Origin: a bacterium
GTDB lineage: Bacteria > Patescibacteriota > CPR2 > UBA1875 > JAJYID01
NCBI GenBank assembly: GCA_030647205.1
Contig: JAUSJO010000002.1
Location: 11,261-75,260 of the forward strand
Direction of reading: 5' to 3'
Length of the DNA: 64,000 nt
The notes beneath the pieces were generated by a model. The model had not been told where the DNA came from, did no database searches, and worked only from the letters and a program-made list of their open reading frames with translations. A program made the translations under genes and the position numbers. How positions within the stretch are numbered: position 1 is the stretch's first letter; the number at the start of each line of letters is the position of its first letter. Positions 1 through 64,000 of the stretch are shown in pieces.

Positions 1-856
1 TCTTTGCGAGAGTTATGTCAGGCTGTCTTTGTTTTGGATCATCTTGTGGTAACTCTTTATAAATAATTTTACTTTTACTCTCAGGGAGCATTTTTAGAAC
101 TTTCTCAGCCAACTCTTTTATAGTAAATTCATTTGGATTTCCAGTATTTACAGGGCCGGTAAATCCTTTTTCATTATTCATCATTCTCACCATAACTTCT
201 ACCAAATCATCAATGTACTGGAAACTTCTGGTTTGTGAACCATCACCATATATAGTGATATCTTTGTTCTGTAAGGCCTGGATAATGAAATTAGAGACCA
301 CTCTTCCATCATTTGGGTCCATATTAGGCCCATATGTGTTAAATATCCTGACTATCCGAATATCTACCTTATGTTGTCTATAATAATCGAAAAATAGTGT
401 TTCAGCGCATCTTTTTCCTTCGTCATAACATGACCTTATTCCATTTGGATTAACTTTTCCCCAGTAGCTTTCATTCTGCGGGTGGACTTCTGGATCTCCA
501 TAAACTTCAGACGTCGAAGCCTGTAAAATCCTAGCCCCAGTTCGTTTAGCAAGACCTAGCATGTTTATAGCGCCAAGGACACATGTTTTTGTTGTATGTA
601 TCGGGTCAAGCTGATAATACGGTGGCGAGGCAGGACAAGCAAGATTATATATCTGATCAACATCGCTGGAAAAAGAGTTTATTATATCATGCTCAATAAT
701 TTCAAATCTTTTATTCTTTAAGAGATCATGAACAGTTTCCTCCGAACTGGTAAGAAAATTATCTAAACATAAAACTTCATGTCCTTCATCAAGAAGACGC
801 TTACACAAATTTGAGCCAACAAACCCAGTTCCACCGGTCACTAAAATCTTTTTCAT
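1..856 (-). CDS. UDP-glucuronate decarboxylase-like NAD-dependent epimerase/dehydratase (partial; C-terminus lies beyond window start)
   Basis: Not in ORF track (runs off the edge). Minus-strand ATG at about 854-856 translates [36 protein letters not shown]... (GxxGxxG Rossmann, UXS/ArnA-type extended SDR) and stays open to position 1. Confidence 0.7.
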
Positions 857-1088
857 AAAACTCCTTCTTCAAATACTTCTAGTATCTTATCAATTATTAT
901 TCTTTTCCACAAATTATTCTATTTTATAGCATAAGTATTTTATGATATTATGAATAATAGAAATCAAGATGGAGCCAAAAGCTCTTTTTTGATTTGTTAT
1001 TTTTATTCCCTCTATCCAGAAAGGAGTAAAGCACTTTGAGAAGATAGGTTTGTGTTTTTGCGTGAAAATACAGAAAAGAGAGGAAAAG

Positions 1089-2480
1089 ATGCGAGCAAAA
1101 ATACATGTAGCATTCATTACACTGTTCCTGTGTGTGATAAGCTTGGTGACGACAGCACCGTTGGCACTTGCATATTCGCCAAATCCTTCAAAAATCCCGG
1201 GCGAATGTGTTTGGTGGGCGTGGGAAAGATGGCCCCAAGAAAACGGACCCCTACCAAAGGGTTCTGATTTTGGCATGACTGGTAGTGCATATCAATGGAT
1301 TTGGCTAGCTCAACACAGTGGGTTCCCCACAGGATCAGTCCCCCGAGTCGGTGCCGTTGCGGTATGGGATCAATGGTCCGCCGGCGCCAAAGGTGATGGA
1401 CACGTTGCCTACGTAGAGTCAATTAACGCTGATGGCAGATTTCTTGTCTCGGAATACAACTGGAATATTTTTCATCAAAAAGATATGCGCTGGGTGACGC
1501 CACAGGCAGGCATAAACTTCATTTCTCCAAAAGGCTCGCTTTCGCCCGTCCAACACAATCCAACAACAATCGGCCTCTATGATCCCACCACAGGCATATT
1601 CTATCTAAAAAGTAGCAATACCACAGGCAAAGCTGACACCACCTTCCAGTATGGAAACGGTGGGCGCTGGATGCCACTTAAGGGAGACTGGGATGGTGAC
1701 GGAACAACAACGATTGGGATCTATGACCCTGATACTGCTATTTTTTATCTGCGAAATAGTAACAGTTCCGGGAAAGCAGATCTCACTTTCCTTTATGGCG
1801 GTAACAGCAACTGGATACCTCTGGCCGGCGATTGGGATGGTGATGGGATAACAACCGTAGGTCTTTACGATCCTAATACTGCCACTTTCTACTTGAGAAA
1901 TAGCAATAACTCGGGAAAGGCTGATATTACATTCCTTTACGGTGGTAATAGTAACTGGATACCTCTAAATGGTGATTGGAACGGCGATGGGACAACAACG
2001 ATAGGTCTATATGACCCCGCTCAAGCCACTTTCTACCTGCGGAATAGCAACAATTCCGGGAAAGCAGAACTTACCTTTCTCTATGGTGGTAATAGTAACT
2101 GGATACCGACTAATACATTCACGCGACCCACACTGTCCCCAAGTATCCCACCCGCTCAACTAGACTTGCCCCTTTCACTAGAATTTGGCGGGGCTCGTTG
2201 GGCAAGCTACGCAGACTACCAAGCACGAGAGTTATCGGTAGATTATACTATAGCAAACGTCGGTGCGAATAATGCCTACGACGTAACGATAACCAGCAGT
2301 ACAAATACCGCTGGTGTCACCACTACCTCAACTCTACCCATGCTAGTCGGCGATATACTTCCAAACGAGGCAAAAGACATAAAACTGACGTATACCGTAC
2401 CACCTGGCATTTCCTACTTCCGCACTACACTTACTGCTAGTGCAAAGGATGCCAACAGAAACACTCACACGTACCCATAA
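1089..2480 (+). CDS. secreted CHAP-domain peptidoglycan hydrolase with four tandem FG-GAP/VCBS-like repeats
   Basis: AGGAAAAG RBS then ATG at 1089 (ORF track starts at 1050 in the same frame). Signal-peptide-like N-terminus MRAKIHVAFITLFLCVISLVTTAPLALA. CHAP-like Cys/His core (GECVWWAWERW ... GHVAYVESI ... SEYNW). Then 4 x ~48-aa repeats (GDWDGDGTTTIGIYDP..FYLRNSN.SGKAD.TFLYGGNSNWIPL). Locally GC-rich. Confidence 0.65.
   Translation: MRAKIHVAFITLFLCVISLVTTAPLALAYSPNPSKIPGECVWWAWERWPQENGPLPKGSDFGMTGSAYQWIWLAQHSGFPTGSVPRVGAVAVWDQWSAGAKGDGHVAYVESINADGRFLVSEYNWNIFHQKDMRWVTPQAGINFISPKGSLSPVQHNPTTIGLYDPTTGIFYLKSSNTTGKADTTFQYGNGGRWMPLKGDWDGDGTTTIGIYDPDTAIFYLRNSNSSGKADLTFLYGGNSNWIPLAGDWDGDGITTVGLYDPNTATFYLRNSNNSGKADITFLYGGNSNWIPLNGDWNGDGTTTIGLYDPAQATFYLRNSNNSGKAELTFLYGGNSNWIPTNTFTRPTLSPSIPPAQLDLPLSLEFGGARWASYADYQARELSVDYTIANVGANNAYDVTITSSTNTAGVTTTSTLPMLVGDILPNEAKDIKLTYTVPPGISYFRTTLTASAKDANRNTHTYP
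1560..2110 (+). repeat. four tandem ~144-bp coding repeats (FG-GAP-like units) inside the CHAP hydrolase gene
   Basis: Periodic recurrence of gatcc(c/t)a.ta.tgc... / ggtggtaatagtaactggatacc at ~144 bp spacing. The protein repeats are near-identical. Confidence 0.6.
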
Positions 2481-2540
2481 ACTCCACAAGATAAGGAGAA
2501 ACAATTTGGGCCAAGCCTCGCGGCTTGGCCCCTTTTCATT

Positions 2541-3386
2541 TTATTTATTTAAATAGTTTTTCAGAGATGAAGGCCAGTCACTTAAAGACAACCCTACTTC
2601 TTTGCTCTTTGTGAGATCTAGCGCCGAGTACGCTGGACGAGGGGCGATTTTTTTGTCTTTATTACCAGCAAAATACTCTTCTGTCGAAATCCCTGTAACT
2701 TTTGTGTTTTTACCGACAATTTTAAATATTTCTTCTGCAAAGTCAGCCCATGAGATAACATCACCGCCCCCAGTCACATTGTAAATGCCAACTTCCGGCT
2801 CTTTTTTAATGACATCATAAATCGCCTTTGCCAGATCGAGAGCATAGGTCGGTCTGCCAAACTGATCATTTACCACTTTTATCTCGTCCATTTTTCCCGA
2901 AAGGTTTAGCACCGCTTGAATAAAGTTGTTGCCCTCACCATAAACCCAAGCAGTCCGTAGGATATACCCGCCCAAAATCTCCTGAACCGCCTCTTCTCCT
3001 TCCAGCTTAGTCCTTCCATAAACGCTCTGCGGATTTGGCTCATCATCTTCTGTGTAGGGAGAGTCTTTTGTCCCGTCAAAAGTATAGTCAGTGCCTATAT
3101 AAATCATTTTCACGTCCGCTTTTTTGCACATTTGCGCCAATATCTTAGTTCCTAGGTGATTAACCTTGTCAGCGAGCTCCGGGCTTTCTTCACATCCATC
3201 AACATTTGTAAAAGCTGCCCCATGAACTAGCCAGTCGGGTTTAAAATCGTTAAATACTTTCCCAACCTGATCAACGTCAGTTATATCCATCGAGTCGGAG
3301 TCGGTCAAAAGCACTGCCTCGTCTTTTAGGACTTCTTTGAGAGCCGTTCCAAGCTGTCCATATCCGCCCGTTACAAGTATTCTCAT
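2541..3386 (-). CDS. rmlD: dTDP-4-dehydrorhamnose reductase
   Basis: MRILVTGGYGQLGTAL N-terminus, RmlD-like throughout. ATG at 3386 forms an ATGA overlap with the rmlC stop. The ORF track's GTG at 3404 is a less likely start. Confidence 0.85.
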   Translation of the reverse strand: MRILVTGGYGQLGTALKEVLKDEAVLLTDSDSMDITDVDQVGKVFNDFKPDWLVHGAAFTNVDGCEESPELADKVNHLGTKILAQMCKKADVKMIYIGTDYTFDGTKDSPYTEDDEPNPQSVYGRTKLEGEEAVQEILGGYILRTAWVYGEGNNFIQAVLNLSGKMDEIKVVNDQFGRPTYALDLAKAIYDVIKKEPEVGIYNVTGGGDVISWADFAEEIFKIVGKNTKVTGISTEEYFAGNKDKKIAPRPAYSALDLTKSKEVGLSLSDWPSSLKNYLNK

Positions 3387-3904
3387 CCGTTTTTTGGCTC
3401 CCACACTTCAGGAATAATGCAATCCCAGGTAAACTTAAGCTCATCTCCCGGATCATATACCTCAGTCTGAAAGTTTACGACAATAACTTCTGGCCGACTT
3501 AAAGCTTTCCAACCATGCATGATTCCATTTGGGATTTTTATTAACCGCGGCTGCCCCGTCCCAAGGATTATAGAGTTAACCTTGCCGAAAGTCGGCGAAT
3601 CTTTCCTGGTATCAACCATTACAACCTGCAGCTTGCCTCTTGTTACCGTGAACTGGTCGATATGAATTTCGTGTAGATGCCAGCATTTGGTCACACCATA
3701 GTCGGTTGCGCTCTGGTAGCAATGCTTGGGCACCATCAAGTTTTCATTTTCCACCCACGGCAGACTCCAGAGCTCGATGACATCGCCTCTTCCATCAATT
3801 ATCGACTTTAACTCCTTAACGATAACGCCGTCGATCAAATCTCTTGATACTTCAAATTTTTGTTCTTTTAGCCAGTCTTCTGTAACATGTCCGGTCAAAC
3901 TCAT
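3383..3904 (-). CDS. rmlC: dTDP-4-dehydrorhamnose 3,5-epimerase (cupin)
   Basis: Cupin-fold RmlC motifs (HLHEIHIDQFTVTRGKLQVVMVDTRKDSPTFGK). In the rml operon. Confidence 0.75.
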   Translation of the reverse strand: MSLTGHVTEDWLKEQKFEVSRDLIDGVIVKELKSIIDGRGDVIELWSLPWVENENLMVPKHCYQSATDYGVTKCWHLHEIHIDQFTVTRGKLQVVMVDTRKDSPTFGKVNSIILGTGQPRLIKIPNGIMHGWKALSRPEVIVVNFQTEVYDPGDELKFTWDCIIPEVWEPKNG

Positions 3905-4911
3905 AGTCTTTCTCCATATTGTTTTTCATAATATTTTTGGTACTCGCCGCTCAAAATATTTTGGATCCAGTCCGCATTGTCGAGATTCCACTTGATGGTT
4001 TTCTCAATGCCTTCGTCAAACGTAACTCTCGGTTTCCAACCAAGTTCTTTCGTAATTTTTGAGTGGTCAATCGCATATCTTCTATCGTGCCCCGGCCTAT
4101 CCTTCACAAATGTCATCAAGCTCTCCGGTTTTTCCAGTGATTTTAAGATTGTTTCCGCCATTTGGTTGATGCTTCTTTCACTGTCTCCGCCGACACAGTA
4201 TGTCTCTTGAGATTTTCCCTTTTCGAGAACCAGGGCGATAGCCTCACAATGGTCGTCAACATAGAGATAGTCTCGGATATACTCACCGTCTCCGTAAATT
4301 GGGAGGGGTTTATCTTCTCTGGCGTTGGCCACAAAAAGAGGGATCATTTTTTCCGGAAACTGATACGGGCCATAGTTGTTTGAACAGTTTGTAATCGTAT
4401 ATTCAAGGTCAAAAGTATCACCATACGCTCTAACAAGATGATCAGAAGACGCCTTTGAGGCAGAGTATGGACTGTGCGGATCATACGGAGTATTTTCATC
4501 GAATTTTTTGCCGCCGTCTAGGCCTAGAGCGCCGTAAACTTCGTCGGTTGAAACGTGGTGAAATCTTTTGATCTTGTTTTCAAGCGCCGCCTGAAGCATC
4601 ACTTGCGTGCCCACAACATTTGTTTGGATAAACACGCCGGGCTCAAGAACCGACCGGTCAACATGGGACTCAGCCGCAAAGTGAACAACATAGTCAACCT
4701 TACTCATTAAATCATTAACCAGTTTTGGGTCGCAAATATCGCCTTGAACAAACTCGTAACGAGAGTTGTCCTCTAGGCTTTTTAGACTCTCCAAATTACC
4801 GGCATAAGTCAGTTTGTCTAGATTTATAATATCCCAATCGCGGTTTTTCAAAACCCAATGTATAAAGTTCGCGCCTATAAACCCCGCGCCACCCGTAACT
4901 AACACTTTCAT
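3901..4911 (-). CDS. rmlB: dTDP-glucose 4,6-dehydratase
   Basis: MKVLVTGGAGFIGANF ... YxxxK SDR. Classic RfbB similarity. Confidence 0.9.
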   Translation of the reverse strand: MKVLVTGGAGFIGANFIHWVLKNRDWDIINLDKLTYAGNLESLKSLEDNSRYEFVQGDICDPKLVNDLMSKVDYVVHFAAESHVDRSVLEPGVFIQTNVVGTQVMLQAALENKIKRFHHVSTDEVYGALGLDGGKKFDENTPYDPHSPYSASKASSDHLVRAYGDTFDLEYTITNCSNNYGPYQFPEKMIPLFVANAREDKPLPIYGDGEYIRDYLYVDDHCEAIALVLEKGKSQETYCVGGDSERSINQMAETILKSLEKPESLMTFVKDRPGHDRRYAIDHSKITKELGWKPRVTFDEGIEKTIKWNLDNADWIQNILSGEYQKYYEKQYGERL

Positions 4912-4915
4912 AAAA

Positions 4916-5638
4916 CTATTTCCCTTTCTTTTTAGCTTTCTCGGCCATTAGATTAGCCGCTCTTAGCAAACTATCAAATGTCCCTGCGTCTTCCCAAATA
5001 CCCTCAATAACATCAACGCTTAGCTCGCCTTTCTTTAAATAAATGTTATTTAAGTCTGTTATCTCCAACTCTCCTCTCTCGGAACGTTTCTGATTTTCAA
5101 CAAACTTAACTACTCGATTATCATAAGTATAAAGCCCAACAACAGCATAGTTGCTCTTTGGTTTTTTGGGTTTTTCTTCTATTGATAATGCGTTCATTTT
5201 TTCATCAAACTCAACCACTCCATATCTCTCTGGATCGTGCACCTCTTTTGCATATATTTTTGCACCACCCTTAAAGTTTTTAATCTGGCTTGAGAAGTCA
5301 TGATCAAAGATATTATCACCCAAGATTAAGGTGACGTCATCATCGTCAACAAAGTCTTTCCCATAAAGAAAGGCTTCTGCCAGACCGCCGGGATTTGGCT
5401 GCACCACAAAACTAAAGTGCGCCCCAAAATCTTTTCCTGTACCCAGCAAATTTAAGTAATGGCCTGCAAACTCTGGCGAAACAATGACTAAAATTTCTGT
5501 AATTCCTGCTTTAACCAAGGTTTCAATGGGATAGTAAATCATTGGTTTGTTATAAACCGGTAAGAGCTGTTTGGAAGTTACCCAAGTAAGCGGTCTGAGC
5601 CTGGTTGCGCTTCCTCCGGCTAAAATTATCCCCTTCAT
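4916..5638 (-). CDS. rmlA: glucose-1-phosphate thymidylyltransferase, short form
   Basis: MKGIILAGGSATRLRPLT nucleotidyltransferase motif. 240 aa short-form enzyme at the head of rmlBCD. Confidence 0.7.
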   Translation of the reverse strand: MKGIILAGGSATRLRPLTWVTSKQLLPVYNKPMIYYPIETLVKAGITEILVIVSPEFAGHYLNLLGTGKDFGAHFSFVVQPNPGGLAEAFLYGKDFVDDDDVTLILGDNIFDHDFSSQIKNFKGGAKIYAKEVHDPERYGVVEFDEKMNALSIEEKPKKPKSNYAVVGLYTYDNRVVKFVENQKRSERGELEITDLNNIYLKKGELSVDVIEGIWEDAGTFDSLLRAANLMAEKAKKKGK

Positions 5639-5640
5639 TT

Positions 5641-6519
5641 TTATCTCCCTACTATCTCTTTTAAATACTCCTCAAACTCGCCGTTTAACTCTTCGTGTTT
5701 TAGCGCCATTTGGACTGTCGCTTTTAAAAAGCCGAGCTTGTCACCAGTGTCTAGCCACTCGCCTTCCAGCGTCTTACCATAAAGCGGTTTGCCACGCTCT
5801 AGCATAATCTCAAAAGCGTCTATGAGTCTTATCTCTCCGGATTTGCCCTCTTCCATATTCTCTAAGATAGTAAAGACATCTGGAGTAATAATATATTTCC
5901 CCACCGCAACCAGATTAGACGGCGCAACATCAGGTTCAGGTTTTTCAACTAACCCCTTAATCTCATATGCATCTTCGGCGACTTTTGTGCCATCAATAAC
6001 ACCAAACTTTTTTACTTCCTCTTTCGGAACCTCACTCAAACCGATGATTGGACCGTTATATTTTTTAAAGGCATCAATAAGCTGTTTTGAGGCCGGAACC
6101 TTACTGTCGTAGATACAGTCACCGAACATTACAAGAACAGGCTCATCATTAAAAAGATGTGCCGCCTGCAGGAGTGCGTGCCCATCTCCGAGTGGCATAG
6201 GCTGGCGAACGTAGGAAAACTTTGCTAGCTCCGAGATTCCCCGAACCGCCTCAAGCAGGTCTTTTTTGTTTTTCTCGACGAGAGTATCTTCTAGTTCATA
6301 TGACACGTCAAAGTGATCCTCGATGGCCCTTTTGCCCCGGCCCGTAACGAAAACTATCTCTTCGATGCCTGAGGCAACCGCCTCTTCCACAAGATACTGA
6401 ATGACCGGCTTATCAACGATTGGCATCATTTCTTTTGGCATAGATTTGGTTGCAGGAAGAAACCTGGTTCCAAAACCCGCCACCGGCAACACTGCTTTCT
6501 TGACAACCTTTCCGCTCAT
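5641..6519 (-). CDS. galU: UTP--glucose-1-phosphate uridylyltransferase
   Basis: KAVLPVAGFGTRFLPATKSMPKEMMPIVDKPVIQY is a GalU signature. Confidence 0.85.
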   Translation of the reverse strand: MSGKVVKKAVLPVAGFGTRFLPATKSMPKEMMPIVDKPVIQYLVEEAVASGIEEIVFVTGRGKRAIEDHFDVSYELEDTLVEKNKKDLLEAVRGISELAKFSYVRQPMPLGDGHALLQAAHLFNDEPVLVMFGDCIYDSKVPASKQLIDAFKKYNGPIIGLSEVPKEEVKKFGVIDGTKVAEDAYEIKGLVEKPEPDVAPSNLVAVGKYIITPDVFTILENMEEGKSGEIRLIDAFEIMLERGKPLYGKTLEGEWLDTGDKLGFLKATVQMALKHEELNGEFEEYLKEIVGR

Positions 6520-6990
6520 TTATTTTGCCGTCCCTTTTGTTATAAAAATTCTTCTCTCTGTTCCAACTCCTTCAGAATAACTGGTAACACCGCTTACTTC
6601 CGCCGCTCTTTGATGCGCCAGCATCCTTTCATATGGATTCATCGGCGGTAGCATTTCTTCCATCCCGGTTTCTTTAACCTTCTTGATAGCCGCATCTACC
6701 ATGCCTTCTATTCTTTTTTCTTTATCTTTTAAGTACCCACCAACATCAATGGTTAAAGATGTGTCCTCGGGTAAGTCCTCGCGGCAAACAAGAGCAAGCA
6801 CATATCTTAAGGCGAATAGATTTTCTCCTCTATACCCTATGAGTAGCGCCTTGTCGGAAGAGTCTATTGAGACAACTATCCTTCCCTCCTTCGCAGACAC
6901 ATTGGCTTTATGGTCCACGCTCAAAAGAGAGAGAACCTTATCAACTTTTTCTTTTACCTTTTTAATTGTACCTACACTTATACTAGCCAT
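6520..6990 (-). CDS. jag: Jag/KhpB-like R3H-domain RNA-binding protein
   Basis: KH/R3H-like C-terminus. Conserved position immediately downstream of yidC. Confidence 0.65.
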   Translation of the reverse strand: MASISVGTIKKVKEKVDKVLSLLSVDHKANVSAKEGRIVVSIDSSDKALLIGYRGENLFALRYVLALVCREDLPEDTSLTIDVGGYLKDKEKRIEGMVDAAIKKVKETGMEEMLPPMNPYERMLAHQRAAEVSGVTSYSEGVGTERRIFITKGTAK

Positions 6991-7765
6991 TTCTTTTTTT
7001 GATTTTTAAATGTTCAAGTAAACCAACTTCTTTATGCATTATCAACCACTGTTGGTATGCAGCTATTGCTGTAGATGCTGCCCAATAGAGAGGTAGGGCT
7101 GCGGGAAGGCTGACCGAAATAACAATTGTAATTAAGGGAAACAGGTAAACCATTTTTGCCATCATCTGTTGCTGCGAGTCTTGTGGCTTACTTGGTGTCA
7201 TCAACTTGGTCTGTATGAACTGAGTAGCACCGGCCAAAATTCCAAGGATTAGATTTGGCTTAGCCAAATCAACTATACCAAAGAGTGATGTGTTTAGTGA
7301 TCCTCCGGCACCGATAACGCTCTTTACTGTTGGGATTTTTTCAACGAACGAGTAGAGCTGGGTAAGGATACCCTTAGACGCGTCTGTAAGTTGAATAAAG
7401 TTAGGATCTTTGAATTTTATAAAAACATAATATAGACCAAAGAGAATTGGAAGCTGAAGCAAGGTCGGAAGACAGGAAGAAAACGGGTTTATCTCCTTCT
7501 CTTTATATAGCTCTGTCATGGCTTTTTGCAGAGCCTGGGGATTATTCTTGTTTTTGCTTTTGATCTTCTCTATTTCCGGCTGCAAAGCTTTCAGGGCTTT
7601 TTGGCTGTGAAGTGCCTTAGCAGAAAGAGGCCAGAGAATTCCTCGGACAACGACTGTAATAGCAATCACCGCCAAGCCAAAATCATGAGTAGGAATGATA
7701 CTATAAAGAACAATCAGCAGATTTAAAAGCGGTTGAATTATTATTGAGTTAAAAATATTACCCAT
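6983..7765 (-). CDS. yidC: membrane protein insertase YidC (short form)
   Basis: Multi-TM, with YidC/Oxa1 motifs. Conserved yidD-yidC-jag arrangement. Confidence 0.8.
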   Translation of the reverse strand: MGNIFNSIIIQPLLNLLIVLYSIIPTHDFGLAVIAITVVVRGILWPLSAKALHSQKALKALQPEIEKIKSKNKNNPQALQKAMTELYKEKEINPFSSCLPTLLQLPILFGLYYVFIKFKDPNFIQLTDASKGILTQLYSFVEKIPTVKSVIGAGGSLNTSLFGIVDLAKPNLILGILAGATQFIQTKLMTPSKPQDSQQQMMAKMVYLFPLITIVISVSLPAALPLYWAASTAIAAYQQWLIMHKEVGLLEHLKIKKRNG

Positions 7766-7790
7766 CTGTCTCCTTTGTTATAACCTTAAT

Positions 7791-8024
7791 TTATTTTACC
7801 GGATCGTCTCCACCCTTGTTGAATGGGTTACATCTCAAAATCCGCCACGTGCCCATTGCTCCGCCTTTTATAATACCGTATTTTTCGACTGCTTGGTAGG
7901 TGTATTCGGAGCAGGTCGGCTGAAAACGGCAGTATCCATACGGAAACTTTGCCTTTAGGGGACCATGGTCCGGCGAAAGCGTCTTTTGATAAAGTCGGAT
8001 TAGAAAAAGTGCCGGTTTTCTCAT
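7791..8024 (-). CDS. yidD: membrane protein insertion efficiency factor YidD
   Basis: [19 protein letters not shown]...CNPF signature. Confidence 0.85.
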
Positions 8025-8365
8025 TTTAATACTCCTGCTTTTTCTAGCGTTTTTTTCAGTTCAGCTTTAACAGCTTCTATCTTGGGCTCCTGAGTATTTG
8101 TTTTTTTCACAAATAGCACAATATCGAGCCCGGGGCAGATATCGTTATATATACCCCTTACGACTTCACGGAAAATACGTTTTGCGCGGTTTCTCTCAGT
8201 TGCTTTTTTTGAAAATTTCTTCCCAACAACAACCCCGATCTTTGTAATTTGAGATCTGTTTTGTACAAAGCTTATATTAAAAGATGCAGACGTTGCCCTT
8301 TTGCCCTTTTGATAGGCACGGTCAAAATCACGACTTTTTACTAAGCGTTTTTCCCGTGATAACAC
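8021..8365 (-). CDS. rnpA: ribonuclease P protein component
   Basis: Basic 114-aa protein between rpmH and yidD. RnpA-like. Confidence 0.8.
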
Positions 8366-8375
8366 GACTGGCCCC

Positions 8376-8510
8376 TTACGCCGTTAGTTTGGCTCTGCCT
8401 TTTTGCCGTCTTCTCGCCAAAACATTGCGCCCGGCCTTGGTCGCCATTCTTTTAAGAAATCCGTGTCTTTTTTGTCTTTTTGCCTTTTTCGGCTGGAATG
8501 TTCTTTTCAT
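8376..8510 (-). CDS. rpmH: 50S ribosomal protein L34
   Basis: Missed by the ORF track (44 aa). Minus-strand AAGGAGAGAG-ATG reads [44 protein letters not shown] then TAA. Confidence 0.85.
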
Positions 8511-8539
8511 CTCTCTCCTTTATTCTAGATTTTTCAGTC

Positions 8540-8789
8540 TCTTGACTTATCCAGTGTAGCTTAAAACTCACATTTAGTCAATTTTATAAGCACGCGCCTG
8601 GCCACTGCTGTGGAAAAATAAACCGCCCAAATTCCCCTTGTGTATAACTCTGTTTTCCGCTATACTCCCTTTATACGAAGCAGGTGGGTGAGCGCAAACT
8701 GATATAACTAAATATTTTAATTTACGGAGTGTTTATAACAAGCAGCCGTATTTATTTTCTTTACCAAAATTATTTAACGAAGGCATCAT
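8540..8789. promoter_or_regulatory. putative oriC segment / dnaA upstream region with DnaA-box-like 9-mers
   Basis: TGTGGAAAA (~8609), TGTGTATAA (~8639) and TTATCCAGT (~8549), each within 1-2 mismatches of TTATCCACA/TGTGGATAA. AT-rich. Sits between rpmH and dnaA. Confidence 0.4.
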
Positions 8790-10139
8790 ATGGATAATCA
8801 AAGTTTGTGGCAAGCAGCCTTAGGAGAACTCGAGTTAACTCTATCAAAAGCTAACTTTACAACGTGGTTTAGGGGAACCTCCATAATCTCTCAGGAAAGT
8901 GGCGAGATTATTATTAGTGTGCCCAATGTCTTTACCAAGGAGTGGCTGGAAAATAAATATAACTCTCAGATCAAAGAAACCCTGGAACATGTCACCGGAC
9001 CTATTTCAAAAATCATCTATAAAGTCGGCCAACCCGAAACCTTGAAAAAAGAGATTGTTGAGTCTGCAGCCGAGAGAGACATGGATATTGAAATAGAAGA
9101 CGCGCCCGAGGTTTTGGATAACTTAAATCCAAAGTATATCTTCGATGATTTCGTCGTTGGAGAAACCAACAAGCTTGCTTTTGCCGCCTGCCAGTCTGTG
9201 GCGAAAAAGCCCGGAACAGCCTATAACCCTCTTTTTGTTTATGGCGGGGTGGGCTTGGGAAAAACTCATCTTATCCAGGCCATAGGCAACCAAATGAAAA
9301 AGGCGGATCCCAAGAAAAAAGTAGAGTACGTAACAAGCGAGAAGTTTACTAGTGATTTTATTTCCTCTATTTCAGAAAAGAGAACCAACTCATTTAAAGA
9401 TAAGTATAGAAAGGTTGATATTTTAATAGTTGATGATATGCAGTTTTTGGCAGGGAAAGAGCAGACCCAGGAAGAGTTTTTCCATACCTTTAACGCTCTT
9501 CATCAGGCAAACAAGCAAGTTATTCTAGCTTCAGACCGTCCGCCAAAGGCCATCCCAACCCTTGAAGAAAGGCTACGTTCAAGGTTTGAATGGGGGCTAC
9601 TTGTAGACATACAGCCACCGGAAGTTGAAACCCGCATTGCTATCTTACAAAAGAAAGCGAGGCTTAAAGGCTATGAACTTCCTCTTGAAATTTATGATTA
9701 CATTGCCAGAAACATACAGCACAATGTCCGCGAGCTTGAAGGTGCCTTAAATAGAATTATTGCCTACTCCGAACTTAATAATAAAAAACCTGACATGGCT
9801 CTGGCTCAAAATATTTTAGGGAATCTTCTCTCAAATCCCAAAAGGAAAGCTCTGACGGGTAGGAAAATTATGGAGAAAGTAGCTGACTTTTTTGATATTT
9901 CTATGACCGACCTTACGAGCAAGAAAAGAGACAAGGAGATTGTTTTGCCTCGGCAGATTGCCATGTATTTAATGCGTGAAGAGCTAAGCCTATCCTATCC
10001 AAAAATATCCAAAGAAGCCGGGAAGAATGATCACACAACAGCTATGCACGCCTGTACAAAAATAGAAAAGGAAATGGATAAGGACGAGCCTTTAAGACAC
10101 AATATCAACTTAATCAAGGAGCGTCTGTATATTAACTAG
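8790..10139 (+). CDS. dnaA: chromosomal replication initiator DnaA
   Basis: Walker A GGVGLGKTHL, AAA+ domain, C-terminal DNA-binding helix-turn-helix. Confidence 0.95.
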   Translation: MDNQSLWQAALGELELTLSKANFTTWFRGTSIISQESGEIIISVPNVFTKEWLENKYNSQIKETLEHVTGPISKIIYKVGQPETLKKEIVESAAERDMDIEIEDAPEVLDNLNPKYIFDDFVVGETNKLAFAACQSVAKKPGTAYNPLFVYGGVGLGKTHLIQAIGNQMKKADPKKKVEYVTSEKFTSDFISSISEKRTNSFKDKYRKVDILIVDDMQFLAGKEQTQEEFFHTFNALHQANKQVILASDRPPKAIPTLEERLRSRFEWGLLVDIQPPEVETRIAILQKKARLKGYELPLEIYDYIARNIQHNVRELEGALNRIIAYSELNNKKPDMALAQNILGNLLSNPKRKALTGRKIMEKVADFFDISMTDLTSKKRDKEIVLPRQIAMYLMREELSLSYPKISKEAGKNDHTTAMHACTKIEKEMDKDEPLRHNINLIKERLYIN

Positions 10140-10425
10140 TGTGGAAAAGGGCGGTATTTCTGTGGAATACCTCTGTAAAGAAAGCGCATATAAAGAGTCT
10201 TATAAACAACCACTAGAATTTATTTAAACAGTTAAAACAACCTATACCCAAGAAACACTTAAAGATACTCAACCAAAAACACAAGCAAAAACCATGATTT
10301 TAAGATTAAAATAAGCGTTATGAACAGTTTACACAGGTATTACTACAACAAACATTAAGTATTAATAAAGAAAAACAATTATAATTAAGGGAGGGGTTGG
10401 GGATTAGTTAAAAAGGAGTAAAGAT
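10140..10425. promoter_or_regulatory. putative oriC (DnaA boxes plus AT-rich unwinding region) between dnaA and dnaN
   Basis: TGTGGAAAA at ~10140 (identical 9-mer to the one upstream of dnaA). TGTGGAATA at ~10161. Followed by a ~230-bp stretch of >75% AT. Confidence 0.45.
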
Positions 10426-11532
10426 ATGAAAATAATTATACTAAAAGAAAACCTATCAAAAGGTCTAAATATTATAAGTCGTATAGTTTCAACTAGAGGA
10501 AGTCTGGAAGTTCTAAGTAATATTCTTATTAAAACAGAAAAGGGTAGAGTTTGTTTATCAGCGACAAATCTTGAAGTTGGAATAAATTATATGGTTGGTG
10601 CTAAGGTTGAAGAAGGTGGAGCAATAACTATCCCTGCAAGACTTTTTTCAGAACTTGTGAACTCTCTTCCGGGGGAAAAAATTACATTAGAGTTAGAAGG
10701 AGATACCCTTCATATAAAATCAGATAATTATCAGTCAAACATTAAAGGTATTTCGGCTGACGAGTTCCCATTGATACCAGAAATAAAAACTAATCAAATT
10801 TTTGAAATCAAGTCATCGGAGCTAAAAGAAGCTATAAATCTTGTTGGATTTGCAGCGGCAGCAGATGATACTCGCCCGGTTCTCGCTGGAGTTTATATGA
10901 AGATTGATGGCTCAAAGATTACTCTAGCAACGACGGATAGTTATAGATTGGCTGAAAAAGTGATAAATATTAGTAATGGAAAAGCCAAAAAAACAGAGAT
11001 AATTATCCCAGCTAAAACACTTATGGAGCTTAGCCGGATACTGGGAGAGTTGGCGGAAGATTCTCTTGTTAAGGTATATCTATCAGATAGCCAGATACTT
11101 TTTGAAGCAGACGGACTTGATTTTATCTCACGACTCATAGAAGGACAATTCCCTAACTATACTCAGATTATTCCGGAAAGTTCAGATACCGTGGCGCGAG
11201 TGCCAAAGGATGAGCTTTTAAGCGCTGTAAAAATAGCCAGCCTTTTTGCTAGGGAAAATGCAAATAGTATAAAGATATCAGTTAAGGCAAAGGGATTTTT
11301 AGAAGTAGATTCCGGCGGATCTCAAATAGGTGATAATAAGGCAAAAATTAAGATTGATGTATCGGGTAAGGATGGCGAAGTGTCGTTTAATGGCAAATAT
11401 ATTATAGATGCCTTAAATGCGATTCGAGAAAATGAAGTATCTCTAGCTATTAGCGGTAAGCTAAATCCCGGTGTTATAAAAACCATTAAAGATAAAAACT
11501 ACATTTATATTATAATGCCGCTTCGAAACTAG
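10426..11532 (+). CDS. dnaN: DNA polymerase III beta sliding clamp
   Basis: 368 aa, three-domain clamp similarity. dnaA-dnaN-recF synteny. Confidence 0.9.
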   Translation: MKIIILKENLSKGLNIISRIVSTRGSLEVLSNILIKTEKGRVCLSATNLEVGINYMVGAKVEEGGAITIPARLFSELVNSLPGEKITLELEGDTLHIKSDNYQSNIKGISADEFPLIPEIKTNQIFEIKSSELKEAINLVGFAAAADDTRPVLAGVYMKIDGSKITLATTDSYRLAEKVINISNGKAKKTEIIIPAKTLMELSRILGELAEDSLVKVYLSDSQILFEADGLDFISRLIEGQFPNYTQIIPESSDTVARVPKDELLSAVKIASLFARENANSIKISVKAKGFLEVDSGGSQIGDNKAKIKIDVSGKDGEVSFNGKYIIDALNAIRENEVSLAISGKLNPGVIKTIKDKNYIYIIMPLRN

Positions 11533-11535
11533 AAT

Positions 11536-12678
11536 ATGAAAATTAAGAAAATAAAACTACAAAACTTCCGCTCGTATAAGAGTCTGGAGGTTTCTTTTGG
11601 CGAGAAAAACATAATAGTCGGTGAAAACACTCAAGGAAAAACAAACTTACTTGAGGCAATATATCTAACTTCTGTCGGTAAGTCATTTCGCTCAAAAGAG
11701 TCTGATATGGTTTTATGGGCATGCGACCATTTCAGAATAGAGAGCGATGTTCTTGATGGGCATCCTCAAAAAATAGAATATATATTTGAGAAAAATGTTG
11801 GAAGGAACGGAAGGAAAACCGTTAAGATAAACGGCGCCAAGAAGCCAGCGTCAGCCCTTTTGGGTGGCTTCCCTTGCGTTTTCTTTACGCCTGACGAGAT
11901 AGACATGTTCTTTAGTTTCCCGTCCCTTAGACGCCGGCATTTAAACATTTTATTGTCAAAAATAAATAAGGAATATTCGTCAGAGTTAATAAAATATGCC
12001 CGTGTTTTAGAGCAAAGAAATGCACAGCTTAAGGCAATACTAAAAGGCCGTGGCAAAGAAGGTGATTTGGAATTATGGGATGGAAAACTAGCCGAACATG
12101 GGGCCGAGATAGTAAAAGAAAGACTGGGTTTGGTGTCAAAAATAAATGCAAATCTTAGGGAGAATTATAAAAAAGTGGCTCATGACGAGAAAGAGCTGGA
12201 GATGAAATACGAGCCGAGTGTGGGCGCTTTCTCTGTCATTCCCTCGCAGGAGGGAAACCAAAAAAATCCCACAAAAGACGAGATATGGGCGGCGTTTTTG
12301 GGGAAACTTCTCGAGTCGCGCAGGCGGGATATGGCAACCGGCACAACAAATGTGGGGCCGCATCGTGATGACGTGAGGCTTTATCTTTCCGGTAGAGACA
12401 TAACATCCTTTGGTTCAAGAGGAGAACATAGGAGCGCGATAGTTGCGCTCAAACTCTCGGAGATTGATATAATAAAGGACAAAACAGGAGAAACACCGGT
12501 ACTTTTGATGGACGATGTTTTTAGCGAACTCGATGAGAAAAGGAGAGAAAATCTAGTAAAAGCCTTTGAGGGGCAGCAAACAATTGTAACAACAACAGAC
12601 CTAGACCATATAGACAAAGATTTGCGCGAGGGAGCGACAATTTATGAAGCGAAAAATAGTAAACTCACGGAAATATAA
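11536..12678 (+). CDS. recF: DNA replication/repair protein RecF
   Basis: Walker A GENTQGKTN, SMC-like signature, Walker B LLMDDVFSELD. Confidence 0.9.
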   Translation: MKIKKIKLQNFRSYKSLEVSFGEKNIIVGENTQGKTNLLEAIYLTSVGKSFRSKESDMVLWACDHFRIESDVLDGHPQKIEYIFEKNVGRNGRKTVKINGAKKPASALLGGFPCVFFTPDEIDMFFSFPSLRRRHLNILLSKINKEYSSELIKYARVLEQRNAQLKAILKGRGKEGDLELWDGKLAEHGAEIVKERLGLVSKINANLRENYKKVAHDEKELEMKYEPSVGAFSVIPSQEGNQKNPTKDEIWAAFLGKLLESRRRDMATGTTNVGPHRDDVRLYLSGRDITSFGSRGEHRSAIVALKLSEIDIIKDKTGETPVLLMDDVFSELDEKRRENLVKAFEGQQTIVTTTDLDHIDKDLREGATIYEAKNSKLTEI

Positions 12679-12959
12679 TGGGGAATCTTGGTGACATTTT
12701 TGAAAAGAGGCTAGCGCATCTTGGTATAAAAAAACAGGTTGATGCGGCAATGATTTGCGAAGCTTTTGATAAGGCTGTTTTTGAGGTCTTTAGCGAGTCA
12801 GGTGCAAAAAATGTCAGGGCAGTTTCCTTTCGAAGTGGAGTGCTGAAAGTAGGCGTTACCTCAAGCGCTTGGGCAAATGAAGTTTCGTTAAGACAAATAG
12901 ATCTTAGGTCCGGAGAGGTTATTAGGATTGTTTACGAGTCCAGGGTTGATATGCTTTAG
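12678..12959 (+). CDS. DUF721 (DciA-like) protein
   Basis: 93 aa. Conserved post-recF position. ...VLKVGVTSSAWANEVSL... resembles the DUF721 core. Confidence 0.5.
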   Translation: MGNLGDIFEKRLAHLGIKKQVDAAMICEAFDKAVFEVFSESGAKNVRAVSFRSGVLKVGVTSSAWANEVSLRQIDLRSGEVIRIVYESRVDML

Positions 12960-12994
12960 TCTACTTTACTCCTTGAAGGTAAAGGATTCGACAT

Positions 12995-13480
12995 CTATTT
13001 TGCATATATTCTTGCTTCAGATACCTTGAACTGCTTGCCATCCCTAACCCAGTGGACCACTGCTATAGAAGATTTTTCTTCGGTTTTGCCTGCCTTGGAA
13101 GTATAGGTCTTTACGGTCACTTCCATCGTATAAGAACTTTTTTCCGGTGTAAACTTAGTAATATCCCCGGCACTTTGTTTGAAAGAATAGGAATTTTTCT
13201 TTAAGTTTTTTGATCTTTTGCTTTGGATGTCCTCGCTTTGGACTAGTTGTTTGTAGTAAGAGTCTGTCACAAACCCCCTCAGCTTTTTATAATATTCATC
13301 GGGGTACGTATTGTAGTCGTATGTGCCCCAAGCAACAACAAAATCTTTGGTAAGGGGGGTCAGCTCTTTTTTTACTGAGGCATTTTTCCAACTAGTTATA
13401 ATCCTCGGGCCAAGAACAACCCCAAGAAGCACAAGGAAAAGGACAATAGAGAATATAATCAATCTTTTTAAGTTAAACAT
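12995..13480 (-). CDS. bitopic membrane protein, hypothetical (distal gene of the T4SS-like locus)
   Basis: N-terminal TM (LIIFSIVLFLVLLGVVLG). No recognisable domain. Confidence 0.45.
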   Translation of the reverse strand: MFNLKRLIIFSIVLFLVLLGVVLGPRIITSWKNASVKKELTPLTKDFVVAWGTYDYNTYPDEYYKKLRGFVTDSYYKQLVQSEDIQSKRSKNLKKNSYSFKQSAGDITKFTPEKSSYTMEVTVKTYTSKAGKTEEKSSIAVVHWVRDGKQFKVSEARIYAK

Positions 13481-13501
13481 TTTTTCTCCTAGATTTAGAT
13501 A

Positions 13502-14158
13502 TTAACACCGTAACCCCTCGTATCTTGACATAACTTCGTTTGCGTAATCTACAGTCTCGCCGCATCCGCATGTATAACAACACCCAGAACCCCCATTATA
13601 GCTGGCAGCAGCGTTAGTCATGTCGCTTGCCGCCCCCAGGCTGGCTAAATAGTTTGCCGCAGAAAAGGCCGCATCCCAGGGATTCGTTCGGTCGAGGACC
13701 CCATCGCCGTTACCGTCAACAGCGATTCCCGGCCAGGTCCCTGGCGTTATCTGAAATGGTCCATCTTCACCGCACCATTCGAAGCTACCATCTCGAGCAG
13801 TACATTCTTGCAGTTGGATTGATGCTAGAAAAGCCGGATCAAGCCCATATTGCTGAGCGGCCGCTAGAATAGCATCCTGCATCTCTTGCGGTATTTCGGG
13901 GGCATTTATGCAGCCGTCACCAGGAGTGGGTCCAGTTGGGCAGATTTGACTGCCATCAGGGAGAGTAATCAGATTGCCGCCACCACCACACCCGGGCCCC
14001 TTACACCCGCCCCAGACGGGGTCGTTGGGGGTTGCTCCGTTAAGATCGCTCCATTCTTCGGCTAAGCCTGTATTAAGAGGGATAAAAACAAAAGCTAAAA
14101 AAAGAGCAAGAGTGGTGGTTTTCAATGTAAGTGTCTTGTTAAATTTCTTTAAAAACAT
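13502..14158 (-). CDS. secreted lytic transglycosylase-like (SLT domain) protein
   Basis: Signal peptide. ...QLQECTARDGS...GPFQITPGTW... resembles the SLT catalytic Glu/GLMQ region. Cys-rich tail. Confidence 0.5.
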   Translation of the reverse strand: MFLKKFNKTLTLKTTTLALFLAFVFIPLNTGLAEEWSDLNGATPNDPVWGGCKGPGCGGGGNLITLPDGSQICPTGPTPGDGCINAPEIPQEMQDAILAAAQQYGLDPAFLASIQLQECTARDGSFEWCGEDGPFQITPGTWPGIAVDGNGDGVLDRTNPWDAAFSAANYLASLGAASDMTNAAASYNGGSGCCYTCGCGETVDYANEVMSRYEGLRC

Positions 14159-14167
14159 AGTTAAGAC

Positions 14168-14869
14168 TTAATATTTTATCGGCTTTAATATATCTTCTGA
14201 GGCAGAGATGCCTTTTGCGCTGTCTACTATTTCACTTGGGGCTCCTTGGCTTTTTAAGACATCAATGACTGATTTTTTCGCCTGAATATCTGGCAATATC
14301 TCTTTCCACTTACCGTTTTCTTTTTTCAAAAATCGTTTTTGCCCAAAAATATAACCACCAGGAAGGGTTATACTTACTGATGCCCAGTCGCCGACGATTT
14401 TTTGATTTGTAACGATTGCTTTCGACTCATCGTTTATTCCTAAAATTTTTCTTATGTCAGACAGATCTTTTTCGGAGCTTTTTTTGTAGCTTTCGATCGA
14501 TGCATTAACTTTATCAATGCTTTTTTGGATTAGTTCAAGAGAATTTTCGTATTTTTTCTTTGACACTTTCTTGGAGACTTCATCGAAGTCTTTGTCGAGA
14601 GTGTTTTTGTCATAACCGGTAATAGAAGCCTTCAAAAGGAGAGCATTTTTCACCAGCCCGATGGATTTTTTGATGTTTTCGTCGGCATCTTTGTCGTTTG
14701 ACTCTTTTTTAAAATCAGAGTCTTTAGCTAGCTGGTTCTCGGTTGCTATTCGCTTATAGTTTCTAGAATAGTTCATTGCCGATCCTCCCAATGAAAAGAT
14801 TAACATGAAAATGACAAAGAGTATTGCTAGCAAGATAACTATTATTACTAAAATCTTTTTGTTTATCAT
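14168..14869 (-). CDS. bitopic membrane protein, hypothetical (VirB8-like position)
   Basis: Single N-terminal TM plus ~200-aa extracytoplasmic Lys/Asp-rich domain. Confidence 0.4.
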   Translation of the reverse strand: MINKKILVIIVILLAILFVIFMLIFSLGGSAMNYSRNYKRIATENQLAKDSDFKKESNDKDADENIKKSIGLVKNALLLKASITGYDKNTLDKDFDEVSKKVSKKKYENSLELIQKSIDKVNASIESYKKSSEKDLSDIRKILGINDESKAIVTNQKIVGDWASVSITLPGGYIFGQKRFLKKENGKWKEILPDIQAKKSVIDVLKSQGAPSEIVDSAKGISASEDILKPIKY

Positions 14870-14889
14870 AATTTTCTAATCCTAACCTG

Positions 14890-15603
14890 TTATTTAGCGG
14901 GTCTAAATACTCTGTCAGGCGGGCACTCGCCGACATCAAAGAATGTACTGTAGTGAACATCCGGGTAGTTGCCACCCTCTTGTATTAGATTAAATCCCCC
15001 TAAAGATAATGCTGAGTGGGCCCCGTTAACATAACCGCAGAAGGGGTCGCTCCAGTAAAGAATATCACCCAACTTAATAGATCCATCTTTTACTTCTATG
15101 GCAGTACTTGGGCCAGTATTCTTGGGCAGATTTTTTATCCCCGCCCAGTAGTATGACCAAGTAACAAGCCCCCAGCAGTCATAGTTAGCCGCTCCCTCTG
15201 GCGGTGGCCACTGGTCATAGGGGATAGCAGGAGCATACAGAAGATAGGGTTTGCCAAGTTGACTCTTTGCATAACAAACAGCTTTTTCCGGTATGGTTGG
15301 TTGCTTATCGCATTCGGTAGAAGGGGGCGGTTCCTGGGGAGGGGTCGGTGTGTCGCAAACATTGCACTGATCGTTGCCATTACAATATTTGCAATATTCA
15401 GCGACGGCTGCATCATCATTTGGATCGGGACAATAGCAAGTATCGCAGCGCTTTGATTTCTCGAGTGAACATGCAGCATATGCGTTTCCCGGTGTTATAA
15501 ATGATGAGATAAAAACAAAGACAAGGAAAAAAGTTAAAATAATTACTGAAGAAAAGAATTCCCTCATATCGTTGTCTAAATTAAGTTTCTTGAATTTGCT
15601 CAT
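14890..15603 (-). CDS. secreted NlpC/P60-family cysteine peptidase-like protein
   Basis: N-terminal TM/signal. Cys-rich linker. AKSQLGKPYLLY...YDCWGLVTWSYYWAG...LGDILYW...GAHSALSLGG (Cys-His-polar NlpC/P60 order). Confidence 0.55.
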   Translation of the reverse strand: MSKFKKLNLDNDMREFFSSVIILTFFLVFVFISSFITPGNAYAACSLEKSKRCDTCYCPDPNDDAAVAEYCKYCNGNDQCNVCDTPTPPQEPPPSTECDKQPTIPEKAVCYAKSQLGKPYLLYAPAIPYDQWPPPEGAANYDCWGLVTWSYYWAGIKNLPKNTGPSTAIEVKDGSIKLGDILYWSDPFCGYVNGAHSALSLGGFNLIQEGGNYPDVHYSTFFDVGECPPDRVFRPAK

Positions 15604-15688
15604 TTGTTTAGTCTTGGTTTAATATCCCTCTCAGATATAATAGCATATGTATTTTTAATAATAAATTCGGTATAGGTAGGCGGCCCTT

Positions 15689-16294
15689 TTATCTATATTG
15701 CCATATGATAGTCAAATTCTTTTCCGGATGGGGGACTCCGTTTGCGTCAAACCACTCAAGAACCCGCCTTTTGGCTTCCTCGGGATTTTCCTTGGAAACA
15801 TAAACAAAGAATTTATCATCATATGTCGGCTTGTTTATGTAGTAATATTTGGAGTCATCCTTGAAGGGCAGCTTATAGTAGAAGGGATATTTGTTCCTTA
15901 CAGACTCTAGTTTTGCTTGCCAGCTTGGGTCTGGTCTTCCACCGCCAAAGTTTGACTCTAGCGCCTTTTGTGATGGCCGATGCGGGCTCCTCTTTAAAGT
16001 ATATGAGAGCTTGATATTTTTGTCGGATGAACTCACTTTAAAATCGGCTTCTTGGTCTTGGTAGCCGTCTTTTGAGAGTTTTATTTTATAGTTTCCGGGC
16101 TTGATCTTAATCTCAGAAGGGGTTTTGCCTTCCTCGGACCCAACCTTAAAAGATGCTTCGTTCGGGATTGTGCTGATTGATACCGTTAATTTTTTGTTTT
16201 TGGGTATTAAAATAAGAGCGCCCACTAGAAAGGCCAACAAGATCACCGAAAGTAGGGCCACTCCTATGATTGTCTTTTTATTATTATTCACCAT
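15689..16294 (-). CDS. membrane-anchored PEGA-domain protein
   Basis: N-terminal TM, then ...GKTPSEIKIKPGNYKIKLSKDGYQDQEADFKV (PEGA-like beta-sandwich motif). Confidence 0.45.
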   Translation of the reverse strand: MVNNNKKTIIGVALLSVILLAFLVGALILIPKNKKLTVSISTIPNEASFKVGSEEGKTPSEIKIKPGNYKIKLSKDGYQDQEADFKVSSSDKNIKLSYTLKRSPHRPSQKALESNFGGGRPDPSWQAKLESVRNKYPFYYKLPFKDDSKYYYINKPTYDDKFFVYVSKENPEEAKRRVLEWFDANGVPHPEKNLTIIWQYR

Positions 16295-16305
16295 ATATTA
16301 AAACC

Positions 16306-18003
16306 TCATTTATAAAAAGAAATATTTGTTCCACCCATCATTCCCTCGAACTCACCTTGTGACACAATATAGACATCCCCACAACACCCCGGATCATAAA
16401 CGTAATAATTTGAACCGTCAAACCCCGCAACCGCCACAAAGTGTCCGCCAGAGTAAGTACCGCAAATATTTCCACTGACACCAACAACCATCGGTTCATG
16501 AGTTGAGGTTAAGAAGTCTCTTACGGCTTGTGCTCCCGGCTGTTGTTGATAGGAGAGGCCGCACGTGCTTGCTGCGGTATCCCAGACCGCACCTTCGTTT
16601 CCGCTAGTGCCCACGGCAGCGTTTAAGCTTCCCGGATCAATACTACAGCCATACCAGGCGGCAACTATTGCAGCTGAAGTTAAGCCACACCCACAATCTT
16701 GCATGTTGCATCCCCACCAAGTTGGATCATTCCACCAGGGTGCACCACCGCACCAGTTGCCTTGTTTCCAATTGTTAAGAACAGGAATGTTGTTTGGGTC
16801 TCGCTGGCCAGGGGTGCCGATGCCTCCCATACCCCCACCACCGGTACCCCCACCCCCGCCTCCACCGCCTTTTCCACTTTTCATGCCGATGGCTTCGCAG
16901 TTTTGCATCAGATAATTATAGAAAGAAAGAGCCCCGGTATTTTTCCAGTTGGCGGTTCCGGTGATTGCCATACTGGGAACCAGTGAATTTTTAGATATCC
17001 ATGGATCTTTTAGGACCTCGCTTAGCTGGTCATTAGTTTCACATTTATAGCAACCCAGGAGATTTTGCAGATTTTCACCTGTGTATTTCCCGTCGGTAAG
17101 ATACATGCATTCATAGTGCCTTAAGATAACGGCAACATTTAGAAAATCCTGAGGATCACTGTATGATTTTTTCACGCTAATGCCCTGGTCAGGCTTGCCG
17201 TCAGTACCATACCAGATATCTCCTGTAATCGGGTCGCGTCGGTAGTTTGCTTTTTGGATTTCCCAACCTAGTTGGATGAGAGCCTGCTCGTTAGTCAAGC
17301 CACGCTCATCAGCTGCCCCCTGATTCCAAACCTTGAAATCTACAGCTGCGATGACTTGCCAAGGGGTTTCTGTTTCTTTCTCGGCTTTCCTAAGAGCATC
17401 GTAATAGCAGGGATCAAGTGTTGGGCTCTTTGCTTTGTTCGCAAAGCATGAGAGGTCGCCGGTAATGGAGTTGCAATAGCCCGTGGTCATTGTCTCTTGC
17501 TGGGATCCTTGTATGAGGGCTATTATCAAAAAGCCAATAAATATAAAACCGATTATAAGAAGCACGGTGGAGCCACCGACCCAGCCACCCACCAACCATA
17601 TGATACGTTTCTTTATTTGTTGCTTTAAGAAGTTCTCAGCCGTGCCTTTTGGATCTTGGGCGGCTCCTTTAAGTTGCCTCCCCTTGTTTCTAAGTGCATT
17701 TGCTCTGTCCTTGGTAGCGCTAGACCCCTTATCCCCTGCAGCTGCACCGGTCTTTTCTCCGGCGCCCTTATCTCCTTTTCCGCTGCCTTTTTTGTCCGAG
17801 CCGTCACCCTTTTTATCAGTGTTGCTACCTGTATTTTCTCCCGAAGAGCTCCCAGTGTCTGTTCCCTTTGATCCTTTACCATAGTCTTCTAGACTCTTGC
17901 CTGATCGGTGACTGTCGTCATAGCTTCCCAAAGAGGAGCCGCCGCCCTCTCCCTGTTCCATTTCTTCCGGTTCTATTTCTTCATTTTCTTCTTCCGGATC
18001 CAT
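16306..18003 (-). CDS. PrgK/VirB1-like multidomain cell-wall hydrolase (acidic disordered N-tail, TM, transglycosylase-like middle, Gly run, C-terminal papain-like C39/CHAP-type peptidase)
   Basis: Translationally coupled to the VirB4 stop. ~135-aa low-complexity cytoplasmic tail, one TM. GGGGGGGTGGGGMGG linker. C-terminal QDCGCGLTSAAIVAAWYG ... GHFVAV ... DP is a C39-like Cys/His/Asp arrangement. Confidence 0.5.
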   Translation of the reverse strand: MDPEEENEEIEPEEMEQGEGGGSSLGSYDDSHRSGKSLEDYGKGSKGTDTGSSSGENTGSNTDKKGDGSDKKGSGKGDKGAGEKTGAAAGDKGSSATKDRANALRNKGRQLKGAAQDPKGTAENFLKQQIKKRIIWLVGGWVGGSTVLLIIGFIFIGFLIIALIQGSQQETMTTGYCNSITGDLSCFANKAKSPTLDPCYYDALRKAEKETETPWQVIAAVDFKVWNQGAADERGLTNEQALIQLGWEIQKANYRRDPITGDIWYGTDGKPDQGISVKKSYSDPQDFLNVAVILRHYECMYLTDGKYTGENLQNLLGCYKCETNDQLSEVLKDPWISKNSLVPSMAITGTANWKNTGALSFYNYLMQNCEAIGMKSGKGGGGGGGGTGGGGMGGIGTPGQRDPNNIPVLNNWKQGNWCGGAPWWNDPTWWGCNMQDCGCGLTSAAIVAAWYGCSIDPGSLNAAVGTSGNEGAVWDTAASTCGLSYQQQPGAQAVRDFLTSTHEPMVVGVSGNICGTYSGGHFVAVAGFDGSNYYVYDPGCCGDVYIVSQGEFEGMMGGTNISFYK

Positions 18004-19821
18004 CTAGGCCTCCTCATTTTCCGCTTTTTGTTCAGCCATTCTTTTTAGCTGTTCAGGGTTGGTTGTCACTAGGGAATCTTCTTTCATAGAGCAGATTATT
18101 TGGACGATAGCATGATTCATGCCAGCAATAAATATTCCTTCACCCGTGGAGCACTGAAGCAGGAAGTTTTTCTCGGGGGCAGTCAGGTCAAACACTTCTT
18201 GCATCAAATCAACTTGGGATGGATGTTGTTTTAAGAGTAGGGCCAGTGCCGCATTTGAAATCAAAGGTTTCCCGTATTCGCTTTTTAAGAAGTCGCCAAT
18301 ATCTTGTCCTATAGTGGTTAGGCCGAGGTAATATTTTCTGCCTCTTTTGGCTATAGAATATAAGAACTGTGCCGAATCTTCGTATTTCATCAAAACCCAG
18401 GCTTCATCCACAACCAGAATTCTCTTTTTCCTCTCACTTTTTACTTTGTTCCAAATAAAGTTAAGTACGCTATACATGGCAATGGGACGCAAGTCCTCTT
18501 CCAGATCTCTTATGCAGAAGCAGACAAAACGATTGGCAAGAGAAATGTTTGAGTAGTCATTGAATAGTCCTGAAAAGGTTCCCTCAGTAAACTTCTGAAG
18601 CCTGAGGGCCATGCTTTCTCCGCCGGGGATACTTTCAAGGACATGTTGAAGGTCAGACATTAGTGGTGGCGCCAAGCGGTGAGTTTTCGGGTCTTCTGTA
18701 ATTCCTTTTACTGCGTATGTTTCGGCTAAGGCCTTGTCCAAAACATTGCTCTCTTCATCCGAAAGTTTCCCCATCATTGTCCTTAGAAGGCCGGTAAGAG
18801 CGATAACATTACTTCTGAGGGAGTCCCTTTGTTCGGTATAGTCTGTAAGGTTTTGCGGAAGGTCAAAAGGATTGATAACGTCTTTAGAGTTTAAGTGGAT
18901 ATTTGCATAAGTTCCGCCAACTGCCTCACAAAGAGACTGAAATTCTTTTTCCGGGTCGATCACTATAATGTCTGCGTCAAACATCAGTTGCCGTAAAAGC
19001 TCAAGCTTTGTGGCATACGATTTACCACCACCGGATACCCCCAGTACGACCGAGTTATAGTTTTGGAGCTTAAATCGGTCAAAGATTATTAAACTGTTGT
19101 TAACTTTGTTAGCGCCGTATAAGATGCCTTCATTGTTGGTAAGTGTTGAGGATACAAACGGGAAGGATGCGGACACAGCCTCCGTATCCATATTTCTGGA
19201 GACGGTGAGCTCGTCTTTGCCCATTGGCAGGGTAGAGTTTAGCCCTTGTTCCATTTGTAGGTTGGCATGTTTTGTGAATACCAGTTGCGTTCCGAACATG
19301 TTCTCCACTATCTTGGTGCACTCGTTTAGCTTATCAAGAGACTCTTCATAGAGAGTGATGTACATGCCTTGCTTAAACATCTTTGACTGTCCGGTGACGA
19401 GGTTATCGCGAAGATTTTCTATATCGGAGTATGTTGCTTCAAGAAATGGATTTCTCGTTAGGCCTTTTTCGGCCTCCATAACCATTGATGACTCTATCTG
19501 GGTTGACTTGGCTCGTAGCTTTTTCGCAACTTCTTCTGTGTTTTGAGGGTATATAAAGATAGACAGATCAAGCATTATGTCTATATTTACAACAGGTGAA
19601 AGCCAGCTAGAGTCTAGAAATCTGGGATATTCATAGACAAAAAGGGTTCTTGTAAAAGTATCCCCGATTTTAAGATGGTCAAAAGCTAGCTCAAAGCTGG
19701 ATGGCGCTATCATGTCGCGAATAGAGGACATACCCTCCTGAAAGGACTGCTGCCTCTGCATTTCCTGAAGCTCCGCCGCTGTTGGTGGCTTCTGTTTTCC
19801 TAAAAGTTTGTCTAAAAACAT
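18004..19821 (-). CDS. virB4: VirB4/TrbE/CagE-family type IV secretion ATPase
   Basis: Walker A VLGVSGGGKSYAT, Walker B ILVVDEAW. ~600 aa conjugative ATPase similarity. Confidence 0.85.
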   Translation of the reverse strand: MFLDKLLGKQKPPTAAELQEMQRQQSFQEGMSSIRDMIAPSSFELAFDHLKIGDTFTRTLFVYEYPRFLDSSWLSPVVNIDIMLDLSIFIYPQNTEEVAKKLRAKSTQIESSMVMEAEKGLTRNPFLEATYSDIENLRDNLVTGQSKMFKQGMYITLYEESLDKLNECTKIVENMFGTQLVFTKHANLQMEQGLNSTLPMGKDELTVSRNMDTEAVSASFPFVSSTLTNNEGILYGANKVNNSLIIFDRFKLQNYNSVVLGVSGGGKSYATKLELLRQLMFDADIIVIDPEKEFQSLCEAVGGTYANIHLNSKDVINPFDLPQNLTDYTEQRDSLRSNVIALTGLLRTMMGKLSDEESNVLDKALAETYAVKGITEDPKTHRLAPPLMSDLQHVLESIPGGESMALRLQKFTEGTFSGLFNDYSNISLANRFVCFCIRDLEEDLRPIAMYSVLNFIWNKVKSERKKRILVVDEAWVLMKYEDSAQFLYSIAKRGRKYYLGLTTIGQDIGDFLKSEYGKPLISNAALALLLKQHPSQVDLMQEVFDLTAPEKNFLLQCSTGEGIFIAGMNHAIVQIICSMKEDSLVTTNPEQLKRMAEQKAENEEA

Positions 19822-19852
19822 ATTTTAAATCCTTAAGCTTACAGCTCTTATT

Positions 19853-20593
19853 TTATAATCCACTATCAATATTGTCTTCCGCAGACTGTCTGGTAGTAAT
19901 GTAGTTTGCTCCCAGTGTGTCCAGTCCCTTTATGTGTTCATGTCCAGCTGTCTCCGGGTTGTAGCAAGCATAGAAGAGCTCAACCAAAGCTTCTGTAGGG
20001 AGCGGTGTTAGCGCCAGTCCGATATCGGAAAAAAGGCCGGAAACTATTTGCGATCGTCTTTGGAGCTGTTGCCTGTTTTGAAGGTAGTTTTCATTCTCTC
20101 CTTCTTGAGTCTGCCCCTGTTTCTTTATACCAAACATAGCCATGATGCCCTTAGAGCTCTCGGCGACGACATTTGGATAGTATGGTATGATAACGAAAAA
20201 TCGCTTATCCATAACATTTACATTTGAGAGAATGTCTCTCAAGAAGAGAATGTACTCACTGGTTTGCTCTCTAAGTAGTGGTATGGGCTGATTTTGTGCG
20301 GATGTTTCTAGGAGCCCCAGGTAGTTTGTCAGGTCAAGTTTTCTCGACTGAACTAAGAACTGAACCGGAAACTCTAGGGAGTTTAGAGCGCTCTGGTATG
20401 CGGAAATAATAGACATTTTTTCCTCTTCGGCGCGAAGCTCCATATTGATACTGGAAACCATCATCACGGCTCTCATAGAACTATCCTTGAAAAGCAAAAG
20501 ATCGTCCTTTATCTGGTCAATTTCTAAAAACTTTTGAGTGCTCTCAAACGTTTGATGAATATTTTGCTGTGGATCTTTTTTGCTAAAAAACAT
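19853..20593 (-). CDS. hypothetical protein, possibly a separately encoded VirB4 N-terminal-like domain
   Basis: 246 aa, no TM. Lies 31 nt upstream of the virB4 ATPase ORF. Weak resemblance to the CagE/TrbE N-terminal region. Confidence 0.3.
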   Translation of the reverse strand: MFFSKKDPQQNIHQTFESTQKFLEIDQIKDDLLLFKDSSMRAVMMVSSINMELRAEEEKMSIISAYQSALNSLEFPVQFLVQSRKLDLTNYLGLLETSAQNQPIPLLREQTSEYILFLRDILSNVNVMDKRFFVIIPYYPNVVAESSKGIMAMFGIKKQGQTQEGENENYLQNRQQLQRRSQIVSGLFSDIGLALTPLPTEALVELFYACYNPETAGHEHIKGLDTLGANYITTRQSAEDNIDSGL

Positions 20594-20649
20594 GTTTTGT
20601 ATAAATTTAACTAGTAGTGCTTAAATTTTCTTTCATTCTCAGTCCGGGT

Positions 20650-21321
20650 TCAAGCCCCTTGTTTAGGAGGTTCTTTTCCTATCGCCTCATCTACTTTGTA
20701 GTATCCTTTTGTATCTGGTTGCTCATAGGTAAACTTTTTTCCCGGATCTACCGAGGCAAGGTCAGATATTGACGGCTCGGGATTGGTTTTAACTTTCCCC
20801 TCGGTTTCTTCTAGGGCTTTTTCCACAGCTACATTGCTTTTATCCATGAATGTTTCCGGTTCATCGGTTGGTGGCTTCTTTTGCATGGAACTGTATGCTC
20901 CACCGGTATCTACCATGAGTGAGAGCTCTTCAATCTGTTTTTCTGCGTCTAGCAGAGATGCTTTCTGGGGAGGTCCCTCTACAACCACTACCGTCTCTTC
21001 TTCCTTGGGCTTCAGGCTGACCGGCTCGACATACTTTTTCCAAACCCTCTTCCTCGGCTTAAAGAGATAGGTGACAAAATGACCCGAATATGTATAGATT
21101 GGTTTGCCATTGTAGGGGACGAAGCCGGCAACTAGTGCGGGGGAACCAATGATGCTTCCGACAATGATGGAGCCCATCAAGGAAATCCCGGCCCCTGTAA
21201 AAATAACCACGAAAACAGCCATAATAACGAAGAAAGCGAAAACAAAGCCGAAGCTTTTTAAGGTAAATGGGCCAACGACTTTATCTTCAACATTGATTTC
21301 CTGTGGTATTTTAAATTGCAT
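20650..21321 (-). CDS. VirB3/PrgI-like small membrane protein (two TM hairpin plus charged tail)
   Basis: N-terminal two hydrophobic helices (FGFVFAFFVIMAVFVVIF / LMGSIIVGSIIGSPALVAGF). Position between VirB6-like and VirB4. Confidence 0.35.
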   Translation of the reverse strand: MQFKIPQEINVEDKVVGPFTLKSFGFVFAFFVIMAVFVVIFTGAGISLMGSIIVGSIIGSPALVAGFVPYNGKPIYTYSGHFVTYLFKPRKRVWKKYVEPVSLKPKEEETVVVVEGPPQKASLLDAEKQIEELSLMVDTGGAYSSMQKKPPTDEPETFMDKSNVAVEKALEETEGKVKTNPEPSISDLASVDPGKKFTYEQPDTKGYYKVDEAIGKEPPKQGA

Positions 21322-21359
21322 ATTTCTTTATGTTCATTATTCTCAGTTTGCATCTCTTA

Positions 21360-23162
21360 TTATGTCAATAGTGTTGCTTTCCTGTGAAGCTCTGCTGCCT
21401 CAGCGCGAGTAGTACCGCTATGTCCATTTCTATTGTTTGCCATATCCAGCATCTGCTCTCTTAGGTCTGAGGCTTGCTGTGCCTTTTTGGAGTCAGCCTT
21501 AAGACTTGTAAGCATTGAGTCTGTGATACTTGTGCCCCCAATGAGCTGATGCTTTAAAAGTCCAGGGTTGCTCCCTCCGTCACCTTTTATATCAGGCGTA
21601 ATCATATCTCCAACTGAGTGGCCAATTGTGGAAAAATCTTTACTGCGCAGCTGGTGTAGATTTGACTTCTTCAGGGCCTCGTCGTAGTTACCAGTTTGCA
21701 TGATGTGAGCTTTGACACTGTGATCAGTGGCTGCCTCGTAGTCCAGGGCGCCCTCTTTCACAAGGTGGTCGATAGCGGTTCCCTTGTTGCCTCCTCGTTT
21801 TTCCCAATCTTTCAGGCTTTTCTGTACATCGTCGCCGAGTTTGGAGCGGTCCAGGGTTCCTCGCGCATACTTACGCCTGTCGCTATTTGACATCCCGAGA
21901 TTACCAAACTTGTCTGCCAGGTCTCTGTTTAGGTTGATTTGATCCTGCGCGCTCTCACCAATTATTCTACCGCCAACTCCGGGTATTCGCCCAAAACTTT
22001 TTCTCATTTGTCCACCAAGCTTTTCCTGTTTTCTGGCAGCAATATTGCTACTTCTTTGTTTCGCCCAACCCTGCCAAGCTTTTGGATTTACAGTTGCCGG
22101 CAAGAGATTCACGCCGGCTTTTCCTGTTTTCTTTGCCATACTGCTAATGTGTGAGCCTACTGCGCCCAAGAAACCAAGCGGCAGGAAGACTGCCATGGGG
22201 ATGGATACTGCTCCGAGTAGGAATGCATCAAGTGCCTGGATTACCTCTTCGCCCTTTCCTTCGTCGTCATGAATGGCTTGAGCAAATGGAGTTTTGGCCT
22301 CTTCACTTGTAAAAATTGAGTTGGATGCCGCCATAAAACCAAGACCAATTGATAAGACAAAAAAGCATATGGGTAAGAAGATGGTCCACTTGATAAACAT
22401 GTCCCAAAACTTTTTAAATAATGGCTGAGTGGCCGGAAGGGCAATCAGCCCAAATGCAAGCGGGGAGATAACGATAAGCATTCCTAGTATAAAGCCTCTG
22501 ACGAAGAGTATTGCTGCCAAAAGCAAGAGCATCAAGAATGTCAAGACTGCGATAAGGAAAATGCCCACAGACACGGGCAGGCTAGGGACATCTCCTTTAG
22601 ACATTGCTAAGCCGATATTGTTCATGTAAATATCAAATTGATCTAAATTTTTTTTCGCTAGTGTTTTTGTTAGGGCTACACTTAAGTTAATAATGGAGCT
22701 ACAGATGAACTTACTGAAATAGACGAAAAATGCGGTCATGACAAGTTTTGGTATGAGTCTTTGAAAACCCCACTCTTCTATCTTAAATTTCATCATATTC
22801 ATAAAGGCGATAGCAATGACGGCAAGACCAAAGAGATCTAGTGTGGCTGCCTTGGTGTTTTGCCACTCGGTGGTGATTGCGGGGTTTGACACCAGATTCA
22901 TAGATGCATTAGCCCCTGATACCACAAGGTGGTAGCCCAAGCTTATAAGGTCGTAACCCGTTGCATAAAAAAACTCAGATATTCTCTCAAGTATCCACTT
23001 TATCCAGTTGGCTGGGTCTATAAAATCGAGTGATTGCGCATATGTGGGATGAGGTGTTAAGGTAAGGACCAGAGAAAAAATAAAAAGCGGGACCAAAAAC
23101 ATTAAAACATGTTTCGGTTTCGCTTCTTTAGAACTGAATATCTTTGATAAAAACACCCTCAT
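21360..23162 (-). CDS. VirB6/TrbL-like polytopic membrane protein with long hydrophilic C-terminal extension
   Basis: Signal/TM N-terminus, 5-6 TMs in the middle, ~250-aa charged C-terminus. Gene order pilin-VirB6-VirB3-VirB4. Confidence 0.45.
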   Translation of the reverse strand: MRVFLSKIFSSKEAKPKHVLMFLVPLFIFSLVLTLTPHPTYAQSLDFIDPANWIKWILERISEFFYATGYDLISLGYHLVVSGANASMNLVSNPAITTEWQNTKAATLDLFGLAVIAIAFMNMMKFKIEEWGFQRLIPKLVMTAFFVYFSKFICSSIINLSVALTKTLAKKNLDQFDIYMNNIGLAMSKGDVPSLPVSVGIFLIAVLTFLMLLLLAAILFVRGFILGMLIVISPLAFGLIALPATQPLFKKFWDMFIKWTIFLPICFFVLSIGLGFMAASNSIFTSEEAKTPFAQAIHDDEGKGEEVIQALDAFLLGAVSIPMAVFLPLGFLGAVGSHISSMAKKTGKAGVNLLPATVNPKAWQGWAKQRSSNIAARKQEKLGGQMRKSFGRIPGVGGRIIGESAQDQINLNRDLADKFGNLGMSNSDRRKYARGTLDRSKLGDDVQKSLKDWEKRGGNKGTAIDHLVKEGALDYEAATDHSVKAHIMQTGNYDEALKKSNLHQLRSKDFSTIGHSVGDMITPDIKGDGGSNPGLLKHQLIGGTSITDSMLTSLKADSKKAQQASDLREQMLDMANNRNGHSGTTRAEAAELHRKATLLT

Positions 23163-23217
23163 ACTGAAATTATAGCATGAGGGTGTTTCTAAACAATAGT
23201 TTTATTCTAAGATTAGT

Positions 23218-23562
23218 CTATTTGTTGAGAACGCCTAGAACAACATTGATCAGGACTAAGGACAGAACGATTATCGCCAAGCCAACAAGTGCGAAAATGA
23301 TAGTTTTCTTTGCCCCTTCCGTCTGAGTCGGGTTGCCGGCAGAAACGATATATCTGATACCGCCGATAACAAGGAAAACAACCGCTACAAGTCCTGCGAT
23401 ACCGAGCAGCCAGTTTCCAATGGCCTTAATAGTGTCTGATAAGCAAGTTTCGCTTGAACAGTCCTTGATCGTGACGTCTACGTTTTGTACATCGGCGAAA
23501 GCACCGGCTGGCAGAAGAACATGAGCTATAAAGACCGACGTTGTTAAAATTTTCTTTTTCAT
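23218..23562 (-). CDS. VirB2/TrbC-like pilin (paralog 1, minimal form)
   Basis: Signal peptide, short Cys-containing segment, then two hydrophobic helices split by a short loop: LVAVVFLVIGGIRYIVSAGNPTQTEGAKKTIIFALVGLAIIVL. Confidence 0.5.
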   Translation of the reverse strand: MKKKILTTSVFIAHVLLPAGAFADVQNVDVTIKDCSSETCLSDTIKAIGNWLLGIAGLVAVVFLVIGGIRYIVSAGNPTQTEGAKKTIIFALVGLAIIVLSLVLINVVLGVLNK

Positions 23563-23690
23563 TTTTTTTGCTCCTTTTTTAAGTAGGATTTTATTTTTAT
23601 AAATTTATTCTAATGCTTTTTTATTTTGTTTGCAAGCTATTTAATATATTACCACATTGGACACTAAATTTAACAAACTTGTCCACTTAT

Positions 23691-24233
23691 TTATTTAAAA
23701 AGACCGGCTAAAAGCGAAATTACTAAGTATGACGATATGATTATTATAAGGCCTATGATGGAGCCGACAATAGTTTTCTTTGCCAGCCCGGTTGCAGTCG
23801 GGTTCCCTGCAGATACTATATACATAACCCCGCCGATAAGAACCATAATCAAAAGTATGATGCCGGCAAACCCCATGACTTTATTTAAGGCGCTTTTTAT
23901 AACCTTTCCAAGCTCATCTTTGCCCGGATCATCCTTTCCTTCCTTGAAAACACTGTCGTTGCTACGGTCACCAGTGGTGCCCGTCGTCCCCCCGGTTGTG
24001 CTGGTACTATTGCTTGCTGCGCTGCCCGGGGCCGTTGATGTGCCTGTGCTTGTGTTTTCTACAGAACCTTGCGCTTGGGCGTCGCCTTGATATCTTTGTT
24101 CGATCGCGTGAGTGTGCGGATTCAAGCCAGTAGCTGCCTGGAAAAAACTAATTGCAAGAAAAACAAATGCAGTTAGGCAGGGGATAAGCAAAAATTCTTT
24201 TTGGAAATGTCTAAATTTTCTCATTTTTTGCAT
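23691..24233 (-). CDS. VirB2-like pilin paralog 2 with Gly/Thr/Ser-rich N-terminal extension
   Basis: N-terminal TM, GTSTAPGSAASNSTSTTGGTTGTTG low-complexity region, C-terminal hairpin IGGVMYIVSAGNPTATGLAKKTIVGSIIGLIIII. Confidence 0.45.
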   Translation of the reverse strand: MQKMRKFRHFQKEFLLIPCLTAFVFLAISFFQAATGLNPHTHAIEQRYQGDAQAQGSVENTSTGTSTAPGSAASNSTSTTGGTTGTTGDRSNDSVFKEGKDDPGKDELGKVIKSALNKVMGFAGIILLIMVLIGGVMYIVSAGNPTATGLAKKTIVGSIIGLIIIISSYLVISLLAGLFK

Positions 24234-24238
24234 TTAAT

Positions 24239-25384
24239 TTAATAAGGAGAAGCTCCTAAGAGGGCTAGAAATATATTCATGCCAAGTATCAGAGTAATGC
24301 CGATAAGCGCGTACTTAATATGTTCTTTAGCAGTTGATATTTGTCCAGGGTTACCGGCGGCTGTGGCATAAAGTACCCCGCCGAATATAATCTTTAGCAT
24401 CGCAAGGCCGCCAAAGACGATGCTAGCGATACTCATAACGTCTCTAGCAAAAGTCTTAACATCCCCGTCTCCGCAGAATGACTTGTCTTTATTTACACAT
24501 TTCATATTATTGACCAGACCTGATAAGGTGTCGTTGCCAGGAAGCCAGCTTCCTAGCTCTAGCTTATTCATAAACTGTTGTATTTCTTTCTGATAAGAAT
24601 CATTTACATTATCGGCTGTTGCTCCACAGTTTTGCAGGTAGGTAGTAGCGTCTGCTATTTGTGTTGATTGTTTACATGCATTAAGGTCACATCCTTGATG
24701 GCGGGAACTACCTATTTCGCATAACCTGTTAATAGTTCCTCTGACATCAACTATTGGTACTCTACTGGTTTGGGTCCAAGCACCTATCCATTCGTCTGTT
24801 GCGCAAGGGCGGTCGCCATGGGCCGGGATATATGTTCTGCATGCGCCTTGTCCGTCATTGTGTATGCCTTCCTGTTGGCATTGCCCTTCGCTAATTGTTC
24901 CCGCACTCATGAAAGCAGCGTACCAGCAGTTGTCCAGACAGTTATCACACTGGCTTCTGTAGTTACTCTCTGCTGTTGTTACCCAAAACTGACTGTAGTA
25001 GTCTTCGAAAGCAAGACAGTAATCACCTCCGGCGCAATCTTCCGCACTTGTCTCCCCGCCTCCAAGGGAGTAACACCTAAAAACACATTCGTCATTCCAC
25101 TCTCCGGTCATACATTCTCCATTGGAAAACAAATCGGTACCCCCTACACCACTGTCGCCTTCCGGGCACGTTTTGGTCATGCCCAGTGTATTTTTTGCCC
25201 ACTCATCTATGCAAGCTCTATAGTCACTAGCGGAATTCCAAAACCTACTACAATCGTGTCCAGGAGTACTGGCATGGGCGATCAAAGAGTTTTGTGTGGG
25301 CCCACCGATAAAGGAGATAATATTAAAAAGAACAAATACCGCAACAAATATTGTTATTAAAGAAAGTAGCTTTCTAACCCTCAT
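24239..25384 (-). CDS. VirB2-like pilin paralog 3 fused to a ~300-aa Cys-rich extracellular domain
   Basis: Start taken at the internal ATG (MRVRKLLSLITIFVAVFV). More than 30 Cys in the ectodomain. C-terminal IFGGVLYATAAGNPGQISTAKEHIKYALIGITLILG hairpin. Confidence 0.45.
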   Translation of the reverse strand: MRVRKLLSLITIFVAVFVLFNIISFIGGPTQNSLIAHASTPGHDCSRFWNSASDYRACIDEWAKNTLGMTKTCPEGDSGVGGTDLFSNGECMTGEWNDECVFRCYSLGGGETSAEDCAGGDYCLAFEDYYSQFWVTTAESNYRSQCDNCLDNCWYAAFMSAGTISEGQCQQEGIHNDGQGACRTYIPAHGDRPCATDEWIGAWTQTSRVPIVDVRGTINRLCEIGSSRHQGCDLNACKQSTQIADATTYLQNCGATADNVNDSYQKEIQQFMNKLELGSWLPGNDTLSGLVNNMKCVNKDKSFCGDGDVKTFARDVMSIASIVFGGLAMLKIIFGGVLYATAAGNPGQISTAKEHIKYALIGITLILGMNIFLALLGASPY

Positions 25385-25470
25385 GCCTTTATTATAGTTA
25401 TGTTCTGGGAAGCGTGTAAAGAAGAAAATTATTTTTAGAGCCACTCTTGGGGTGCAAAGAGGTTCAAAAA

Positions 25471-25530
25471 GAAAAAGGCCCGCGGTAGTTTAGAAAACAA
25501 ATGTTTTCAAACTAAGCGGGCCTTTGGGGC
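25471..25530. terminator. bidirectional hairpin terminator
   Basis: AAAAAGGCCCGC...GCGGGCCTTT. GC stem flanked by A-run and T-run, between two minus-strand units. Confidence 0.5.
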
Positions 25531-25536
25531 ATTTTC

Positions 25537-25911
25537 CTAAGGGAGGGGGTGCCTGCGGAGGGCTTCTCTGCGAGCTTCATCGTCTCCGAAGTACTTGGGG
25601 TCGAGCGCTGCCTGGTTTTTCTCTGCTGCCTTCTTCTCATCATTGTCTTCCTCGTTAGAGTCAGAAGAGAACCGCGGTTTAATGAGATGAATCCAGGCCG
25701 GCTTGACTACAAGTCGCCAGATGGCATAGAAGACGCTGATGCGTACCAGGTTCCAGAAGACTGCTCCCGGCTGCGGTTTATAACATATGACGACGAGGAT
25801 CACGATGGGGATTATAACCGATGGTTTTAATCCCTTCTTGTACCAGCTGGCCCAGCCGGACCAGTCCGGTTTGCCTTTCTTGTTGCTCTTCGTATTGTCA
25901 GCCATCTCCAC
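25537..25911 (-). CDS. small membrane protein, hypothetical (GC-rich mini-island)
   Basis: One or two TM helices, basic N-terminus, acidic tail. ~50% GC. Confidence 0.4.
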   Translation of the reverse strand: MEMADNTKSNKKGKPDWSGWASWYKKGLKPSVIIPIVILVVICYKPQPGAVFWNLVRISVFYAIWRLVVKPAWIHLIKPRFSSDSNEEDNDEKKAAEKNQAALDPKYFGDDEARREALRRHPLP

Positions 25912-26050
25912 TCCTTGGATAGGTTTGAATGCTTAGGTGCTTCTAACCAAACTTTCTCTTTTTGATTAGAATATAACATTATACATCAAATATATTATTT
26001 GTCAATGGTTTTCTTTTGATGGCAAACTGGTTTGAGAAAACCAAGAAATG

Positions 26051-26078
26051 AAAAAGGCACCGATCGCTCGGTGCCTTT
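26051..26078. terminator. rho-independent terminator
   Basis: AAAAAGGCACCGA-TCGC-TCGGTGCCTTT, perfect 8-bp stem. Just downstream of the 26102 stop on the minus strand. Confidence 0.55.
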
Positions 26079-26101
26079 AAGGGTGGCTATGAAAGTATAG
26101 C

Positions 26102-26536
26102 TTACTTTCTTTGGAAGCTTACCCCTCTTTGTGTATCATAGAGGGTGTTGCCAACAACCTCGAGCTTACAGATGGACTCTAGCTCTAGTGTTATAGTGTT
26201 TCCGTTCATCGACCACTCTCCGAAGTTGGGGTTCATGAGTTTCCATGACCAGCCACCTTGCTGGCTGTAGTGTAGCCTGGTACTTATTCGGCCATTCTCA
26301 AGAAGCTCTATGCAGGGATCTTCGGTTTTCTCTCCTGCCAGTTTTGCGTCTGTACAGTACTTCCCGGCCATTTCCGCATAGTAGGCCGGCGCTGCATTGC
26401 GCTCCATGTATGACGTGATCGCCAGGTAAGATACGGCTACGGTGATGACACTCCCCAGGGCAAATGCCAGGAAGATGAGCCACTTCTTACTTACCTTGTT
26501 TCCAAAAACTGATGTTTGTGATGCTGCCTGCGGCAT
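26102..26536 (-). CDS. membrane-anchored hypothetical protein (GC-rich mini-island)
   Basis: N-terminal TM KKWLIFLAFALGSVITVAVSYLAI. No known domain. Confidence 0.4.
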   Translation of the reverse strand: MPQAASQTSVFGNKVSKKWLIFLAFALGSVITVAVSYLAITSYMERNAAPAYYAEMAGKYCTDAKLAGEKTEDPCIELLENGRISTRLHYSQQGGWSWKLMNPNFGEWSMNGNTITLELESICKLEVVGNTLYDTQRGVSFQRK

Positions 26537-26720
26537 CGCGGATCATCTCCTTTCGAGAGAAACAGACTTGGATTTTTAAGTGCGTCTTAAAGAAGTATTC
26601 TCATATTTCAATAAGATGTATGATTTACAAGATACCATAAAAGTTATGTTTAGTCAAGTGTTTTTTTGACAAGACGAGTATAACGCAAATTTGTCCTCCG
26701 GGAAAACAAAACATGAAATA

Positions 26721-26751
26721 AAAAACTGCCTTGGTTTTCATGGCAGTTTTT
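26721..26751. terminator. rho-independent terminator downstream of hsp20
   Basis: AAAAAACTGCC...GGCAGTTTTT. Confidence 0.5.
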
Positions 26752-26770
26752 AAAGAGTGTATTTTTTTGT

Positions 26771-27181
26771 TTAGTTTGCTCTGACTTTAACCTTTTTGGA
26801 GGTCTGTTTTTTCAGTTTTGGTATTCTGACGGTCAGGATGCCATTTTTGAAAGTTGCTTCTGCTTTGTCGGCGTCACACTCTACGGGTAGCATAACCTGT
26901 CTTGCAAATGATCCCCAGTAGCATTCCTGAAAATGGTAGCCTTCCTGGTCAACTTCCTTTTCGTCATATCTTTCCCCGCGAACCGCTACAGACTCATTTG
27001 TTACGTCTATATCTATGCCTTCAGGATCAACACCGGCAACAGGTGCTTTAACCACTACCTCGTTTTTTGTCTGATATACATCAACAGCCAGCTGGCCCTC
27101 AACATCATCTGCCGCCCAGTCAGATCCTGCCAAACCGCCTGCGAAAAATCCCTCATCAGTAAGAGAACTGTCTTTTTTCAT
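26771..27181 (-). CDS. Hsp20/alpha-crystallin small heat-shock protein
   Basis: ACD-domain motifs ...VDVYQTKNEVVVKAPVAGV...GILTVRIPK. Confidence 0.85.
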   Translation of the reverse strand: MKKDSSLTDEGFFAGGLAGSDWAADDVEGQLAVDVYQTKNEVVVKAPVAGVDPEGIDIDVTNESVAVRGERYDEKEVDQEGYHFQECYWGSFARQVMLPVECDADKAEATFKNGILTVRIPKLKKQTSKKVKVRAN

Positions 27182-27272
27182 TATACCCCTCCTTGATCTT
27201 TAAAATCCTATAATTTGCTGATATTATAGTAGCCGAAATGTATGAGAAAAGCAAGTGTAATTTTTTACAAAA

Positions 27273-27968
27273 ATGAGCATTTTAACGAAAAATATCGGTG
27301 ATTTTTTGCTTGATGTGGTATTTCCGAAAAAGTGTGCTTCTTGTAGCAAGCTGGACACTCTTTTTTGCGAGAAATGCCGCTCAAAAATAATCTTTTTAAA
27401 AACCCAAAACTGTCCGTTTTGTCTCAAAATCACAACCAGAGGGCGGGTTTGCCCAAGCTGTAAAAGTAAAAGCGCTTTAACGGGTGTTTATGTGATCGCT
27501 CATTTTGATGGGCCGCTGAAAGAAGTTATCCATCAGTATAAATATGAGTTCGTAAAAGCGCTGAAAGATGATCTGGCAGACGTTGCCTGGCCGTACCTCG
27601 AGGATTTCCCTAAAAATGCCGTTTTGACCTGCGTGCCCTCAAGCCCTAAAAGACTAGCTTGGCGCGGTTACAACCAGGCGGAGGAAATAGCGAAGATTTT
27701 GGCTCAAAAGACCGGTATGCGTTTTTATCCTAGTCTGCTGAAACGCACGGAGTATAAAATTCCTCAGACGCAGCTTCGGCGCAAGGAAAGGTTTGAAAAT
27801 GTCAAAAACGCCTTCAAGATCGACAGAAAAATAGACCTAGAAGGAAAACAGGTGGTGATATTTGACGACCTGGTTACAAGCGGAGCCACGCTTGATGCTT
27901 GCGCCGGAGAAATCCGCAAAATGGGAGCTACGAGAGTGTGGGGTTTTGTGCTGGCGAGGAATAAGTAA
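27273..27968 (+). CDS. comFC: ComF/ComFC-family phosphoribosyltransferase (competence protein)
   Basis: N-terminal 4-Cys zinc ribbon (CASCSK...CEKCRSK...CPFC...CPSCKSK). C-terminal PRTase motif VVIFDDLVTSGATL. Confidence 0.8.
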   Translation: MSILTKNIGDFLLDVVFPKKCASCSKLDTLFCEKCRSKIIFLKTQNCPFCLKITTRGRVCPSCKSKSALTGVYVIAHFDGPLKEVIHQYKYEFVKALKDDLADVAWPYLEDFPKNAVLTCVPSSPKRLAWRGYNQAEEIAKILAQKTGMRFYPSLLKRTEYKIPQTQLRRKERFENVKNAFKIDRKIDLEGKQVVIFDDLVTSGATLDACAGEIRKMGATRVWGFVLARNK

Positions 27969-28320
27969 AAATGGTTCACTCAAACTCACATTTGTCATCC
28001 TGAGGTACGGAGGATCTCATCTTGTTATTCCGGACTTCCTGCCCGACTGAATAGTCGTTCGGGCGGGGATCCGGAATCCAGACCGATTAAATCTGCTATC
28101 ACAGTTATTATCATTTATCTACTTTTTGATAGCAAAAAGTAGCAAAAACTACCGGCTAACGATTATTTTCAAAGTGTCGGATATCTCCTCGTCTCAGGTT
28201 TAAAAAAATTAACTCGTTATCACTCAGACAAAATTATTTTTAAAATCTTCACTCGGCTCATCCTCTTTTTGAAAAAATCATGCCGAACGAGAGGGAGAGA
28301 TAGACCTAAAGATGCAGGTG

Positions 28321-29937
28321 CTACTCTTTAATAACTTTCAGAACCTCAACAATGTTGACTATTCCTTCGATTGCCTTTAGGAAACCATCTTGCTCCATAG
28401 TCAGCATGCCGTCTTTTATGGCGATTTCCTTGAGTTCGTGTAAAGTATTGTTTTCTACAACTGCTTTTTGAAAAGCAGGCGAGACACTAAGGAACTCATA
28501 AATACCGAGACGGCCTTTGTATCCAATATTATTACACTCTTTGCATCCTATACCCTGGAAGAACTCAGGTGTTTTTTCCGGTTTGTGTTCGATAGGGAGA
28601 GAGTCAATGATCTTGTTTATCTCGACCATTTCGTGATCGTTTGGCTTGTATTCCTCGATACAATGCGGGCAAATTCTTCGTACCAGACGCTGAGCGATAA
28701 TGATATTTACAGCGTCAAGAAAGGATGAAGCGTCATTCACAAGACCGATAATTCTCGGAACAGCTGTGACAGCGTCATTTGCATGCAAAGTTGTTATGAG
28801 AAGATGACCGGTGATTGCTGCCTGAAGTGCAGTTTTTGCAGTTTCGGCGTCACGTATTTCACCAAGCATTATGATGTCCGGGTCTTCACGAAGGACGGCC
28901 TTTAGTCTATCAGCGAAACCTTCCCCTTCGTTAATCTGGGACTGAGTAGCGCCGGGAAGAGTGTACTCTATAGGATCTTCTAGGGTGATAAGCTTGATTT
29001 CCGGTGCATTTAATTTGTTTAAAATAGAATAAATACTGGTTGTTTTACCAGAACCGGTTGGACCGACGACGAGGATCATCCCGTGTGGGCGAATAAGTGC
29101 AGAGTCCAGTATTGGGCGCTGAATATCACGGACGCCTAGTTTGTCCATATCCAGTAGCTCTGCCTGAACGTTGAAAAGACGGATAACGATATCGTCGCCG
29201 TAAAGTGAAGGCATAACTTCTATTCTTACACTAAGCTCGTTGTCAGAAAACTTAACCTTGAAACGGCCGTTTTGCGGATAGTTTACGTTAAGTTTCAAGC
29301 CCGAACGCAACTCTACTTGCGATCGAACGAACTTGTATTGCTCGTGGCTCAAAATGGTTGCCAAATGCAGGACACCATCAAGTCGAAACCTCAGTTTCAC
29401 GTCATCGTTTGCCGGTTCAATATGAATGTCCGATGCGCCCATTGCGAAAGCCTCTATAATAATAAACTTTAGAAGCTCTTGTATAGGTGCAGTCTTAATC
29501 TTCTCTTGAAACTCATCAAAAGATATCTCGGAAATGTCCATCTCAGAAACATCTACCTCTCCCGGTGTTTCTGCCGGCGGAAGCTGGACAATGTCTCTTA
29601 AGAGTTCCTCGTTATCCTTGAAGCTTTCAGTAGATATAATAGCAACAGACGTCTTGGGATAGGTTTTTTTGTATTTCTCCTTAAATTCATTGATCTTTTC
29701 AGACTTAGGATTAGGAGAAACAATAACGAGAGTATCTTGATCCATTTTTAATGGGATTACAGAGCACTCAAAAAAGTCCTTGTTATTAAAATTTTCAAGA
29801 ATATCTTTTTCCAGGCGTGCAGCACGTAAGTCAAAATAAGGTATGCCGAGCCTTTCAGCCTCCTCTTGGATTTTTTCTTCAAGGGCATTCCTGTTGACAA
29901 GCTTTGCCTTGGCTACGACATCTAAAGTATCACTCAT
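28321..29937 (-). CDS. pilB: type IV pilus / type II secretion assembly ATPase
   Basis: GspE_N-like N-domain. Walker A VVGPTGSGKTTS. His and Asp boxes. Tetracysteine motif CPHC...CKEC. Start taken at the MSDTLD ATG. Confidence 0.85.
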   Translation of the reverse strand: MSDTLDVVAKAKLVNRNALEEKIQEEAERLGIPYFDLRAARLEKDILENFNNKDFFECSVIPLKMDQDTLVIVSPNPKSEKINEFKEKYKKTYPKTSVAIISTESFKDNEELLRDIVQLPPAETPGEVDVSEMDISEISFDEFQEKIKTAPIQELLKFIIIEAFAMGASDIHIEPANDDVKLRFRLDGVLHLATILSHEQYKFVRSQVELRSGLKLNVNYPQNGRFKVKFSDNELSVRIEVMPSLYGDDIVIRLFNVQAELLDMDKLGVRDIQRPILDSALIRPHGMILVVGPTGSGKTTSIYSILNKLNAPEIKLITLEDPIEYTLPGATQSQINEGEGFADRLKAVLREDPDIIMLGEIRDAETAKTALQAAITGHLLITTLHANDAVTAVPRIIGLVNDASSFLDAVNIIIAQRLVRRICPHCIEEYKPNDHEMVEINKIIDSLPIEHKPEKTPEFFQGIGCKECNNIGYKGRLGIYEFLSVSPAFQKAVVENNTLHELKEIAIKDGMLTMEQDGFLKAIEGIVNIVEVLKVIKE

Positions 29938-29961
29938 AGCTTGTATGATAGCATAATGTGA

Positions 29962-29990
29962 TTGAAAAAACACGAAATTTTAGCTATAAT
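29962..29990 (+). promoter_or_regulatory. sigma70-type promoter for the tandem tRNA-Ser genes
   Basis: TTGAAA-17 nt-TATAAT about 25 nt upstream of tRNA position 1. Confidence 0.5.
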
Positions 29991-30014
29991 ACATGGGTTA
30001 GAAACACATATTTT

Positions 30015-30104
30015 GGTGAGGTGGCCGAGTGGTTGAAGGCAGCAGTCTTGAAAACTGCCGTGCCGGCAACGGTACCGTGGGTTCGAATCCCACCCTCACC
30101 GCCA
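30015..30104 (+). tRNA. tRNA-Ser (anticodon TGA)
   Basis: GGTGAGG acceptor, D-arm GCC/GGC, anticodon loop CTTGAAA, long variable arm, GGTTCGAATCC T-loop, G73, encoded CCA. 90 nt. Confidence 0.85.
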
Positions 30105-30122
30105 TGATACAATTCAAATAGT

Positions 30123-30215
30123 GGAGAGGTACCCAAGTGGCTCAAGGGGCGGGTTTGCTAAACCTGTAGGTTGGGGTAACCCGGCGCGGGGGTTCGAATC
30201 CCCCCCTCTCCGCCA
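30123..30215 (+). tRNA. tRNA-Ser (anticodon GCT)
   Basis: GGAGAGG acceptor, anticodon loop TTGCTAA, long variable arm, T-loop TTCGAAT, encoded CCA. 93 nt. Confidence 0.85.
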
Positions 30216-30293
30216 GAAGAAAACAGGTCTGCATTTTTGTAGGTCTGTTTTCTTATTTGGCGGTAAGCAGTAAATCGTCAAGACATAAGTATA

Positions 30294-30322
30294 TTGTTTT
30301 TTAATTTTTTGAAAGTTATAAT
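30294..30322 (+). promoter_or_regulatory. promoter giving a leaderless/near-leaderless transcript for pilin paralog 4
   Basis: TTGTTT-17-TATAAT. The -10 ends 8 nt before the ATG at 30331, with no Shine-Dalgarno. Confidence 0.35.
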
Positions 30323-30330
30323 CTAAACAA

Positions 30331-30960
30331 ATGAAGACAAAGCTTACAAAAGTGAAAAAAGGAATGTTCCTACTTTGTGTATTTCTGCAAAGCTTGTTTA
30401 CTATCGGGGTTAGTACAGTGTATGCCCAAGGCGGTGATGTGCCGATACCAAATATTCCGCCGCCACCAAATGTGGAACTTTATAAGGTTCTTACTAATCT
30501 TGCGAATCTCATTCTTACGATCGCCGGGGCTCTGGTCGTAGTAATGGTAATAATAGGCGGAATCCGTTATATAATATCGGCAGGAAATCCGCAAATGGTC
30601 GAGGGAGCTAAGAAGACCATTATTTATGCACTTGTTGGTCTGGCGGTAATCATCCTATCAGCAGCAATACTTAATACAGTTAACTTTGTTCTAAATAAAA
30701 ATGGGGCCAGTGGTTCTACTACTGGTACTGGAACCGGCAATACTACCGGGACCGGCACACAGGCTCTCCCGGAAGACTCCTGTAGTACAGACTCGGACTG
30801 TGCATGCGGGATACACAAGATTGATAAGAATTGTTTCTTTGGCAACGAACAGTACGTTAACACCGATCCTGCACTTGCCTGTCCTGACTTTTGTTCAGGA
30901 GTAGGCGGGAACCTTACAGTTAAGTGTGTTAGCGATAAATGTGCTCAGGTTGCAAAATAA
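30331..30960 (+). CDS. VirB2-like pilin paralog 4 with Gly/Thr linker and C-terminal 8-Cys domain
   Basis: Signal peptide. IGGIRYIISAGNPQMVEGAKKTIIYALVGLAVIIL hairpin. GSTTGTGTGNTTGTGT linker. C-terminal Cys-rich knot (CSTDSDCACG...CPDFC...CVSDKC). Confidence 0.5.
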   Translation: MKTKLTKVKKGMFLLCVFLQSLFTIGVSTVYAQGGDVPIPNIPPPPNVELYKVLTNLANLILTIAGALVVVMVIIGGIRYIISAGNPQMVEGAKKTIIYALVGLAVIILSAAILNTVNFVLNKNGASGSTTGTGTGNTTGTGTQALPEDSCSTDSDCACGIHKIDKNCFFGNEQYVNTDPALACPDFCSGVGGNLTVKCVSDKCAQVAK

Positions 30961-31061
30961 AGTAAGTTATTTGGCCGTAAATTTCTCCTAAACATCTATA
31001 AACCCTTTTACTTTTTGTAGAGGGTTATATAATCCTTGTAGGAACAAGGATTCATTTTATT

Positions 31062-32252
31062 ATGGCAAATCAAACAAAGACTTTAGGGAAAGTAAAAAAG
31101 GCGGATATAGAAAACCAGGCAGTTGAGGAAATCAATCAACTGAAAGATAAAAAAGGTTTTCTTAAGGCCGGTCAGCCGGTTTTCAACCGTCTTTTTGGAC
31201 GTGACTCCTTGATCGCTGCATGGCAACTTCTAGATTGGGACCCAAAAGTCGCAAAAGCAACTTTGGATATTTTATCTCAGCTGCAGGGGACGAAAGTTGA
31301 CCAACTCAGAGAGGAAGAACCGGGAAAAATCATTCATGAGACCGACTTAGATCTCAAAGAGCACCCCGATATTAAAGGATTCCCCTTCCCATACTATGGA
31401 TCGGTTGACTCTACTCCCCTCTATCTAATCGTCTTTGGATTTTATTTTCGAAAAACGCATGATGAGAAGTTTCTTGCCAAACACTGGACCAATATTTTGT
31501 CAGCTACTGACTGGATGGAAAAGTATGGCGACTTGGATGGGGATTTATTTTTGGAGTACACCCAGCATAACAAAAACGCCCTTGTAAACCAGTGCTGGAA
31601 AGACTCTGATGAATACAGGATTGAAATGCCCATTGCTATTGTTGAGGCCCAAGGCTATCAGTATTTGGCACTTAAAGAAACCTCCAGGCTAGCCCGAATG
31701 AGAGATGACTCGTTGCTTGCCAAGAGGTTGGAAGAAAGATCACAAAACCTAAAGAAGGTCTTTAATGAAAAGTTTTGGATGAAAGATGAGAAGTTCTTTG
31801 CTCTTGCGCTAAACGGCAAAAAAGAACAAAAGAAAGTCATCGCCTCCAACGTTGGACACCTACTTTTTACGGGGATTATTGATGAAAAGAAGCTGAATAT
31901 GGTCGTAAGGAGGCTTTTTAAGAAGGACCTTTTTACCCCGCGCGGTATACGTACTCACTCGGCTTTTGAGCCAGACTTTCATCCCGAGAGTTATCATCTT
32001 GGTGCAGTTTGGCCTCATGATAACTGGATTATTGCGCAAGGTTTAAAAAAACTGGGTTATAAAAAAGAATATCGGGCACTTAAGCTTGCCATAATGAAAG
32101 CTCATGAAGAAATCGGATACCTACCTGAGTTTTATCGTGTCAAAAGTCATACAGCAGAGCTGGAATCAGAAGACCCAGAGTACGCAAACCTGCCATGCTA
32201 TCCTCAAGCATGGTCCTCCGGGACCCTTCTCAATTTTCTTGAGGAAAAGTAA
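31062..32252 (+). CDS. (alpha/alpha)6-barrel glycoside hydrolase, glycogen-debranching-enzyme C-terminal (GDE_C)-like
   Basis: FGRDSLIAAWQLL..., YGSVDSTPLYLIVFGFYFRKTHDEKFL, GAVWPHDNWI resemble amylo-alpha-1,6-glucosidase family motifs. Confidence 0.55.
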   Translation: MANQTKTLGKVKKADIENQAVEEINQLKDKKGFLKAGQPVFNRLFGRDSLIAAWQLLDWDPKVAKATLDILSQLQGTKVDQLREEEPGKIIHETDLDLKEHPDIKGFPFPYYGSVDSTPLYLIVFGFYFRKTHDEKFLAKHWTNILSATDWMEKYGDLDGDLFLEYTQHNKNALVNQCWKDSDEYRIEMPIAIVEAQGYQYLALKETSRLARMRDDSLLAKRLEERSQNLKKVFNEKFWMKDEKFFALALNGKKEQKKVIASNVGHLLFTGIIDEKKLNMVVRRLFKKDLFTPRGIRTHSAFEPDFHPESYHLGAVWPHDNWIIAQGLKKLGYKKEYRALKLAIMKAHEEIGYLPEFYRVKSHTAELESEDPEYANLPCYPQAWSSGTLLNFLEEK

Positions 32253-32285
32253 AATAACTAGTAATATAGCCAAGAAAGGGAAAAA

Positions 32286-32864
32286 ATGGACTCAAAATAT
32301 GGATTTCAGCAATATTTAATTCGCAGGAAGGTTCTTACTTTTTTAGGAGCCAAGTTCCATATTTATGGACCGGACGGAAGCTTGGTTTTTTTCTCAAAAC
32401 AGAAGGCATTTAAGATAAGGGAAGATATAAGAGTTTATACTGATGAAAGTATGCAAACAGAAGCACTGAGCATCAAAGCGCGCCAAATTATGGATTTCTC
32501 GGCAGCGTATGATGTTATTGATACGGCTGATGGTACAAAGGTAGGAGCGGTAAAAAGAAAAGGGTTTAATGCCATGATCCAGGACAAATGGATTATTATG
32601 GATGCAGATGACAATGAGATTGGGTCGGTGAACGAGGATAATCTCACAATGGCCCTTTTGCGAAGGTTTGCTACAAACCTTATCCCCCAGAATTTTACGG
32701 GCGAAGTTGGTGGCGCACCGGTTTTTACTTTTAAACAAATGTTCAACCCCTTCATTCAGAAGATAGGTTTGGATTTTTCTCCTGATCAGAGGGGTCTTCT
32801 TGATAGAAGGTTGGGGATAGCAATAGCCATACTGCTTTGTGCGGTTGAGGGTAGGCAGAGCTAA
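32286..32864 (+). CDS. hypothetical protein, possibly LOR/tubby C-terminal-like (DUF567) fold
   Basis: Alternating beta-strand pattern. Weak resemblance to LURP-one-related proteins. Low confidence. Confidence 0.3.
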   Translation: MDSKYGFQQYLIRRKVLTFLGAKFHIYGPDGSLVFFSKQKAFKIREDIRVYTDESMQTEALSIKARQIMDFSAAYDVIDTADGTKVGAVKRKGFNAMIQDKWIIMDADDNEIGSVNEDNLTMALLRRFATNLIPQNFTGEVGGAPVFTFKQMFNPFIQKIGLDFSPDQRGLLDRRLGIAIAILLCAVEGRQS

Positions 32865-32910
32865 CACACTCTTTAATAAGTGGCTCCAAAATGGTAAAAT
32901 ACCTTTGTTT

Positions 32911-33000
32911 GGAGAGGTCGCATAGTGGTCTAGTGCGCCGCCTTGGAAAGGCGGTATATCTGAAAGGGTATCGAGGGTTCGAATCCCTCCCTCTCCGCCA
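32911..33000 (+). tRNA. tRNA-Ser (anticodon GGA)
   Basis: GGAGAGG acceptor, anticodon stem CCGCC/GGCGG with loop TTGGAAA, long variable arm, encoded CCA. Confidence 0.85.
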
Positions 33001-33129
33001 AGAAAAGGAGCTCGATTTTTTGAGGTTCTTTTTTTGTTCGTAGCGCCTATTTTTACTTCACAAAGAGCATTTTTTAATGTATAATAACCCTTACGTAACT
33101 TGACAATCCGGGACTTTAAGGAGGTGACG

Positions 33130-34239
33130 ATGGAACCATGTGTGCCAACACAAGCTGTTGTCGAACTGACAAAACAGTGCAATCTCTGCTGTCAGCATTG
33201 CGGTTCGGGCTGTACTTCCAAGGCAGATCCGAAAGAAATGAATGTTGAGGAGTGGAAGGATTGTATCGATCAGTTAGCTGCACTGGGAACCGAGAAAGTT
33301 ATTTTCTCCGGTGGTGAGCCCACGCTAAAAGATCAGTTTGACGAGCTAATAGTTCATGTAGGAAAACGGGGGCTTAAGTACGCCTTTATTACAAATGGCT
33401 ATGAACTTCCCGATACGATTGCCTCGACCATAAGTAAGCACAGACCATATGCTGTTGGTGTAAGCATCGACGGTATGGAAGGGGTTCATAATCAGATAAG
33501 ACGCAAAAAGGATAGTTGGTCTCGAGCCCTGGAAACTATCAGGGGAGTTAAAAACCTCGGGATCCAGGTCTGCGTTGTTACTACTGTCAGCAGGCACAAT
33601 TTGTCTGAGCTGGACTTGCTTGCGGATTTTCTTTCAAAAGAAGTAGATTCGTGGCAGATTCAGTTGGCAACTCCTTTCGGGAGGATGGCCAAACGAGAAG
33701 ACGCCTTACTTAGTGAAGATGAGTTTACTGCGCTTTGTCGTAGAATAATCATTTACAGACATGTCTACCCCGAACTTAATATACAAGCGGCTGACTGCTT
33801 TGGGATGGCGCCGGCCGGCACAGTCCGGTCTGGTTTCTGGGGTGGTTGTAGTGCAGGGGTCACATCGCTTGGAATTGATGCTTGTGGTTCGATACTCCCC
33901 TGTCTTTCTTTACAGTCAGGTGCAACCTGCGGGAATCTTCGTGAGAGGAGTCTGGAGGAGATATGGAAGAACTCTGAGGGCTTTGCACTTAACCGCAGAT
34001 TTCATGAGAAAGACGCGAACGGGGGAAAGTGTGAAGGATGCGAGGAGCTAGATCTATGTAGGGGCGGCTGTGCTAGCCAATCATATGCCTACTACGGCAG
34101 GTTCCATAGTTCGCCATTTTGTTATGAAAGGACGTTTCATCTCAAACATTCGGAAGGAGGTGTTCAAGATGCAGAATATTCTCAGTGTGATCCTCAAAGA
34201 CATGGAACAGCACATTGTTCCAGTAAAGCTGCCGGGTGA
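33130..34239 (+). CDS. radical SAM enzyme with C-terminal SPASM/twitch domain
   Basis: GGAGGTGA RBS then ATG at 33130. CNLCCQHC (CxxxCxxC). GGEPTL. C-terminal auxiliary-cluster Cys motifs (CGSILPC, CxxC...C...GGC). ~50% GC. Confidence 0.75.
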   Translation: MEPCVPTQAVVELTKQCNLCCQHCGSGCTSKADPKEMNVEEWKDCIDQLAALGTEKVIFSGGEPTLKDQFDELIVHVGKRGLKYAFITNGYELPDTIASTISKHRPYAVGVSIDGMEGVHNQIRRKKDSWSRALETIRGVKNLGIQVCVVTTVSRHNLSELDLLADFLSKEVDSWQIQLATPFGRMAKREDALLSEDEFTALCRRIIIYRHVYPELNIQAADCFGMAPAGTVRSGFWGGCSAGVTSLGIDACGSILPCLSLQSGATCGNLRERSLEEIWKNSEGFALNRRFHEKDANGGKCEGCEELDLCRGGCASQSYAYYGRFHSSPFCYERTFHLKHSEGGVQDAEYSQCDPQRHGTAHCSSKAAG

Positions 34240-34657
34240 CAAGAAGCTGGTTAAGCGGGCACTTGTTGAGGTTGGCGCCAAAGCAAGCATGATTGAGATC
34301 TTGGCTTCTACTTATGGAGAGACCTTTGGCGGTCTTCACCGGAAGCTGGCCGAGAAGCTCTATGGCGAAGCCGAGATCGATCTGGTTTTCGGGGTTTTCT
34401 ACGAGGAAGACAAGATGGTCTTTGCTTTTTGTCGGGATGTTGCTGACTACAACAAAAAAACCAAGAGAGTCGAATGTAGAGATCTCGACGAGATTCTGGT
34501 TGAAAAAGTCACTCCGATCGAGGGTATTCCTGTCAGGCCGCCGATTAAGTTTCCGGGAGCGGACATGCCATCCAAGCCGCCAGGCTCTATGCCTGACGTG
34601 GTGGTGCGTTACGCTCTCGTTGAAAAACCGGAGCCGGAGGAGGCGCAAGCGTCTTAG
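34169..34657 (+). CDS. hypothetical protein co-transcribed with the radical SAM/SPASM enzyme
   Basis: AAGGAGGTG RBS. 162 aa, Pro-rich C-terminus. Overlaps the rSAM 3' end in another frame. No recognisable domain. Confidence 0.45.
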   Translation: MQNILSVILKDMEQHIVPVKLPGDKKLVKRALVEVGAKASMIEILASTYGETFGGLHRKLAEKLYGEAEIDLVFGVFYEEDKMVFAFCRDVADYNKKTKRVECRDLDEILVEKVTPIEGIPVRPPIKFPGADMPSKPPGSMPDVVVRYALVEKPEPEEAQAS

Positions 34658-34672
34658 CGCCATTCAAACACT

Positions 34673-34702
34673 AGCGGGCTTACACAATAAGCCCGCTTTT
34701 TC
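34673..34702 (+). terminator. rho-independent terminator of the rSAM operon
   Basis: AGCGGGCTT-acacaat-AAGCCCGCT then TTTTT. Confidence 0.6.
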
Positions 34703-34715
34703 TTTGTTTAAACCA

Positions 34716-34753
34716 AAAAGAAAAAAGCCCCAGTTCGGTTGAACTGGGGCTTT
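34716..34753. terminator. bidirectional terminator serving the convergent minus-strand operon
   Basis: A-run, GCCCCAGTTC-ggtt-GAACTGGGGC, then TTT. Overlaps the stop of the PurA-like gene. Confidence 0.6.
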
Positions 34754-36176
34754 ATGTATCCAGAAGGTGCAGTTTATCGTCGGATTTATTTCCGACAGAA
34801 GCGATTGCTACAGGTATTCCGAGGCCCTTATCGGACTCAAGGAACTTAAGGAATGCCTTAGCATTTGGATGAAGAGTATTTTTTTGCCTTGCTTGCGGCC
34901 ATCCCTCGAACTCTTGAAAGTCCAGAGGCTTGCACTCAAGAAGCATTTTTGTACGCTCTTCACTTTGCTTTTGTGTGATTCCGGGGAGGTGTTTAATACC
35001 GGTTATTTCCACTCGGCCATTACTGACGCAACAACTGAAGTAATGGTTGAGCTTGTCTTTTTCCTCGCCGCAATATTCATAAGAGCGACAGACCTTGAGG
35101 TTGTTCTGCCCGTCGAAACGATCAAGGCAAGTGACCGAAAGGAAAACGGGCTCACCGGATGATTTGACCGAATAACGTGATGTAATGAGGTCAAAGTAAC
35201 CGTAGCGGAAGCTGTCTTGCCAACGGTTTTGTTGGTTGTGTTCTCCAGCTTCAAGGTGTGGTAAGTTCTCGGAAGTGACAAAGGGTCCCGCTCCATGTCT
35301 TGTAGCAAAGCAGCGGGTGACACCAATGTTTACGACCGAGTCTAGGCCTCCAAGCGACTCGATTATCTTGTTAGCGGTGCTCGGTAGTACTCTCGTTTTG
35401 GTTACGTATGGAGTAAAACCGATAATCGGGTCAAGGAGGACTCCTTGGGCTCCTTCTAAAACGATCGTCTTATCTTTTGCCAATCGGTCAAAGATAATCT
35501 CGTCTGACTGAAAGGCTCCGTTAAGCGCTCCTGCGAACTCAAGATATTCCCGAAACAACTTGACCGGTGAAGTGCCTCTCAAGAACGTTTGGAATATTGA
35601 GATGACCTCTTCTGATTGGCTGGTTTCAAGGATGACTTGCGCGACCGCGAGCTTTTGCCTGTAATGTTCTTGGATCTTGGTCCAAAGAGCAGATGAAGAG
35701 GAGAGATCGCGGATAGTTAGAGATGAATCGGGCTGTTCGGTTCTATCGAATGATGCTTGCCCTACTCCCATTCCGACACTTCCGTGCTTCAGAGATCCCC
35801 GAGCTGCCTCAAGCATTTGACCAATCATGGCATGCCAAGGCGTCACTATGTAGCAGTTGGGGGAGATGGTAATTCTTGAGAGCGCATCTGAAACGCCGAT
35901 CCTTTGTAGCTGTTCGGCCTCGATTAAGAGGTTTGAGGGCTTGACTAGCATTCCTTCTGTCAGATGTGTTTTGACTCCAGGGACAAGTGTTCCTGATCCA
36001 AACTGGCTAAAGCAATGGAAGTGGCCGTTTTCTACGACATGATGAGCTGCTTGCGGCCCGCCATTATAACGGATAACAGCAGTTGCATCATATTTTTTTA
36101 CCAGCGACTCTACAGTAGTTCCTTTGCCCTCATCTCCATAACTAAGACCAAAGATGTTGTATACTCTGGCGGTCAT
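34752..36176 (-). CDS. adenylosuccinate synthetase (PurA)-family GTP-dependent ligase, divergent
   Basis: AAGGAG RBS then ATG (MTARVYNIFGLSYGDEGKGTTVE). NGGPQAAHHV in place of NGGNNAGHT. C-terminal GW...PPNAKAFLKFLE...GIPVAIASVGNKSD matches the PurA C-terminus. ~50% GC. Confidence 0.7.
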   Translation of the reverse strand: MTARVYNIFGLSYGDEGKGTTVESLVKKYDATAVIRYNGGPQAAHHVVENGHFHCFSQFGSGTLVPGVKTHLTEGMLVKPSNLLIEAEQLQRIGVSDALSRITISPNCYIVTPWHAMIGQMLEAARGSLKHGSVGMGVGQASFDRTEQPDSSLTIRDLSSSSALWTKIQEHYRQKLAVAQVILETSQSEEVISIFQTFLRGTSPVKLFREYLEFAGALNGAFQSDEIIFDRLAKDKTIVLEGAQGVLLDPIIGFTPYVTKTRVLPSTANKIIESLGGLDSVVNIGVTRCFATRHGAGPFVTSENLPHLEAGEHNQQNRWQDSFRYGYFDLITSRYSVKSSGEPVFLSVTCLDRFDGQNNLKVCRSYEYCGEEKDKLNHYFSCCVSNGRVEITGIKHLPGITQKQSEERTKMLLECKPLDFQEFEGWPQARQKNTLHPNAKAFLKFLESDKGLGIPVAIASVGNKSDDKLHLLDT

Positions 36177-37077
36177 GGTGGCTCCTTGACTCGTAGTGCT
36201 CGATAAGGCTGATAGCTTCACCAAAAGCATAACGGTCCCTGCAGATCCAGTCGCTTAGCATGAATCTGCTGTAGCCCATTAGATGGAGAAGGTGAAAATC
36301 CGAAATGTCGCTAAGCGAGACTTCTTCGGAACTTTCGAGAGACGTGAGGATTCGGGAAGCTGCATAAGCAAACGGGTCGTACTGGATAATTGTTGCTTCG
36401 GCAGCGATGATATCCTCTTTTTGATTGCCCAAGTTGATATAGAGGTCGTCGCGAGCGGCCATAAGACGAACGTCATTGACGAACGGACCGTACTCTTTTA
36501 CAACAAACTCAATGCCCCGCTTGGACTCGATCTTGGCCACGATTTTCGCATCAGGATCAAGGGCCACAACTTCGCTGATGTCAGATGTTTTTTCAACGAA
36601 CGACAACATGTAGTTATGGACGCCTAACTTTTTAGCGGCCTCAATATACTGGTAGTCGCTCTCGGTCAGATATCCTTCAATCACGAGTGACGGATCGAGA
36701 ATATTGACTGCTTCACCGGCGCCAACAGGTCTTTTGGGCTCGTTCTGAAGTATCAGTTTGTTGCCGTCCACTATATCTACAATCTTGGACTTATGGTCCT
36801 TGAAGTAGAGAGTGGTTGGCAAGTTAACAGATATCTTGTGACTGAGCTCCACTGTCGTAAAGGTTGGGTCGGCCCATTTTGTGACTCGAAGCTGTCTTGA
36901 TTTTAAGTCAATCCAGAGCGGCTTTTCTCCGCAGAGGTCGACTAAGTCTTTCAAAATTTCTTCTTTATCTTTGCCTCCCGTAGGAGTGACCGTATTGAAC
37001 CGCAACGCTTCTATGGTCGGGTGAGACACGACCATCTTCCGGAAACTGATATAGGGTGAAAGGGTTGCGAGTAACAT
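36142..37077 (-). CDS. pyruvate-kinase-like / HpcH-CitE-like TIM-barrel enzyme
   Basis: GAAGGGAG RBS. IVAKIESKRGIEFV...MAARDDLYINLG...EDIIAAEATII aligns with the PK barrel (KIEnxeG...ARGDLGIEIP). Barrel only, 311 aa. Confidence 0.5.
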   Translation of the reverse strand: MLLATLSPYISFRKMVVSHPTIEALRFNTVTPTGGKDKEEILKDLVDLCGEKPLWIDLKSRQLRVTKWADPTFTTVELSHKISVNLPTTLYFKDHKSKIVDIVDGNKLILQNEPKRPVGAGEAVNILDPSLVIEGYLTESDYQYIEAAKKLGVHNYMLSFVEKTSDISEVVALDPDAKIVAKIESKRGIEFVVKEYGPFVNDVRLMAARDDLYINLGNQKEDIIAAEATIIQYDPFAYAASRILTSLESSEEVSLSDISDFHLLHLMGYSRFMLSDWICRDRYAFGEAISLIEHYESRSHHDRQSIQHLWS

Positions 37078-37139
37078 CGCGTGCTCCCTTCGTTTTGAGG
37101 CAGGAAGCGGGCTTATGCACCCGCTTCCTGCCGATTGGT

Positions 37140-38102
37140 TTACAGCCGTTTTGTTTTTGTTTTCCGATTAGCACCAGGCTCATCAGGCAGCTGGTCGGTA
37201 GTGTCTACCTTGACCAGCGCGGTTCCGACAGCGCTAAGCGTTTCTGAGACCTCAGATATCCGCTTTGCATCCTGTCCTCTGTTTTTCATGTCGACTAGAT
37301 AGCCGGCAAGATCCCGAGAACCGCTTGTCATGGCGATTGCTCCCAGCATGACATCTACGACCGCCTTCGGATCTTGCATGATCAGTACATGGTCAGATCC
37401 TAAGAGGTCTTCCCATTGGGCGACAATCCGCTTATTTGTAGAGGAGTTGGCGTCTCCGCTATAGTGTTTGTGAATTAGGAAGACGTTTCCCTTGAACTTC
37501 TTCTTGAGCGCCGTAAAGACTTTCTTGGTGCTCACATTCTGCTTGATGGATTTCCCGAAAAGAGCACTTACATGGTTGGTCTTGACTTCTTCGTATGCTC
37601 CCTCATCGGCGAGGAAAAAGAAGTAAGGGGCTGAGTCTTCAGGAATCTTACAGAAGTGGGCATAGTAATATGCCATTAGCTCATAGGTTTCTCTGGCGCC
37701 ACCGCCACCGCCACCCTCGAGCCATATTTTGGCAAGGTCTGCATCGAGTGCAGTGCCTTCGGCGAAATCGCAAACCTGAATCGGGCAATCGTCGCCGTTA
37801 GCATCACCATTAGCGGCAAACGATATAGACAGATCGGGCAGATAGTTCTGCTGGACAATCTGGCCGAAGAACATCGGCATCTTGTCATAGATTGTGCGAG
37901 CCCAGTTACCCATAGATCCCGTTACATCAAGGTCGATGACAACCGGGTTTTTGTGGGTGCACTCGATGTGTCGACCCTTGGGCATTAGCGCGCTATCAGC
38001 GTAGTCTGAACCGACTGCGCTAGCAGAATCATCACTGAAACTGAATCCTCCGCTGCTTTTACTGCTTCGGTAAACATCACGATCATAACTTCCTCCGCCC
38101 AT
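37140..38102 (-). CDS. cytoplasmic von Willebrand factor A (vWA) domain protein
   Basis: AAGGAG RBS. MIDAS-like DLDVTGSMGN. GGGGGG loop. No signal peptide. Confidence 0.7.
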   Translation of the reverse strand: MGGGSYDRDVYRSSKSSGGFSFSDDSASAVGSDYADSALMPKGRHIECTHKNPVVIDLDVTGSMGNWARTIYDKMPMFFGQIVQQNYLPDLSISFAANGDANGDDCPIQVCDFAEGTALDADLAKIWLEGGGGGGARETYELMAYYYAHFCKIPEDSAPYFFFLADEGAYEEVKTNHVSALFGKSIKQNVSTKKVFTALKKKFKGNVFLIHKHYSGDANSSTNKRIVAQWEDLLGSDHVLIMQDPKAVVDVMLGAIAMTSGSRDLAGYLVDMKNRGQDAKRISEVSETLSAVGTALVKVDTTDQLPDEPGANRKTKTKRL

Positions 38103-38116
38103 GACAGGCTCCTTTC

Positions 38117-39217
38117 CTAGATGTGAAGCGCCTTGAAGCGCTCTTTGCCGAATACCTCCGTACGGAGGTCTACCAGTTCTTCGTGCAGTTCCCAGGCATC
38201 TCGTGGCCGCGTTTTGTAATCCGGGTCGATGAGACGTTCCAGGAACTGCGCTATCCGGTGGTCAACATGAGCAGGGATTGCTCCAGTATCTACATTGCCG
38301 CCAACCAGGTAAATCATGCACTTGCCGAGAGCGTAAATGTCGGCCGTTGGAAGTGGCTGAACTTTCTTTGCAACCTCGGGCGCGCTGTATCCGGGAGTGA
38401 CGCACTTGATATAGTCTCCATCTTTCGGATTTGAAACCGAAAACGTGAAGTCGGTCAAGAATGCGTTGTGGTCCGAGGGCCGGGCGATGATATTCCCCGG
38501 TTCGATATTTTCGTGGATTACTAGGTTTGAGTGTGCGAATCCAAGGACGCTCAGTTGGCGCTCGAAAATCCAGCACATATGCTCTGCAGGTACCCCGTCT
38601 TTATACATGGGGTTTTCCCGGAGCGCATATAAATCATAGCCGTCTATGTAGCGGAGAACTGATGCATCCTTTCCTTCTGTAGTTGTAAAGCTCTCCACCA
38701 AGGTTGGCATTGACTTATGACGTACGCTTCGAAGTATCTGTTGTTCATTTCGGATCAGGTCGTTGTCGTCTGTGTCGCTTACAACCTTGATGACAACTCG
38801 TTCAGTTGATCCATCTTCGGTATAGTCGGCAAGAAAAACATCAGCCAACGATCCGGTAGCAATTTTAGAGTATATGTCATACTCACGAGTTGCCGTCTTG
38901 ATCGTAGTTCTTGGAGTACCGGTTGTCCGAAACGACTTTCTGTCCCAGTACACACCGGTGGTGATGCTTGTTAGGGCATCAACGTAGAACTTGTTAACAA
39001 GAGAGGTAGACTCAGTAGATATATGAACCACTCTTGCTTCCTCGTTTTGGTACCTATCCGGATGACACATCTGAAGAAATTCTTTACGGAGTTTCCTTAG
39101 TGCATCTTTGGCCTCATCTTTATCTTTGTCTTCCGACAAAGGTCCGAAAAGGTCAATCGGATGTTGGCAATCTACGAGGCGTTCATAGAAGCGTTCAAGC
39201 TCGTTCACTGAAAGCAT
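38117..39217 (-). CDS. Hanks-type Ser/Thr protein kinase with N-terminal J-domain-like (HPD) segment
   Basis: N-terminus ...ALRKLRKEFLQMCHPDRY... (J-domain helix II/HPD-like). Kinase subdomains GSLADVF, VIKVV, HENIEPGNI (catalytic loop), TDFTFS (DFG-like), YSAPE. Confidence 0.65.
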   Translation of the reverse strand: MLSVNELERFYERLVDCQHPIDLFGPLSEDKDKDEAKDALRKLRKEFLQMCHPDRYQNEEARVVHISTESTSLVNKFYVDALTSITTGVYWDRKSFRTTGTPRTTIKTATREYDIYSKIATGSLADVFLADYTEDGSTERVVIKVVSDTDDNDLIRNEQQILRSVRHKSMPTLVESFTTTEGKDASVLRYIDGYDLYALRENPMYKDGVPAEHMCWIFERQLSVLGFAHSNLVIHENIEPGNIIARPSDHNAFLTDFTFSVSNPKDGDYIKCVTPGYSAPEVAKKVQPLPTADIYALGKCMIYLVGGNVDTGAIPAHVDHRIAQFLERLIDPDYKTRPRDAWELHEELVDLRTEVFGKERFKALHI

Positions 39218-39232
39218 TTTTTCACCTCACTC

Positions 39233-39892
39233 TCATGTTTTGATGATAAGATCTGCGAACTTTCTTTGGGGTTCGATGAACTCTTGATGTGCCGGCTCAA
39301 TTTGATCCCAAAAAACATCGGTTATTATGTCGGGAGAAATATTAAACATCTCCGCATCCCTGTTGATCCTTCTTTTTAGTCTCAACAGGCCCGAGGCATC
39401 AAGAAATACATATCGGCTAGGCACACCTGTTGACCGAACGATGTCGATAGCAAAAAGACCATCAACAATAATCACCTCTGATGGATTTTTGCTTACCGTT
39501 TCTTTGTGAGATCTTTTATTTCTAGTCAGATCATAGACGGGACATTCGACAGTTTTGTTCGAAACAAGTGCGAGCAAGTGTTCTTTGATCTCTGCTTCCT
39601 GATAAGAACCGGGAGAATCGAACAATGGCAAACCGCCGCTTCCGACCGGAAGTTGCGGATCACTAATGTCGCGAAAATAGTCATCGAGCATAAGTTTTGT
39701 CTGTGAGATGTTAAGTGCCGTTAAGGCCCCTACCAGTTTTTCACAGAAATAACTTTTGCCTGAGCAACTTCCTCCGGCAACAGCAACAACTAGATTTATG
39801 TTTCTTGCGATTCTTTTCGATCTGCCCTTTAATATTGTGTCTGCGATAGCATGCAGACCGTCATTGAACTCATATACAGTTGGTCCGCACAC
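39233..39892 (-). CDS. uridine kinase/phosphoribulokinase-family P-loop nucleoside kinase
   Basis: AGGAGGG RBS then GTG start. Walker A VAGGSCSGKS. LDDYF. RLKRRINRDAE (Udk-like). Confidence 0.65.
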   Translation of the reverse strand: MCGPTVYEFNDGLHAIADTILKGRSKRIARNINLVVAVAGGSCSGKSYFCEKLVGALTALNISQTKLMLDDYFRDISDPQLPVGSGGLPLFDSPGSYQEAEIKEHLLALVSNKTVECPVYDLTRNKRSHKETVSKNPSEVIIVDGLFAIDIVRSTGVPSRYVFLDASGLLRLKRRINRDAEMFNISPDIITDVFWDQIEPAHQEFIEPQRKFADLIIKT

Positions 39893-40113
39893 TGGTTTTC
39901 CCTCCTAAGATTTGACAACAAATTTATAGACTAAAAATTGTGCTGCTTTGTCAAGGGACTCAACTTAACCTCCTTTCGAAAAGAAAGTAGTCTGCCTTGG
40001 TAAGTGGACGTTAATTATAACAGGAAATATAAGGATAGGCAACCATTTAATCCTTAGGTTAAAACAAATTATTTAATCTTTTAGTTTCTTTTCAAAGGAA
40101 TATAATTAGAACG

Positions 40114-40635
40114 ATGATAAAAACACTCAAAGAAATTGATGATTTTAGGAAGAAAGGCCTCCGGCCGCAAGTGGCTGGCTGTTTTTTAAATAACAGAAAG
40201 GTTCTACTCTGTTACAAAAAAGAACATGATCTATGGCAGCTTCCCCAAGGTGGGATTAGAAATCTTGAGCTGATAGAAGATGCATTTCTCCGGGAGATGA
40301 CGGAGGAGTTGGGCCAAAGTTTTGTCAGGCAGTTTGGTGCTGACTTGAAGCCGGTTACTGAAGCCAAGGTTGAGTTTCCGCTGAAAAAACATGCGGCTAG
40401 AAACCTGGAAACAGACGCGGGAGAACCTATAACAATGAGGGGGAAAAAGTACTTCTTTTTGGCTGTTTTATCCTCAAGCGTAGAGACTCGGCCCGAAAAA
40501 ACAGAGTTTGATGATTGCAAGTGGTCTTCATATGAAGAGGCGATGAAGTCTGCCGAAAAAATTTACCAAAAAGGCAAGAAGCGTATCACGACCAAGGCGC
40601 TAAAGGAGCTAAAGTCTCTAGGGCTTATTACATAA
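40114..40635 (+). CDS. NUDIX hydrolase
   Basis: Nudix box GGIRNLELIEDAFLREMTEELG (Gx5Ex7REUxEExGU). Confidence 0.85.
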   Translation: MIKTLKEIDDFRKKGLRPQVAGCFLNNRKVLLCYKKEHDLWQLPQGGIRNLELIEDAFLREMTEELGQSFVRQFGADLKPVTEAKVEFPLKKHAARNLETDAGEPITMRGKKYFFLAVLSSSVETRPEKTEFDDCKWSSYEEAMKSAEKIYQKGKKRITTKALKELKSLGLIT

Positions 40636-40674
40636 ACCCTTTAAGTTTATTCTAGGAAAGGATATACTGTTTTT

Positions 40675-41208
40675 ATGGAAAAGGCAGAAAATAATAATCA
40701 AAAGGCCGAATCTGAAAAGATAGGGAAAAGCGCTGAAGAGAACTCTCCCAAAGTGCTTTTTCAAACGGATATTAGAAGCAATATCGTACCTAAAAGAGGA
40801 ATATGGTGGCATGTGATCTTTACTTTAATTTTTGTGGTTGTAAACGGAGTGGTTATCTATTTCAACGATTGGGCTCTGCTCTTTTTTATAGTTGTTGCAG
40901 CCGGATACTCTTTGTGGCGGGGCCATGAAGGGCACCAAATGACGCTGGTTATAGATGCTGATGGGGTTATGGTTAACACAAGAAAATTTAAATTCGATGC
41001 TATCGAAAGCTATTATTTCGGTCTTTTCGGAGACAATGTTACATTTAACTTTTTTCTAATGAAAAAGTATGTCCCCCGCCTTACATACTTGCTACTTGAC
41101 GAGGGAGATGCTGACAAGATCAGAAAAGTGATGCAGGAAAAAGTGCCGGAAACAGAACCGATGGACGAAAGGATCACAGACTTTATCGTTAGAAAGCTAA
41201 AAATGTAA
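40675..41208 (+). CDS. membrane protein, hypothetical (two TM plus possible bacterial PH-like domain)
   Basis: WWHVIFTLIFVVVNGVVIYF / ALLFFIVVAAGYSLW, then a ~90-aa soluble region. Confidence 0.4.
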   Translation: MEKAENNNQKAESEKIGKSAEENSPKVLFQTDIRSNIVPKRGIWWHVIFTLIFVVVNGVVIYFNDWALLFFIVVAAGYSLWRGHEGHQMTLVIDADGVMVNTRKFKFDAIESYYFGLFGDNVTFNFFLMKKYVPRLTYLLLDEGDADKIRKVMQEKVPETEPMDERITDFIVRKLKM

Positions 41209-41363
41209 AATATAACATCAAAGAGCCGTGTGAACAGGCTGCCTAAAAGGCAGTTTTTATGTTAAAATAAAGGGCATAATCCTGTGTTAGCTCCTAGGCT
41301 CGGATATGAAAAGGACTGTTTTTGATATCTCTTACCCTACATTGCGAGTAGCCATGATTTTAA

Positions 41364-41439
41364 GCGCCCGTAGCTCAGGGGATAGAGCGTATGGTTGCGG
41401 TCCATAAGGCCGGAGGTTCGAATCCTCCCGGGCGCACCA
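41364..41439 (+). tRNA. tRNA-Arg (anticodon GCG as read)
   Basis: GCGCCCG acceptor, D-arm GCTCAGGGGATAGAGC, anticodon stem TATGG/CCATA with loop TTGCGGT, GGTTCGAATCC, A73, encoded CCA. Backbone closely resembles bacterial tRNA-Arg(ACG). Confidence 0.75.
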
Positions 41440-41485
41440 AAGAATTATTCGGTAAAATTATTATTACCCCCAACCTGTTTAAGAG

Positions 41486-42964
41486 ATGAAAAAAAAGCTT
41501 ATAAAAAAACCAATCTATACCAAAGTCCTGTTGGTTGTTTTCTTGATGCTTATTGTTAACTTTTTCAACAATTTTTTCAACATCGCTGATCCGGACTATT
41601 TTTGGCATTATAAAGCAGGCGAATATATCGCAGAAAACAAGGTAGTGCCGGCGCATGATATCTTCTCTTTCACAATGCCCAGCTTTGCTTGGGTTGACCA
41701 TGAGTGGTTAAGTGATACTGGGCTTTATGCAATCGAGAAAAACTTTGGCGAAGTTTCCTTAAGTTTCTTTTATCTTCTTCTGTTCGGCGGGATAATCTTC
41801 TTCTCTCTTAATAAAAAGAAGTTAAATATACTAGACGGAGTTATTGCGATAGTTGGAGTGGGCGCGATAGCGGGATACCTCGGCGTGAGGCAGCAGATGT
41901 ATAGCTTTCTTTTCTTTGCTATTACACTTTTTATCTTAAAACTCAAAAATGAGAAGCTCCTGTGGTTTTTACCCATTGTCTTTTTAGCATGGGCCAACTT
42001 GCATGGCGGCTTTGTTATAGGTCTTTTTGCGTTGGTGGTGATATTTGGAGAAAAAATTTATCGGCTAGTAAGAGAAAAGAAAAACCCGTATAAACTTATA
42101 GCTATTTTTTCACTTTCTCTTTTGGCTACCTTTGCCAATCCTTATGGGACTCGGATATATGAGGAAGTGTTTAGAACGGTTGGCGACAACTATCTGTCGT
42201 CTCATATTAGGGAGTGGCTGCCATTTTTTGATTTTATACAGGTTAGGTTTCTGATATTTATAGCGATTTTTCTCAGCTTTCTTCCCGAAATCAAAAAAAG
42301 AATGCCTTTCGGCCACCTTATTTTATTGGCTGTCCTTTTTGTTCTTTCTCTAAAGTCGGTTAAGTATATACCTTTTTTTGTAATCGCCTCAATCCCTGCT
42401 CTACTAGACCTGACTTCCGTATACCTTGATGAAGCTCACAGGAAGTTTTATAGAAAAGTTGTTTTAAAGCCTGCTTTTTATCCGATTATGGCAGCATCCT
42501 TTCTGGTTTTGTTCTTTTTTGTTTTTCCCGGAGGCATCTCCAAGGAAAGTATAGCAATAAAATATCCCAACAAGGCTATCCCTTTCTTAGAAAAAAGAAC
42601 GGAGAAAAACGTCTTTGCTTTTTATGGTTGGGCCGGATTTTTGATCAAAAACCTTCCTGAGAAAAAATATTTTATAGATGGTCGGATGCCAAGCTGGAAA
42701 CAAGGTCAGGTTTATGCTTTTAAGGATTATATTGATGCGACTGCTTGCAAAAGGACCGAAGAAATTTTAGATGAGAATAATGTTGGCTTGATAGTTTGGC
42801 CGGCGCGAGAAGAAAAAACATCTGGTACGGTTAGTATAAAAAATATTTTTGGGTATTTCCAAAGAAAGAATAATGAACGGGGTTGCTCTTTTAAGGAAGA
42901 AATTAGCAAAAATAGTTGGAAAATAATATATAATGACGGAGATACTTTAGTGTTTAAAAAATAA
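41486..42964 (+). CDS. polytopic membrane protein, GT-C fold (ArnT/PMT-like) glycosyltransferase candidate
   Basis: ~11 TMs. First extracytoplasmic loop ADPDYFWHYKAGEYI..VVP resembles the GT-C DxD loop. C-terminal soluble domain. Confidence 0.4.
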   Translation: MKKKLIKKPIYTKVLLVVFLMLIVNFFNNFFNIADPDYFWHYKAGEYIAENKVVPAHDIFSFTMPSFAWVDHEWLSDTGLYAIEKNFGEVSLSFFYLLLFGGIIFFSLNKKKLNILDGVIAIVGVGAIAGYLGVRQQMYSFLFFAITLFILKLKNEKLLWFLPIVFLAWANLHGGFVIGLFALVVIFGEKIYRLVREKKNPYKLIAIFSLSLLATFANPYGTRIYEEVFRTVGDNYLSSHIREWLPFFDFIQVRFLIFIAIFLSFLPEIKKRMPFGHLILLAVLFVLSLKSVKYIPFFVIASIPALLDLTSVYLDEAHRKFYRKVVLKPAFYPIMAASFLVLFFFVFPGGISKESIAIKYPNKAIPFLEKRTEKNVFAFYGWAGFLIKNLPEKKYFIDGRMPSWKQGQVYAFKDYIDATACKRTEEILDENNVGLIVWPAREEKTSGTVSIKNIFGYFQRKNNERGCSFKEEISKNSWKIIYNDGDTLVFKK

Positions 42965-42966
42965 TC

Positions 42967-43515
42967 ATGTTTGTTGAAATACTTTTTCTTGTAATTATAT
43001 TCTTGGTTGCTGCCACAACACACTCAATGTTTTTCTACATTGTTTTGGCGGTTGCCTTCTTCCTGTGTCTGCCGGGGATCGTCGCCCTAAACTCTGCGCC
43101 ATATGTGCCGACTTTAAAGAAAAATGCTGAAACGATGATAAGGCTGGCGGACATCAAGCCGGGGATGAAAGTTTATGATCTTGGTGCGGGAGATGGTAGG
43201 CTTGTAGAGAGAGCAGCCAAAAAAGGAGCAAATGCAGTTGGGTATGAGATATCTTTTGCTCTTTTTGTCTTCTTCTGGCTTAGAAAGGTCATTCTTATGA
43301 GGAAGGGAAGGGTTTATTGGGGAAGTATTTGGACAAAAGATATATCTGATGCTGATGTGGTAACGTGCTTTTTGATGCCAAACGCAATGGAAAGATTCGA
43401 AAAGAAAAAGTTTGCTACCATGAAGAAAGGTGCGCGTCTTGTGTCAAATATCTTCCCACTGCCAAATACGAAGGAGGCCAAAAAAGAAAATAATGTCTAT
43501 TTGTACATAAAGTAA
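42967..43515 (+). CDS. class I SAM-dependent methyltransferase with N-terminal TM helix
   Basis: Motif I VYDLGAGDGRLV. Acidic motif II ..YEIS. Confidence 0.65.
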   Translation: MFVEILFLVIIFLVAATTHSMFFYIVLAVAFFLCLPGIVALNSAPYVPTLKKNAETMIRLADIKPGMKVYDLGAGDGRLVERAAKKGANAVGYEISFALFVFFWLRKVILMRKGRVYWGSIWTKDISDADVVTCFLMPNAMERFEKKKFATMKKGARLVSNIFPLPNTKEAKKENNVYLYIK

Positions 43516-43530
43516 TGCGAGGGAAGAAAA

Positions 43531-44076
43531 ATGAAGCCAGTCGAAGTCATTGATAAATATTATAAGAAAGGATCAATATCTCGCCGATTCTTGGTCGAGC
43601 ACAGTAAGTCAGTGGCGAAAAAAGCCTTAGAAGTGGCAAAAAATGTGCCGGAGATGAAACCGGACTTACGGTTTATTGAAGAGGCCTCAATGTTGCATGA
43701 TATTGGAATTTTTCTTACAAATGCCCCGGTTATTGGCTGCTCTGGCGATAAAGAATATATCTGCCATGGCTATTTAGGAAGAAAAATACTAGAGAAAGAG
43801 GGGTATCCAAAACATGGACTTGTTTGCGAAAGACATTTGGGTGTTGGTATATCACTTGAGGAGATTGAGGTTCGAAACTTACCGCTTCCAAAAAGAAATA
43901 TGCTGCCGATATCGCTCGAGGAAGAAATTATTTGTTTTGCCGATAAGTTTTTTTCAAAAGGTGAAGGATTATTAAAAAAGGAGAAATCACTTGAAGATAT
44001 CAGAAAAAGATTGCCGGATTTTGGAAACAGCCAAGAAATATTTGAAGGTTGGATGGTAAAATTTAAGTGTAACTAA
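43531..44076 (+). CDS. HD-domain metal-dependent phosphohydrolase
   Basis: ...MLHDIGIF... (H..HD) and downstream His/Asp residues. Confidence 0.65.
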   Translation: MKPVEVIDKYYKKGSISRRFLVEHSKSVAKKALEVAKNVPEMKPDLRFIEEASMLHDIGIFLTNAPVIGCSGDKEYICHGYLGRKILEKEGYPKHGLVCERHLGVGISLEEIEVRNLPLPKRNMLPISLEEEIICFADKFFSKGEGLLKKEKSLEDIRKRLPDFGNSQEIFEGWMVKFKCN

Positions 44077-44090
44077 CAAGTAGTCAGAGT

Positions 44091-44106
44091 GGAGAGGTGC
44101 CAGAGT
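44091..44106 (+). other. orphan tRNA-like 5' half (acceptor strand plus start of D arm)
   Basis: GGAGAGGTGCCAGAGT matches the 5' ends of the Ser tRNAs in this window. Followed by a 17-bp-arm hairpin, not by a D/anticodon arm. Confidence 0.4.
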
Positions 44107-44172
44107 CCCCGCATTCGCAGGGCAGGAGTCGAATGAGGCGCGCCCCGCGAATGCGGGGGGCGAAAAGGGTTT

Positions 44173-44424
44173 ATGGGATATAATATGTATTACGTTTACA
44201 TTTTAAAAAGCAAAACAGATGGCAAATATTATTTTGGCTCAACCGCTGATTTGAAAAATAGATTCAAAGAGCATAATGCAGGCAAAGTAAAGTCGACAAA
44301 AAATAGGGTGCCATTTGAGTTAGTGTGCTATGAAGCCTATTTGACAAAAACTATTGCTTTAAATAGAGAAAAATACTTAAAATCTAGTGATGGCCATAAA
44401 GATATAAATCGAAGATTTAAATAA
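44173..44424 (+). CDS. GIY-YIG nuclease-superfamily small protein (YhbQ/UPF0213-like)
   Basis: MYYVYILKSKTDGKYYFGSTADLKNRFKEHN (GIY-x10-YIG, Arg, Glu). 83 aa. Stops 5 nt before the tRNA. Confidence 0.65.
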   Translation: MGYNMYYVYILKSKTDGKYYFGSTADLKNRFKEHNAGKVKSTKNRVPFELVCYEAYLTKTIALNREKYLKSSDGHKDINRRFK

Positions 44425-44429
44425 TTTAC

Positions 44430-44521
44430 GGAAGGGTGCCGGAGTGGTTGAACGGGGCAGTCTCGAAAACTGTTGTCCTGCTTACGCGGGACCGAGAGTT
44501 CGAATCTCTCCCCTTCCGCCA
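44430..44521 (+). tRNA. tRNA-Ser (anticodon CGA)
   Basis: GGAAGGG acceptor, anticodon stem GCAGT/ACTGT with loop CTCGAAA, long variable arm, GAGAGTTCGAATCTCTC, G73, encoded CCA. Confidence 0.85.
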
Positions 44522-44577
44522 GATAGCTTTGAGAGGTTCGCCCTAAATCCTCAGGGCGCCCCGCGAATGCTGGGGCG

Positions 44578-44596
44578 AATCCCACCCTCTCCGCCA
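44578..44596 (+). other. orphan tRNA-like 3' end (degenerate T arm plus acceptor strand plus GCCA)
   Basis: ...TGGGGCGAATCCCACCCTCTCCGCCA parallels TGGGTTCGAATCCCACCCTCACCGCCA of tRNA-Ser(TGA), with a 1-nt deletion in the T loop. Confidence 0.4.
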
Positions 44597-44610
44597 AATG
44601 AGAAAATGTA

Positions 44611-45342
44611 ATGTTTGATACAAAACTAAAAACATCTGAATATATAAACTTAACGGTTACACACGATTGTACCCGCCGGTGCTTATTTTGTGTGGATCGT
44701 TATCGTGGAAGCGGGGAAATGGTTAGTCTTGACGCCGTCCATCGTGTAGCGGCATTTGCTTCGAGAAGAGGGATTAAGGACATACTTATTACTGGCGGGG
44801 AGCCAACTCTTCATCCCGATATAGTGGAGATTGTGAAAATAGTTAAAAAATATGGACTTCGCGTCATTATGACGACTAACTATGACCGGCCGAACGTATT
44901 TGAGAAACTTGATGGGATCGTTGATTGCTTCAATATTTCTTTCTATAATCAAGCCCTTTTGCCAAAACAAAAAGAAACAAGGTCCGATATTACTATCCAT
45001 GCATTGATTTATGATGAACAACTGGAGACACAAGAAAAACTGGATCGGTTTATTGATAGATATCATCACTACGGGCATTTGAAATTTTCAACTTTAACTC
45101 CCTGCAATGCATGGACGACCGAACACCAGCACGTCTCATACTTAGACGATCTTGAGTGTGAATGGATAGTTCTATTTAATGAGATGCTAGCCCAAGTCTA
45201 TCGTGGAGTAGTTATAAAAAGGTATGATAGGATTATTAGCAGAAACGCGTCCCAGTCTTATAAGGCTCACGTTGATGGGACTATTACTAAGTCGTGGGAC
45301 AGGGAGAGAACCTCCACTCTCTCCGCCAAGGCAAAAGTTTGA
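44611..45342 (+). CDS. small radical SAM enzyme (no SPASM domain)
   Basis: CTRRCLFC (CxxxCxxC) and GGEPTLHPD. 243 aa. Confidence 0.7.
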   Translation: MFDTKLKTSEYINLTVTHDCTRRCLFCVDRYRGSGEMVSLDAVHRVAAFASRRGIKDILITGGEPTLHPDIVEIVKIVKKYGLRVIMTTNYDRPNVFEKLDGIVDCFNISFYNQALLPKQKETRSDITIHALIYDEQLETQEKLDRFIDRYHHYGHLKFSTLTPCNAWTTEHQHVSYLDDLECEWIVLFNEMLAQVYRGVVIKRYDRIISRNASQSYKAHVDGTITKSWDRERTSTLSAKAKV

Positions 45343-45388
45343 AAAATTTTATGTTACTACCACTGTATTAAAACATTAACTAAAAAAC

Positions 45389-46264
45389 ATGCTAGAAATT
45401 TCACACGAGGAACCACAACACAACAATATCACAGATGGATCTGTTGAATCTTTCGGCGGGGAGTCCAAATTTGTAGATATTCAGCCTTCTTTAGAATCTC
45501 AGATATCTAACATTCCGGTTATTGTTGCCGGAGGTTGGTCTGAAACTCCCAAAAGCCTGCAGGATGTAGGTGAAGAAATAACTTCAAAAGGACGAAGGAC
45601 AATACTAGTTGAACATGCACGCTCCGGCGGCAAGGATAAAGACCAAACAGATTATCCGCCAGAAACACAACAAAGAGCCAATACACTGCTTGTCACCTTA
45701 GATAAACTAAATATAGATAAAGCGGATATTATAGCTCATTCAGAAGGTGCCTTAGATGCTGTGTTTGCTGCTATGCAATCGCCTGAAAGATTTAGGAGCT
45801 TGATTTTAGTGGCCCCTGCAGGGATGATAGGCGAAGATTCTATCCCGGCATTGAGCGCCAGGTTCTCAAAAAAGATCGTGAGAGGATGGACAAAAGATGC
45901 TCGTGAAAATCCTAAAGCAGCATATAGATTAAATACTGGTACGCCTCAGTATGTAGCCAAGAATCCGGTAAAAGCTATCAGAGAAATAAAGGATATTTCC
46001 AGTATAACTATTGAAGAGGCTTTAACAGATATTAAAGAGTCAGGTGTTAACGTCTCAATAATACAATCGCAATCTGATCAAGTTTTCCCTAGTGAAAGAA
46101 TCAATAAAAATGTAGTTTTAGGTGAGAATGTTGATAGACATGCCTCAGTGGTAAGTGAGGATGCGGGTCACGATGATTTAATAGTCCACCCCGAGAGATC
46201 TACTCGCGCAGCCCTCCAGATGATCGATCAATTTGAAGAGGATAGACAAGTATCCTCCGAGTAG
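45389..46264 (+). CDS. alpha/beta-hydrolase-fold esterase/lipase
   Basis: Nucleophile elbow IIAHSEGA. Predicted Asp/His further downstream. Confidence 0.55.
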   Translation: MLEISHEEPQHNNITDGSVESFGGESKFVDIQPSLESQISNIPVIVAGGWSETPKSLQDVGEEITSKGRRTILVEHARSGGKDKDQTDYPPETQQRANTLLVTLDKLNIDKADIIAHSEGALDAVFAAMQSPERFRSLILVAPAGMIGEDSIPALSARFSKKIVRGWTKDARENPKAAYRLNTGTPQYVAKNPVKAIREIKDISSITIEEALTDIKESGVNVSIIQSQSDQVFPSERINKNVVLGENVDRHASVVSEDAGHDDLIVHPERSTRAALQMIDQFEEDRQVSSE

Positions 46265-46393
46265 TCGTTTGCTAAATCCCAGGCATAAATGTTTTCTCAA
46301 TCGTATTATTTCAATATTATACGTAATTATTCAAAAGAAAAAGAGCCCGACTACTTAAGTCGGGCCCTTTGATCCCATTTAAGGGAAAAGGTA

Positions 46394-46654
46394 CTACCCC
46401 TTGCGACCGGAGGCCTTAACAAACTCGACCTGGTCTCCCTTTTTGAGGGTCTTGTTCCAGTCCGTGACCTGGTTTCCGTTCACGAAGGCGTTCGGCTTTG
46501 ACCGAAGTCTGCCACCGGCGCCCATGATCTTTGCCGCTTCCTTGAGAGTCTTGTTCGGTGCGATTTCTCTTGTGTCGCTGCCGTACCTTACTGTGGTCAT
46601 CAAGGACTCGCCCTTGTCGTCTGACCGGTAACTGTTCTCAGTTTCTGCTGACAT
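46394..46654 (-). CDS. ubiquitin-like beta-grasp protein (ThiS/MoaD/Ubl-like) with C-terminal ...GRKG
   Basis: AAGGGGGTGG RBS then ATG (MSAETEN...). C-terminal half ...FVNGNQVTDWNKTLKKGDQVEFVKASGRKG fits the ThiS/Ubl pattern. GC-rich island. Confidence 0.5.
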   Translation of the reverse strand: MSAETENSYRSDDKGESLMTTVRYGSDTREIAPNKTLKEAAKIMGAGGRLRSKPNAFVNGNQVTDWNKTLKKGDQVEFVKASGRKG

Positions 46655-47321
46655 GTTTCCACCCCCTTTCCTGAGGTAGAATTTTTCTTTGCATTTCCGG
46701 CTCGATACTGACATAAATCTCCATAGTGGGGTTACCGGAGACGATGTCGGCGTAAGCTTCTATCATGGCGAGACCAACCATTCGGTTTGTCTCCGCGATT
46801 TGGGGATGCGAGCGTGATAACGCAAGGCATCCTTGTTCGAAAGGCCCCTTGTCTGTGGGGCTTGCGATCTCGGGATGGAAGTGGGCCAACGGCGGAGTTA
46901 TCGAAACTCCATCTTTCCGCCAGAAAACCGATACATTTCCATCTTTGAGCTCATTACCTCCGGATACGAGGAGGATGTCGCTCAGGTTCCTTTCGCAATG
47001 GGTGTCCACGATATTTCTTGTCTTGTGGTTGTCCACTGCCAGAAAGACCGTGTCGCCAGGGCCAACCAGAACTCCGACATTCTCAGGAGTTATGTAGCTG
47101 GGTATCCCTGTTGCCTCTACCCCTTGGGCAGAAAGCGCGCTTGCGGTAACGATCGCCTTGTTCGCACCAACCTGAGCAAACGGCTGCCTCTCTTTGTTCT
47201 TCTTTTCGTACTTGTCTCCGTCTATGAGGATCAGCTTTGCTTCAGGATATTTCTCGATCAGATACGGCAGCATTTGGTTAGTAATGCCGCCAACACCGAC
47301 TATCTTGATGACTTCTTTCAT
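46638..47321 (-). CDS. E1-like ThiF/MoeB-family adenylyltransferase (short form)
   Basis: Rossmann IVGVGGITNQMLPYL. LAVDNHKTR (ThiF/E1 ATP-binding arginine region). Confidence 0.7.
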   Translation of the reverse strand: MKEVIKIVGVGGITNQMLPYLIEKYPEAKLILIDGDKYEKKNKERQPFAQVGANKAIVTASALSAQGVEATGIPSYITPENVGVLVGPGDTVFLAVDNHKTRNIVDTHCERNLSDILLVSGGNELKDGNVSVFWRKDGVSITPPLAHFHPEIASPTDKGPFEQGCLALSRSHPQIAETNRMVGLAMIEAYADIVSGNPTMEIYVSIEPEMQRKILPQERGWKHVSRN

Positions 47322-47983
47322 GCATTCTCACCGCCTTTTAGGTATCTCCAGATCCGGGACAGATAAAAGCGCATGAGGACGCGGAAGCCTCGGGACTTAT
47401 GAACTTGTGGAATTTTGACAGAGGTAAGCTCCTCCAGTTCCACTTCTTCCAGTGCCGGGGGCGGTTCGAAGATGTCTTCAGGATAGAAAAATACCCTTTT
47501 ATCCCCGACGATCACTGAACAGCTGATCGAAGGAAAAACGCTTGTGAGCAAATTCCCAATGGTGATATGAATGCCTGGCATACCCAGCTCGTCCTGATCA
47601 TCAAACTGTGAGTGTCCGGCAGGTTCGTCGACATGCGAGTGTAAGTCGCCTATCTGGTTGTACCCGGGCGGGCTTGGAGGCAGGTCGCTATGAATGACGA
47701 AAACTCCAACAGCAGTCTGATCTGGGATGACGAAGCGATATTCCTGCTCATCGTGAGAGTAATACATCGCGATGTAGAGCTCAGCATTCTGGTTCTTGGC
47801 GACATACCTCATTTGCTCAACGATTTCGTTGAACCTTGAGTAGGGTATCCGCGGTACTTTCAGCGAAACTCCTTCTTTGATGTCAGGCATCTTCCATAGC
47901 GGTATAGACTCAGCCGTTGCGCTGTAGAAGTCATTGCTCTCGACCGCAAAAATGCCTTTTTTACCGGTTTCGTTGCTCAGCAT
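47318..47983 (-). CDS. JAB/MPN (JAMM) metalloprotease
   Basis: JAMM motif HSHVDEPAGHSQFD (HxH-x7-S-xx-D) with an upstream Glu. Overlaps its neighbours by 4 nt. Confidence 0.65.
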   Translation of the reverse strand: MLSNETGKKGIFAVESNDFYSATAESIPLWKMPDIKEGVSLKVPRIPYSRFNEIVEQMRYVAKNQNAELYIAMYYSHDEQEYRFVIPDQTAVGVFVIHSDLPPSPPGYNQIGDLHSHVDEPAGHSQFDDQDELGMPGIHITIGNLLTSVFPSISCSVIVGDKRVFFYPEDIFEPPPALEEVELEELTSVKIPQVHKSRGFRVLMRFYLSRIWRYLKGGENA

Positions 47984-47984
47984 A

Positions 47985-48599
47985 TTACACCTCTTTCAAG
48001 CTCTCGTAGAAGTCAGTAGGTAGATACAAGTCACCACTTTTGAGTCTATGGCTTCCGGCACTGGCGAAGTAACGCATTTCTAGTTCAAGGACTGACTGTG
48101 GGGTCATTCTTGAAAGAAGAGCCCATCTGTAAGGATTCCTTACCCGCCAATCTGAGGCCATGAGAAGATCCAGTTTGTTATGCATGATGCCGAAACCTTC
48201 ACTCCAGAAATGGTTCACGATGCCTACAGCCCCTTGAAGGGGTGAAGTCGGCGTATAGAGGGAAAGAGTGTCGGCGCAGAGCTCTCCTTTGGTAGTGAAA
48301 TGAGGAAGGAAGGGTACGTACAAGTTATCGTTGGGACTTTCAAGTGGCTTTCTTGCGAAAAACACACTAATCCCCGAATTCACGTATCCACCCTGATCCT
48401 TTTCCCCATACATTCTTACAAAGAAGTAGGTGTAAGGCATGATAAGCTTAAGCGTAAAGGGAAGATTCCAGACTTTCAGTGATCTGAAAGCCGGAGGATA
48501 TTCCAGTACTTCCCAATATACGTGACCTCCTTGGGAGATCTCTGCTACCCTTGTATACCCCTCCCCTCCGACGAGAAGAGGATATTTTACGTCTGTCAT
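47985..48599 (-). CDS. E2-like (UBC-fold) candidate
   Basis: PHFTTKGELCADTLSL resembles HPN...G.ICLDIL around the E2 catalytic Cys. GAGGAG RBS before the internal ATG, which is taken as the start. Confidence 0.4.
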   Translation of the reverse strand: MTDVKYPLLVGGEGYTRVAEISQGGHVYWEVLEYPPAFRSLKVWNLPFTLKLIMPYTYFFVRMYGEKDQGGYVNSGISVFFARKPLESPNDNLYVPFLPHFTTKGELCADTLSLYTPTSPLQGAVGIVNHFWSEGFGIMHNKLDLLMASDWRVRNPYRWALLSRMTPQSVLELEMRYFASAGSHRLKSGDLYLPTDFYESLKEV

Positions 48600-48600
48600 C

Positions 48601-48999
48601 TTACTCCTCATTTCTGTCGATTTGGACGGGGCAGTTTTTGCTGTTTTTTGCTGTTTCTTGGATCAAAACGTTGATTATCTTGTTAGCTCTTTCCACTACA
48701 GGGCGAAGACTTTGATACAGTTTTTCTTTCTGTTCTGCTTGGTATGCTTCCTTGGCTTCAACCTCAGTTACTGCGGTTGAGTAAAAGGATGCAAACAAAA
48801 GAACAAAAACAGAAAGAGCCACGATAGTTCCCCAACCTCTAAGGAAGCGGGGATATCGGTTCAGCTTTACTCTGACGGGGGTTAATACTAACATTCTGAA
48901 GAACCCGTAGAGCAGTCCGGTGACTACAAATGCTATGGAGGCCTCTACTATGACAATCCAGATTCGGGCATCACCTGCCGCAAATGAAGGTGTGAACAT
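48601..48999 (-). CDS. two-TM membrane protein heading the E2-JAB-E1-Ubl operon
   Basis: IWIVIVEASIAFVVTGLLYGF and TIVALSVFVLLFASFY helices plus a coiled-coil-like tail. Stop overlaps the next gene. Confidence 0.4.
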   Translation of the reverse strand: MFTPSFAAGDARIWIVIVEASIAFVVTGLLYGFFRMLVLTPVRVKLNRYPRFLRGWGTIVALSVFVLLFASFYSTAVTEVEAKEAYQAEQKEKLYQSLRPVVERANKIINVLIQETAKNSKNCPVQIDRNEE

Positions 49000-49050
49000 T
49001 TATATCACTATTCCTTTCGTATATTTATGTGTAAAGGTGCGCAATAGAAA

Positions 49051-49079
49051 ATTATACTGTACTTATGCTATATTGTCAA
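49051..49079 (-). promoter_or_regulatory. consensus sigma70 promoter (TTGACA-17-TATAAT) driving the Ubl-system operon
   Basis: Minus strand reads TTGACAatatagcataagtacagTATAAT, about 50 nt upstream of the 48999 start. Confidence 0.6.
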
Positions 49080-49123
49080 CCCTTTTTGTAGTGGCGCAAA
49101 GCTATTGAACCATTACTATCTCC

Positions 49124-49152
49124 TTGACTTATCTTTTTTCTTGTGTTATAGT
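49124..49152 (+). promoter_or_regulatory. divergent promoter TTGACT-17-TATAGT for the 49224 gene
   Basis: Good -35/-10 spacing. AGGAGG RBS then GTG downstream. Confidence 0.5.
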
Positions 49153-49223
49153 ATTATCTCTGAAAAATCATTAGCTTCAATTCTATAAGCGATGAGTGAA
49201 CCTTAGAGAGGTAGGAGGCACGA

Positions 49224-49607
49224 GTGAACGATTCACAGAAAATTGCTGAATTAGTGAAGCGGTGTGGAAAGTCGGTTCAGATCCTTGAGAAAAAGCGGAT
49301 GTTAGGCTTTATCCCTGTTACTCACTCTCGCGGATGGCTCTGGATCGATGATGCTAACGATCATTGGTCTGTAACCCTTGCCAATGGCAAGACGTCCCAT
49401 CAGGCCCTTGGTAGTAAGGCTTTCGCCGCAGACTTTCGAAAGGCCAATGGTGAGCGCAAAATAGGGCCGTCTGATCTGACCGGCGTATGGAAGTCAGCAC
49501 TTTCTATGTGGCCGATCAGAGACGAAGAGGAAGCCGTTCGGGTCTTTGATCTTATTGTATCAAGGATTGATCTGGCTTACAGCTATCACTGTACGGCACA
49601 GGCATGA
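49224..49607 (+). CDS. hypothetical soluble protein (GC-rich, divergent from the Ubl operon)
   Basis: GTG start with AGGAGG RBS. 127 aa. No recognisable domain. Confidence 0.4.
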   Translation: MNDSQKIAELVKRCGKSVQILEKKRMLGFIPVTHSRGWLWIDDANDHWSVTLANGKTSHQALGSKAFAADFRKANGERKIGPSDLTGVWKSALSMWPIRDEEEAVRVFDLIVSRIDLAYSYHCTAQA

Positions 49608-49625
49608 TGTATGTACTTCTAACAG

Positions 49626-49660
49626 CGGGGTATCGGACTCTAGTCCGATACCCCGTTTTT
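49626..49660 (+). terminator. rho-independent terminator
   Basis: CGGGGTATCGGAC-tcta-GTCCGATACCCCG then TTTTT. Confidence 0.65.
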
Positions 49661-49681
49661 CTTTATAGTAGAAAAATCCGT

Positions 49682-50497
49682 TTATTTAGTTTGAGTGAGG
49701 GGATCTATTTGGAGGGCTTTTTGTTTGTGCTCGTTTGCTTTAGTCTGATCCCCCATTTTATCGTAAATCTTTGAGGCCATGATATGGGCATCGCGGTAAT
49801 TATCTTTTTCCTTTAATATAGTTAGAATGTCTTTTTCTGCTAAGTTCAAATAATTTTCAGAGTAGTACTTATTTGTCGCTTCTAACTTAAGGTAAAGTGG
49901 ATTTTGAGCTTCCTTATAGGTTGCGAAGTACTTATCTAAATCATATAAATTACATTGTTTTGCTTTTGTGAAGCTATTTTTTGCCTTATTAAAGTCATTT
50001 AAGTTTACAAATGCACCATAACAGCTAGATGAAGTTGGGTCTAAATCGGAAAGTTGGTTCAAGTAGTTTTCGGCCACTCCCCTATCGCCCTTTTTAAGCT
50101 CAACGAGAATCAGTCCTTTTAGTGAGTCAGAATTCGACTTTTTATTTTTTGCTTTTGTAAAAGTATTTTCTGCCTCTTTCACTTTATTTTCACTCAGATA
50201 CAAATTTCCAAGTTTATTCAAAATATCGACCTCTCCCCTACCCACCATGATTTTCTCTGCAGAATCATTCTTACCAATAGCAATATAGAGGTCGACAAGG
50301 GGCAGAATATTATCCGGTTTTCCTCGTAAGGTCAGTGACTTTTCAAGCGCTAGTATTTTCCCCTGTATATCCGTTGTTTCACGTGAAACTTTTATATAGT
50401 CACTTGCTTTACTATCAGCCCAAAACATATAGCCAGTCAAAATAATGATTGAGGCTGCTGCAATTATGATTAAGATTATTGTCTTTTTCTTGTTCAT
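49682..50497 (-). CDS. membrane-anchored TPR-repeat protein
   Basis: N-terminal TM. Repeated 34-aa helical units (W/LG/Y/A/F/A/P pattern). Low GC. Confidence 0.55.
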   Translation of the reverse strand: MNKKKTIILIIIAAASIIILTGYMFWADSKASDYIKVSRETTDIQGKILALEKSLTLRGKPDNILPLVDLYIAIGKNDSAEKIMVGRGEVDILNKLGNLYLSENKVKEAENTFTKAKNKKSNSDSLKGLILVELKKGDRGVAENYLNQLSDLDPTSSSCYGAFVNLNDFNKAKNSFTKAKQCNLYDLDKYFATYKEAQNPLYLKLEATNKYYSENYLNLAEKDILTILKEKDNYRDAHIMASKIYDKMGDQTKANEHKQKALQIDPLTQTK

Positions 50498-50650
50498 GGA
50501 TTTATTATCATATACTTTCAGGAAAAAAGCGAATAAGTTGTGTAAAACTGTGGATCTGGTAGCAGGAGATTTTTTAAAAGGTCAATCTTGAGCACGAATT
50601 TGGTTAAAAAAAGTTCATGCTTACTTTTCCACATGTTTGTCTGCGCTAGC

Positions 50651-52828
50651 TTAGAATTCAATCTTTTCCGGCCATTTAGAGATAATCAGGGGTTCTTTTT
50701 CATCTAGATTTTCCCAAATTGACTCAGTAACAAATGGCATAATAGGATGAAGTAGTTTTAATGAATTTTTCAGAACAACATCAAGAGTATATTGAGCGGC
50801 AAGTTTACTCTTGTCGTTTTCGCGGATACGAACTTTTGTATCTTCTATACAGTTATCGCAGAAATCATGCCAGAAAAAGTCATATATTACTTCGATCGCG
50901 TGTTGAAAGTCGTATTTACCTAGGTAGTTATTGGTAGTTTCGATAGTCTGATTTAGTTTTTTGAGTATTTCTTTGTCATTTTTAGTTAGACTTGGCTTTA
51001 TTTCCTTCTCAAATGTTTCACGTGAAACATCTTTATAGTCTTCCAAATTCATCAAAGTAAATCTGGTAGCATTCCAGACCTTATTAGCAAACCTTTTTCC
51101 ATTCAAGATAGCGTCTTCAGAGAACTTTATATCCTGTCCCTGCCCAATCTGCCATAAAAGGCCAAATCTGGTAGCATCCGTGCCATATTTTTCTATCAAT
51201 TCCAGCGGATCAACCCCTGTTCCAAGTGATTTAGACATTCTTCTGCCTTCACTGTTAAAAACTGTGGGGTTAATATATACGTCCTTAAACGGAACTTCTC
51301 CCATGAACTCGATGCCAGACATTATTATGCGTGCTACCCATAGATAAAGTATGTCTCTGGCTGTGGCGAGAAAAGTTGTAGGGTAAAAATAATCCAAATC
51401 TTTCGTTTTTTCCGGCCAACCAAAGGTTGCAAACGGCCAAAGCGCACTTGAAAACCATGTATCAAGTACATCCTCATCTCTTTTTAGCTTCGATGATTTA
51501 CATTTTGGACATTTACGTTCAGATTTCTTGCTTTCTACATCTTCCATGGCCCACTTTTCGGAAACGATGATTTCTCCGCATTCGCAGTACCATACCGGTA
51601 TTTGATGCCCCCACCATATTTGCCTGGATATGCACCAGTCATTTATATTGTTCATCCAGTCTAGGTAAACCTTTTTCCATTTTTTAGGATGAAACTCAAC
51701 TTCCCCGTCTTTAACGGCCTTAATGGCCGGCTTTGCCAACTCTTTCATGCTTACGTACCATTGCAAGGTCAGAGAAGGCTCCATAATGGTATTGCATCGA
51801 TAACAATGCCCTACATTATGGATGTATGGTTTGGCTTGACTAAGCCATTTACCCTCTTTTAGCATCTCGATAACTACATCTCGAGCTTCAAATCTATCAA
51901 GTCCTGCGAACTCTTCTCCTGCCTCAGGTGTCATCTTGCCTTCAAGGTCGATAACGATTATTTTGTCTAGCTTGTGCCTTTTGGCTATCTCAAAGTCGTT
52001 AGGATCGTGAGCAGGCGTAACCTTAACTGCTCCTGTACCAAACTCCATGTCTACGATATCATCTGTGATAATCGGTATTTTTCGGCCTTGTATAGGTAAA
52101 ATCACATTTTTCCCAATCAAGTCTGTATATCTTTTATCTTTTGGATTTACGGCAACGGCCGTGTCTCCAAGCATGGTTTCCGGCCGGGTTGTTGCTACTG
52201 TAAGCTCTCCCCCGCCTTCTATCTCATATTTAATGTACCAGAGGAAACTCTCATGTTCTTCGTGCTCAACCTCAAGATCAGAGAGAGAAGTTCCGCATCT
52301 TGGACACCAGTTGGTTATGCGATAATCACGATAAATATAACCCTTGTCATAGTAATGAGTGAAGGCTTTTAAAATTGCCTTTGTATAGCCTTCATCCATA
52401 GTAAAGCGGGTTCTGGACCAGTCGCACGAGCAACCTAGGGTTTTTAGTTGTCCCAAGATTCTTGCTTCATACTCATCCTTCCATTTCCAAACCTCTTTCT
52501 CAAAATTGGCTCTGCCAAGGTCAAATCTCGTTTTTCCCTCTTTGGCGAGTTTCTTTTCTACCACAGACTGAGTAGCAATGCCGGCGTGATCTGTGCCGGG
52601 GAGCCACTCTGCAGGGATTCCTTTCATCCTATTCCATCTTACAAGCGTATCTTGAATGGTATTATTTAGTGCGTGTCCCATATGCAAAGAACCTGTGACG
52701 TTTGGAGGGGGGATAACCACTGTGAAGGGCTTTTTGCCACCTTCAAGTTTAGGGGTGAAATATCCGCCTTTTTCCCATTTTTCATATATATTTTTTTCGT
52801 TTTCTTCCGGTTTGTATGACTTGTCCAT
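50651..52828 (-). CDS. valS: valyl-tRNA synthetase (compact, 725 aa)
   Basis: PPPNVTGSLHMGHAL (HMGH), KMSKS as RMSKSLGT. CP1 editing and anticodon-binding regions present. Lacks the long C-terminal coiled coil. Confidence 0.85.
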   Translation of the reverse strand: MDKSYKPEENEKNIYEKWEKGGYFTPKLEGGKKPFTVVIPPPNVTGSLHMGHALNNTIQDTLVRWNRMKGIPAEWLPGTDHAGIATQSVVEKKLAKEGKTRFDLGRANFEKEVWKWKDEYEARILGQLKTLGCSCDWSRTRFTMDEGYTKAILKAFTHYYDKGYIYRDYRITNWCPRCGTSLSDLEVEHEEHESFLWYIKYEIEGGGELTVATTRPETMLGDTAVAVNPKDKRYTDLIGKNVILPIQGRKIPIITDDIVDMEFGTGAVKVTPAHDPNDFEIAKRHKLDKIIVIDLEGKMTPEAGEEFAGLDRFEARDVVIEMLKEGKWLSQAKPYIHNVGHCYRCNTIMEPSLTLQWYVSMKELAKPAIKAVKDGEVEFHPKKWKKVYLDWMNNINDWCISRQIWWGHQIPVWYCECGEIIVSEKWAMEDVESKKSERKCPKCKSSKLKRDEDVLDTWFSSALWPFATFGWPEKTKDLDYFYPTTFLATARDILYLWVARIIMSGIEFMGEVPFKDVYINPTVFNSEGRRMSKSLGTGVDPLELIEKYGTDATRFGLLWQIGQGQDIKFSEDAILNGKRFANKVWNATRFTLMNLEDYKDVSRETFEKEIKPSLTKNDKEILKKLNQTIETTNNYLGKYDFQHAIEVIYDFFWHDFCDNCIEDTKVRIRENDKSKLAAQYTLDVVLKNSLKLLHPIMPFVTESIWENLDEKEPLIISKWPEKIEF

Positions 52829-53040
52829 CTTTTGCCTTTCTTAAAATAAAAAAACCCGCTTCTTGGGGGTCCGATTACTCGGATGGTACCACCCCAATTC
52901 CACGTGGCGCTTCATCTTAGCTTTTACGGAGCTACCGGTGAGTTCTAATTTTCAGCGATTGCCAAATTTCTTCTCACAGCTCACAGGATGACATTAGGTC
53001 CTGTTCGAATGCTTTTATCAAATTGTTATGAAAGTTTACA
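52829..53040 (-). promoter_or_regulatory. candidate T-box leader upstream of valS
   Basis: Minus-strand leader contains AAUUGGGGUGGUACCAUCCG (T-box core AAUUAGGGUGGUACC, 1 mismatch, UGGU bulge compatible with discriminator A). Then a GC hairpin and U7 run before the RBS. Possible GUC-A specifier in a CAGGA/UCCUG stem further upstream. Confidence 0.45.
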
Positions 53041-53158
53041 TCAAAAACGCCAAGAAGTCAAAGAGGATTGAAAAAATAAGCATTTTATAGTAAAATGTGG
53101 TCTCTTGGGTAATCCCAACGAATTATTGATAGAAAAATATAGATACTGGAGGTAACAA

Positions 53159-54637
53159 ATGATCGGATTGCTTGGGCGGAAAATCAAGAAAGTCGTTATC
53201 ATAGAGCCGAAATCGGCGGATAGGCAAGTTTATGGACTGTTCAAAATACCGCGCGGGGTTGTCCTTTTAGCAACCATTTTGAAGACGCTGGGGTACGAAG
53301 TGAAGGTCTATTGTGAGGATTTTGCCCAGATAGACTGGGACGATGTTCTGAGCGCCGACGTGGTTTGCCTCTCGTTGCTTACAGCTACAGCCAAGAGAGG
53401 ATATGCTGTAGCCAAGGAGGTTCGTGTGCGAGAGATTCGTGCTGGTGCGCCGTATAAACCAATCATCATGGGTGGTGTCCACCCAACATTTGCTACCGAA
53501 GAGGCGCTCGTAAATAGTGCTGACTTTGTGGTAAGGCATGAGGGAGATAAGACACTGCCTGAGCTTCTGGAGGCTATCGAGGGCAAGCGCGAACTTGAAA
53601 GTGTACTCGGTATTGCGTTTTTCCGCGATAATCAGGTTATAAAAACCGCGGAGAGGCCGTTTCTCACCAACGAGGAGCTCGATGAACTTCCTTTTCCCGA
53701 CAAGACCCTTGTTGTGAACTGGGAAGAAATCACAACCGATCTGGTCATCACGTCTAGAGGATGCCCATTCAACTGTAATTTCTGTTCGGTGACTGCTATG
53801 TTTGGGAGAAAGTTCCGGATCAGAAGCGTCAAGAGGGTCCTCGATGAGCTGGAAGTACTGTCGGTAAATGCCGGCGGCAAAAGGATAGTTGTTTTTATCG
53901 GCGACGACAACTTCACCGCGAAAGAAAAACGCGCGGTTGAAATCGGTGATGGTATCATCGAGAGGGGACTAAACCTCTCTATGATCATTCAGGCGAGAAC
54001 CAATACGTCGGAAGCGACTCTTGCTGCGCTGAAAAGGGCAGGAGTAGGTCGTGTCTGCGTAGGTCTTGAGTCGGTAAGCGACGAGGCGCTCAAGGAGAGC
54101 AACAAGCGCCAGGAAGTCAAAGACATCATCAACTTCATCGAAAGATGCGACAGGGTCGGGGTCAAGATCCATGGTATGTTTGTGTCGGGCTTTGATAATG
54201 ATACGCCCAGAACGATACGGGGTATCGTCAAGTTCGCTAAGAAGTACCGCAGGATTCTGGAAACAATCCAAATAACAATCCTGACGCCGTTTCCGGGGAC
54301 GATTCTCTACGATCTCATGGTTAGTGGTGGTGACATAGTCTTCCATGATTGGGATCTCTACAATACCCACACCGTGGTACACTTGCCCAAGAAAATGAAG
54401 CCCTCAGAACTTCAGAGGGAAACGTACTTGGCAATGAAGCGCTTCTACTCCGTGTACGGTATCTTCATCTCACTCCTCAAGCTCAACAAAACCTCAATCG
54501 TTATCAGTCTTTTCGGCTGGACAGAGGCAAGGCGGTGGCGCTGGGGAAAAGGGTTTAGATCCCATATGCGCATTCTGCGCAGGATGGAACGTCGCGGTTT
54601 ATTTACGCAAAACGTCTTACCGGACACCACTTCCTAA
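53159..54637 (+). CDS. cobalamin(B12)-binding-domain radical SAM enzyme (class B)
   Basis: N-terminal Rossmann-like B12-binding region. GCPFNCNFC (CxxxCxxC). 492 aa. ~52% GC. Confidence 0.7.
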   Translation: MIGLLGRKIKKVVIIEPKSADRQVYGLFKIPRGVVLLATILKTLGYEVKVYCEDFAQIDWDDVLSADVVCLSLLTATAKRGYAVAKEVRVREIRAGAPYKPIIMGGVHPTFATEEALVNSADFVVRHEGDKTLPELLEAIEGKRELESVLGIAFFRDNQVIKTAERPFLTNEELDELPFPDKTLVVNWEEITTDLVITSRGCPFNCNFCSVTAMFGRKFRIRSVKRVLDELEVLSVNAGGKRIVVFIGDDNFTAKEKRAVEIGDGIIERGLNLSMIIQARTNTSEATLAALKRAGVGRVCVGLESVSDEALKESNKRQEVKDIINFIERCDRVGVKIHGMFVSGFDNDTPRTIRGIVKFAKKYRRILETIQITILTPFPGTILYDLMVSGGDIVFHDWDLYNTHTVVHLPKKMKPSELQRETYLAMKRFYSVYGIFISLLKLNKTSIVISLFGWTEARRWRWGKGFRSHMRILRRMERRGLFTQNVLPDTTS

Positions 54638-54852
54638 TAGCAGAATAGTATCTATCCATTGTCCCCTTAAGTCATCGTACTTGAGGGGACTCTTTTTTTA
54701 GACTAATTTTAAACTCGGACTTGCCATATAAAATCAAAATTAGACTTGCGAAAAGTCAGTGTTTATGGTATGATAGCAGTCCTTAGAGCATTATCTCTAA
54801 AGCAAATTGAAAAAAAGAGTTCATTTCAAAATCCTAGAGAAAGGTGATCCAA

Positions 54853-55233
54853 ATGAGCACTAATGCAGTTGATGTTATCCAGATAATACTGTTGGTCGCA
54901 GGGCTATCGCTTATGGTAAGCATGCGTAATTTGCTGAAAAATGCTATGGCACCCGGCAAAAGAGTATCGGTTGCGGAAAAGCCCCAAGATATAAACATGA
55001 AAGACCTGTTCTTCCTAAAAATGGTATACAAGAGGTTGGGCAGGATCGTGGTAGCTAAAATAACCGTACTTATTGTCATAGCGGTGACGCTCTTCTTCCA
55101 ATGGAATGCTCTATTCTTCATCGCCGCGGTAGGCTATGCGGTTTTTCTGTATATTTACTTGAAGCTATCTGTCAACAAATGTCGCCGTAACGTGGAGACA
55201 TTGATCGGGCAAGTTTCTGCTGCGAAAGGGTGA
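54853..55233 (+). CDS. small membrane protein, hypothetical
   Basis: GAAAGGTGA RBS, 3 predicted TMs. Confidence 0.4.
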   Translation: MSTNAVDVIQIILLVAGLSLMVSMRNLLKNAMAPGKRVSVAEKPQDINMKDLFFLKMVYKRLGRIVVAKITVLIVIAVTLFFQWNALFFIAAVGYAVFLYIYLKLSVNKCRRNVETLIGQVSAAKG

Positions 55234-55238
55234 GTGCG

Positions 55239-55637
55239 ATGGATAGTCTTGTTCTTTTAGGAGGATTTGCTCTTGCTGCGTCAGGATTATCCTCGGTCAT
55301 AAAAGCCTTCAACTGTAATAATCAATGGAGATCAAGGTTGATGTGGTTTCGGGCTTGTATTTCGATCGGGGTTCTTAGCTGCATTGCGGCAGGGATTTTA
55401 ATGTCGTCTGCCTTTGCGTCTAGGATTCAAGGCGGGGAAGGACCTCCGGGAACGAATGCTGTTGGAATAGGCTTTATTGTTGTAACTTGGTTGCTAGCCA
55501 TTGCCGGTTCATTCATGTTTATAAGAGACCGGAATCTGCTAAAAAAGCAGATGGTGGTCAAGGGTCAAAGGTTAGATCAGGTCGAAGCAGAAGAAGACGC
55601 TAAGTGGGCGAAGTCCCTACAATCCGAGAAAGGATGA
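55239..55637 (+). CDS. small membrane protein, hypothetical
   Basis: AAAGGGTGAG RBS, 3-4 TMs. Confidence 0.4.
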   Translation: MDSLVLLGGFALAASGLSSVIKAFNCNNQWRSRLMWFRACISIGVLSCIAAGILMSSAFASRIQGGEGPPGTNAVGIGFIVVTWLLAIAGSFMFIRDRNLLKKQMVVKGQRLDQVEAEEDAKWAKSLQSEKG

Positions 55638-55642
55638 GCTAA

Positions 55643-56011
55643 ATGATCGCGGGCATGATTGTTCTGGGATTTCTTGTAGTGAACTACTATCTTCATCGCA
55701 AAAACGGCCGCATCTTTTCCAAACAATTAGAATTCATCAAGACGAATGGTGATGTTGAAAAGTGGGCCGATGATGAAGAGAAATGTTTGACCTATCTGGC
55801 GTTCTTTAAGAGTCAACGAAAGGTTGATGTGCTCCAGATGATAATCTGTCTTGTAGTGGCAATGGTGTTGTATTTCAGCAATATCGTGGAAGTAGGCATT
55901 CTTTATCTGCTCGCTTCTCTGTTTTACTACGGTCATTATGTGGTAGACGGTTGGGGCAGGTCAGTGGCAGTAGAGAAGATTAAAAAGGCGGGTGGACTGC
56001 AAGCGGAATGA
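55643..56011 (+). CDS. small membrane protein, hypothetical
   Basis: GAAAGGATGAG RBS, 3 TMs. Confidence 0.4.
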   Translation: MIAGMIVLGFLVVNYYLHRKNGRIFSKQLEFIKTNGDVEKWADDEEKCLTYLAFFKSQRKVDVLQMIICLVVAMVLYFSNIVEVGILYLLASLFYYGHYVVDGWGRSVAVEKIKKAGGLQAE

Positions 56012-56058
56012 TGTTACTTTTTAGAAGGCCGCGGTGCTTTAAGCACTGCGGCCTTTTC

Positions 56059-57105
56059 TTATGCTAATTTTAGATTCGGGTTTGGTGTGAGCGATTTTGG
56101 CTCAGTGAAGTCAAACTCTTTTTGTTTATAATATGCAGCGGCGCCGATCATTACCGCGTTATCGGTGCAATATTTAAGATCAGGCATATAAAAATTTACA
56201 TTTAATTCCTTGCACATTTCCTGTAGTTTTTCTCTTAATTTCTGATTTGCAGCTACACCACCGGAGAGGATGAATGATTTTGGTGCGTATTTTTCTATAG
56301 CTCGCTGACTATTTTGGGACAGGGTATCAACTAGCGTTTTTTGAAATGAGGCGGCAATATTCGCCTTATCTTGTTCTGATAGCGATTTCGACTGTTTCAC
56401 TACATTTAAAACAGCAGTTTTTAGCCCTGATAAGCTAAAATCGAGACTAGGATCAGGATACTCCAGAAATCCCTCAGAGTTTCTTTTTGGTTCCGGTGTG
56501 AGATCAACTACCGGAAATTTGTACTTGTTTACATCTCCTTTTTTAGCCAAATTCGAAATATTTGGGCCGCCGGGATAGGGGAGAGCAAGCAGTGCTGCGA
56601 CCTTGTCAAATGCTTCGCCGGCAGCATCATCTCTGGTTTGGCCCACAATTTTGAAGTTATAATGGTTTTCAACTTCGATTAACATTGTGTGACCACCTGA
56701 AACAAGTAAAGTAACAAGAGGGAACTGAGGTTGTTTGGTGCTTACCCAGTTTGCATAAATATGTCCTTCAAGATGATTGACGGCAATCAACGGTTTATTT
56801 TTTAGGATTGAGAGTGTTCTGGCGGTTTCTGTACCGACTATTAAGCTTCCGACGAGTCCGGGACCTTGGGTTACGGCTATAGCGTCAATGTCTTCCCATG
56901 ACATTTTTGCTTCGGAAAGGGATTCTTTAACAGCTGGGATTATCGTTTGTACATGAGCGCGAGCAGCTACCTCAGGCACGACACCGCCATATTTGGCATG
57001 GATGTCTATTTGTGAAGCGACTACGTTCGATAAAACTTCACGGCCGTCTTTCACGATTGCTGCCGCCGTTTCATCACAACTTGTTTCGATGGCTAATATA
57101 TTCAT
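56059..57105 (-). CDS. tsaD: tRNA N6-adenosine threonylcarbamoyltransferase
   Basis: MNILAIETSCDETAAAIV... Kae1/TsaD signature. His-His metal site HLEGH. Confidence 0.9.
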   Translation of the reverse strand: MNILAIETSCDETAAAIVKDGREVLSNVVASQIDIHAKYGGVVPEVAARAHVQTIIPAVKESLSEAKMSWEDIDAIAVTQGPGLVGSLIVGTETARTLSILKNKPLIAVNHLEGHIYANWVSTKQPQFPLVTLLVSGGHTMLIEVENHYNFKIVGQTRDDAAGEAFDKVAALLALPYPGGPNISNLAKKGDVNKYKFPVVDLTPEPKRNSEGFLEYPDPSLDFSLSGLKTAVLNVVKQSKSLSEQDKANIAASFQKTLVDTLSQNSQRAIEKYAPKSFILSGGVAANQKLREKLQEMCKELNVNFYMPDLKYCTDNAVMIGAAAYYKQKEFDFTEPKSLTPNPNLKLA

Positions 57106-57205
57106 AACAAGAGATATTATACCTTATTTGAAGCTAAAAGTCTTGAAAGAAATCATTTTTTTGGTTATAATCACCATAATCAACTCCCACTCAAGGAGGA
57201 GCACT

Positions 57206-57556
57206 TTGCAAAAGCTTGGTAAACTCAGGTTCTTCATGCCTGTCATAATGCAGTTATTTGTCTGGACCTCTCCATTTGCTCTTTATTTTGCAATCAGGCT
57301 TCTGGGAGATGGTGATCTTTTCAATATGGTTGCTACAGGATACATGATGTTCCTAGTCGTGTCGTGTTGGATATTCTCTCTCAAAGACAGGTTGATGGAG
57401 AGGCATTATTTAACAGCTTTTACTCTTGCTTCATTATTCGGCCTTTTCACGGGCCATTTGATCCTTTTCATCGGGATGTGGCTGCTTCTCATGTGCGCAT
57501 CCGGGATAAAAATGATTGTTGAAGCAGAAAAAGAGACCCGAGTTCGTGGATTTTAA
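57206..57556 (+). CDS. small membrane protein, hypothetical
   Basis: AAGGAGGAG RBS then TTG start. 3 TMs. Confidence 0.35.
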   Translation: MQKLGKLRFFMPVIMQLFVWTSPFALYFAIRLLGDGDLFNMVATGYMMFLVVSCWIFSLKDRLMERHYLTAFTLASLFGLFTGHLILFIGMWLLLMCASGIKMIVEAEKETRVRGF

Positions 57557-57708
57557 TAATATTTGAGGCCGTTGCTTTATGCAGCGGCCTTTTCCATTGG
57601 GCTATAAATATACTTGACAAAACATGTATCTTGTGGTATATTATCGAGCATTGTCAATATAGCGAACAATCCAAAAATCGCTAAGCAACCTTGAAAAGGG
57701 AGAGAGAA

Positions 57709-57903
57709 ATGACTCAAGTTAAAATTTTTCAGGGACTGGGTTATGAAGTCGAAGAGAAACTCAATGGATGGCTGGATGAGGAAGGTGCAGGGATTGAAAT
57801 CACCCACGTTGCTCAGTCGGCTTCTGTTTCAAGTCTCGATGGCCAAATCGCCACAACTGTCTTCTACGAGAAAAAGAAAGACCAAAAAGCCCGCAAGAAG
57901 TAA
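57709..57903 (+). CDS. small soluble protein, hypothetical
   Basis: AAAGGGAGAGAGAA RBS then ATG. 64 aa with a Lys-rich tail. Confidence 0.35.
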   Translation: MTQVKIFQGLGYEVEEKLNGWLDEEGAGIEITHVAQSASVSSLDGQIATTVFYEKKKDQKARKK

Positions 57904-57941
57904 AAAATTGCGAAGGTAAACAACGACCTAAGGGAGAGACA

Positions 57942-58325
57942 ATGGAAGCGTCACAGGCAATGGAAATGAACAAACCTGAAGACATCAGTCTTGAGGGAAT
58001 GCTCATAAGATGGCTCAGTCATCTTCGGCATGATGAATGGTCCAAAGTGCCCTACTATCTGGCCATGGCCGGTATCGGAGCCGTATGGAGCATGTTTGTA
58101 GGCATTATGATAGTGCTAAGCTGGGTATGGCTGCCCGGCGAGATGGCATCAACAACTACCCTTCTGATGGTTATGTTGGGAGTGGCGGTATTAACTCATC
58201 TTCTCTTTTCCCTTGGCAGAGATGTCAAGCGGTATAAAAAGGATGAGGAGGGTGCAGTGGGTGAATATGATAATCTGGAGCATCTCTTTGCCGATGACAA
58301 AGAAGATAAGTCTCCCCTCTGGTAA
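57942..58325 (+). CDS. small membrane protein, hypothetical
   Basis: TAAGGGAGAGACA RBS. 3 TMs. Confidence 0.4.
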   Translation: MEASQAMEMNKPEDISLEGMLIRWLSHLRHDEWSKVPYYLAMAGIGAVWSMFVGIMIVLSWVWLPGEMASTTTLLMVMLGVAVLTHLLFSLGRDVKRYKKDEEGAVGEYDNLEHLFADDKEDKSPLW

Positions 58326-58335
58326 GGAGCCATAC

Positions 58336-58509
58336 ATGCATAAAATGATTTGGGCCGCGGTAATACTTCTGGTAAGTGGTGCGCTGGTCGGGATTGTTGG
58401 CCGGTTTCTAGGCGTCCATTTCGACTCCCGTTTGGGAGGCATCTTGTTTATTATCATTGCCTACGTAGCCGGAGCTATCGCTGTCAAAACGATAGAACGG
58501 ATTTCCTAA
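58336..58509 (+). CDS. very small two-TM membrane protein, hypothetical
   Basis: AAGGAG RBS 6 nt upstream. 57 aa. Confidence 0.35.
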   Translation: MHKMIWAAVILLVSGALVGIVGRFLGVHFDSRLGGILFIIIAYVAGAIAVKTIERIS

Positions 58510-58596
58510 ATAGGCATTGACGAACCTCCAAAATGGCGGTGCTAAGGCACCGCCATTTTTTCTTTTCTCTATATTTTTGCCTTAAAATGTGCTTAA

Positions 58597-59586
58597 ATGG
58601 GGGACATGGAAACATTAAAAATCCTCTCTCAAAAGACAAACAACCTTTTTCAGTCCGGCTCTTGGGCTGATTTTCAGGCAGGGCTAAAGCGTAAATCCTG
58701 GGTAGTGAAAGGGGACAACGTACAAGGATTAGTCCTAAAATACCCTTTATATAAAGACAAACATTATTTTTATTCTCCCCGCGGCCCTATCATGACTAAA
58801 GGTGCAAAGCTGCAGGATTTAAAGCTATTCTTAAGAAAAGTCGAGGTTTTGGCAAAAGAAGAAAATGCTGTTTTTTACCGTATCGAGCCGTACCAAGTAG
58901 ATCAAACTGATATATATAAGTTTGGATTCAGAAAAATGGCAAAGCATGCACCGTTATCCTCACAGTTTTCGCCTGAAAATACTCGTGTTTTAGATATTTC
59001 AAGGCCGGAAGAAAAAATCTTGGCCGAGATGAAGCCAAAATGGAGATACAATATAAATCTTGCGAACCGAAAGGGGATCAAAGTTAGAGAAGGTAGAGAC
59101 TCAAAAGACATCAAGATTTTCTATGAACTAACTAAGGAAATGGAAAAACGGGGTGGGTATCAGGGTCATGAGTATGATTACTACCAAAAGATGTATGAAG
59201 CACTGGCAAAAGAGGATATTCTAAAAGTTTTCATAGCTGAGTATAATGGCGAACCTTTGGCGGCAATCTTAGTATCATACTTTGGCCAGGTTGCGACCTA
59301 TCTTCATGGTGCTTCAGGTAATGAGCATAGGGAGCTGATGCCGACTTATGCACTCCAATGGGTGGCAATTTGCGAGGCAAAGAAGCGAAATTGCCGGATT
59401 TATGACTTCTGGGGGATAGCACCGGAAGGAGCCAAAAATCACTCTTGGGCCGGTGTCACACGTTTTAAAAAAGGATTTGGAGGAGAAGAAATATCTTTTG
59501 GCGGCGCATATGACATTGCATTTGACAGAAAATATTATAATCTTTTATCTACGGTCAACCGATTTAGAAAGTTAATTAAAAAATAA
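58597..59586 (+). CDS. FemAB-family peptidoglycan interpeptide-bridge aminoacyltransferase
   Basis: GNAT-like tandem fold. ...RELMPTYALQWVAICEAKKRNCRIYDFWGI... FemX/FemAB similarity. Confidence 0.7.
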   Translation: MGDMETLKILSQKTNNLFQSGSWADFQAGLKRKSWVVKGDNVQGLVLKYPLYKDKHYFYSPRGPIMTKGAKLQDLKLFLRKVEVLAKEENAVFYRIEPYQVDQTDIYKFGFRKMAKHAPLSSQFSPENTRVLDISRPEEKILAEMKPKWRYNINLANRKGIKVREGRDSKDIKIFYELTKEMEKRGGYQGHEYDYYQKMYEALAKEDILKVFIAEYNGEPLAAILVSYFGQVATYLHGASGNEHRELMPTYALQWVAICEAKKRNCRIYDFWGIAPEGAKNHSWAGVTRFKKGFGGEEISFGGAYDIAFDRKYYNLLSTVNRFRKLIKK

Positions 59587-59613
59587 TTGAGATAGATTCC
59601 TGCTTTTGCGGGG

Positions 59614-60954
59614 ATGACAAAGGCGGAAATGTTAGAAACAGCTTTAAGACTTTTAAAGAAAATTATTCCAAAACCGGTATTTCGGGCATTTCAGCCTATT
59701 TATCACTTTTTTCTGGCGGTAACCGGAAACATTTTTCATAGATTTCCCGGCTATAAAATTACTGTTATTGGGGTTACGGGTACAAACGGGAAAAGCACAA
59801 CATCTGAAATTTTGTGCGAGGTTTTAAAAGCGAGCGGTGAAAAAGTAGGCATGATTTCTACTGTAAGCATAGAAATAGCGGGATTGAGGATTGACAACAA
59901 GACGAACCGGACAACACTTGGGCGTTGGAAAACCCATCATCTTATGCGAGAAATGGTCAGACGAGGGTGTAAATATGCGGTTATCGAAGTAGCGAGCGAG
60001 GGGATAGCGTGGCATAGGGTGTGGGGGATCCCTTTTGACGGGGCAATATTCACAAATCTTGCGCCGGAACACCTGAACTTCCACAAAACCATGGAAAACT
60101 ATCGCAATACGAAAGGCAAACTCTTCAAAAAGCTCTCAAGCCTCTACAACTGGAAGAAAACGAAAAGAGTTAGCGTGGTCAATGCGGATGACAAAGAGTC
60201 TAGTTACTTTTTGTCATTTAAAGCCGATGAAAAATATACATTTGGTATTAAAAAAGGCGATGTAAAAGCAAAAAACATCAAGCTAAGAGTAAATGGCGCT
60301 GATTATGATATCTCAGTTCAGGACAAAACATATTCTGTCACAACAGGTGCAGTAGGGGAGTTCAATATATATAACGAACTTGCCGCATTTTGCATGGGAC
60401 TTGGATATGGCGTAAAACCTGAGGAAATGGTAAAAGTGCTCGCAAAGTTTAGTGGGACAAAAGGCCGGGTTGAGCATATTGACGAGGGGCAAGACTTTAG
60501 CGTTATTGTCGACTATGCTCATACGCCGGATGCTCAAGAACAAGTGTATAAAGAGCTAAACAGATTTAAAAAAGGGAGACTGATCAGTGTTTTTGGTGCG
60601 ACAGGCGACAAAGACAGGGGGAAGCGGCCAAAGATGGGCAGAGTTGCAGCAGAACTGACAGATGCCATAATCCTTACAGATGATGAGACGTATAACGAAG
60701 ATTCGAGCCAAATCATAAAGGAAATATATGCAGGCGTGCCAAAGAAGCTGCAGAAAAAGGTAACGATAGTTCCGGATAGGTTTACAGCGATCAAAAAGGC
60801 TTTAGCGGTTGCAAAAAAAGATGATATTGTGGTCATAACTGGTGTTGGTCATCAAAAATACAGAAATCAAGGCGGGAGAAAAGTCGTCTGGGATGAGCGT
60901 CAGATAGTCTCGGATTTATTAAAAGATTTAAAAAGGAGCAAAAATGCCAAATAA
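59614..60954 (+). CDS. murE: Mur ligase (UDP-MurNAc-tripeptide synthetase, MurE-like)
   Basis: VIGVTGTNGKSTTSEIL P-loop. DYAHTPDA. Mur ligase C-domain. Confidence 0.8.
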   Translation: MTKAEMLETALRLLKKIIPKPVFRAFQPIYHFFLAVTGNIFHRFPGYKITVIGVTGTNGKSTTSEILCEVLKASGEKVGMISTVSIEIAGLRIDNKTNRTTLGRWKTHHLMREMVRRGCKYAVIEVASEGIAWHRVWGIPFDGAIFTNLAPEHLNFHKTMENYRNTKGKLFKKLSSLYNWKKTKRVSVVNADDKESSYFLSFKADEKYTFGIKKGDVKAKNIKLRVNGADYDISVQDKTYSVTTGAVGEFNIYNELAAFCMGLGYGVKPEEMVKVLAKFSGTKGRVEHIDEGQDFSVIVDYAHTPDAQEQVYKELNRFKKGRLISVFGATGDKDRGKRPKMGRVAAELTDAIILTDDETYNEDSSQIIKEIYAGVPKKLQKKVTIVPDRFTAIKKALAVAKKDDIVVITGVGHQKYRNQGGRKVVWDERQIVSDLLKDLKRSKNAK

Positions 60955-62305
60955 GTTGGCCATAAATCTAGAAAAAATATTCAAGGCTTATGATATACGT
61001 GGCGTTTATCCTGAAGAGATAAACGAAGAGACGGCATATTTGACCGCCAAAGCTTATGCTGAGTGGCTAAAACCAAAGAAAGTTGCCCTTGGAAGAGACG
61101 TGAGAAACTCTGGTGATGCGCTTCTTAAAGAAGCAAAGCGCGGTCTTATTGAGATGGGAGTGGATGTTTATGAGATCGGGGTTGCAACGACAGATATGTT
61201 ATCATTTGCTGTTGCAGAGTTTGATCTTGATGGCGGCATTATCGTGACGGCTTCGCATAATGAAGCCAAATATAATGGACTGAAGATCTATCGTGAAAAA
61301 GCAATTCCTGTCTCAAGCGATAGTGGTCTGTTAGAAATACGTGAGATAGCCAAAAATGGTGATTTTACAAAATGCGAAAAAGAAGGGAAGTCCGAAAATT
61401 TGGATTTTCTGAATAAATACATTCAAAAAGTACTCTCATTTATTGATGTAGAGAAAATAAAGCCTATGAAGGTTGTCGTAAATCCGAACTTCGGGGCGGC
61501 AGGTAAGGCGGTTGATAAGCTGGCTGAGGTTTTACCTCTTGAGCTTGTCAAAATAAATTATGAAGAAGACGGCAGTTTTCCAAAGGGCAAGCCCGACCCA
61601 TCCTCACCGGAGAATAGGGCGGAAACAGTTGAGTTAGTAAAAAAATCAGGTGCAGACTTCGCAGCGATTTGGGATGCTGACGCGGATAGATGCGTTTTCC
61701 TGGACGAAAATGGCGAGTATGTTCAAGGTACTTACATGACGGCGATTATAGCCGAGATGATGCTACAGAAAAATCCCGGTTGTGCGATAGTTTCCGATAT
61801 CAGCCTAACTTGGCCGGTTATCGGTCTCGTAAAAAATGCCGGCGGAAAACCTGTTATTTGCAAAGTTGGTACATCATTTATCATTGAAAAAATGGTTAAG
61901 GAAAAAGCGGTGTTTGCAGGCGAGATCTCGGGGCACATGTATTTCCGGGACTGTTGGAATGCTGATAACGGCATGATCCCTTTCCTTCTTATTCTTGAGA
62001 GATTGAGTGCTTCGGGGGAGAAACTGTCGGAAATCGCAAATCCGTTGAGAGAAAAGTTCCCGAATGCGATGGGGCTAAACTTCCCTGTTTCAGATACAGA
62101 TGAGAAGATCAAGGAACTAGCCGAGGCGTATAATGATGCGAATATTGACTATATGGATGGTATTTCTATTGAATACCCCGGAGAATACCGATTTAATGTG
62201 AGAGCTTCAAACACCGAACCTCTTTTAAGGCTTCATATAGAAGGTAAATCTCAAGATATTGTTGATGAAAAAATTAAAGAGATAACGAAGCTTGTAGAGG
62301 CATAA
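60944..62305 (+). CDS. phosphohexomutase (phosphoglucosamine/phosphomannomutase family), paralog 1
   Basis: Active-site TASHNEAKYNGLK. Four-domain PGM/PMM architecture. Confidence 0.75.
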   Translation: MPNKLAINLEKIFKAYDIRGVYPEEINEETAYLTAKAYAEWLKPKKVALGRDVRNSGDALLKEAKRGLIEMGVDVYEIGVATTDMLSFAVAEFDLDGGIIVTASHNEAKYNGLKIYREKAIPVSSDSGLLEIREIAKNGDFTKCEKEGKSENLDFLNKYIQKVLSFIDVEKIKPMKVVVNPNFGAAGKAVDKLAEVLPLELVKINYEEDGSFPKGKPDPSSPENRAETVELVKKSGADFAAIWDADADRCVFLDENGEYVQGTYMTAIIAEMMLQKNPGCAIVSDISLTWPVIGLVKNAGGKPVICKVGTSFIIEKMVKEKAVFAGEISGHMYFRDCWNADNGMIPFLLILERLSASGEKLSEIANPLREKFPNAMGLNFPVSDTDEKIKELAEAYNDANIDYMDGISIEYPGEYRFNVRASNTEPLLRLHIEGKSQDIVDEKIKEITKLVEA

Positions 62306-62337
62306 ACTATTTAAGATAAGAAGGGAGAGCAAAAAGC

Positions 62338-63762
62338 ATGAAAGTTAATCCTAGCATGTTTCGCGGATATGACCTTAGGGGCATAGTTGACAAAGATCTA
62401 ACGCCTGAAATTGTAGAAAATCTTGGGAGGGCACATGGTACTTATATGAAGCGCCGGGGCATAACAAGGGCAGTTGTCGGATATGATTGTCGTGCAACTA
62501 GCGAGGAATATAGTGAAGCCTTAACTCGAGGTTATAGTTGGGCGGGCATCGACGTAGTAAATATCGGGATGAATCTAGTAGGAACATTCTACTGGGCTCA
62601 ATATTATCTGGACGCTAAAGGCGGGGCCTTCGTTACAGCCTCACACAATGTAGCTGCATATAATGGTCTAAAGTTTGCTATCGATTTTTCAGAAACGCTT
62701 GTCAGTGACGGGATACAAGAAATTCGAAGGATGGTTGAGGAAGAGGATTATGAAGAAGGTGAAAAGCCCGGTAAAGTCGAAAAACAAGATATAAGACAGG
62801 CATATTTTGACGATGTTATAAAAAGGCTTCCAATAAGCAAAAAGTTTAAAATAGTTATTGACCCAAGCTGTTCTACGGCGGGCGCGATTGTGCCTGATGC
62901 TTTAAGAAAAGCCGGCTGCGAGGTTATAGAGAAAAATTGCGAGATTGACCCGACTTTCCCTCTCGGGACACCAGATCCAACGGAAAACGCTGTGGCAAAA
63001 AGAGTGAGCAAAGAAGTGCTTGAAGAAAAAGCGGATATCGGTTTTTCATATGATGCCGATGGGGACAGGATTGGTATAGTGGACGAGAAAGGCGGGATTA
63101 TTTGGAACGATGTTCTTCTGGCGCTTTTTGCCTCCGATGTTCTCGGCGGCCATCCGGGGGCAAAGATAATGTACAACACTCTTTGCTCAAAAGTTGTAGA
63201 AGATACGATAAAAGAAAAGGGAGGGGTTCCCTTCATGTGGCGGACAGGACACTCATTCCTAAAAAAGAAAAATCAGGAGGTGAAAGCGGCATTTATCGGT
63301 GAACTTTCGGGCCACTTCTTCTTTTCAGCTGACTTTTATAACCATGATGATGGTATATATTCAACGCTTCGCCTGCTCCATTACCTCTCTGAAACAAACC
63401 AATCTCTTTCAGAAGCAGTCGAAAAGCTACCTAAATATATTTCTAGCCCTGAGGTAAAAATAACCTGTCCTGACGACAAGAAAGTCCCTCTGATAGGTAA
63501 AATTAGCAAAGTTTTAGAAAATGATTTCCCGGATGCTGAGGTTATTAGTGACGAGCGTGCTGGAGACGGGGTGCGTCTTAACATGGATGACTCAATGTTT
63601 GTAGTTCGCTACTCTCAAAATGGCCCATATGTGACAGTAAAGTTTGAGGCGAATACTCAAAAAAAGTATGATCTTCTTAAAGACTACTTAAATAAGCTCT
63701 TGCACAGTTATGAAGAGATAGACTGGGAAAAGGATGCGGTGAATGCGGAGGCATTAGGGTAA
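62338..63762 (+). CDS. phosphohexomutase, paralog 2
   Basis: TASHNVAAYNGLKF and metal loop DADGDR. Confidence 0.75.
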   Translation: MKVNPSMFRGYDLRGIVDKDLTPEIVENLGRAHGTYMKRRGITRAVVGYDCRATSEEYSEALTRGYSWAGIDVVNIGMNLVGTFYWAQYYLDAKGGAFVTASHNVAAYNGLKFAIDFSETLVSDGIQEIRRMVEEEDYEEGEKPGKVEKQDIRQAYFDDVIKRLPISKKFKIVIDPSCSTAGAIVPDALRKAGCEVIEKNCEIDPTFPLGTPDPTENAVAKRVSKEVLEEKADIGFSYDADGDRIGIVDEKGGIIWNDVLLALFASDVLGGHPGAKIMYNTLCSKVVEDTIKEKGGVPFMWRTGHSFLKKKNQEVKAAFIGELSGHFFFSADFYNHDDGIYSTLRLLHYLSETNQSLSEAVEKLPKYISSPEVKITCPDDKKVPLIGKISKVLENDFPDAEVISDERAGDGVRLNMDDSMFVVRYSQNGPYVTVKFEANTQKKYDLLKDYLNKLLHSYEEIDWEKDAVNAEALG

Positions 63763-63896
63763 AGAAAAATTACCTTAGGCGGTTGCAGAAAATTAGTATT
63801 TATGTTATACTAAAAATATTATCAAAGAGATTTACCGGGGGGTAGGTTTCTTTTTTTGCTCATTGAAATTTTCCAACTTACTTCAAGGAGGACTAG

Positions 63897-64000
63897 ATGG
63901 ACTGGACGGGAGGATATGTATTCTTTCTAATGAAGGTAGCGGCTTTTCTTTTGGTCATGTTTGGTATTGTATGGGTTGCATTTTACTTTCGCGATAAAGG
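63897..64000 (+). CDS. membrane protein, partial (runs off window end)
   Basis: AAGGAGGACTAG RBS then ATG. MDWTGGYVFFLMKVAAFLLVMFGIVWVAFYF. Confidence 0.3.
   Translation, partial: MDWTGGYVFFLMKVAAFLLVMFGIVWVAFYFRDK

What the first reader, a model, noticed from the sequence alone, without database searches (positions are those of the whole stretch)
46394..49660. Bil/Bub-like bacterial ubiquitin-like conjugation operon (TM protein, E2-like, JAB, E1, Ubl) on a GC-rich island with a perfect consensus promoter
Seen in sequence:
- Four overlapping minus-strand genes: a UBC-like protein with an HPN-like PHF...GELCADTL segment; a JAMM protease with HSH-x7-S-xx-D; a ThiF/E1 Rossmann with the DNHKTR region; a ThiS/Ubl-like protein ending GRKG.
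- A two-TM protein upstream of them.
- All transcribed from TTGACA-17-TATAAT, and GC-shifted relative to the neighbours.

Established knowledge: E1-E2-JAB-Ubl operons (Bil/Bub and related) are anti-phage or conflict systems.

The membrane protein and the non-GG Ubl C-terminus are departures from described Bil operons. Presence in a reduced-genome host is itself notable.
Basis: partly seen in the sequence, partly recalled or inferred. Interest (0 to 1): 0.75.

Follow-up and report, generated by a model that had tools for sequence, protein, structure and literature searches.

The report
Rare membrane-linked ubiquitin-like tagging operon
A tiny-genome (Patescibacteria) bacterium carries a horizontally acquired five-gene operon encoding a divergent ubiquitin-like protein-tagging kit plus a small membrane protein. 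It belongs to a class predicted in 2006 ('6d'/PRTRC) for which I found no experimental study, not to the Bil or Bub phage-defence systems.

Summary
Five translationally coupled minus-strand genes (2TM protein, UBC-like E2, JAMM/JAB protease, minimal ThiF-type E1, small Ubl ending GRKG) lie between a unique perfect sigma-70 promoter and an intrinsic terminator. The block is GC-shifted and under purifying selection.

The Bil/Bub label is only partly right.
- No Bil, Bub or CBASS model or solved structure matches.
- The E1 is a single 227-aa adenylation domain.
- Both E1 and E2 keep an invariant cysteine.
- No DUF6527 (BubE) protein is present.

The closest relatives are the uncharacterised '6d'/PRTRC cassettes of plasmids.
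- The JAB, including its N-terminal domain, matches only PRTRC_A.
- The E1 aligns full-length to PRTRC-ThiF with the loop cysteine in register.
- The E2-JAB-E1 gene order is shared.
- The 'non-GG' tail G-x-K-G is the same C-terminal motif as in all five PRTRC_C proteins read.

It is not a PRTRC member: ParB, protein E and protein F are absent, and scores fall far below the curated cut-offs. The conserved 2TM partner is new.

The family is extremely rare, with about six loci in 5.8 billion proteins. The biological role is unproven. Verdict: a new variant of a known, untested kind.

The parts
49051..49079 (-). Perfect sigma-70-type promoter, TTGACA-17-TATAAT, 52 nt upstream of the 2TM start codon
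   Evidence: the only exact match in the window, against 0.03 expected; the promoter and 5'UTR are 100% identical in L001, whereas the upstream DNA cannot be aligned.
48601..48999 (-). Small two-transmembrane protein (132 aa). It has a conserved basic loop, TPvRvK-N-YPRFLRg, between the TM segments, and a variable helical C-terminal tail.
   Evidence: Hydropathy. The loop motif, including the Lys, is conserved in L001, L002 and L003. No family match reaches significance.
47985..48599 (-). UBC-like E2 (204 aa; an alternative start lies at 48611). Candidate catalytic Cys112 sits 8 residues after His104, in LPHF-x5-LC.
47318..47983 (-). JAB/JAMM metalloprotease (221 aa) with an N-terminal JAB-N domain. 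The catalytic motif is intact: E68, H115xH117x7S125xxD128.
   Evidence: PRTRC_A is the only NCBIfam hit for all four orthologues. hhalign to PRTRC_A: probability 90%, E 1.6e-6. hhalign to a Brevibacillus plasmid JAB: probability 96%, E 1.8e-9.
46638..47321 (-). Minimal ThiF-family E1 (227 aa) with a single adenylation domain and no CxxC motifs. Cys109 and Cys165 are conserved; Cys165 is the candidate thioester site.
   Evidence: hhalign to PRTRC-ThiF over 201 columns: probability 82%, E 1e-5, with Cys165 aligned to the PRTRC Cys. The same holds for the Brevibacillus ThiF.
46394..46654 (-). Small ubiquitin-like protein (86 aa). It has a variable N-terminal extension, a ThiS/MoaD-like core and a C-terminus K-A-S-G-R-K-G.
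   Evidence: ThiS hit in 4 of 4 orthologues, best E 2.3e-4, below the gathering cut-off. The terminal G-x-K-G matches all five PRTRC_C proteins read. The C-terminal 15 residues align at E 0.0086.
46340..46370 (-). Intrinsic terminator closing the operon
   Evidence: 13-pair stem followed by a T-run, 24 nt after the Ubl stop codon.
49224..49607 (+). Divergent 127-aa ORF with its own promoter-like site and a strong terminator (49624-49657). It is GC-rich like the operon but absent from L001. Whether it belongs to the system is doubtful.

Best explanation
This is a compact, horizontally acquired ubiquitin-like protein-conjugation cassette of the '6d'/PRTRC lineage. It has the PRTRC core (Ubl, E2, JAB, E1) but lacks the plasmid partners (ParB, proteins E and F), and it is coupled instead to a small two-transmembrane protein.

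Inferred mechanism:
1. The minimal E1, presumably a homodimer like other ThiF-family enzymes, adenylates the C-terminal Gly86 of the Ubl. In this lineage the recognised tail is G-x-K-G rather than G-G.
2. The Ubl is taken up as a thioester on the crossover-loop Cys165 of the E1.
3. It passes to Cys112 of the UBC-like E2.
4. The E2 attaches it to lysines of target proteins without a dedicated E3.
5. The JAB protease reverses the modification. In relatives whose Ubl carries extra residues after G-x-K-G, it would also trim them.

The 2TM protein is inferred to place this chemistry at the inner face of the membrane. Its strongly basic, conserved inter-helix loop contains an invariant Lys and is the most likely docking site or primary substrate.

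Shown: gene content, intact catalytic motifs, operon architecture, purifying selection, foreign composition, and the homology relationships.

Inferred: every chemical step, the membrane topology, and the biological role. The role is most likely inter-genomic conflict or defence, as proposed for the other sporadic E1-E2-JAB operons.
For: Completeness and catalytic integrity:
- Motifs are invariant across orthologues at 45-59% identity.
- All five genes are under purifying selection against L001, dN/dS 0.10-0.38.
- One consensus promoter, overlapping or abutting genes and one terminator define a single unit.
- The promoter block is 100% conserved in L001.

Conserved order:
- The order (2TM)-E2-JAB-E1-Ubl is seen in L001, L002, L004 and L005, with a partial view in L003.

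Link to the 6d/PRTRC lineage:
- JAB hits only PRTRC_A, and hhalign gives 90% probability, covering JAB-N.
- E1 aligns full-length with PRTRC-ThiF, with Cys165 in register.
- The E2 profile finds relatives that match Prok-E2_D and PRTRC_B. hhalign to PRTRC E2s places the Cys in register.
- Canonical PRTRC has the same B-A-ThiF (E2-JAB-E1) order.
- All five PRTRC_C proteins read carry G-x-K-G. Two have tails after it.
- The description of type 6d in Iyer et al. 2006 (PMC1779556) fits: a small Ubl with a conserved C-terminal Gly, a JAB with JAB-N, a stand-alone E1, and an E2 lacking the classical His.

Accessory and foreign status:
- GC and GC3 are shifted here, and the operon is more GC-rich than its flank in every locus where flanking DNA was compared.
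- The operon is absent from its position next to the TPR gene in close relative L009.

Membrane partner:
- Two TM segments, with a loop of 5 K/R and no D/E.
- The loop motif is conserved at the 48%-identity level.
Against: - No biochemical or genetic data were found for any 6d/PRTRC system, so the whole cascade is argued by analogy.
- The Ubl beta-grasp assignment rests on sub-threshold ThiS hits. No structure was predicted for it.
- The Ubl core looks more ThiS/MoaD-like than PRTRC_C-like. Only the last 15 residues align with PRTRC_C.
- The minimal E1 has no UFD-like domain to recruit an E2.
- By the positive-inside rule, the C-terminal tail of the 2TM protein would be outside the cell, so only the loop could meet the enzymes. 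That topology is untested.
- No defence genes or known immune regulators flank the operon.
Confidence: 0.6

Rival explanations
1. It is a member of the Bil (BilABCD) or Bub (6E) families. [quoted passage not shown]
Against: - No PADLOC hit to any Bil or CBASS model, apart from E1 against the CBASS E1-E2 model at E 0.015.
- PDB sequence searches with profiles of the E1, JAB and E2 return no Bil, Bub or Cap chains.
- BilD is an IAD-AAD-CYS E1 (PMC11601596), whereas this E1 is a single 227-aa domain.
- Bub systems lack catalytic cysteines and always encode BubE/DUF6527. Here both cysteines are invariant and no such protein is present.
- The specific similarities point to PRTRC instead.
Confidence: 0.07
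2. It is a sulfur-carrier system of the ThiS/ThiF, MoaD/MoeB or TtuB/TtuC type. The small protein would be thiocarboxylated for cofactor or tRNA-thiolation chemistry.
For: The best named NCBIfam hits for the E1 are ThiF and MoeB (1.7e-9 to 4e-6). The Ubl gives weak ThiS and MoaD hits and has a ThiS-like '..NG..V.....L..GD.VE' core.
Against: - All those hits fall 100-400 bits below the equivalog cut-offs.
- The Ubl has no GG terminus.
- The E1 has no rhodanese domain and no CxxC motifs.
- No ThiG, ThiH, MoaE or other biosynthetic partner is nearby.
- A JAB and a Cys-bearing UBC-like protein are translationally coupled to the pair. According to Iyer et al. 2006 this never occurs in thiamine or MoCo operons.
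- The operon is an accessory, GC-shifted insert, absent at this site from a close relative.
Confidence: 0.04
3. It is an addiction or selfish-maintenance module inherited from plasmid or ICE PRTRC cassettes. It would persist by alternately modifying and de-modifying a host or membrane target, as in toxin-antitoxin logic, rather than defending the host.
For: - The nearest relatives sit on plasmids, many of them conjugative.
- Iyer et al. 2006 proposed exactly this alternative.
- The promoter is a strong consensus with no visible regulator.
- A small 2TM protein could act as a toxin-like element. A PADLOC '2TM effector' hit at E 0.035 is not significant.
- Uneven dS along the operon suggests recombination between variants.
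Against: - The chemistry is the same as in the main explanation, so this differs only in biological role.
- No mobility, partition or integrase genes are present at any of the loci.
- The operon sits at the same chromosomal site in two genomes that differ by about 12% in nucleotide sequence.
Confidence: 0.2
4. It is a decaying, non-functional remnant of a transferred cassette.
For: The family is extremely rare. The composition is foreign. In the public record only the ThiF gene carries a functional name.
Against: - dN/dS is 0.10-0.38 for all five genes.
- All catalytic residues are invariant down to 45-59% identity.
- There are no frameshifts or internal stops. Overlapping start and stop codons are kept, and the promoter is perfectly conserved.
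Confidence: 0.03

Closest known systems
Iyer-Burroughs-Aravind operon type '6d' = PRTRC cassette (TIGR03734-03741; E2 family Pfam PF14460 Prok-E2_D), e.g. Cupriavidus necator pHG1
   Same: - The core is a small Ubl, a UBC-like E2 with a conserved Cys and no classical His, a JAB carrying a JAB-N domain, and a stand-alone short E1.
- The gene order E2-JAB-E1 is shared.
- The Ubl C-terminus is G-x-K-G in both.
- The E1 loop cysteine aligns.
- Distribution is sporadic and linked to mobile elements.

   Different: - There is no ParB-family protein and no PRTRC protein E or F (the large alpha-helical protein). A 2TM protein is present instead.
- The Ubl gene lies downstream of the E1 rather than upstream.
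- The Ubl core is ThiS-like and aligns with PRTRC_C only at the tail.
- Scores are far below the TIGRFAM cut-offs: 28 against 102 bits for protein A, 23 against 145 bits for ThiF.
- His replaces the usual Asn at the 'LPN' position of the E2.
- The location is chromosomal, in Patescibacteria.
Unnamed E2-like / JAB / ThiF clusters on Bacillales megaplasmids (e.g. Brevibacillus laterosporus pAZOBL1, NZ_CP032411.1, 41.4-44.1 kb)
   Same: - These hold the closest JAB found in annotated records: hhalign probability 96%, E 1.8e-9, covering JAB-N and JAB.
- The E2-like protein aligns with the Cys in register, probability 86%.
- The short ThiF has an aligned loop Cys.
- The order E2-JAB-E1 is the same.
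   Different: - There is no separate Ubl gene. The JAB protein has a ~170-aa N-terminal extension that may hold a fused Ubl ('TCIRYGGETIPL...ARKKG'), but this is not significant (E 0.1).
- No 2TM gene is present.
- The genes are annotated as hypothetical, and I found no study of them.
Bil (BilABCD, Type I/II) anti-phage systems
   Same: Separate Ubl, E2, JAB and E1 genes. A thioester cascade through cysteines is expected. No E3 is present.
   Different: BilD is a large IAD-AAD-CYS E1. There is no sequence or profile similarity. Bil systems have no membrane partner.
Bub (6E/DUF6527) operons
   Different: Bub uses Ser/Tyr oxyesters, encodes the BubE serine protease, and has Ubl-E2, JAB-E1 or E2-E1 fusions. 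None of these features is present here.
Type II CBASS Cap2/Cap3
   Same: An E1 plus E2 plus JAB module. CBASS often uses 2TM effectors.
   Different: Cap2 is an E2-E1 fusion that conjugates a CD-NTase, not a Ubl. No CD-NTase is present here. The only similarity is E1 against the PADLOC E1-E2 model at E 0.015.
ThiS/ThiF and MoaD/MoeB sulfur-carrier pairs
   Same: ThiF-fold adenylation domain with all nucleotide-binding motifs. A small beta-grasp-like partner with a ThiS-like core.
   Different: No GG terminus, no CxxC motifs or rhodanese domain, and no biosynthetic partners. A JAB and an E2 are present.

Membership tests
Operon type 6d (Iyer et al. 2006) | Small stand-alone beta-grasp Ubl with a conserved C-terminal glycine | tested here: met
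   All four orthologues end in Gly, within K-x-x-G-x-K-G. ThiS is hit in 4 of 4, below the cut-off. The fold itself was not modelled.
Operon type 6d (Iyer et al. 2006) | JAB peptidase preceded by a JAB-N alpha+beta domain | tested here: met
   The hhalign and NCBIfam alignments to PRTRC_A start at residues 6-35, upstream of the JAMM core. An R-I-P motif is shared with C. necator PRTRC_A. The 'strictly conserved Trp' could not be identified.
Operon type 6d (Iyer et al. 2006) | E2-like protein with a conserved Cys but lacking the classical E2 His, with a conserved His downstream of the Cys | tested here: inconclusive
   Cys112 is invariant. The classical His position is Leu102, in the register L-P-[N/H]-x7-C. 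A downstream His144 is invariant only in the close family and is not in register with the PRTRC_B His.
Operon type 6d (Iyer et al. 2006) | Rapidly diverging alpha-helical protein with conserved charged residues in the operon | tested here: not met
   No such gene is present. The fifth gene is a 2TM protein with a helical tail and no match to PRTRC E or F.
PRTRC system (TIGR03734-03741) | Adjacent ParB-family protein | tested here: not met
   The neighbours are a radical SAM protein, an alpha/beta hydrolase, a 127-aa ORF, a TPR protein and ValRS. The canonical cassette has ParB.
PRTRC system (TIGR03734-03741) | Proteins A, B, C and ThiF scoring above the curated cut-offs | tested here: not met
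   Protein A scores 28.5 bits against a cut-off of 101.8. ThiF scores 23.4 against 144.75. Proteins B and C give no hit.
PRTRC system (TIGR03734-03741) | Ubl (protein C) C-terminal G-x-K-G | tested here: met
   The five PRTRC_C proteins read end GAKG(+5 residues), GRKG, GDKG, GTKG and GRKG(+tail). Ours end GRKG, GRKG, GGKG and GEKG. This feature is my own observation from five sequences, not a published definition.
Pfam PF14460 Prok-E2_D | Match to the family HMM above the gathering score | tested here: not met
   The window protein has no Pfam hit at E<=1. The link is transitive: the A1 profile hits P0020 (E 1.1e-5), which scores 29.2 bits against a 25-bit cut-off, and P0009 (E 6.5e-8), which scores 22 bits. 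13 of 36 relatives match.
UBC/E2 fold | Beta-meander, then an active-site loop with Cys, then C-terminal helices, superposable on E2 structures | tested here: met
Bil (BilABCD) | [quoted passage not shown] | tested here: not met
   227 aa with one ThiF domain. The definition comes from PMC11601596.
Bil (BilABCD) | Sequence similarity of the E2, JAB and Ubl to BilB, BilC and BilA | tested here: not met
   No PADLOC hits. No PDB sequence hits. I did not confirm that this PADLOC release or this PDB copy actually contains Bil entries, so these two negatives are weaker than the architecture test.
Bub (6E/DUF6527) | BubE (DUF6527/PF20137) serine protease in the operon | tested here: not met
   Pfam scans of all six ORFs show no such domain.
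Bub (6E/DUF6527) | E1 and E2 lack catalytic Cys (Tyr/Ser oxyester chemistry), with Ubl-E2, JAB-E1 or E2-E1 fusions | tested here: not met
   Cys165 (E1) and Cys112 (E2) are invariant. All the genes are separate.
Type II CBASS (Cap2/Cap3) | E2-E1 fusion acting on an adjacent CD-NTase | tested here: not met
   There is no fusion and no nucleotidyltransferase in or beside the operon.
ThiS/ThiF, MoaD/MoeB sulfur transfer | Carrier ending in GG, an equivalog-level E1, and adjacent biosynthetic partners | tested here: not met
   The carrier ends G-x-K-G. The E1 scores 37 bits against a 275-bit cut-off for ThiF and 26 against 377 for MoeB. No partner genes are present.
Functional Ubl conjugation (any family) | Formation of Ubl~Cys thioesters and isopeptide-linked conjugates | not testable with these tools
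   This needs biochemistry.

The most novel reading that the evidence does not exclude
A previously unrecognised class of bacterial ubiquitin-like system: a minimal, membrane-tethered Ubl cascade. In this reading the dedicated 2TM protein is the substrate or switch. Reversible attachment of the G-x-K-G Ubl to the invariant lysine of its cytoplasmic loop would gate a membrane activity, such as an abortive-infection pore, a surface-exposed tail, or a symbiosis-related function. The setting is ultra-small episymbiotic Patescibacteria. It would also give the first tractable model for the untested 6d/PRTRC lineage.
Probability: 0.2. Interest if true: 0.8.

Novelty: new variant of a known kind. Interest (0 to 1): 0.55.

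Why it matters
Three bacterial ubiquitin-like conjugation families (CBASS Cap2/3, Bil, Bub) have been dissected since 2022, and each showed unexpected chemistry or an immune role. The 6d/PRTRC lineage was predicted in 2006 and is present on about a hundred plasmids, but I found no experimental work on it.

This operon is a stripped-down, five-gene chromosomal version with several useful properties:
- All catalytic residues are intact.
- The Ubl tail is a non-GG motif (G-x-K-G).
- The E1 is very small, and there is no E3.
- A conserved membrane partner is present.

That makes it a compact candidate for reconstitution. It also shows that even highly reduced Patescibacteria genomes acquire and maintain such machinery. 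Only the ThiF gene carries a functional name in the public record, so the system would be missed by current annotation and by defence-system finders.

Tried and rejected
- AF2 on the E2-like protein with only 4 sequences failed (pLDDT 38.6). It succeeded only after 42 distant relatives were added.
- A word-indexed search with the 42-sequence E2 alignment returned only 6 proteins.
- Scans for more loci found nothing: GTDB species representatives, IMG/VR and JGI contigs, using both E2 and JAB patterns. The phage collection also gave no match, and PHROGs gave only a weak hit for the E1.
- I looked for att-type direct repeats that would bound the operon. tRNA-Ser 3'-end copies flank the radical SAM gene, but none lies at the operon's far end. 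The copy at 46901 inside the E1 gene looks like chance.
- Full-length homology of the Ubl to PRTRC_C could not be shown. Only the last 15 residues align.
- A fused Ubl in the Brevibacillus JAB protein is suggestive but not significant.
- PDB profile searches with the Ubl returned only spurious hits, such as CEA.
- Rfam found no RNA element apart from the tRNA.
- Literature searches for PRTRC, PF14460 or Patescibacteria Ubl systems found no functional study.
- The 127-aa divergent ORF was considered as a regulator. It has no HTH or other significant domain and is absent from L001.

Full report
1. WHAT IS THERE

The minus strand between 48999 and 46394 carries five tightly packed ORFs:
- a 132-aa protein with two hydrophobic segments (about residues 12-40 and 55-78);
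- a 204-aa protein (208 aa from an upstream ATG);
- a 221-aa protein;
- a 227-aa protein;
- an 86-aa protein.

Stop and start codons abut or overlap at every junction: an ATGA overlap between genes 3 and 4, and a 17-nt overlap between genes 4 and 5.

A perfect TTGACA-17-TATAAT lies 52 nt upstream of the first start codon. It is the only exact match in the 64-kb window, against 0.03 expected from shuffles. A 13-pair hairpin followed by a T-run comes 24 nt after the last stop codon.

The operon is 49% GC against 43% for the window, which puts it in the top 2% of equal-sized windows. GC3 climbs from 0.44 to 0.71 along the operon, while the flanking genes have GC3 of 0.32-0.39.

Its coordinates also take in a divergent 127-aa ORF (49224-49607) with its own terminator, which it did not mention.

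2. THE FOUR ENZYME-SYSTEM GENES

E1:
- Pfam ThiF at 1.7e-14.
- All adenylation motifs are present: GVGG, DGD, ERQ, NK and VDNHKTR.
- It has no CxxC motifs and no rhodanese domain.
- Two cysteines, C109 and C165, are invariant.

JAB:
- Pfam Prok-JAB at 6e-5.
- E68 and H115-x-H117-x7-S125-x2-D128 are invariant.

Ubl:
- It gives sub-threshold ThiS hits in all four orthologues, best 2.3e-4.
- It has a ThiS-like '..NG..V......L..GD.VE' core.
- It ends K-A-S-G-R-K-G.

E2-like protein:
- The 204-aa protein matches no Pfam, NCBIfam, PADLOC or PDB sequence.
- Its motif LYVPFLPHFTTKGELCADTL resembles the UBC active-site stretch.
- A profile of its four close homologues, run against 1.84 billion representative proteins, found 60 distant relatives at E 6.5e-8 to 1e-3.
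- Of the 36 sequences scanned (the window protein, its three close homologues and 32 distant relatives), 13 match Pfam Prok-E2_D and 4 match TIGR03737 PRTRC_B.
- Across 46 sequences the only invariant residues are P59 and C112.
- The consensus is LY-P-LPN-x7-C-G. This places His104 of the window protein at the Asn position of the eukaryotic HPN motif, with the same 8-residue spacing to the Cys, and Leu102 at the classical His position.
- With the 46-sequence alignment, AlphaFold gives pLDDT 78.8 and pTM 0.80.
- Foldseek against the PDB was uninformative.

I accept the UBC-like assignment with moderate confidence.

3. CONSERVATION AND RARITY

- The E2-like and JAB proteins each have only four relatives among 5.8 billion clustered proteins.
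- The contigs carrying them show the same order: L001 (2TM-E2-JAB-E1-Ubl, beside the same TPR and ValRS genes), L002 (a longer 2TM protein, then E2 and JAB), L003, L004 and L005 (E2-JAB-E1-Ubl).
- The 2TM gene is present in all four loci where upstream DNA is visible.
- Its inter-helix loop TP-R-K-N-YPRFLR, including one lysine, is conserved even at 48% identity. The C-terminal part varies: 55 aa here and about 190 aa in L002.
- Against L001, all five genes have dN/dS of 0.10-0.38.
- The promoter and 5'UTR are 100% identical in L001, whereas the DNA upstream of them cannot be aligned.
- No further loci were found in GTDB species representatives, IMG/VR, JGI contigs or phage records.

4. HOST AND GENOMIC SETTING

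- The proteins are deposited as 'MAG: bacterium', locus tags Q7S53_00520-00545, on a 428-kb contig. Only the E1 has a functional name.
- The ValRS is 93% identical to that of MAG WY5.bin98 and 65% identical to that of Patescibacteria bacterium UBA7522. The remaining hits, at 51-56% identity, are mainly Patescibacteria and Omnitrophota MAGs.
- The flanking genes are housekeeping or ordinary: adenylosuccinate synthetase, ValRS, TsaD, MurE-like, FemAB. No recognisable defence genes are present.
- In the close relative L009, the TPR gene is followed after about 30 bp by a tRNA-Ser 3'-end fragment. That fragment is identical to window 44577-44597.
- Relative to L009, therefore, about 5.1 kb is extra in the window (44599-49681). 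This segment holds the radical SAM gene, the alpha/beta hydrolase, the operon and the 127-aa ORF.
- In all four loci where flanking DNA could be compared, the operon is more GC-rich than its flank, for example 0.61 against 0.44 in L005.

The operon is therefore an accessory, horizontally acquired unit in a variable region next to tRNA-Ser. No att repeat marks its own ends.

5. WHICH KNOWN SYSTEM IS CLOSEST

Bil, Bub and CBASS do not fit:
- PADLOC gives nothing for the E2, JAB or Ubl, and only E 0.015 for the E1 against the CBASS E1-E2 model.
- PDB sequence and profile searches return MoeB, UBA5, TcdA and Uba4, but no BilD, BubCD or Cap2 chains. The JAB and E2 profiles return nothing relevant.
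- By the published definitions (PMC11601596), BilD is an IAD-AAD-CYS E1.
- Bub operons carry BubE/DUF6527, use fusions, and lack catalytic cysteines. None of this applies here.

The 6d/PRTRC lineage does fit:
- All four JAB orthologues hit exactly one NCBIfam model, PRTRC_A, at 1e-6 to 5e-5. The alignment includes the region N-terminal to the JAMM core.
- hhalign of the JAB against a Candidatus Manganitrophus PRTRC_A gives 90% probability, E 1.6e-6.
- The E1 aligns over 201 columns with PRTRC-ThiF, at 82% probability and E 1e-5, and C165 falls on the PRTRC cysteine.
- The E2 alignment matches PRTRC E2 proteins with the cysteine in register, at E 6.6e-5 and 1e-3.
- The canonical cassette on C. 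necator pHG1 reads ParB-E-C-F-B-A-ThiF. It therefore has the same E2-JAB-E1 order.
- The five PRTRC_C proteins I read end GAKG(+AHARI), GRKG, GDKG, GTKG and GRKG(+tail). This is the same G-x-K-G as the four Ubls of this family.
- This corresponds to operon type 6d of Iyer, Burroughs and Aravind 2006. That type has a small Ubl with a conserved C-terminal Gly, a JAB with JAB-N, a stand-alone E1, an E2 without the classical His, and an alpha-helical protein.

An even closer JAB (96% probability, E 1.8e-9) lies in unannotated E2-like/JAB/ThiF clusters on Bacillales megaplasmids such as Brevibacillus laterosporus pAZOBL1.

6. WHY IT IS NOT SIMPLY A PRTRC MEMBER

- ParB and proteins E and F are absent.
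- Scores are three- to six-fold below the curated cut-offs.
- The Ubl gene lies after the E1 rather than before it.
- The Ubl aligns with PRTRC_C only over the last 15 residues, at E 0.0086.
- The fifth gene is a 2TM protein unknown in PRTRC.

I therefore classify it as a new architectural variant of the 6d/PRTRC kind. It works like that kind, as far as anyone can infer, but it is not a member of the TIGRFAM-defined cassette.

7. MECHANISM

Shown: a complete and intact set of catalytic motifs, co-transcription architecture, purifying selection, and the homology relationships.

Inferred, by analogy with E1-E2 chemistry and with the predictions in PMC1779556:
1. The E1 adenylates Gly86 of the Ubl.
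2. A thioester forms on C165 of the E1.
3. The Ubl is transferred to C112 of the E2.
4. The E2 conjugates it to lysines without an E3.
5. The JAB reverses the modification. It would also trim the tail in relatives that have one.

The 2TM protein has a loop with five K/R and no acidic residues. By the positive-inside rule the loop would be cytoplasmic and both termini outside the cell. The loop is the conserved part and holds an invariant lysine. I therefore propose it as the docking site or substrate that localises the cascade to the membrane. This step is speculative.

The biological role, whether defence, addiction or regulation, is open. The analogy with Bil, CBASS and Bub and the accessory status of the operon favour a conflict role. 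There are, however, no neighbouring defence genes or known immune regulators.

8. RIVALS

- Sulfur-carrier chemistry is unlikely. There is no GG terminus, no partner genes and no rhodanese or CxxC motifs, and a JAB and an E2 are present.
- A dead remnant is excluded by the selection analysis.
- An addiction-type module inherited from plasmid cassettes remains a serious alternative for the biological role.
- Membership in Bil or Bub is contradicted by the tested defining features.

9. VERDICT

It is a new variant of a bioinformatically known kind for which I found no experimental study. The family is extremely rare, invisible to current annotation, and compact enough to be a good experimental entry point. 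Interest is 0.55.

Noticed in passing
window 44575-44598 and 45317-45329; L009 11059-11094: An orphan tRNA-Ser 3'-end fragment (GAATCCCACCCTCTCCGCCAA) lies 55 nt downstream of the intact tRNA-Ser(cga) at 44430-44521. Its 13-nt core recurs inside the 3' end of the radical SAM ORF, so the two copies bracket that gene. The same fragment sits about 30 bp from the TPR gene in relative L009. This looks like repeated integration at a tRNA-Ser att site.
   Followed up: partly
window 49224-49607 (+), terminator 49624-49657: A GC-rich 127-aa ORF, divergent from the operon, has its own promoter-like site (49124-49152) and a 15-pair terminator. It matches no family and is absent from the otherwise syntenic L001. 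It may be a separate small insertion.
   Followed up: partly
window 46394-48999 versus L001 9601-12206: Synonymous divergence is very uneven along the operon: E2 dS 1.08 and JAB 0.59, against E1 0.15, 2TM 0.23 and Ubl 0.28. This suggests recombination between operon variants, or mosaic ancestry.
   Followed up: no
L006 4535-11323; also L007 and L008 (JGI 3300009514/15/37): A tandem run of about 15 small ORFs (144-171 aa), at least three of which match Prok-E2_D, lies next to an IS605 OrfB/TnpB gene. An array of stand-alone E2_D-like paralogues is unusual.
   Followed up: no
E2 model m9c4da585cb29 versus BFVD: The E2-like fold matches large uncharacterised proteins of uncultured Caudovirales (A0A6J5MFC0, A0A6J5P0Y8, A0A7R7G2H5; E about 2e-7 to 5e-7, TM up to 0.65). 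Many sequence relatives are 700-1200 aa multidomain proteins. The Prok-E2_D-like domain therefore seems common in phage proteins.
   Followed up: no
L089 (Brevibacillus laterosporus pAZOBL1, NZ_CP032411.1) 4585-7280: An unannotated cluster of an E2-like protein (252 aa), a JAB (356 aa) and a ThiF. The ~170-aa N-terminal extension of the JAB protein contains 'TCIRYGGETIPL...VLQARKKG'. This may be a Ubl fused in front of its own protease, ending in a K-K-G junction. Similar clusters occur on other Bacillales megaplasmids.
   Followed up: partly
L091 6995-7219 (C. necator pHG1) and L090 4699-5016 (Ca. Manganitrophus plasmid): Two PRTRC_C proteins continue past the conserved G-x-K-G: AHARI in one, and a 37-residue basic tail in the other that overlaps the next gene. 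They could be pro-forms needing JAB trimming, or the stop codons could be mis-called.
   Followed up: no
window 32800-37300: This is the second GC-rich stretch of the window (0.48-0.50). It contains a radical SAM/SPASM gene, adenylosuccinate synthetase and a pyruvate-kinase-like gene beside tRNA-Ser(gga). The operon is therefore not the only compositional outlier.
   Followed up: no

Follow-up and report, generated by a model that had tools for sequence, protein, structure and literature searches.

A predicted class B radical SAM enzyme in a variable valS-tsaD slot, beside three lineage-restricted membrane protein genes

The interval between valS and tsaD varies amongst related bacteria in the gene it contains. 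In the genome considered here it carries a gene predicted to encode a functional class B (B12-binding-domain) radical SAM enzyme, and in four related genomes it carries a different class B gene, of the DUF4070 type. On balance, we favor the view that the interval is a slot of the kind known from replacement islands, that the enzyme in it is functional, and that the three small membrane protein genes beside the enzyme, restricted to this lineage, arrived later in a separate insertion. The features on which the argument draws are listed in Table 1. The window referred to throughout is the whole 64-kb stretch of DNA that was analysed.

Table 1. Features of the valS-tsaD interval and its flanks (positions within the window)
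Feature	Position	Strand	Remarks
valS, valine-tRNA ligase, 725 aa	50651-52828	-	Conserved left flank of the slot; matches an NCBI MAG protein at 100% identity
T-box leader of valS	52862-53018	-	RF00230; GGGTGGTACC T-box sequence plus terminator/antiterminator
Promoter-like site, radical SAM gene	53068-53096	+	TTGAAA-17-TAAAAT, 10/12; consensus match only
Class B (B12-binding-domain) radical SAM enzyme (predicted)	53159-54637	+	492 aa; ribosome-binding site (GGAGGT) 6 nt before the start codon
N-terminal Rossmann-type cobalamin-binding domain (predicted)	53246-53569	+	aa 30-137 by Pfam PF02310
Radical SAM core	53744-54235	+	aa 196-359; PF04055
C202-x3-C206-x2-C209 cluster motif	53762-53785	+	Inside the radical SAM core
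Intrinsic terminator after radical SAM gene	54661-54700	+	12-bp stem, 6 GC pairs, then T-run
tsaD 3'-end relic, direct repeat D1 copy 1	54692-54723	-	Reads ...ASPSLKLV-stop; 25/32 nt match the real tsaD end
Promoter-like site, extended -10, ahead of the small genes	54746-54774	+	TTGCGA-17-TG-TATGAT; consensus match only
s1, 126-aa orphan, predicted membrane protein	54853-55233	+	ORF opens with GTG at 54844; ATG at 54853 has the ribosome-binding site; MDO8507045.1
s2, 132-aa orphan, predicted membrane protein	55239-55637 (ORF from 55230)	+	MDO8507046.1
s3, 122-aa orphan, predicted membrane protein	55643-56011	+	Modelled as three long helices; MDO8507047.1
GC-rich hairpin between convergent s3 and tsaD	56029-56055		Followed by TTTTCTT; probable terminator
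Direct repeat D1 copy 2, true tsaD 3' end	56053-56084	-	
tsaD (t6A synthesis)	56059-57105	-	Conserved right flank of the slot; stop at 56059

The first-pass annotation bounded the block by the valS leader on one side and the 3' end of tsaD on the other, and both bounds stand. The leader proved to be a T-box, matched over the full length of the model (44.5 bits, E = 8.4e-8, model positions 1-219), with a score below the gathering score of 93; a default Rfam search missed it. An ORF on the far side (56993-57556, 187 aa) was considered as a further member of the block and set aside, as its first ~40 codons run antisense to tsaD and are conserved only for that. The presumption of a reduced-genome host also gains support: ValS is of the short form (~720 aa), and 'Patescibacteria group bacterium' is the sole lineage-specific name among its ~70 relatives (60-93% identity). 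A type IV secretion/pilin cluster is present in the window as well.

The radical SAM ORF scores 82.2 bits against PF04055 (cut-off 29.5) and 47.8 bits against PF02310 (cut-off 32.1), so the profile check agrees with the initial description of the product as a B12-binding radical SAM enzyme. The three cysteines of the cluster motif are invariant in an alignment of 25 diverse members of the family (25/25), and so are S72, T75, T77, G105-G106, and H108, which lie near strand ends of the Rossmann domain. The AlphaFold2 model of the enzyme is confident (pLDDT 91.4), with the alternation of strands and helices in its N-terminal domain modelled at pLDDT above 90. Had a B12-binding fold been absent, the description would have fallen; instead, the model aligns near full length with the cobalamin-bound enzymes OxsB, TsrM, TokK, CysS, and MgmA. 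The top Foldseek matches are all of the class B type (E from 4e-25 to ~2e-17, TMq 0.61-0.72, 436-590 aligned columns), and the solved structures that match the whole chain are MgmA/QCMT (9ccb), OxsB (5ul4), TsrM (6wte), TokK (7kdx), CysS (9n1b), and AprD4 (6fd2). The first of these also matches by sequence (E = 1.6e-13). The solved enzymes share 14-20% identity with the window enzyme and act on unrelated substrates. Comparison with a sister genome (L001) gives a dN/dS of 0.086 for the gene, indicating strong purifying selection. The gene also possesses a ribosome-binding site, a promoter-like site, and a terminator of its own. Taken together, sequence and model argue firmly that its product is a functional radical SAM enzyme of class B.

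By analogy with the chemistry of the family, the enzyme would hold a [4Fe-4S] cluster on C202, C206, and C209 and cleave SAM to the 5'-deoxyadenosyl radical. Cobalamin would be bound base-off in the N-terminal Rossmann domain, and an unactivated carbon would be methylated or rearranged. The organism would then have to scavenge cobalamin, whether from the environment or from a host. Use of the cofactor does not follow from the fold, because AprD4 has a related domain yet binds no cobalamin (PMC12931638). Perhaps, then, the Rossmann fold at the N-terminus has degenerated and lacks cobalamin, as in AprD4 and ArsL, and the enzyme is a B12-independent radical SAM lyase, dehydratase, or cyclase, in which case there is no cobalamin puzzle to explain. 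AprD4 does give the highest TM-score to the model (0.72), and homologues of AprD4 and ArsL that do not bind cobalamin lie in the same sequence network (PMC12931638). The window, moreover, contains no cobalamin riboswitch and no transporter, uptake, or salvage gene; the search for such genes called for by the first-pass annotation covered these 64 kb, a small share of the genome, and its outcome carries little weight. We nonetheless regard a cobalamin-free enzyme as distinctly unlikely, in view of the PF02310 score above the gathering threshold and the invariance of the SxL-like and GG positions (S72, G105-G106) across the 25 members. The match to the NCBIfam model of AprD4 is confined to the core (aa 187-422, 61 bits), whereas HpnJ and BchE score much better, and the match to BchE takes in the N-terminal domain.

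These two are the nearest curated families to an enzyme that, judged from its sequence, belongs to a widespread, uncharacterised, stand-alone clade. There are 868 homologues at E <= 1e-10, just one of which exceeds 43% identity, and 584 relatives in species-representative genomes. The best 80 of these 584 span many phyla of bacteria as well as several lineages of archaea, with a top identity of 42%. The enzyme scores below the cut-offs of all curated families. The best match, HpnJ (TIGR03471), covers aa 85-433 with 165.9 bits, against an equivalog cut-off of 577.6. HpnJ is a hopanoid-associated class B enzyme proposed to carry out the ring contraction of glucosamine to the cyclitol ether. Like the window enzyme, it consists of a B12-binding domain and a radical SAM core, without DUF4070, in ~470-490 aa. 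The context differs: none of the ~60 ORFs of the window matches a hopanoid gene (shc, hpnH/G/I/K) by Pfam, and a host of the Patescibacteria type would not be expected to make hopanoids. HpnJ and the window enzyme both fall within the part of the class B network labelled 'other or unknown transformation' (PMC12931638; PMC13459092). The second-best family is BchE (TIGR02026), the anaerobic Mg-protoporphyrin IX monomethyl ester cyclase, with 150.3 bits over aa 31-438 against a cut-off of 481.35. Many members of the clade have been named BchE by JGI pipelines. There is no bacteriochlorophyll context around the window enzyme, however, and members of the clade are found in non-phototrophs.

In a simple neighbor joining tree, the window enzyme forms a long branch from which no donor can be identified. 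Its grouping with an Anammoxibacter sequence (86% bootstrap) was rejected as probable long-branch attraction. No conserved neighbor of the family's genes emerged at 39 loci; ORF calling was crude for those of high GC, in which antisense shadow ORFs appeared. The literature on class B radical SAM enzymes in Patescibacteria/CPR yielded nothing specific. Considered by itself, the enzyme adds another uncharacterised protein to class B of the radical SAM enzymes.

The C-terminal tail, usually ~51 residues long, contains 9-14 W/F/Y in most members (2-14 over all 25). Tails of the ~51-residue form have 8-14 R/K and 0-3 acidic residues, ranges that two longer forms exceed on both counts. Because this aromatic and basic character is conserved, the nearest families modify lipids, and the turnover of the locus is island-like, we infer, as the weakest of our inferences, that the substrate might be a component of the membrane or envelope. 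Such a tail might just as well bind RNA, and both genes flanking the slot are tRNA-related.

A comparison of loci tells more than the enzyme alone. Between tsaD and valS, three genomes with ValS 93%, 85%, and 82% identical to that of the window, and a fourth (L091, also 93%), carry enzymes combining PF02310, PF04055, and PF13282. These DUF4070-type enzymes, of HpnP-like architecture, share with the window enzyme their position, class, and rough size. They differ in the C-terminal PF13282 domain, to which the window enzyme shows no match, and in having no small membrane genes adjoining; in the tree they lie outside the window enzyme's family. They are 23-28% identical to the window enzyme and 48-75% identical to one another, and these figures do not track ValS identity. 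Over the six genomes compared, ValS is 81-96% identical and the slot enzymes 23-86%, incongruently, and the orientation of the slot gene varies. More distant relatives (ValS ~71%) have tsaD adjoining valS, or one small ORF between the two, and no radical SAM gene. Homology with the relatives' loci runs through valS and breaks at ~52950-53086 and again at ~56048-56117. The slot enzyme of L091 is 80% identical to genes on contigs of 53% GC from the same metagenome, contigs that seem not to be Patescibacterial. Identity per 100 nt between the sister genome and the window is a mosaic ranging from 100% down to 56%, a pattern that fits recombination. Seen against these relatives, in which class B radical SAM genes recur, the presence of one here is less surprising than was first implied.

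Replacement flexible genomic islands have been described for surface-polysaccharide loci in marine bacteria. The slot resembles them in being fixed between core genes, in holding non-orthologous genes of the same class, and in the mosaic identity of its flanks, suggestive of recombination. It differs in content, with one gene in ~1.5-3 kb where those islands hold a large glycosylation cluster, and the comparison covers six genomes only. Comparison of the loci thus suggests a replacement island in which class B enzymes may be swapped by recombination through the conserved flanks, together with transfer from outside the lineage. The version in the window would have displaced a DUF4070 type in the ancestor of this genome and its sister.

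Base composition bears on this history to a limited degree. The first-pass annotation described a GC-shifted block, which is clearly true of the radical SAM gene (GC 0.497; GC3 0.582, ranking third among 64 ORFs, with the window mean at 0.445, sd 0.076, and the flanks at 0.36-0.39). It is less clear for the small ORFs, where the shift is modest (GC 0.43-0.46, GC3 0.43-0.53). Gene groups of the window at 36-38 kb and 46-48 kb are equally GC-rich. The DUF4070-type enzymes have a GC3 of 0.59 in two of the three measured (the third is at 0.46), and because high GC3 is thus found also in residents that are possibly older, it may reflect something besides recent arrival.

The turnover of enzymes could be read in another way, with the slot as an island of the defence or conflict type, whose radical SAM enzymes act against phages or in dealings with host cells. 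Rapid turnover would then be explained: several non-orthologous class B enzymes occupy one locus amongst genomes whose ValS is 81-96% identical, and small membrane proteins adjoin the enzyme. There is also a weak match to the PADLOC candidate family PDC-M51A (52.9 bits, E = 6.4e-15), confined to the radical SAM region and at the level of similarity general among radical SAM enzymes. The small ORFs have no PADLOC match and no close relatives in the viral contigs of IMG/VR, where a viral origin was sought, and the broad enzyme family is stand-alone, with no conserved partner. We consider a defence island very unlikely.

The small genes themselves are real and lineage-restricted, and encode predicted membrane proteins, as may be argued firmly from their sequences. 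As the first-pass annotation had it, the three ORFs (122-132 aa) each possess a ribosome-binding site, of the GGTGA/GGATGA type and 5-7 nt before the ATG, and each has about three predicted hydrophobic helices. That they are instead chance open frames in an intergenic insert is scarcely credible. They do lack database homologues outside the one sister genome, and none matches a Pfam family above threshold (s2 has a weak sub-threshold match to DUF996). All three frames, however, are intact in both genomes at ~8-12% nucleotide divergence, with ribosome-binding sites correctly spaced in each, and nonsynonymous changes are depleted: dN/dS is 0.24 for s1 (p = 2e-4), 0.27 for s2 (p = 3e-5), and 0.24-0.39 over the three, with 63.7 nonsynonymous changes against 57.3 synonymous in the pooled set (binomial p = 3.8e-9). 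The AlphaFold2 model of s3 is confident too (pLDDT 85.9), though made from three sequences only. The model is a generic helical bundle, and a fold search with it gave nothing below E = 0.5.

With s3 as query, an exhaustive phmmer search of 1.84e9 representatives recovered nothing beyond the sister's own s3 and s4, the latter a tandem paralogue of s3 (41-42% identity). A match of s3 to P0247 (724 aa, E = 9e-4) was treated as spurious, since it joins a short charged loop to a repeat protein. Beyond s3 and s4, the small proteins do not appear to be paralogues (hhalign probability 5% for s3-s1 and 1% for s3-s2). No homologues of s1-s3 were found in the other fetched loci screened (L003-L170). They are typical of the lineage-specific membrane orphans of small-genome bacteria.

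It had been claimed that the small genes follow the enzyme immediately, and implied that they form one block with it. Neither is supported by the spacer, 206-215 nt long, which contains a terminator, a tsaD 3'-end relic, and a promoter-like site; nor do homologues of the small genes stand beside other members of the enzyme family at the 39 loci. The terminator is identical in the sister genome and the promoter-like site is conserved there. The hairpin beyond s3 is kept there too, with a wobble pair shifted to the adjoining position of the stem. TsaD ends in PNPNLKLA in the window and in PDPNLKLV in L085; the relic reads ...ASPSLKLV-stop. The D1 repeat is short, its 25/32 nt equalled by 1 of 60 shuffles. 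Because terminator, relic, and promoter-like site intervene, the small genes would constitute a second insertion, probably with a transcript of their own, and their bracketing by the relic and the real tsaD end points to the same separate insertion. Comparison of the loci suggests that they came later, between the terminator of the enzyme and tsaD, and they would not be required partners of the enzyme. We also considered whether the spacer, 96-97% conserved, encodes a structured RNA, and rejected the idea: the region is a mosaic in which other stretches reach 96-100%, and Rfam finds only the T-box.

The alternative is that enzyme and small membrane proteins form one functional cassette. In one form, the enzyme would modify the small proteins after translation, as MgmA and Mmp10 methylate a protein and RiPP methylases modify peptides; in another, the small proteins would tether the enzyme to the membrane or act as carriers of its substrate or of cobalamin. 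The small genes do occur only alongside this type of enzyme, being absent from relatives with the DUF4070 type, and all the genes are GC3-enriched to some degree. The tandem s3 and s4 of the sister recall multiple precursors, and MgmA, the best structural match, is a protein methylase. Restriction to the two genomes that carry this type of enzyme is also what one would see of a functional cassette. A cassette is nevertheless unlikely in our estimation. Its supposed parts are divided by a strong terminator, which is conserved, and by a second promoter-like site, the tsaD relic ahead of s1 speaks for two insertions, and 0 of 39 loci of the family have a conserved neighbor or a homologue of s1-s3. 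Proteins of 122-132 aa with three membrane helices are unlike RiPP precursors, and the RiPP models score far below their cut-offs (79.1 bits against 281.85 for the methylase model rSAM_ocin_1, 126.8 against 750 for ApyD), with enzyme and small genes parted by the terminator.

The replacement-island reading, which we prefer, can be carried further, tentatively and at rather less than even probability. The slot might be a site dedicated to the swapping of cobalamin-type radical SAM enzymes in an ultra-small, B12-scavenging symbiont, with diversifying selection acting on a radical modification of a lipid, glycan, or surface protein of the envelope and with the orphan three-helix proteins as newly recruited parts of the surface. 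On this account, at least four unrelated or distant versions would have replaced one another within ~5-20% ValS divergence, and at least one version (80% identity) would have passed recently between this lineage and organisms that seem not to be Patescibacterial.

What the slot indicates is that an organism with a minimal genome keeps a costly Fe-S enzyme, probably dependent on cobalamin, at one site, while exchanging which enzyme it is. Retention with exchange suggests that these bacteria depend on scavenged cobalamin, and the exchange itself suggests selection for variety in the modification made. The slot amounts to a small, defined set of natural variants, with equal flanks and differing enzymes, and as such it could guide the biochemistry of a very large and functionally dark clade.

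The gene that occupies the slot between valS and tsaD is under selection, has the fold of a class B radical SAM enzyme, and carries its own predicted transcription signals (see the table). Its product exceeds the Pfam gathering thresholds both for the radical SAM core (PF04055, 82.2 bits against 29.5, residues 196-359) and for the B12-binding domain (PF02310, 47.8 bits against 32.1, residues 30-137), and the cluster motif C202-x3-C206-x2-C209 is present, as it is invariably across the family. An AlphaFold2 model made from a 25-sequence alignment (pLDDT 91.4, pTM 0.90) renders the N-terminal domain as alternating strands and helices. When this model was compared with the PDB by Foldseek, the top 17 matches were all enzymes of the class B type (MgmA/QCMT, AprD4, CysS, OxsB, TsrM, TokK), at E values from 4e-25 to 6e-17 and TMq of 0.61-0.72, and since 436-590 columns were aligned, the match includes the N-terminal domain. 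The first-pass annotation had called a class B enzyme and named a missing B12-binding fold as what would overturn the call; the fold is there. None of the curated NCBIfam models claims the protein, the best scores falling to HpnJ (165.9 against a cut-off of 577.6), BchE (150.3 against 481), and ApyD (126.8 against 750).

By TM-score the closest structure is AprD4, which itself does not bind cobalamin; nor does ArsL, found with AprD4 in the same sequence network (PMC12931638). Perhaps, then, the enzyme is AprD4-like and independent of B12. We consider this quite unlikely, as the NCBIfam model for AprD4 covers only the radical SAM core of the enzyme, PF02310 scores above threshold, and residues close to where the strands of the Rossmann domain end (S72, T75, T77, G105-G106, H108) are invariant in 25 diverse relatives. 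The absence of DxHxxG is to be expected of a cobalamin-binding enzyme in this class, because the solved cobalamin-bound members are all base-off and lack that histidine (PMC12931638). Judging from the chemistry of the family, the [4Fe-4S] cluster and SAM would yield a 5'-deoxyadenosyl radical, and base-off cobalamin would then take part in methyl transfer or rearrangement at an unactivated carbon (PMC12931638, PMC13459092). The organism would scavenge its cobalamin. No family for cobalamin transport, salvage, or adenosylation was found by Pfam among the ~60 ORFs of the window, nor any cobalamin riboswitch by Rfam in the same 64 kb, too small a share of a genome no shorter than 428 kb to bear on the question. 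The window also holds dnaA-dnaN-recF, a type IV secretion/pilin cluster, and rml, FemAB, and Mur ligase genes. Most of the enzyme family ends in ~50 residues among which aromatic and basic ones abound and acidic ones are nearly absent, which would fit a tail that binds a membrane interface or nucleic acid. The substrate might conceivably be a membrane or envelope component.

The family is large and scattered. A protein search returned 868 homologues at E <= 1e-10, the closest from the sister genome (86% identity) and the next best at 43%. A scan of species-representative genomes gave 584 relatives, the best 42% identical, and the 80 best listed came from Nitrospirae, Bacillota, Thermoleophilia, delta-proteobacteria, Aminicenantes, Omnitrophota, spirochaetes, and several archaeal lineages, among others. 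No neighboring gene is conserved across 39 species-representative loci, so the enzyme looks like a stand-alone one, not part of a biosynthetic cluster. Conservation of the neighborhood, proposed earlier as a check, is missing for the family across these loci. The tsaD and valS flanks are conserved in close relatives. In a neighbor joining tree, the enzyme shares with its sister a long branch within the family, and the two do not group with P0119, the single homologue from a related small-genome contig (842 kb; 37% identity), whose context (recG, NUDIX, thioredoxin, tig, clpP, rpoB) is unrelated. As a control for sampling, the neighboring ValS was run as well: it has ~70 relatives at 60-93% identity, all of them short (~710-740 aa) and lacking the C-terminal coiled coil, and 'Patescibacteria group bacterium' is the sole name among these that points to a lineage. 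Sampling of the lineage is thus good, and even so only two genomes have the enzyme.

Selection was gauged against L001, a 15-kb Logan contig from one close relative, with the same gene order plus an extra small gene, s4. Nonsynonymous change is depleted in the three small membrane-protein genes, s1 to s3 (pooled binomial p = 3.8e-9), and this, with the dN/dS ratios in the table, indicates that they and the enzyme are genes under purifying selection, looser in s1-s3 than in the enzyme. That the small ORFs are spurious is hardly credible in the face of that depletion. The enzyme, with a GC fraction of 0.497 and GC3 of 0.582, ranks third in GC3 among 64 ORFs and first among the long ones (window mean 0.445, sd 0.076; valS 0.394, tsaD 0.355). 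The GC-shifted block of the first-pass annotation is accordingly borne out for the enzyme and more weakly for s1 (0.53), s2 (0.43), and s3 (0.50), though the window has other gene groups just as rich in GC, at 36-38 kb and 46-48 kb. A cluster at 46394-48999 reaches GC3 values of 0.57-0.68, the maximum in the window; it is kept in L001 and resembles a module for conjugating or deconjugating a ubiquitin-like protein. The window, from a small genome, holds three radical SAM genes in all, and four tRNA-Ser genes within 15 kb.

Features of the window and of the slot in relatives (window coordinates unless a contig is named; dN/dS against L001)
Feature	Coordinates	Strand	Properties	dN/dS
dnaA-dnaN-recF	8790-12678		likely replication origin region	
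Type IV secretion-like cluster	13500-25500		follows dnaA-dnaN-recF; VirB4/TraG-like ATPase, VirB6/TrbL, PrgI, several T4SS pilins, SLT and NlpC/P60 hydrolases	
tRNA-Ser genes (TGA, GCT, GGA, CGA)	30015-30215; 32911-33000; 44430-44521			
Radical SAM/SPASM gene	33100-34239	+	best match peptide maturases, 187 bits, below cut-off	
GC-rich run	34752-39892	-	adenylosuccinate synthetase, truncated pyruvate-kinase-barrel protein, protein without family match, Ser/Thr protein kinase, uridine kinase-like protein	
tRNA-Arg(GCG)	41364-41439			
Radical SAM gene	44611-45342	+	243 aa; only weak MoaA/NrdG-like matches	
ThiF/JAB cluster	46394-48999	-	ThiF-like E1, JAB domain protein, three proteins without family match	
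valS				0.041
T-box leader of valS	52862-53018	-	RF00230, full-length match, 44.5 bits, E = 8e-8	
Radical SAM enzyme (slot)	53159-54637	+	492 aa; GGAGGT ribosome-binding site 6 nt upstream	0.086
Intrinsic terminator	54661-54690		after enzyme; strong; 12 pairs, then T-run	
D1, first copy	54692-54723		directly after terminator	
Promoter-like site, extended -10	54746-54774		spacer between enzyme and s1; consensus match	
s1	54853-55233	+	126 aa; open frame from GTG 54844	0.24
s2	55239-55637	+	132 aa	0.27
s3	55643-56011	+	122 aa	0.39
D1, second copy	56053-56084		tsaD 3' end	
tsaD	stop 56059			0.071
187-aa ORF	56993-57556	+		
Second small-ORF run	57203-58509; L001 10868-11681	+	other side of tsaD	0.20-0.36
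Slot, L083/L084	L083 5831-7516		ValS 93% to window; DUF4070-type class B radical SAM	
Slot, L091	L091 1738-3240		ValS 93%; DUF4070-type	
Slot, L085	L085 8124-9617		ValS 85%; DUF4070-type	
Slot, L086/L087	L086 8271-9770		ValS 82%; DUF4070-type	
Slot, L089			ValS 72%; empty, tsaD adjoins valS	
Slot, L090			ValS 71%; one unrelated 129-aa ORF	

The three tandem membrane ORFs are much as first described: a ribosome-binding site of the GGTGA/GGATGA type lies 5-7 nt ahead of each ATG, and ~3 hydrophobic helices are predicted in every product. In NCBI they are MDO8507045-47 (locus tags Q7S53_00565-00575), annotated as hypothetical proteins on a 428,588-bp MAG contig. The assemblies concerned derive from sequencing runs SRR13727527 and SRR22388055. 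The s4 gene of L001 is a paralogue of s3 (41-42%); homology of s3 to s1 or s2 is not detectable. The other fetched loci that were screened, L003-L170 taken together, contain no homologue of s1-s3; in a collection of 15 billion proteins each of the three forms a singleton cluster; and among 1.84 billion representatives the only relatives of s3 are the sister's s3 and s4. A model of s3 consists of three long helices (pLDDT 85.9), and a fold search of the PDB with it gave no significant match. Viral contigs contained no close relative of s1, s2, or s3. That the slot is a conflict or defense island we judge very unlikely.

The block does run from the valS leader to the end of tsaD, as had been proposed. 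The leader is a T-box that scores below the Rfam gathering score of 93 and was missed by the default Rfam search; its first stem region is much shortened. However, s1 does not come directly after the enzyme, as had also been proposed for the small genes: the spacer contains a strong terminator and a promoter-like site, both kept in L001. Directly after the terminator lies one copy of a direct repeat, D1, whose two copies match at 25 of 32 nt (a level reached in only 1 of 60 dinucleotide shuffles) and bracket the 1361-bp segment with s1-s3. The second copy is the true end of tsaD (...PNPNLKLA-stop), while the first, read on the minus strand, gives ...ASPSLKLV-stop; the TsaD of L085 ends in PDPNLKLV. 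The first copy thus looks like a relic of a tsaD end: the enzyme's terminator probably once abutted tsaD, as in L083 and L085, and the segment was probably inserted later, in an event separate from the arrival of the enzyme. The orphan membrane genes sit behind both terminator and relic. That they and the enzyme, in the same order in L001, constitute a true cassette we regard as unlikely.

A second run of small, conserved ORFs lies beyond tsaD, encoding a soluble protein of 70 aa and membrane proteins of 127 aa (2-3 predicted helices) and 57 aa (2 predicted helices), and L083 has a different ORF, of 123 aa, in that position. Small genes are thus common in the neighborhood of tsaD. The 187-aa ORF nearby is antisense to tsaD over its first ~40 codons and conserved there for that reason only; the gene caller for L002 starts it at ~57206, giving 116 aa.

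The content of the slot varies between relatives, as seen in the contigs carrying the closest ValS relatives. The DUF4070-type enzymes (PF02310, PF04055, and PF13282; 497-561 aa) are only 23-28% identical to the enzyme of the window, and nucleotide homology ends at ~52950-53086 on the valS side, to resume at ~56048-56117, at the end of tsaD. Among themselves they are 48-55% identical, except for L091 and L086 (75%), a pattern that contradicts the identity of ValS: L083 and L091 share 91% in ValS but 49% in the slot enzyme, and L085 and L086, 88% but 54%. The orientation of the slot gene varies between genomes. No small membrane genes lie between slot enzyme and tsaD in L083, L085, or L086; in L091, two small ORFs, both without annotation, stand on the tsaD side. 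At least 272 relatives of the DUF4070 type turned up when metagenomes were scanned, and among the 80 best, only L091 has valS or tsaD nearby. The L091 enzyme is 80% identical in protein (73-75% in nucleotides) to genes on two contigs of the same metagenome (Ga0172371), L092 (5995-7497) and L093 (883-2385). These have a GC content of 53% and GC3 of 0.6-0.75, against 42% GC for the L091 contig, which is of the Patescibacteria type; L092 encodes proteins resembling, by eye, an ABC transporter and a two-component system, and to us neither contig looks Patescibacterial. The similarity suggests that this type of enzyme was recently transferred between lineages, and the organisms behind L092 and L093 could be its donor or, less probably, its host.

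Closer to home, the window (49715-55998) and L001 (3009-9277) form a mosaic, with identity per 100 nt running from 100% (e.g., 49915-50114) through stretches of 56-85%, and neighboring genes differing in dS over a range of 0.18 to 0.94. Such a pattern suggests that recombination within the population is frequent.

What the first-pass annotation noticed is real and for the most part rightly described. Taken as described, the enzyme is an ordinary addition to a very large and poorly characterized class, and the orphan membrane genes beside it are typical of their kind; what is added comes from comparing the slots. The simplest reading of that comparison is a replacement island: one site between two core genes, filled time and again with class B radical SAM genes of different kinds, at least some acquired from other lineages.
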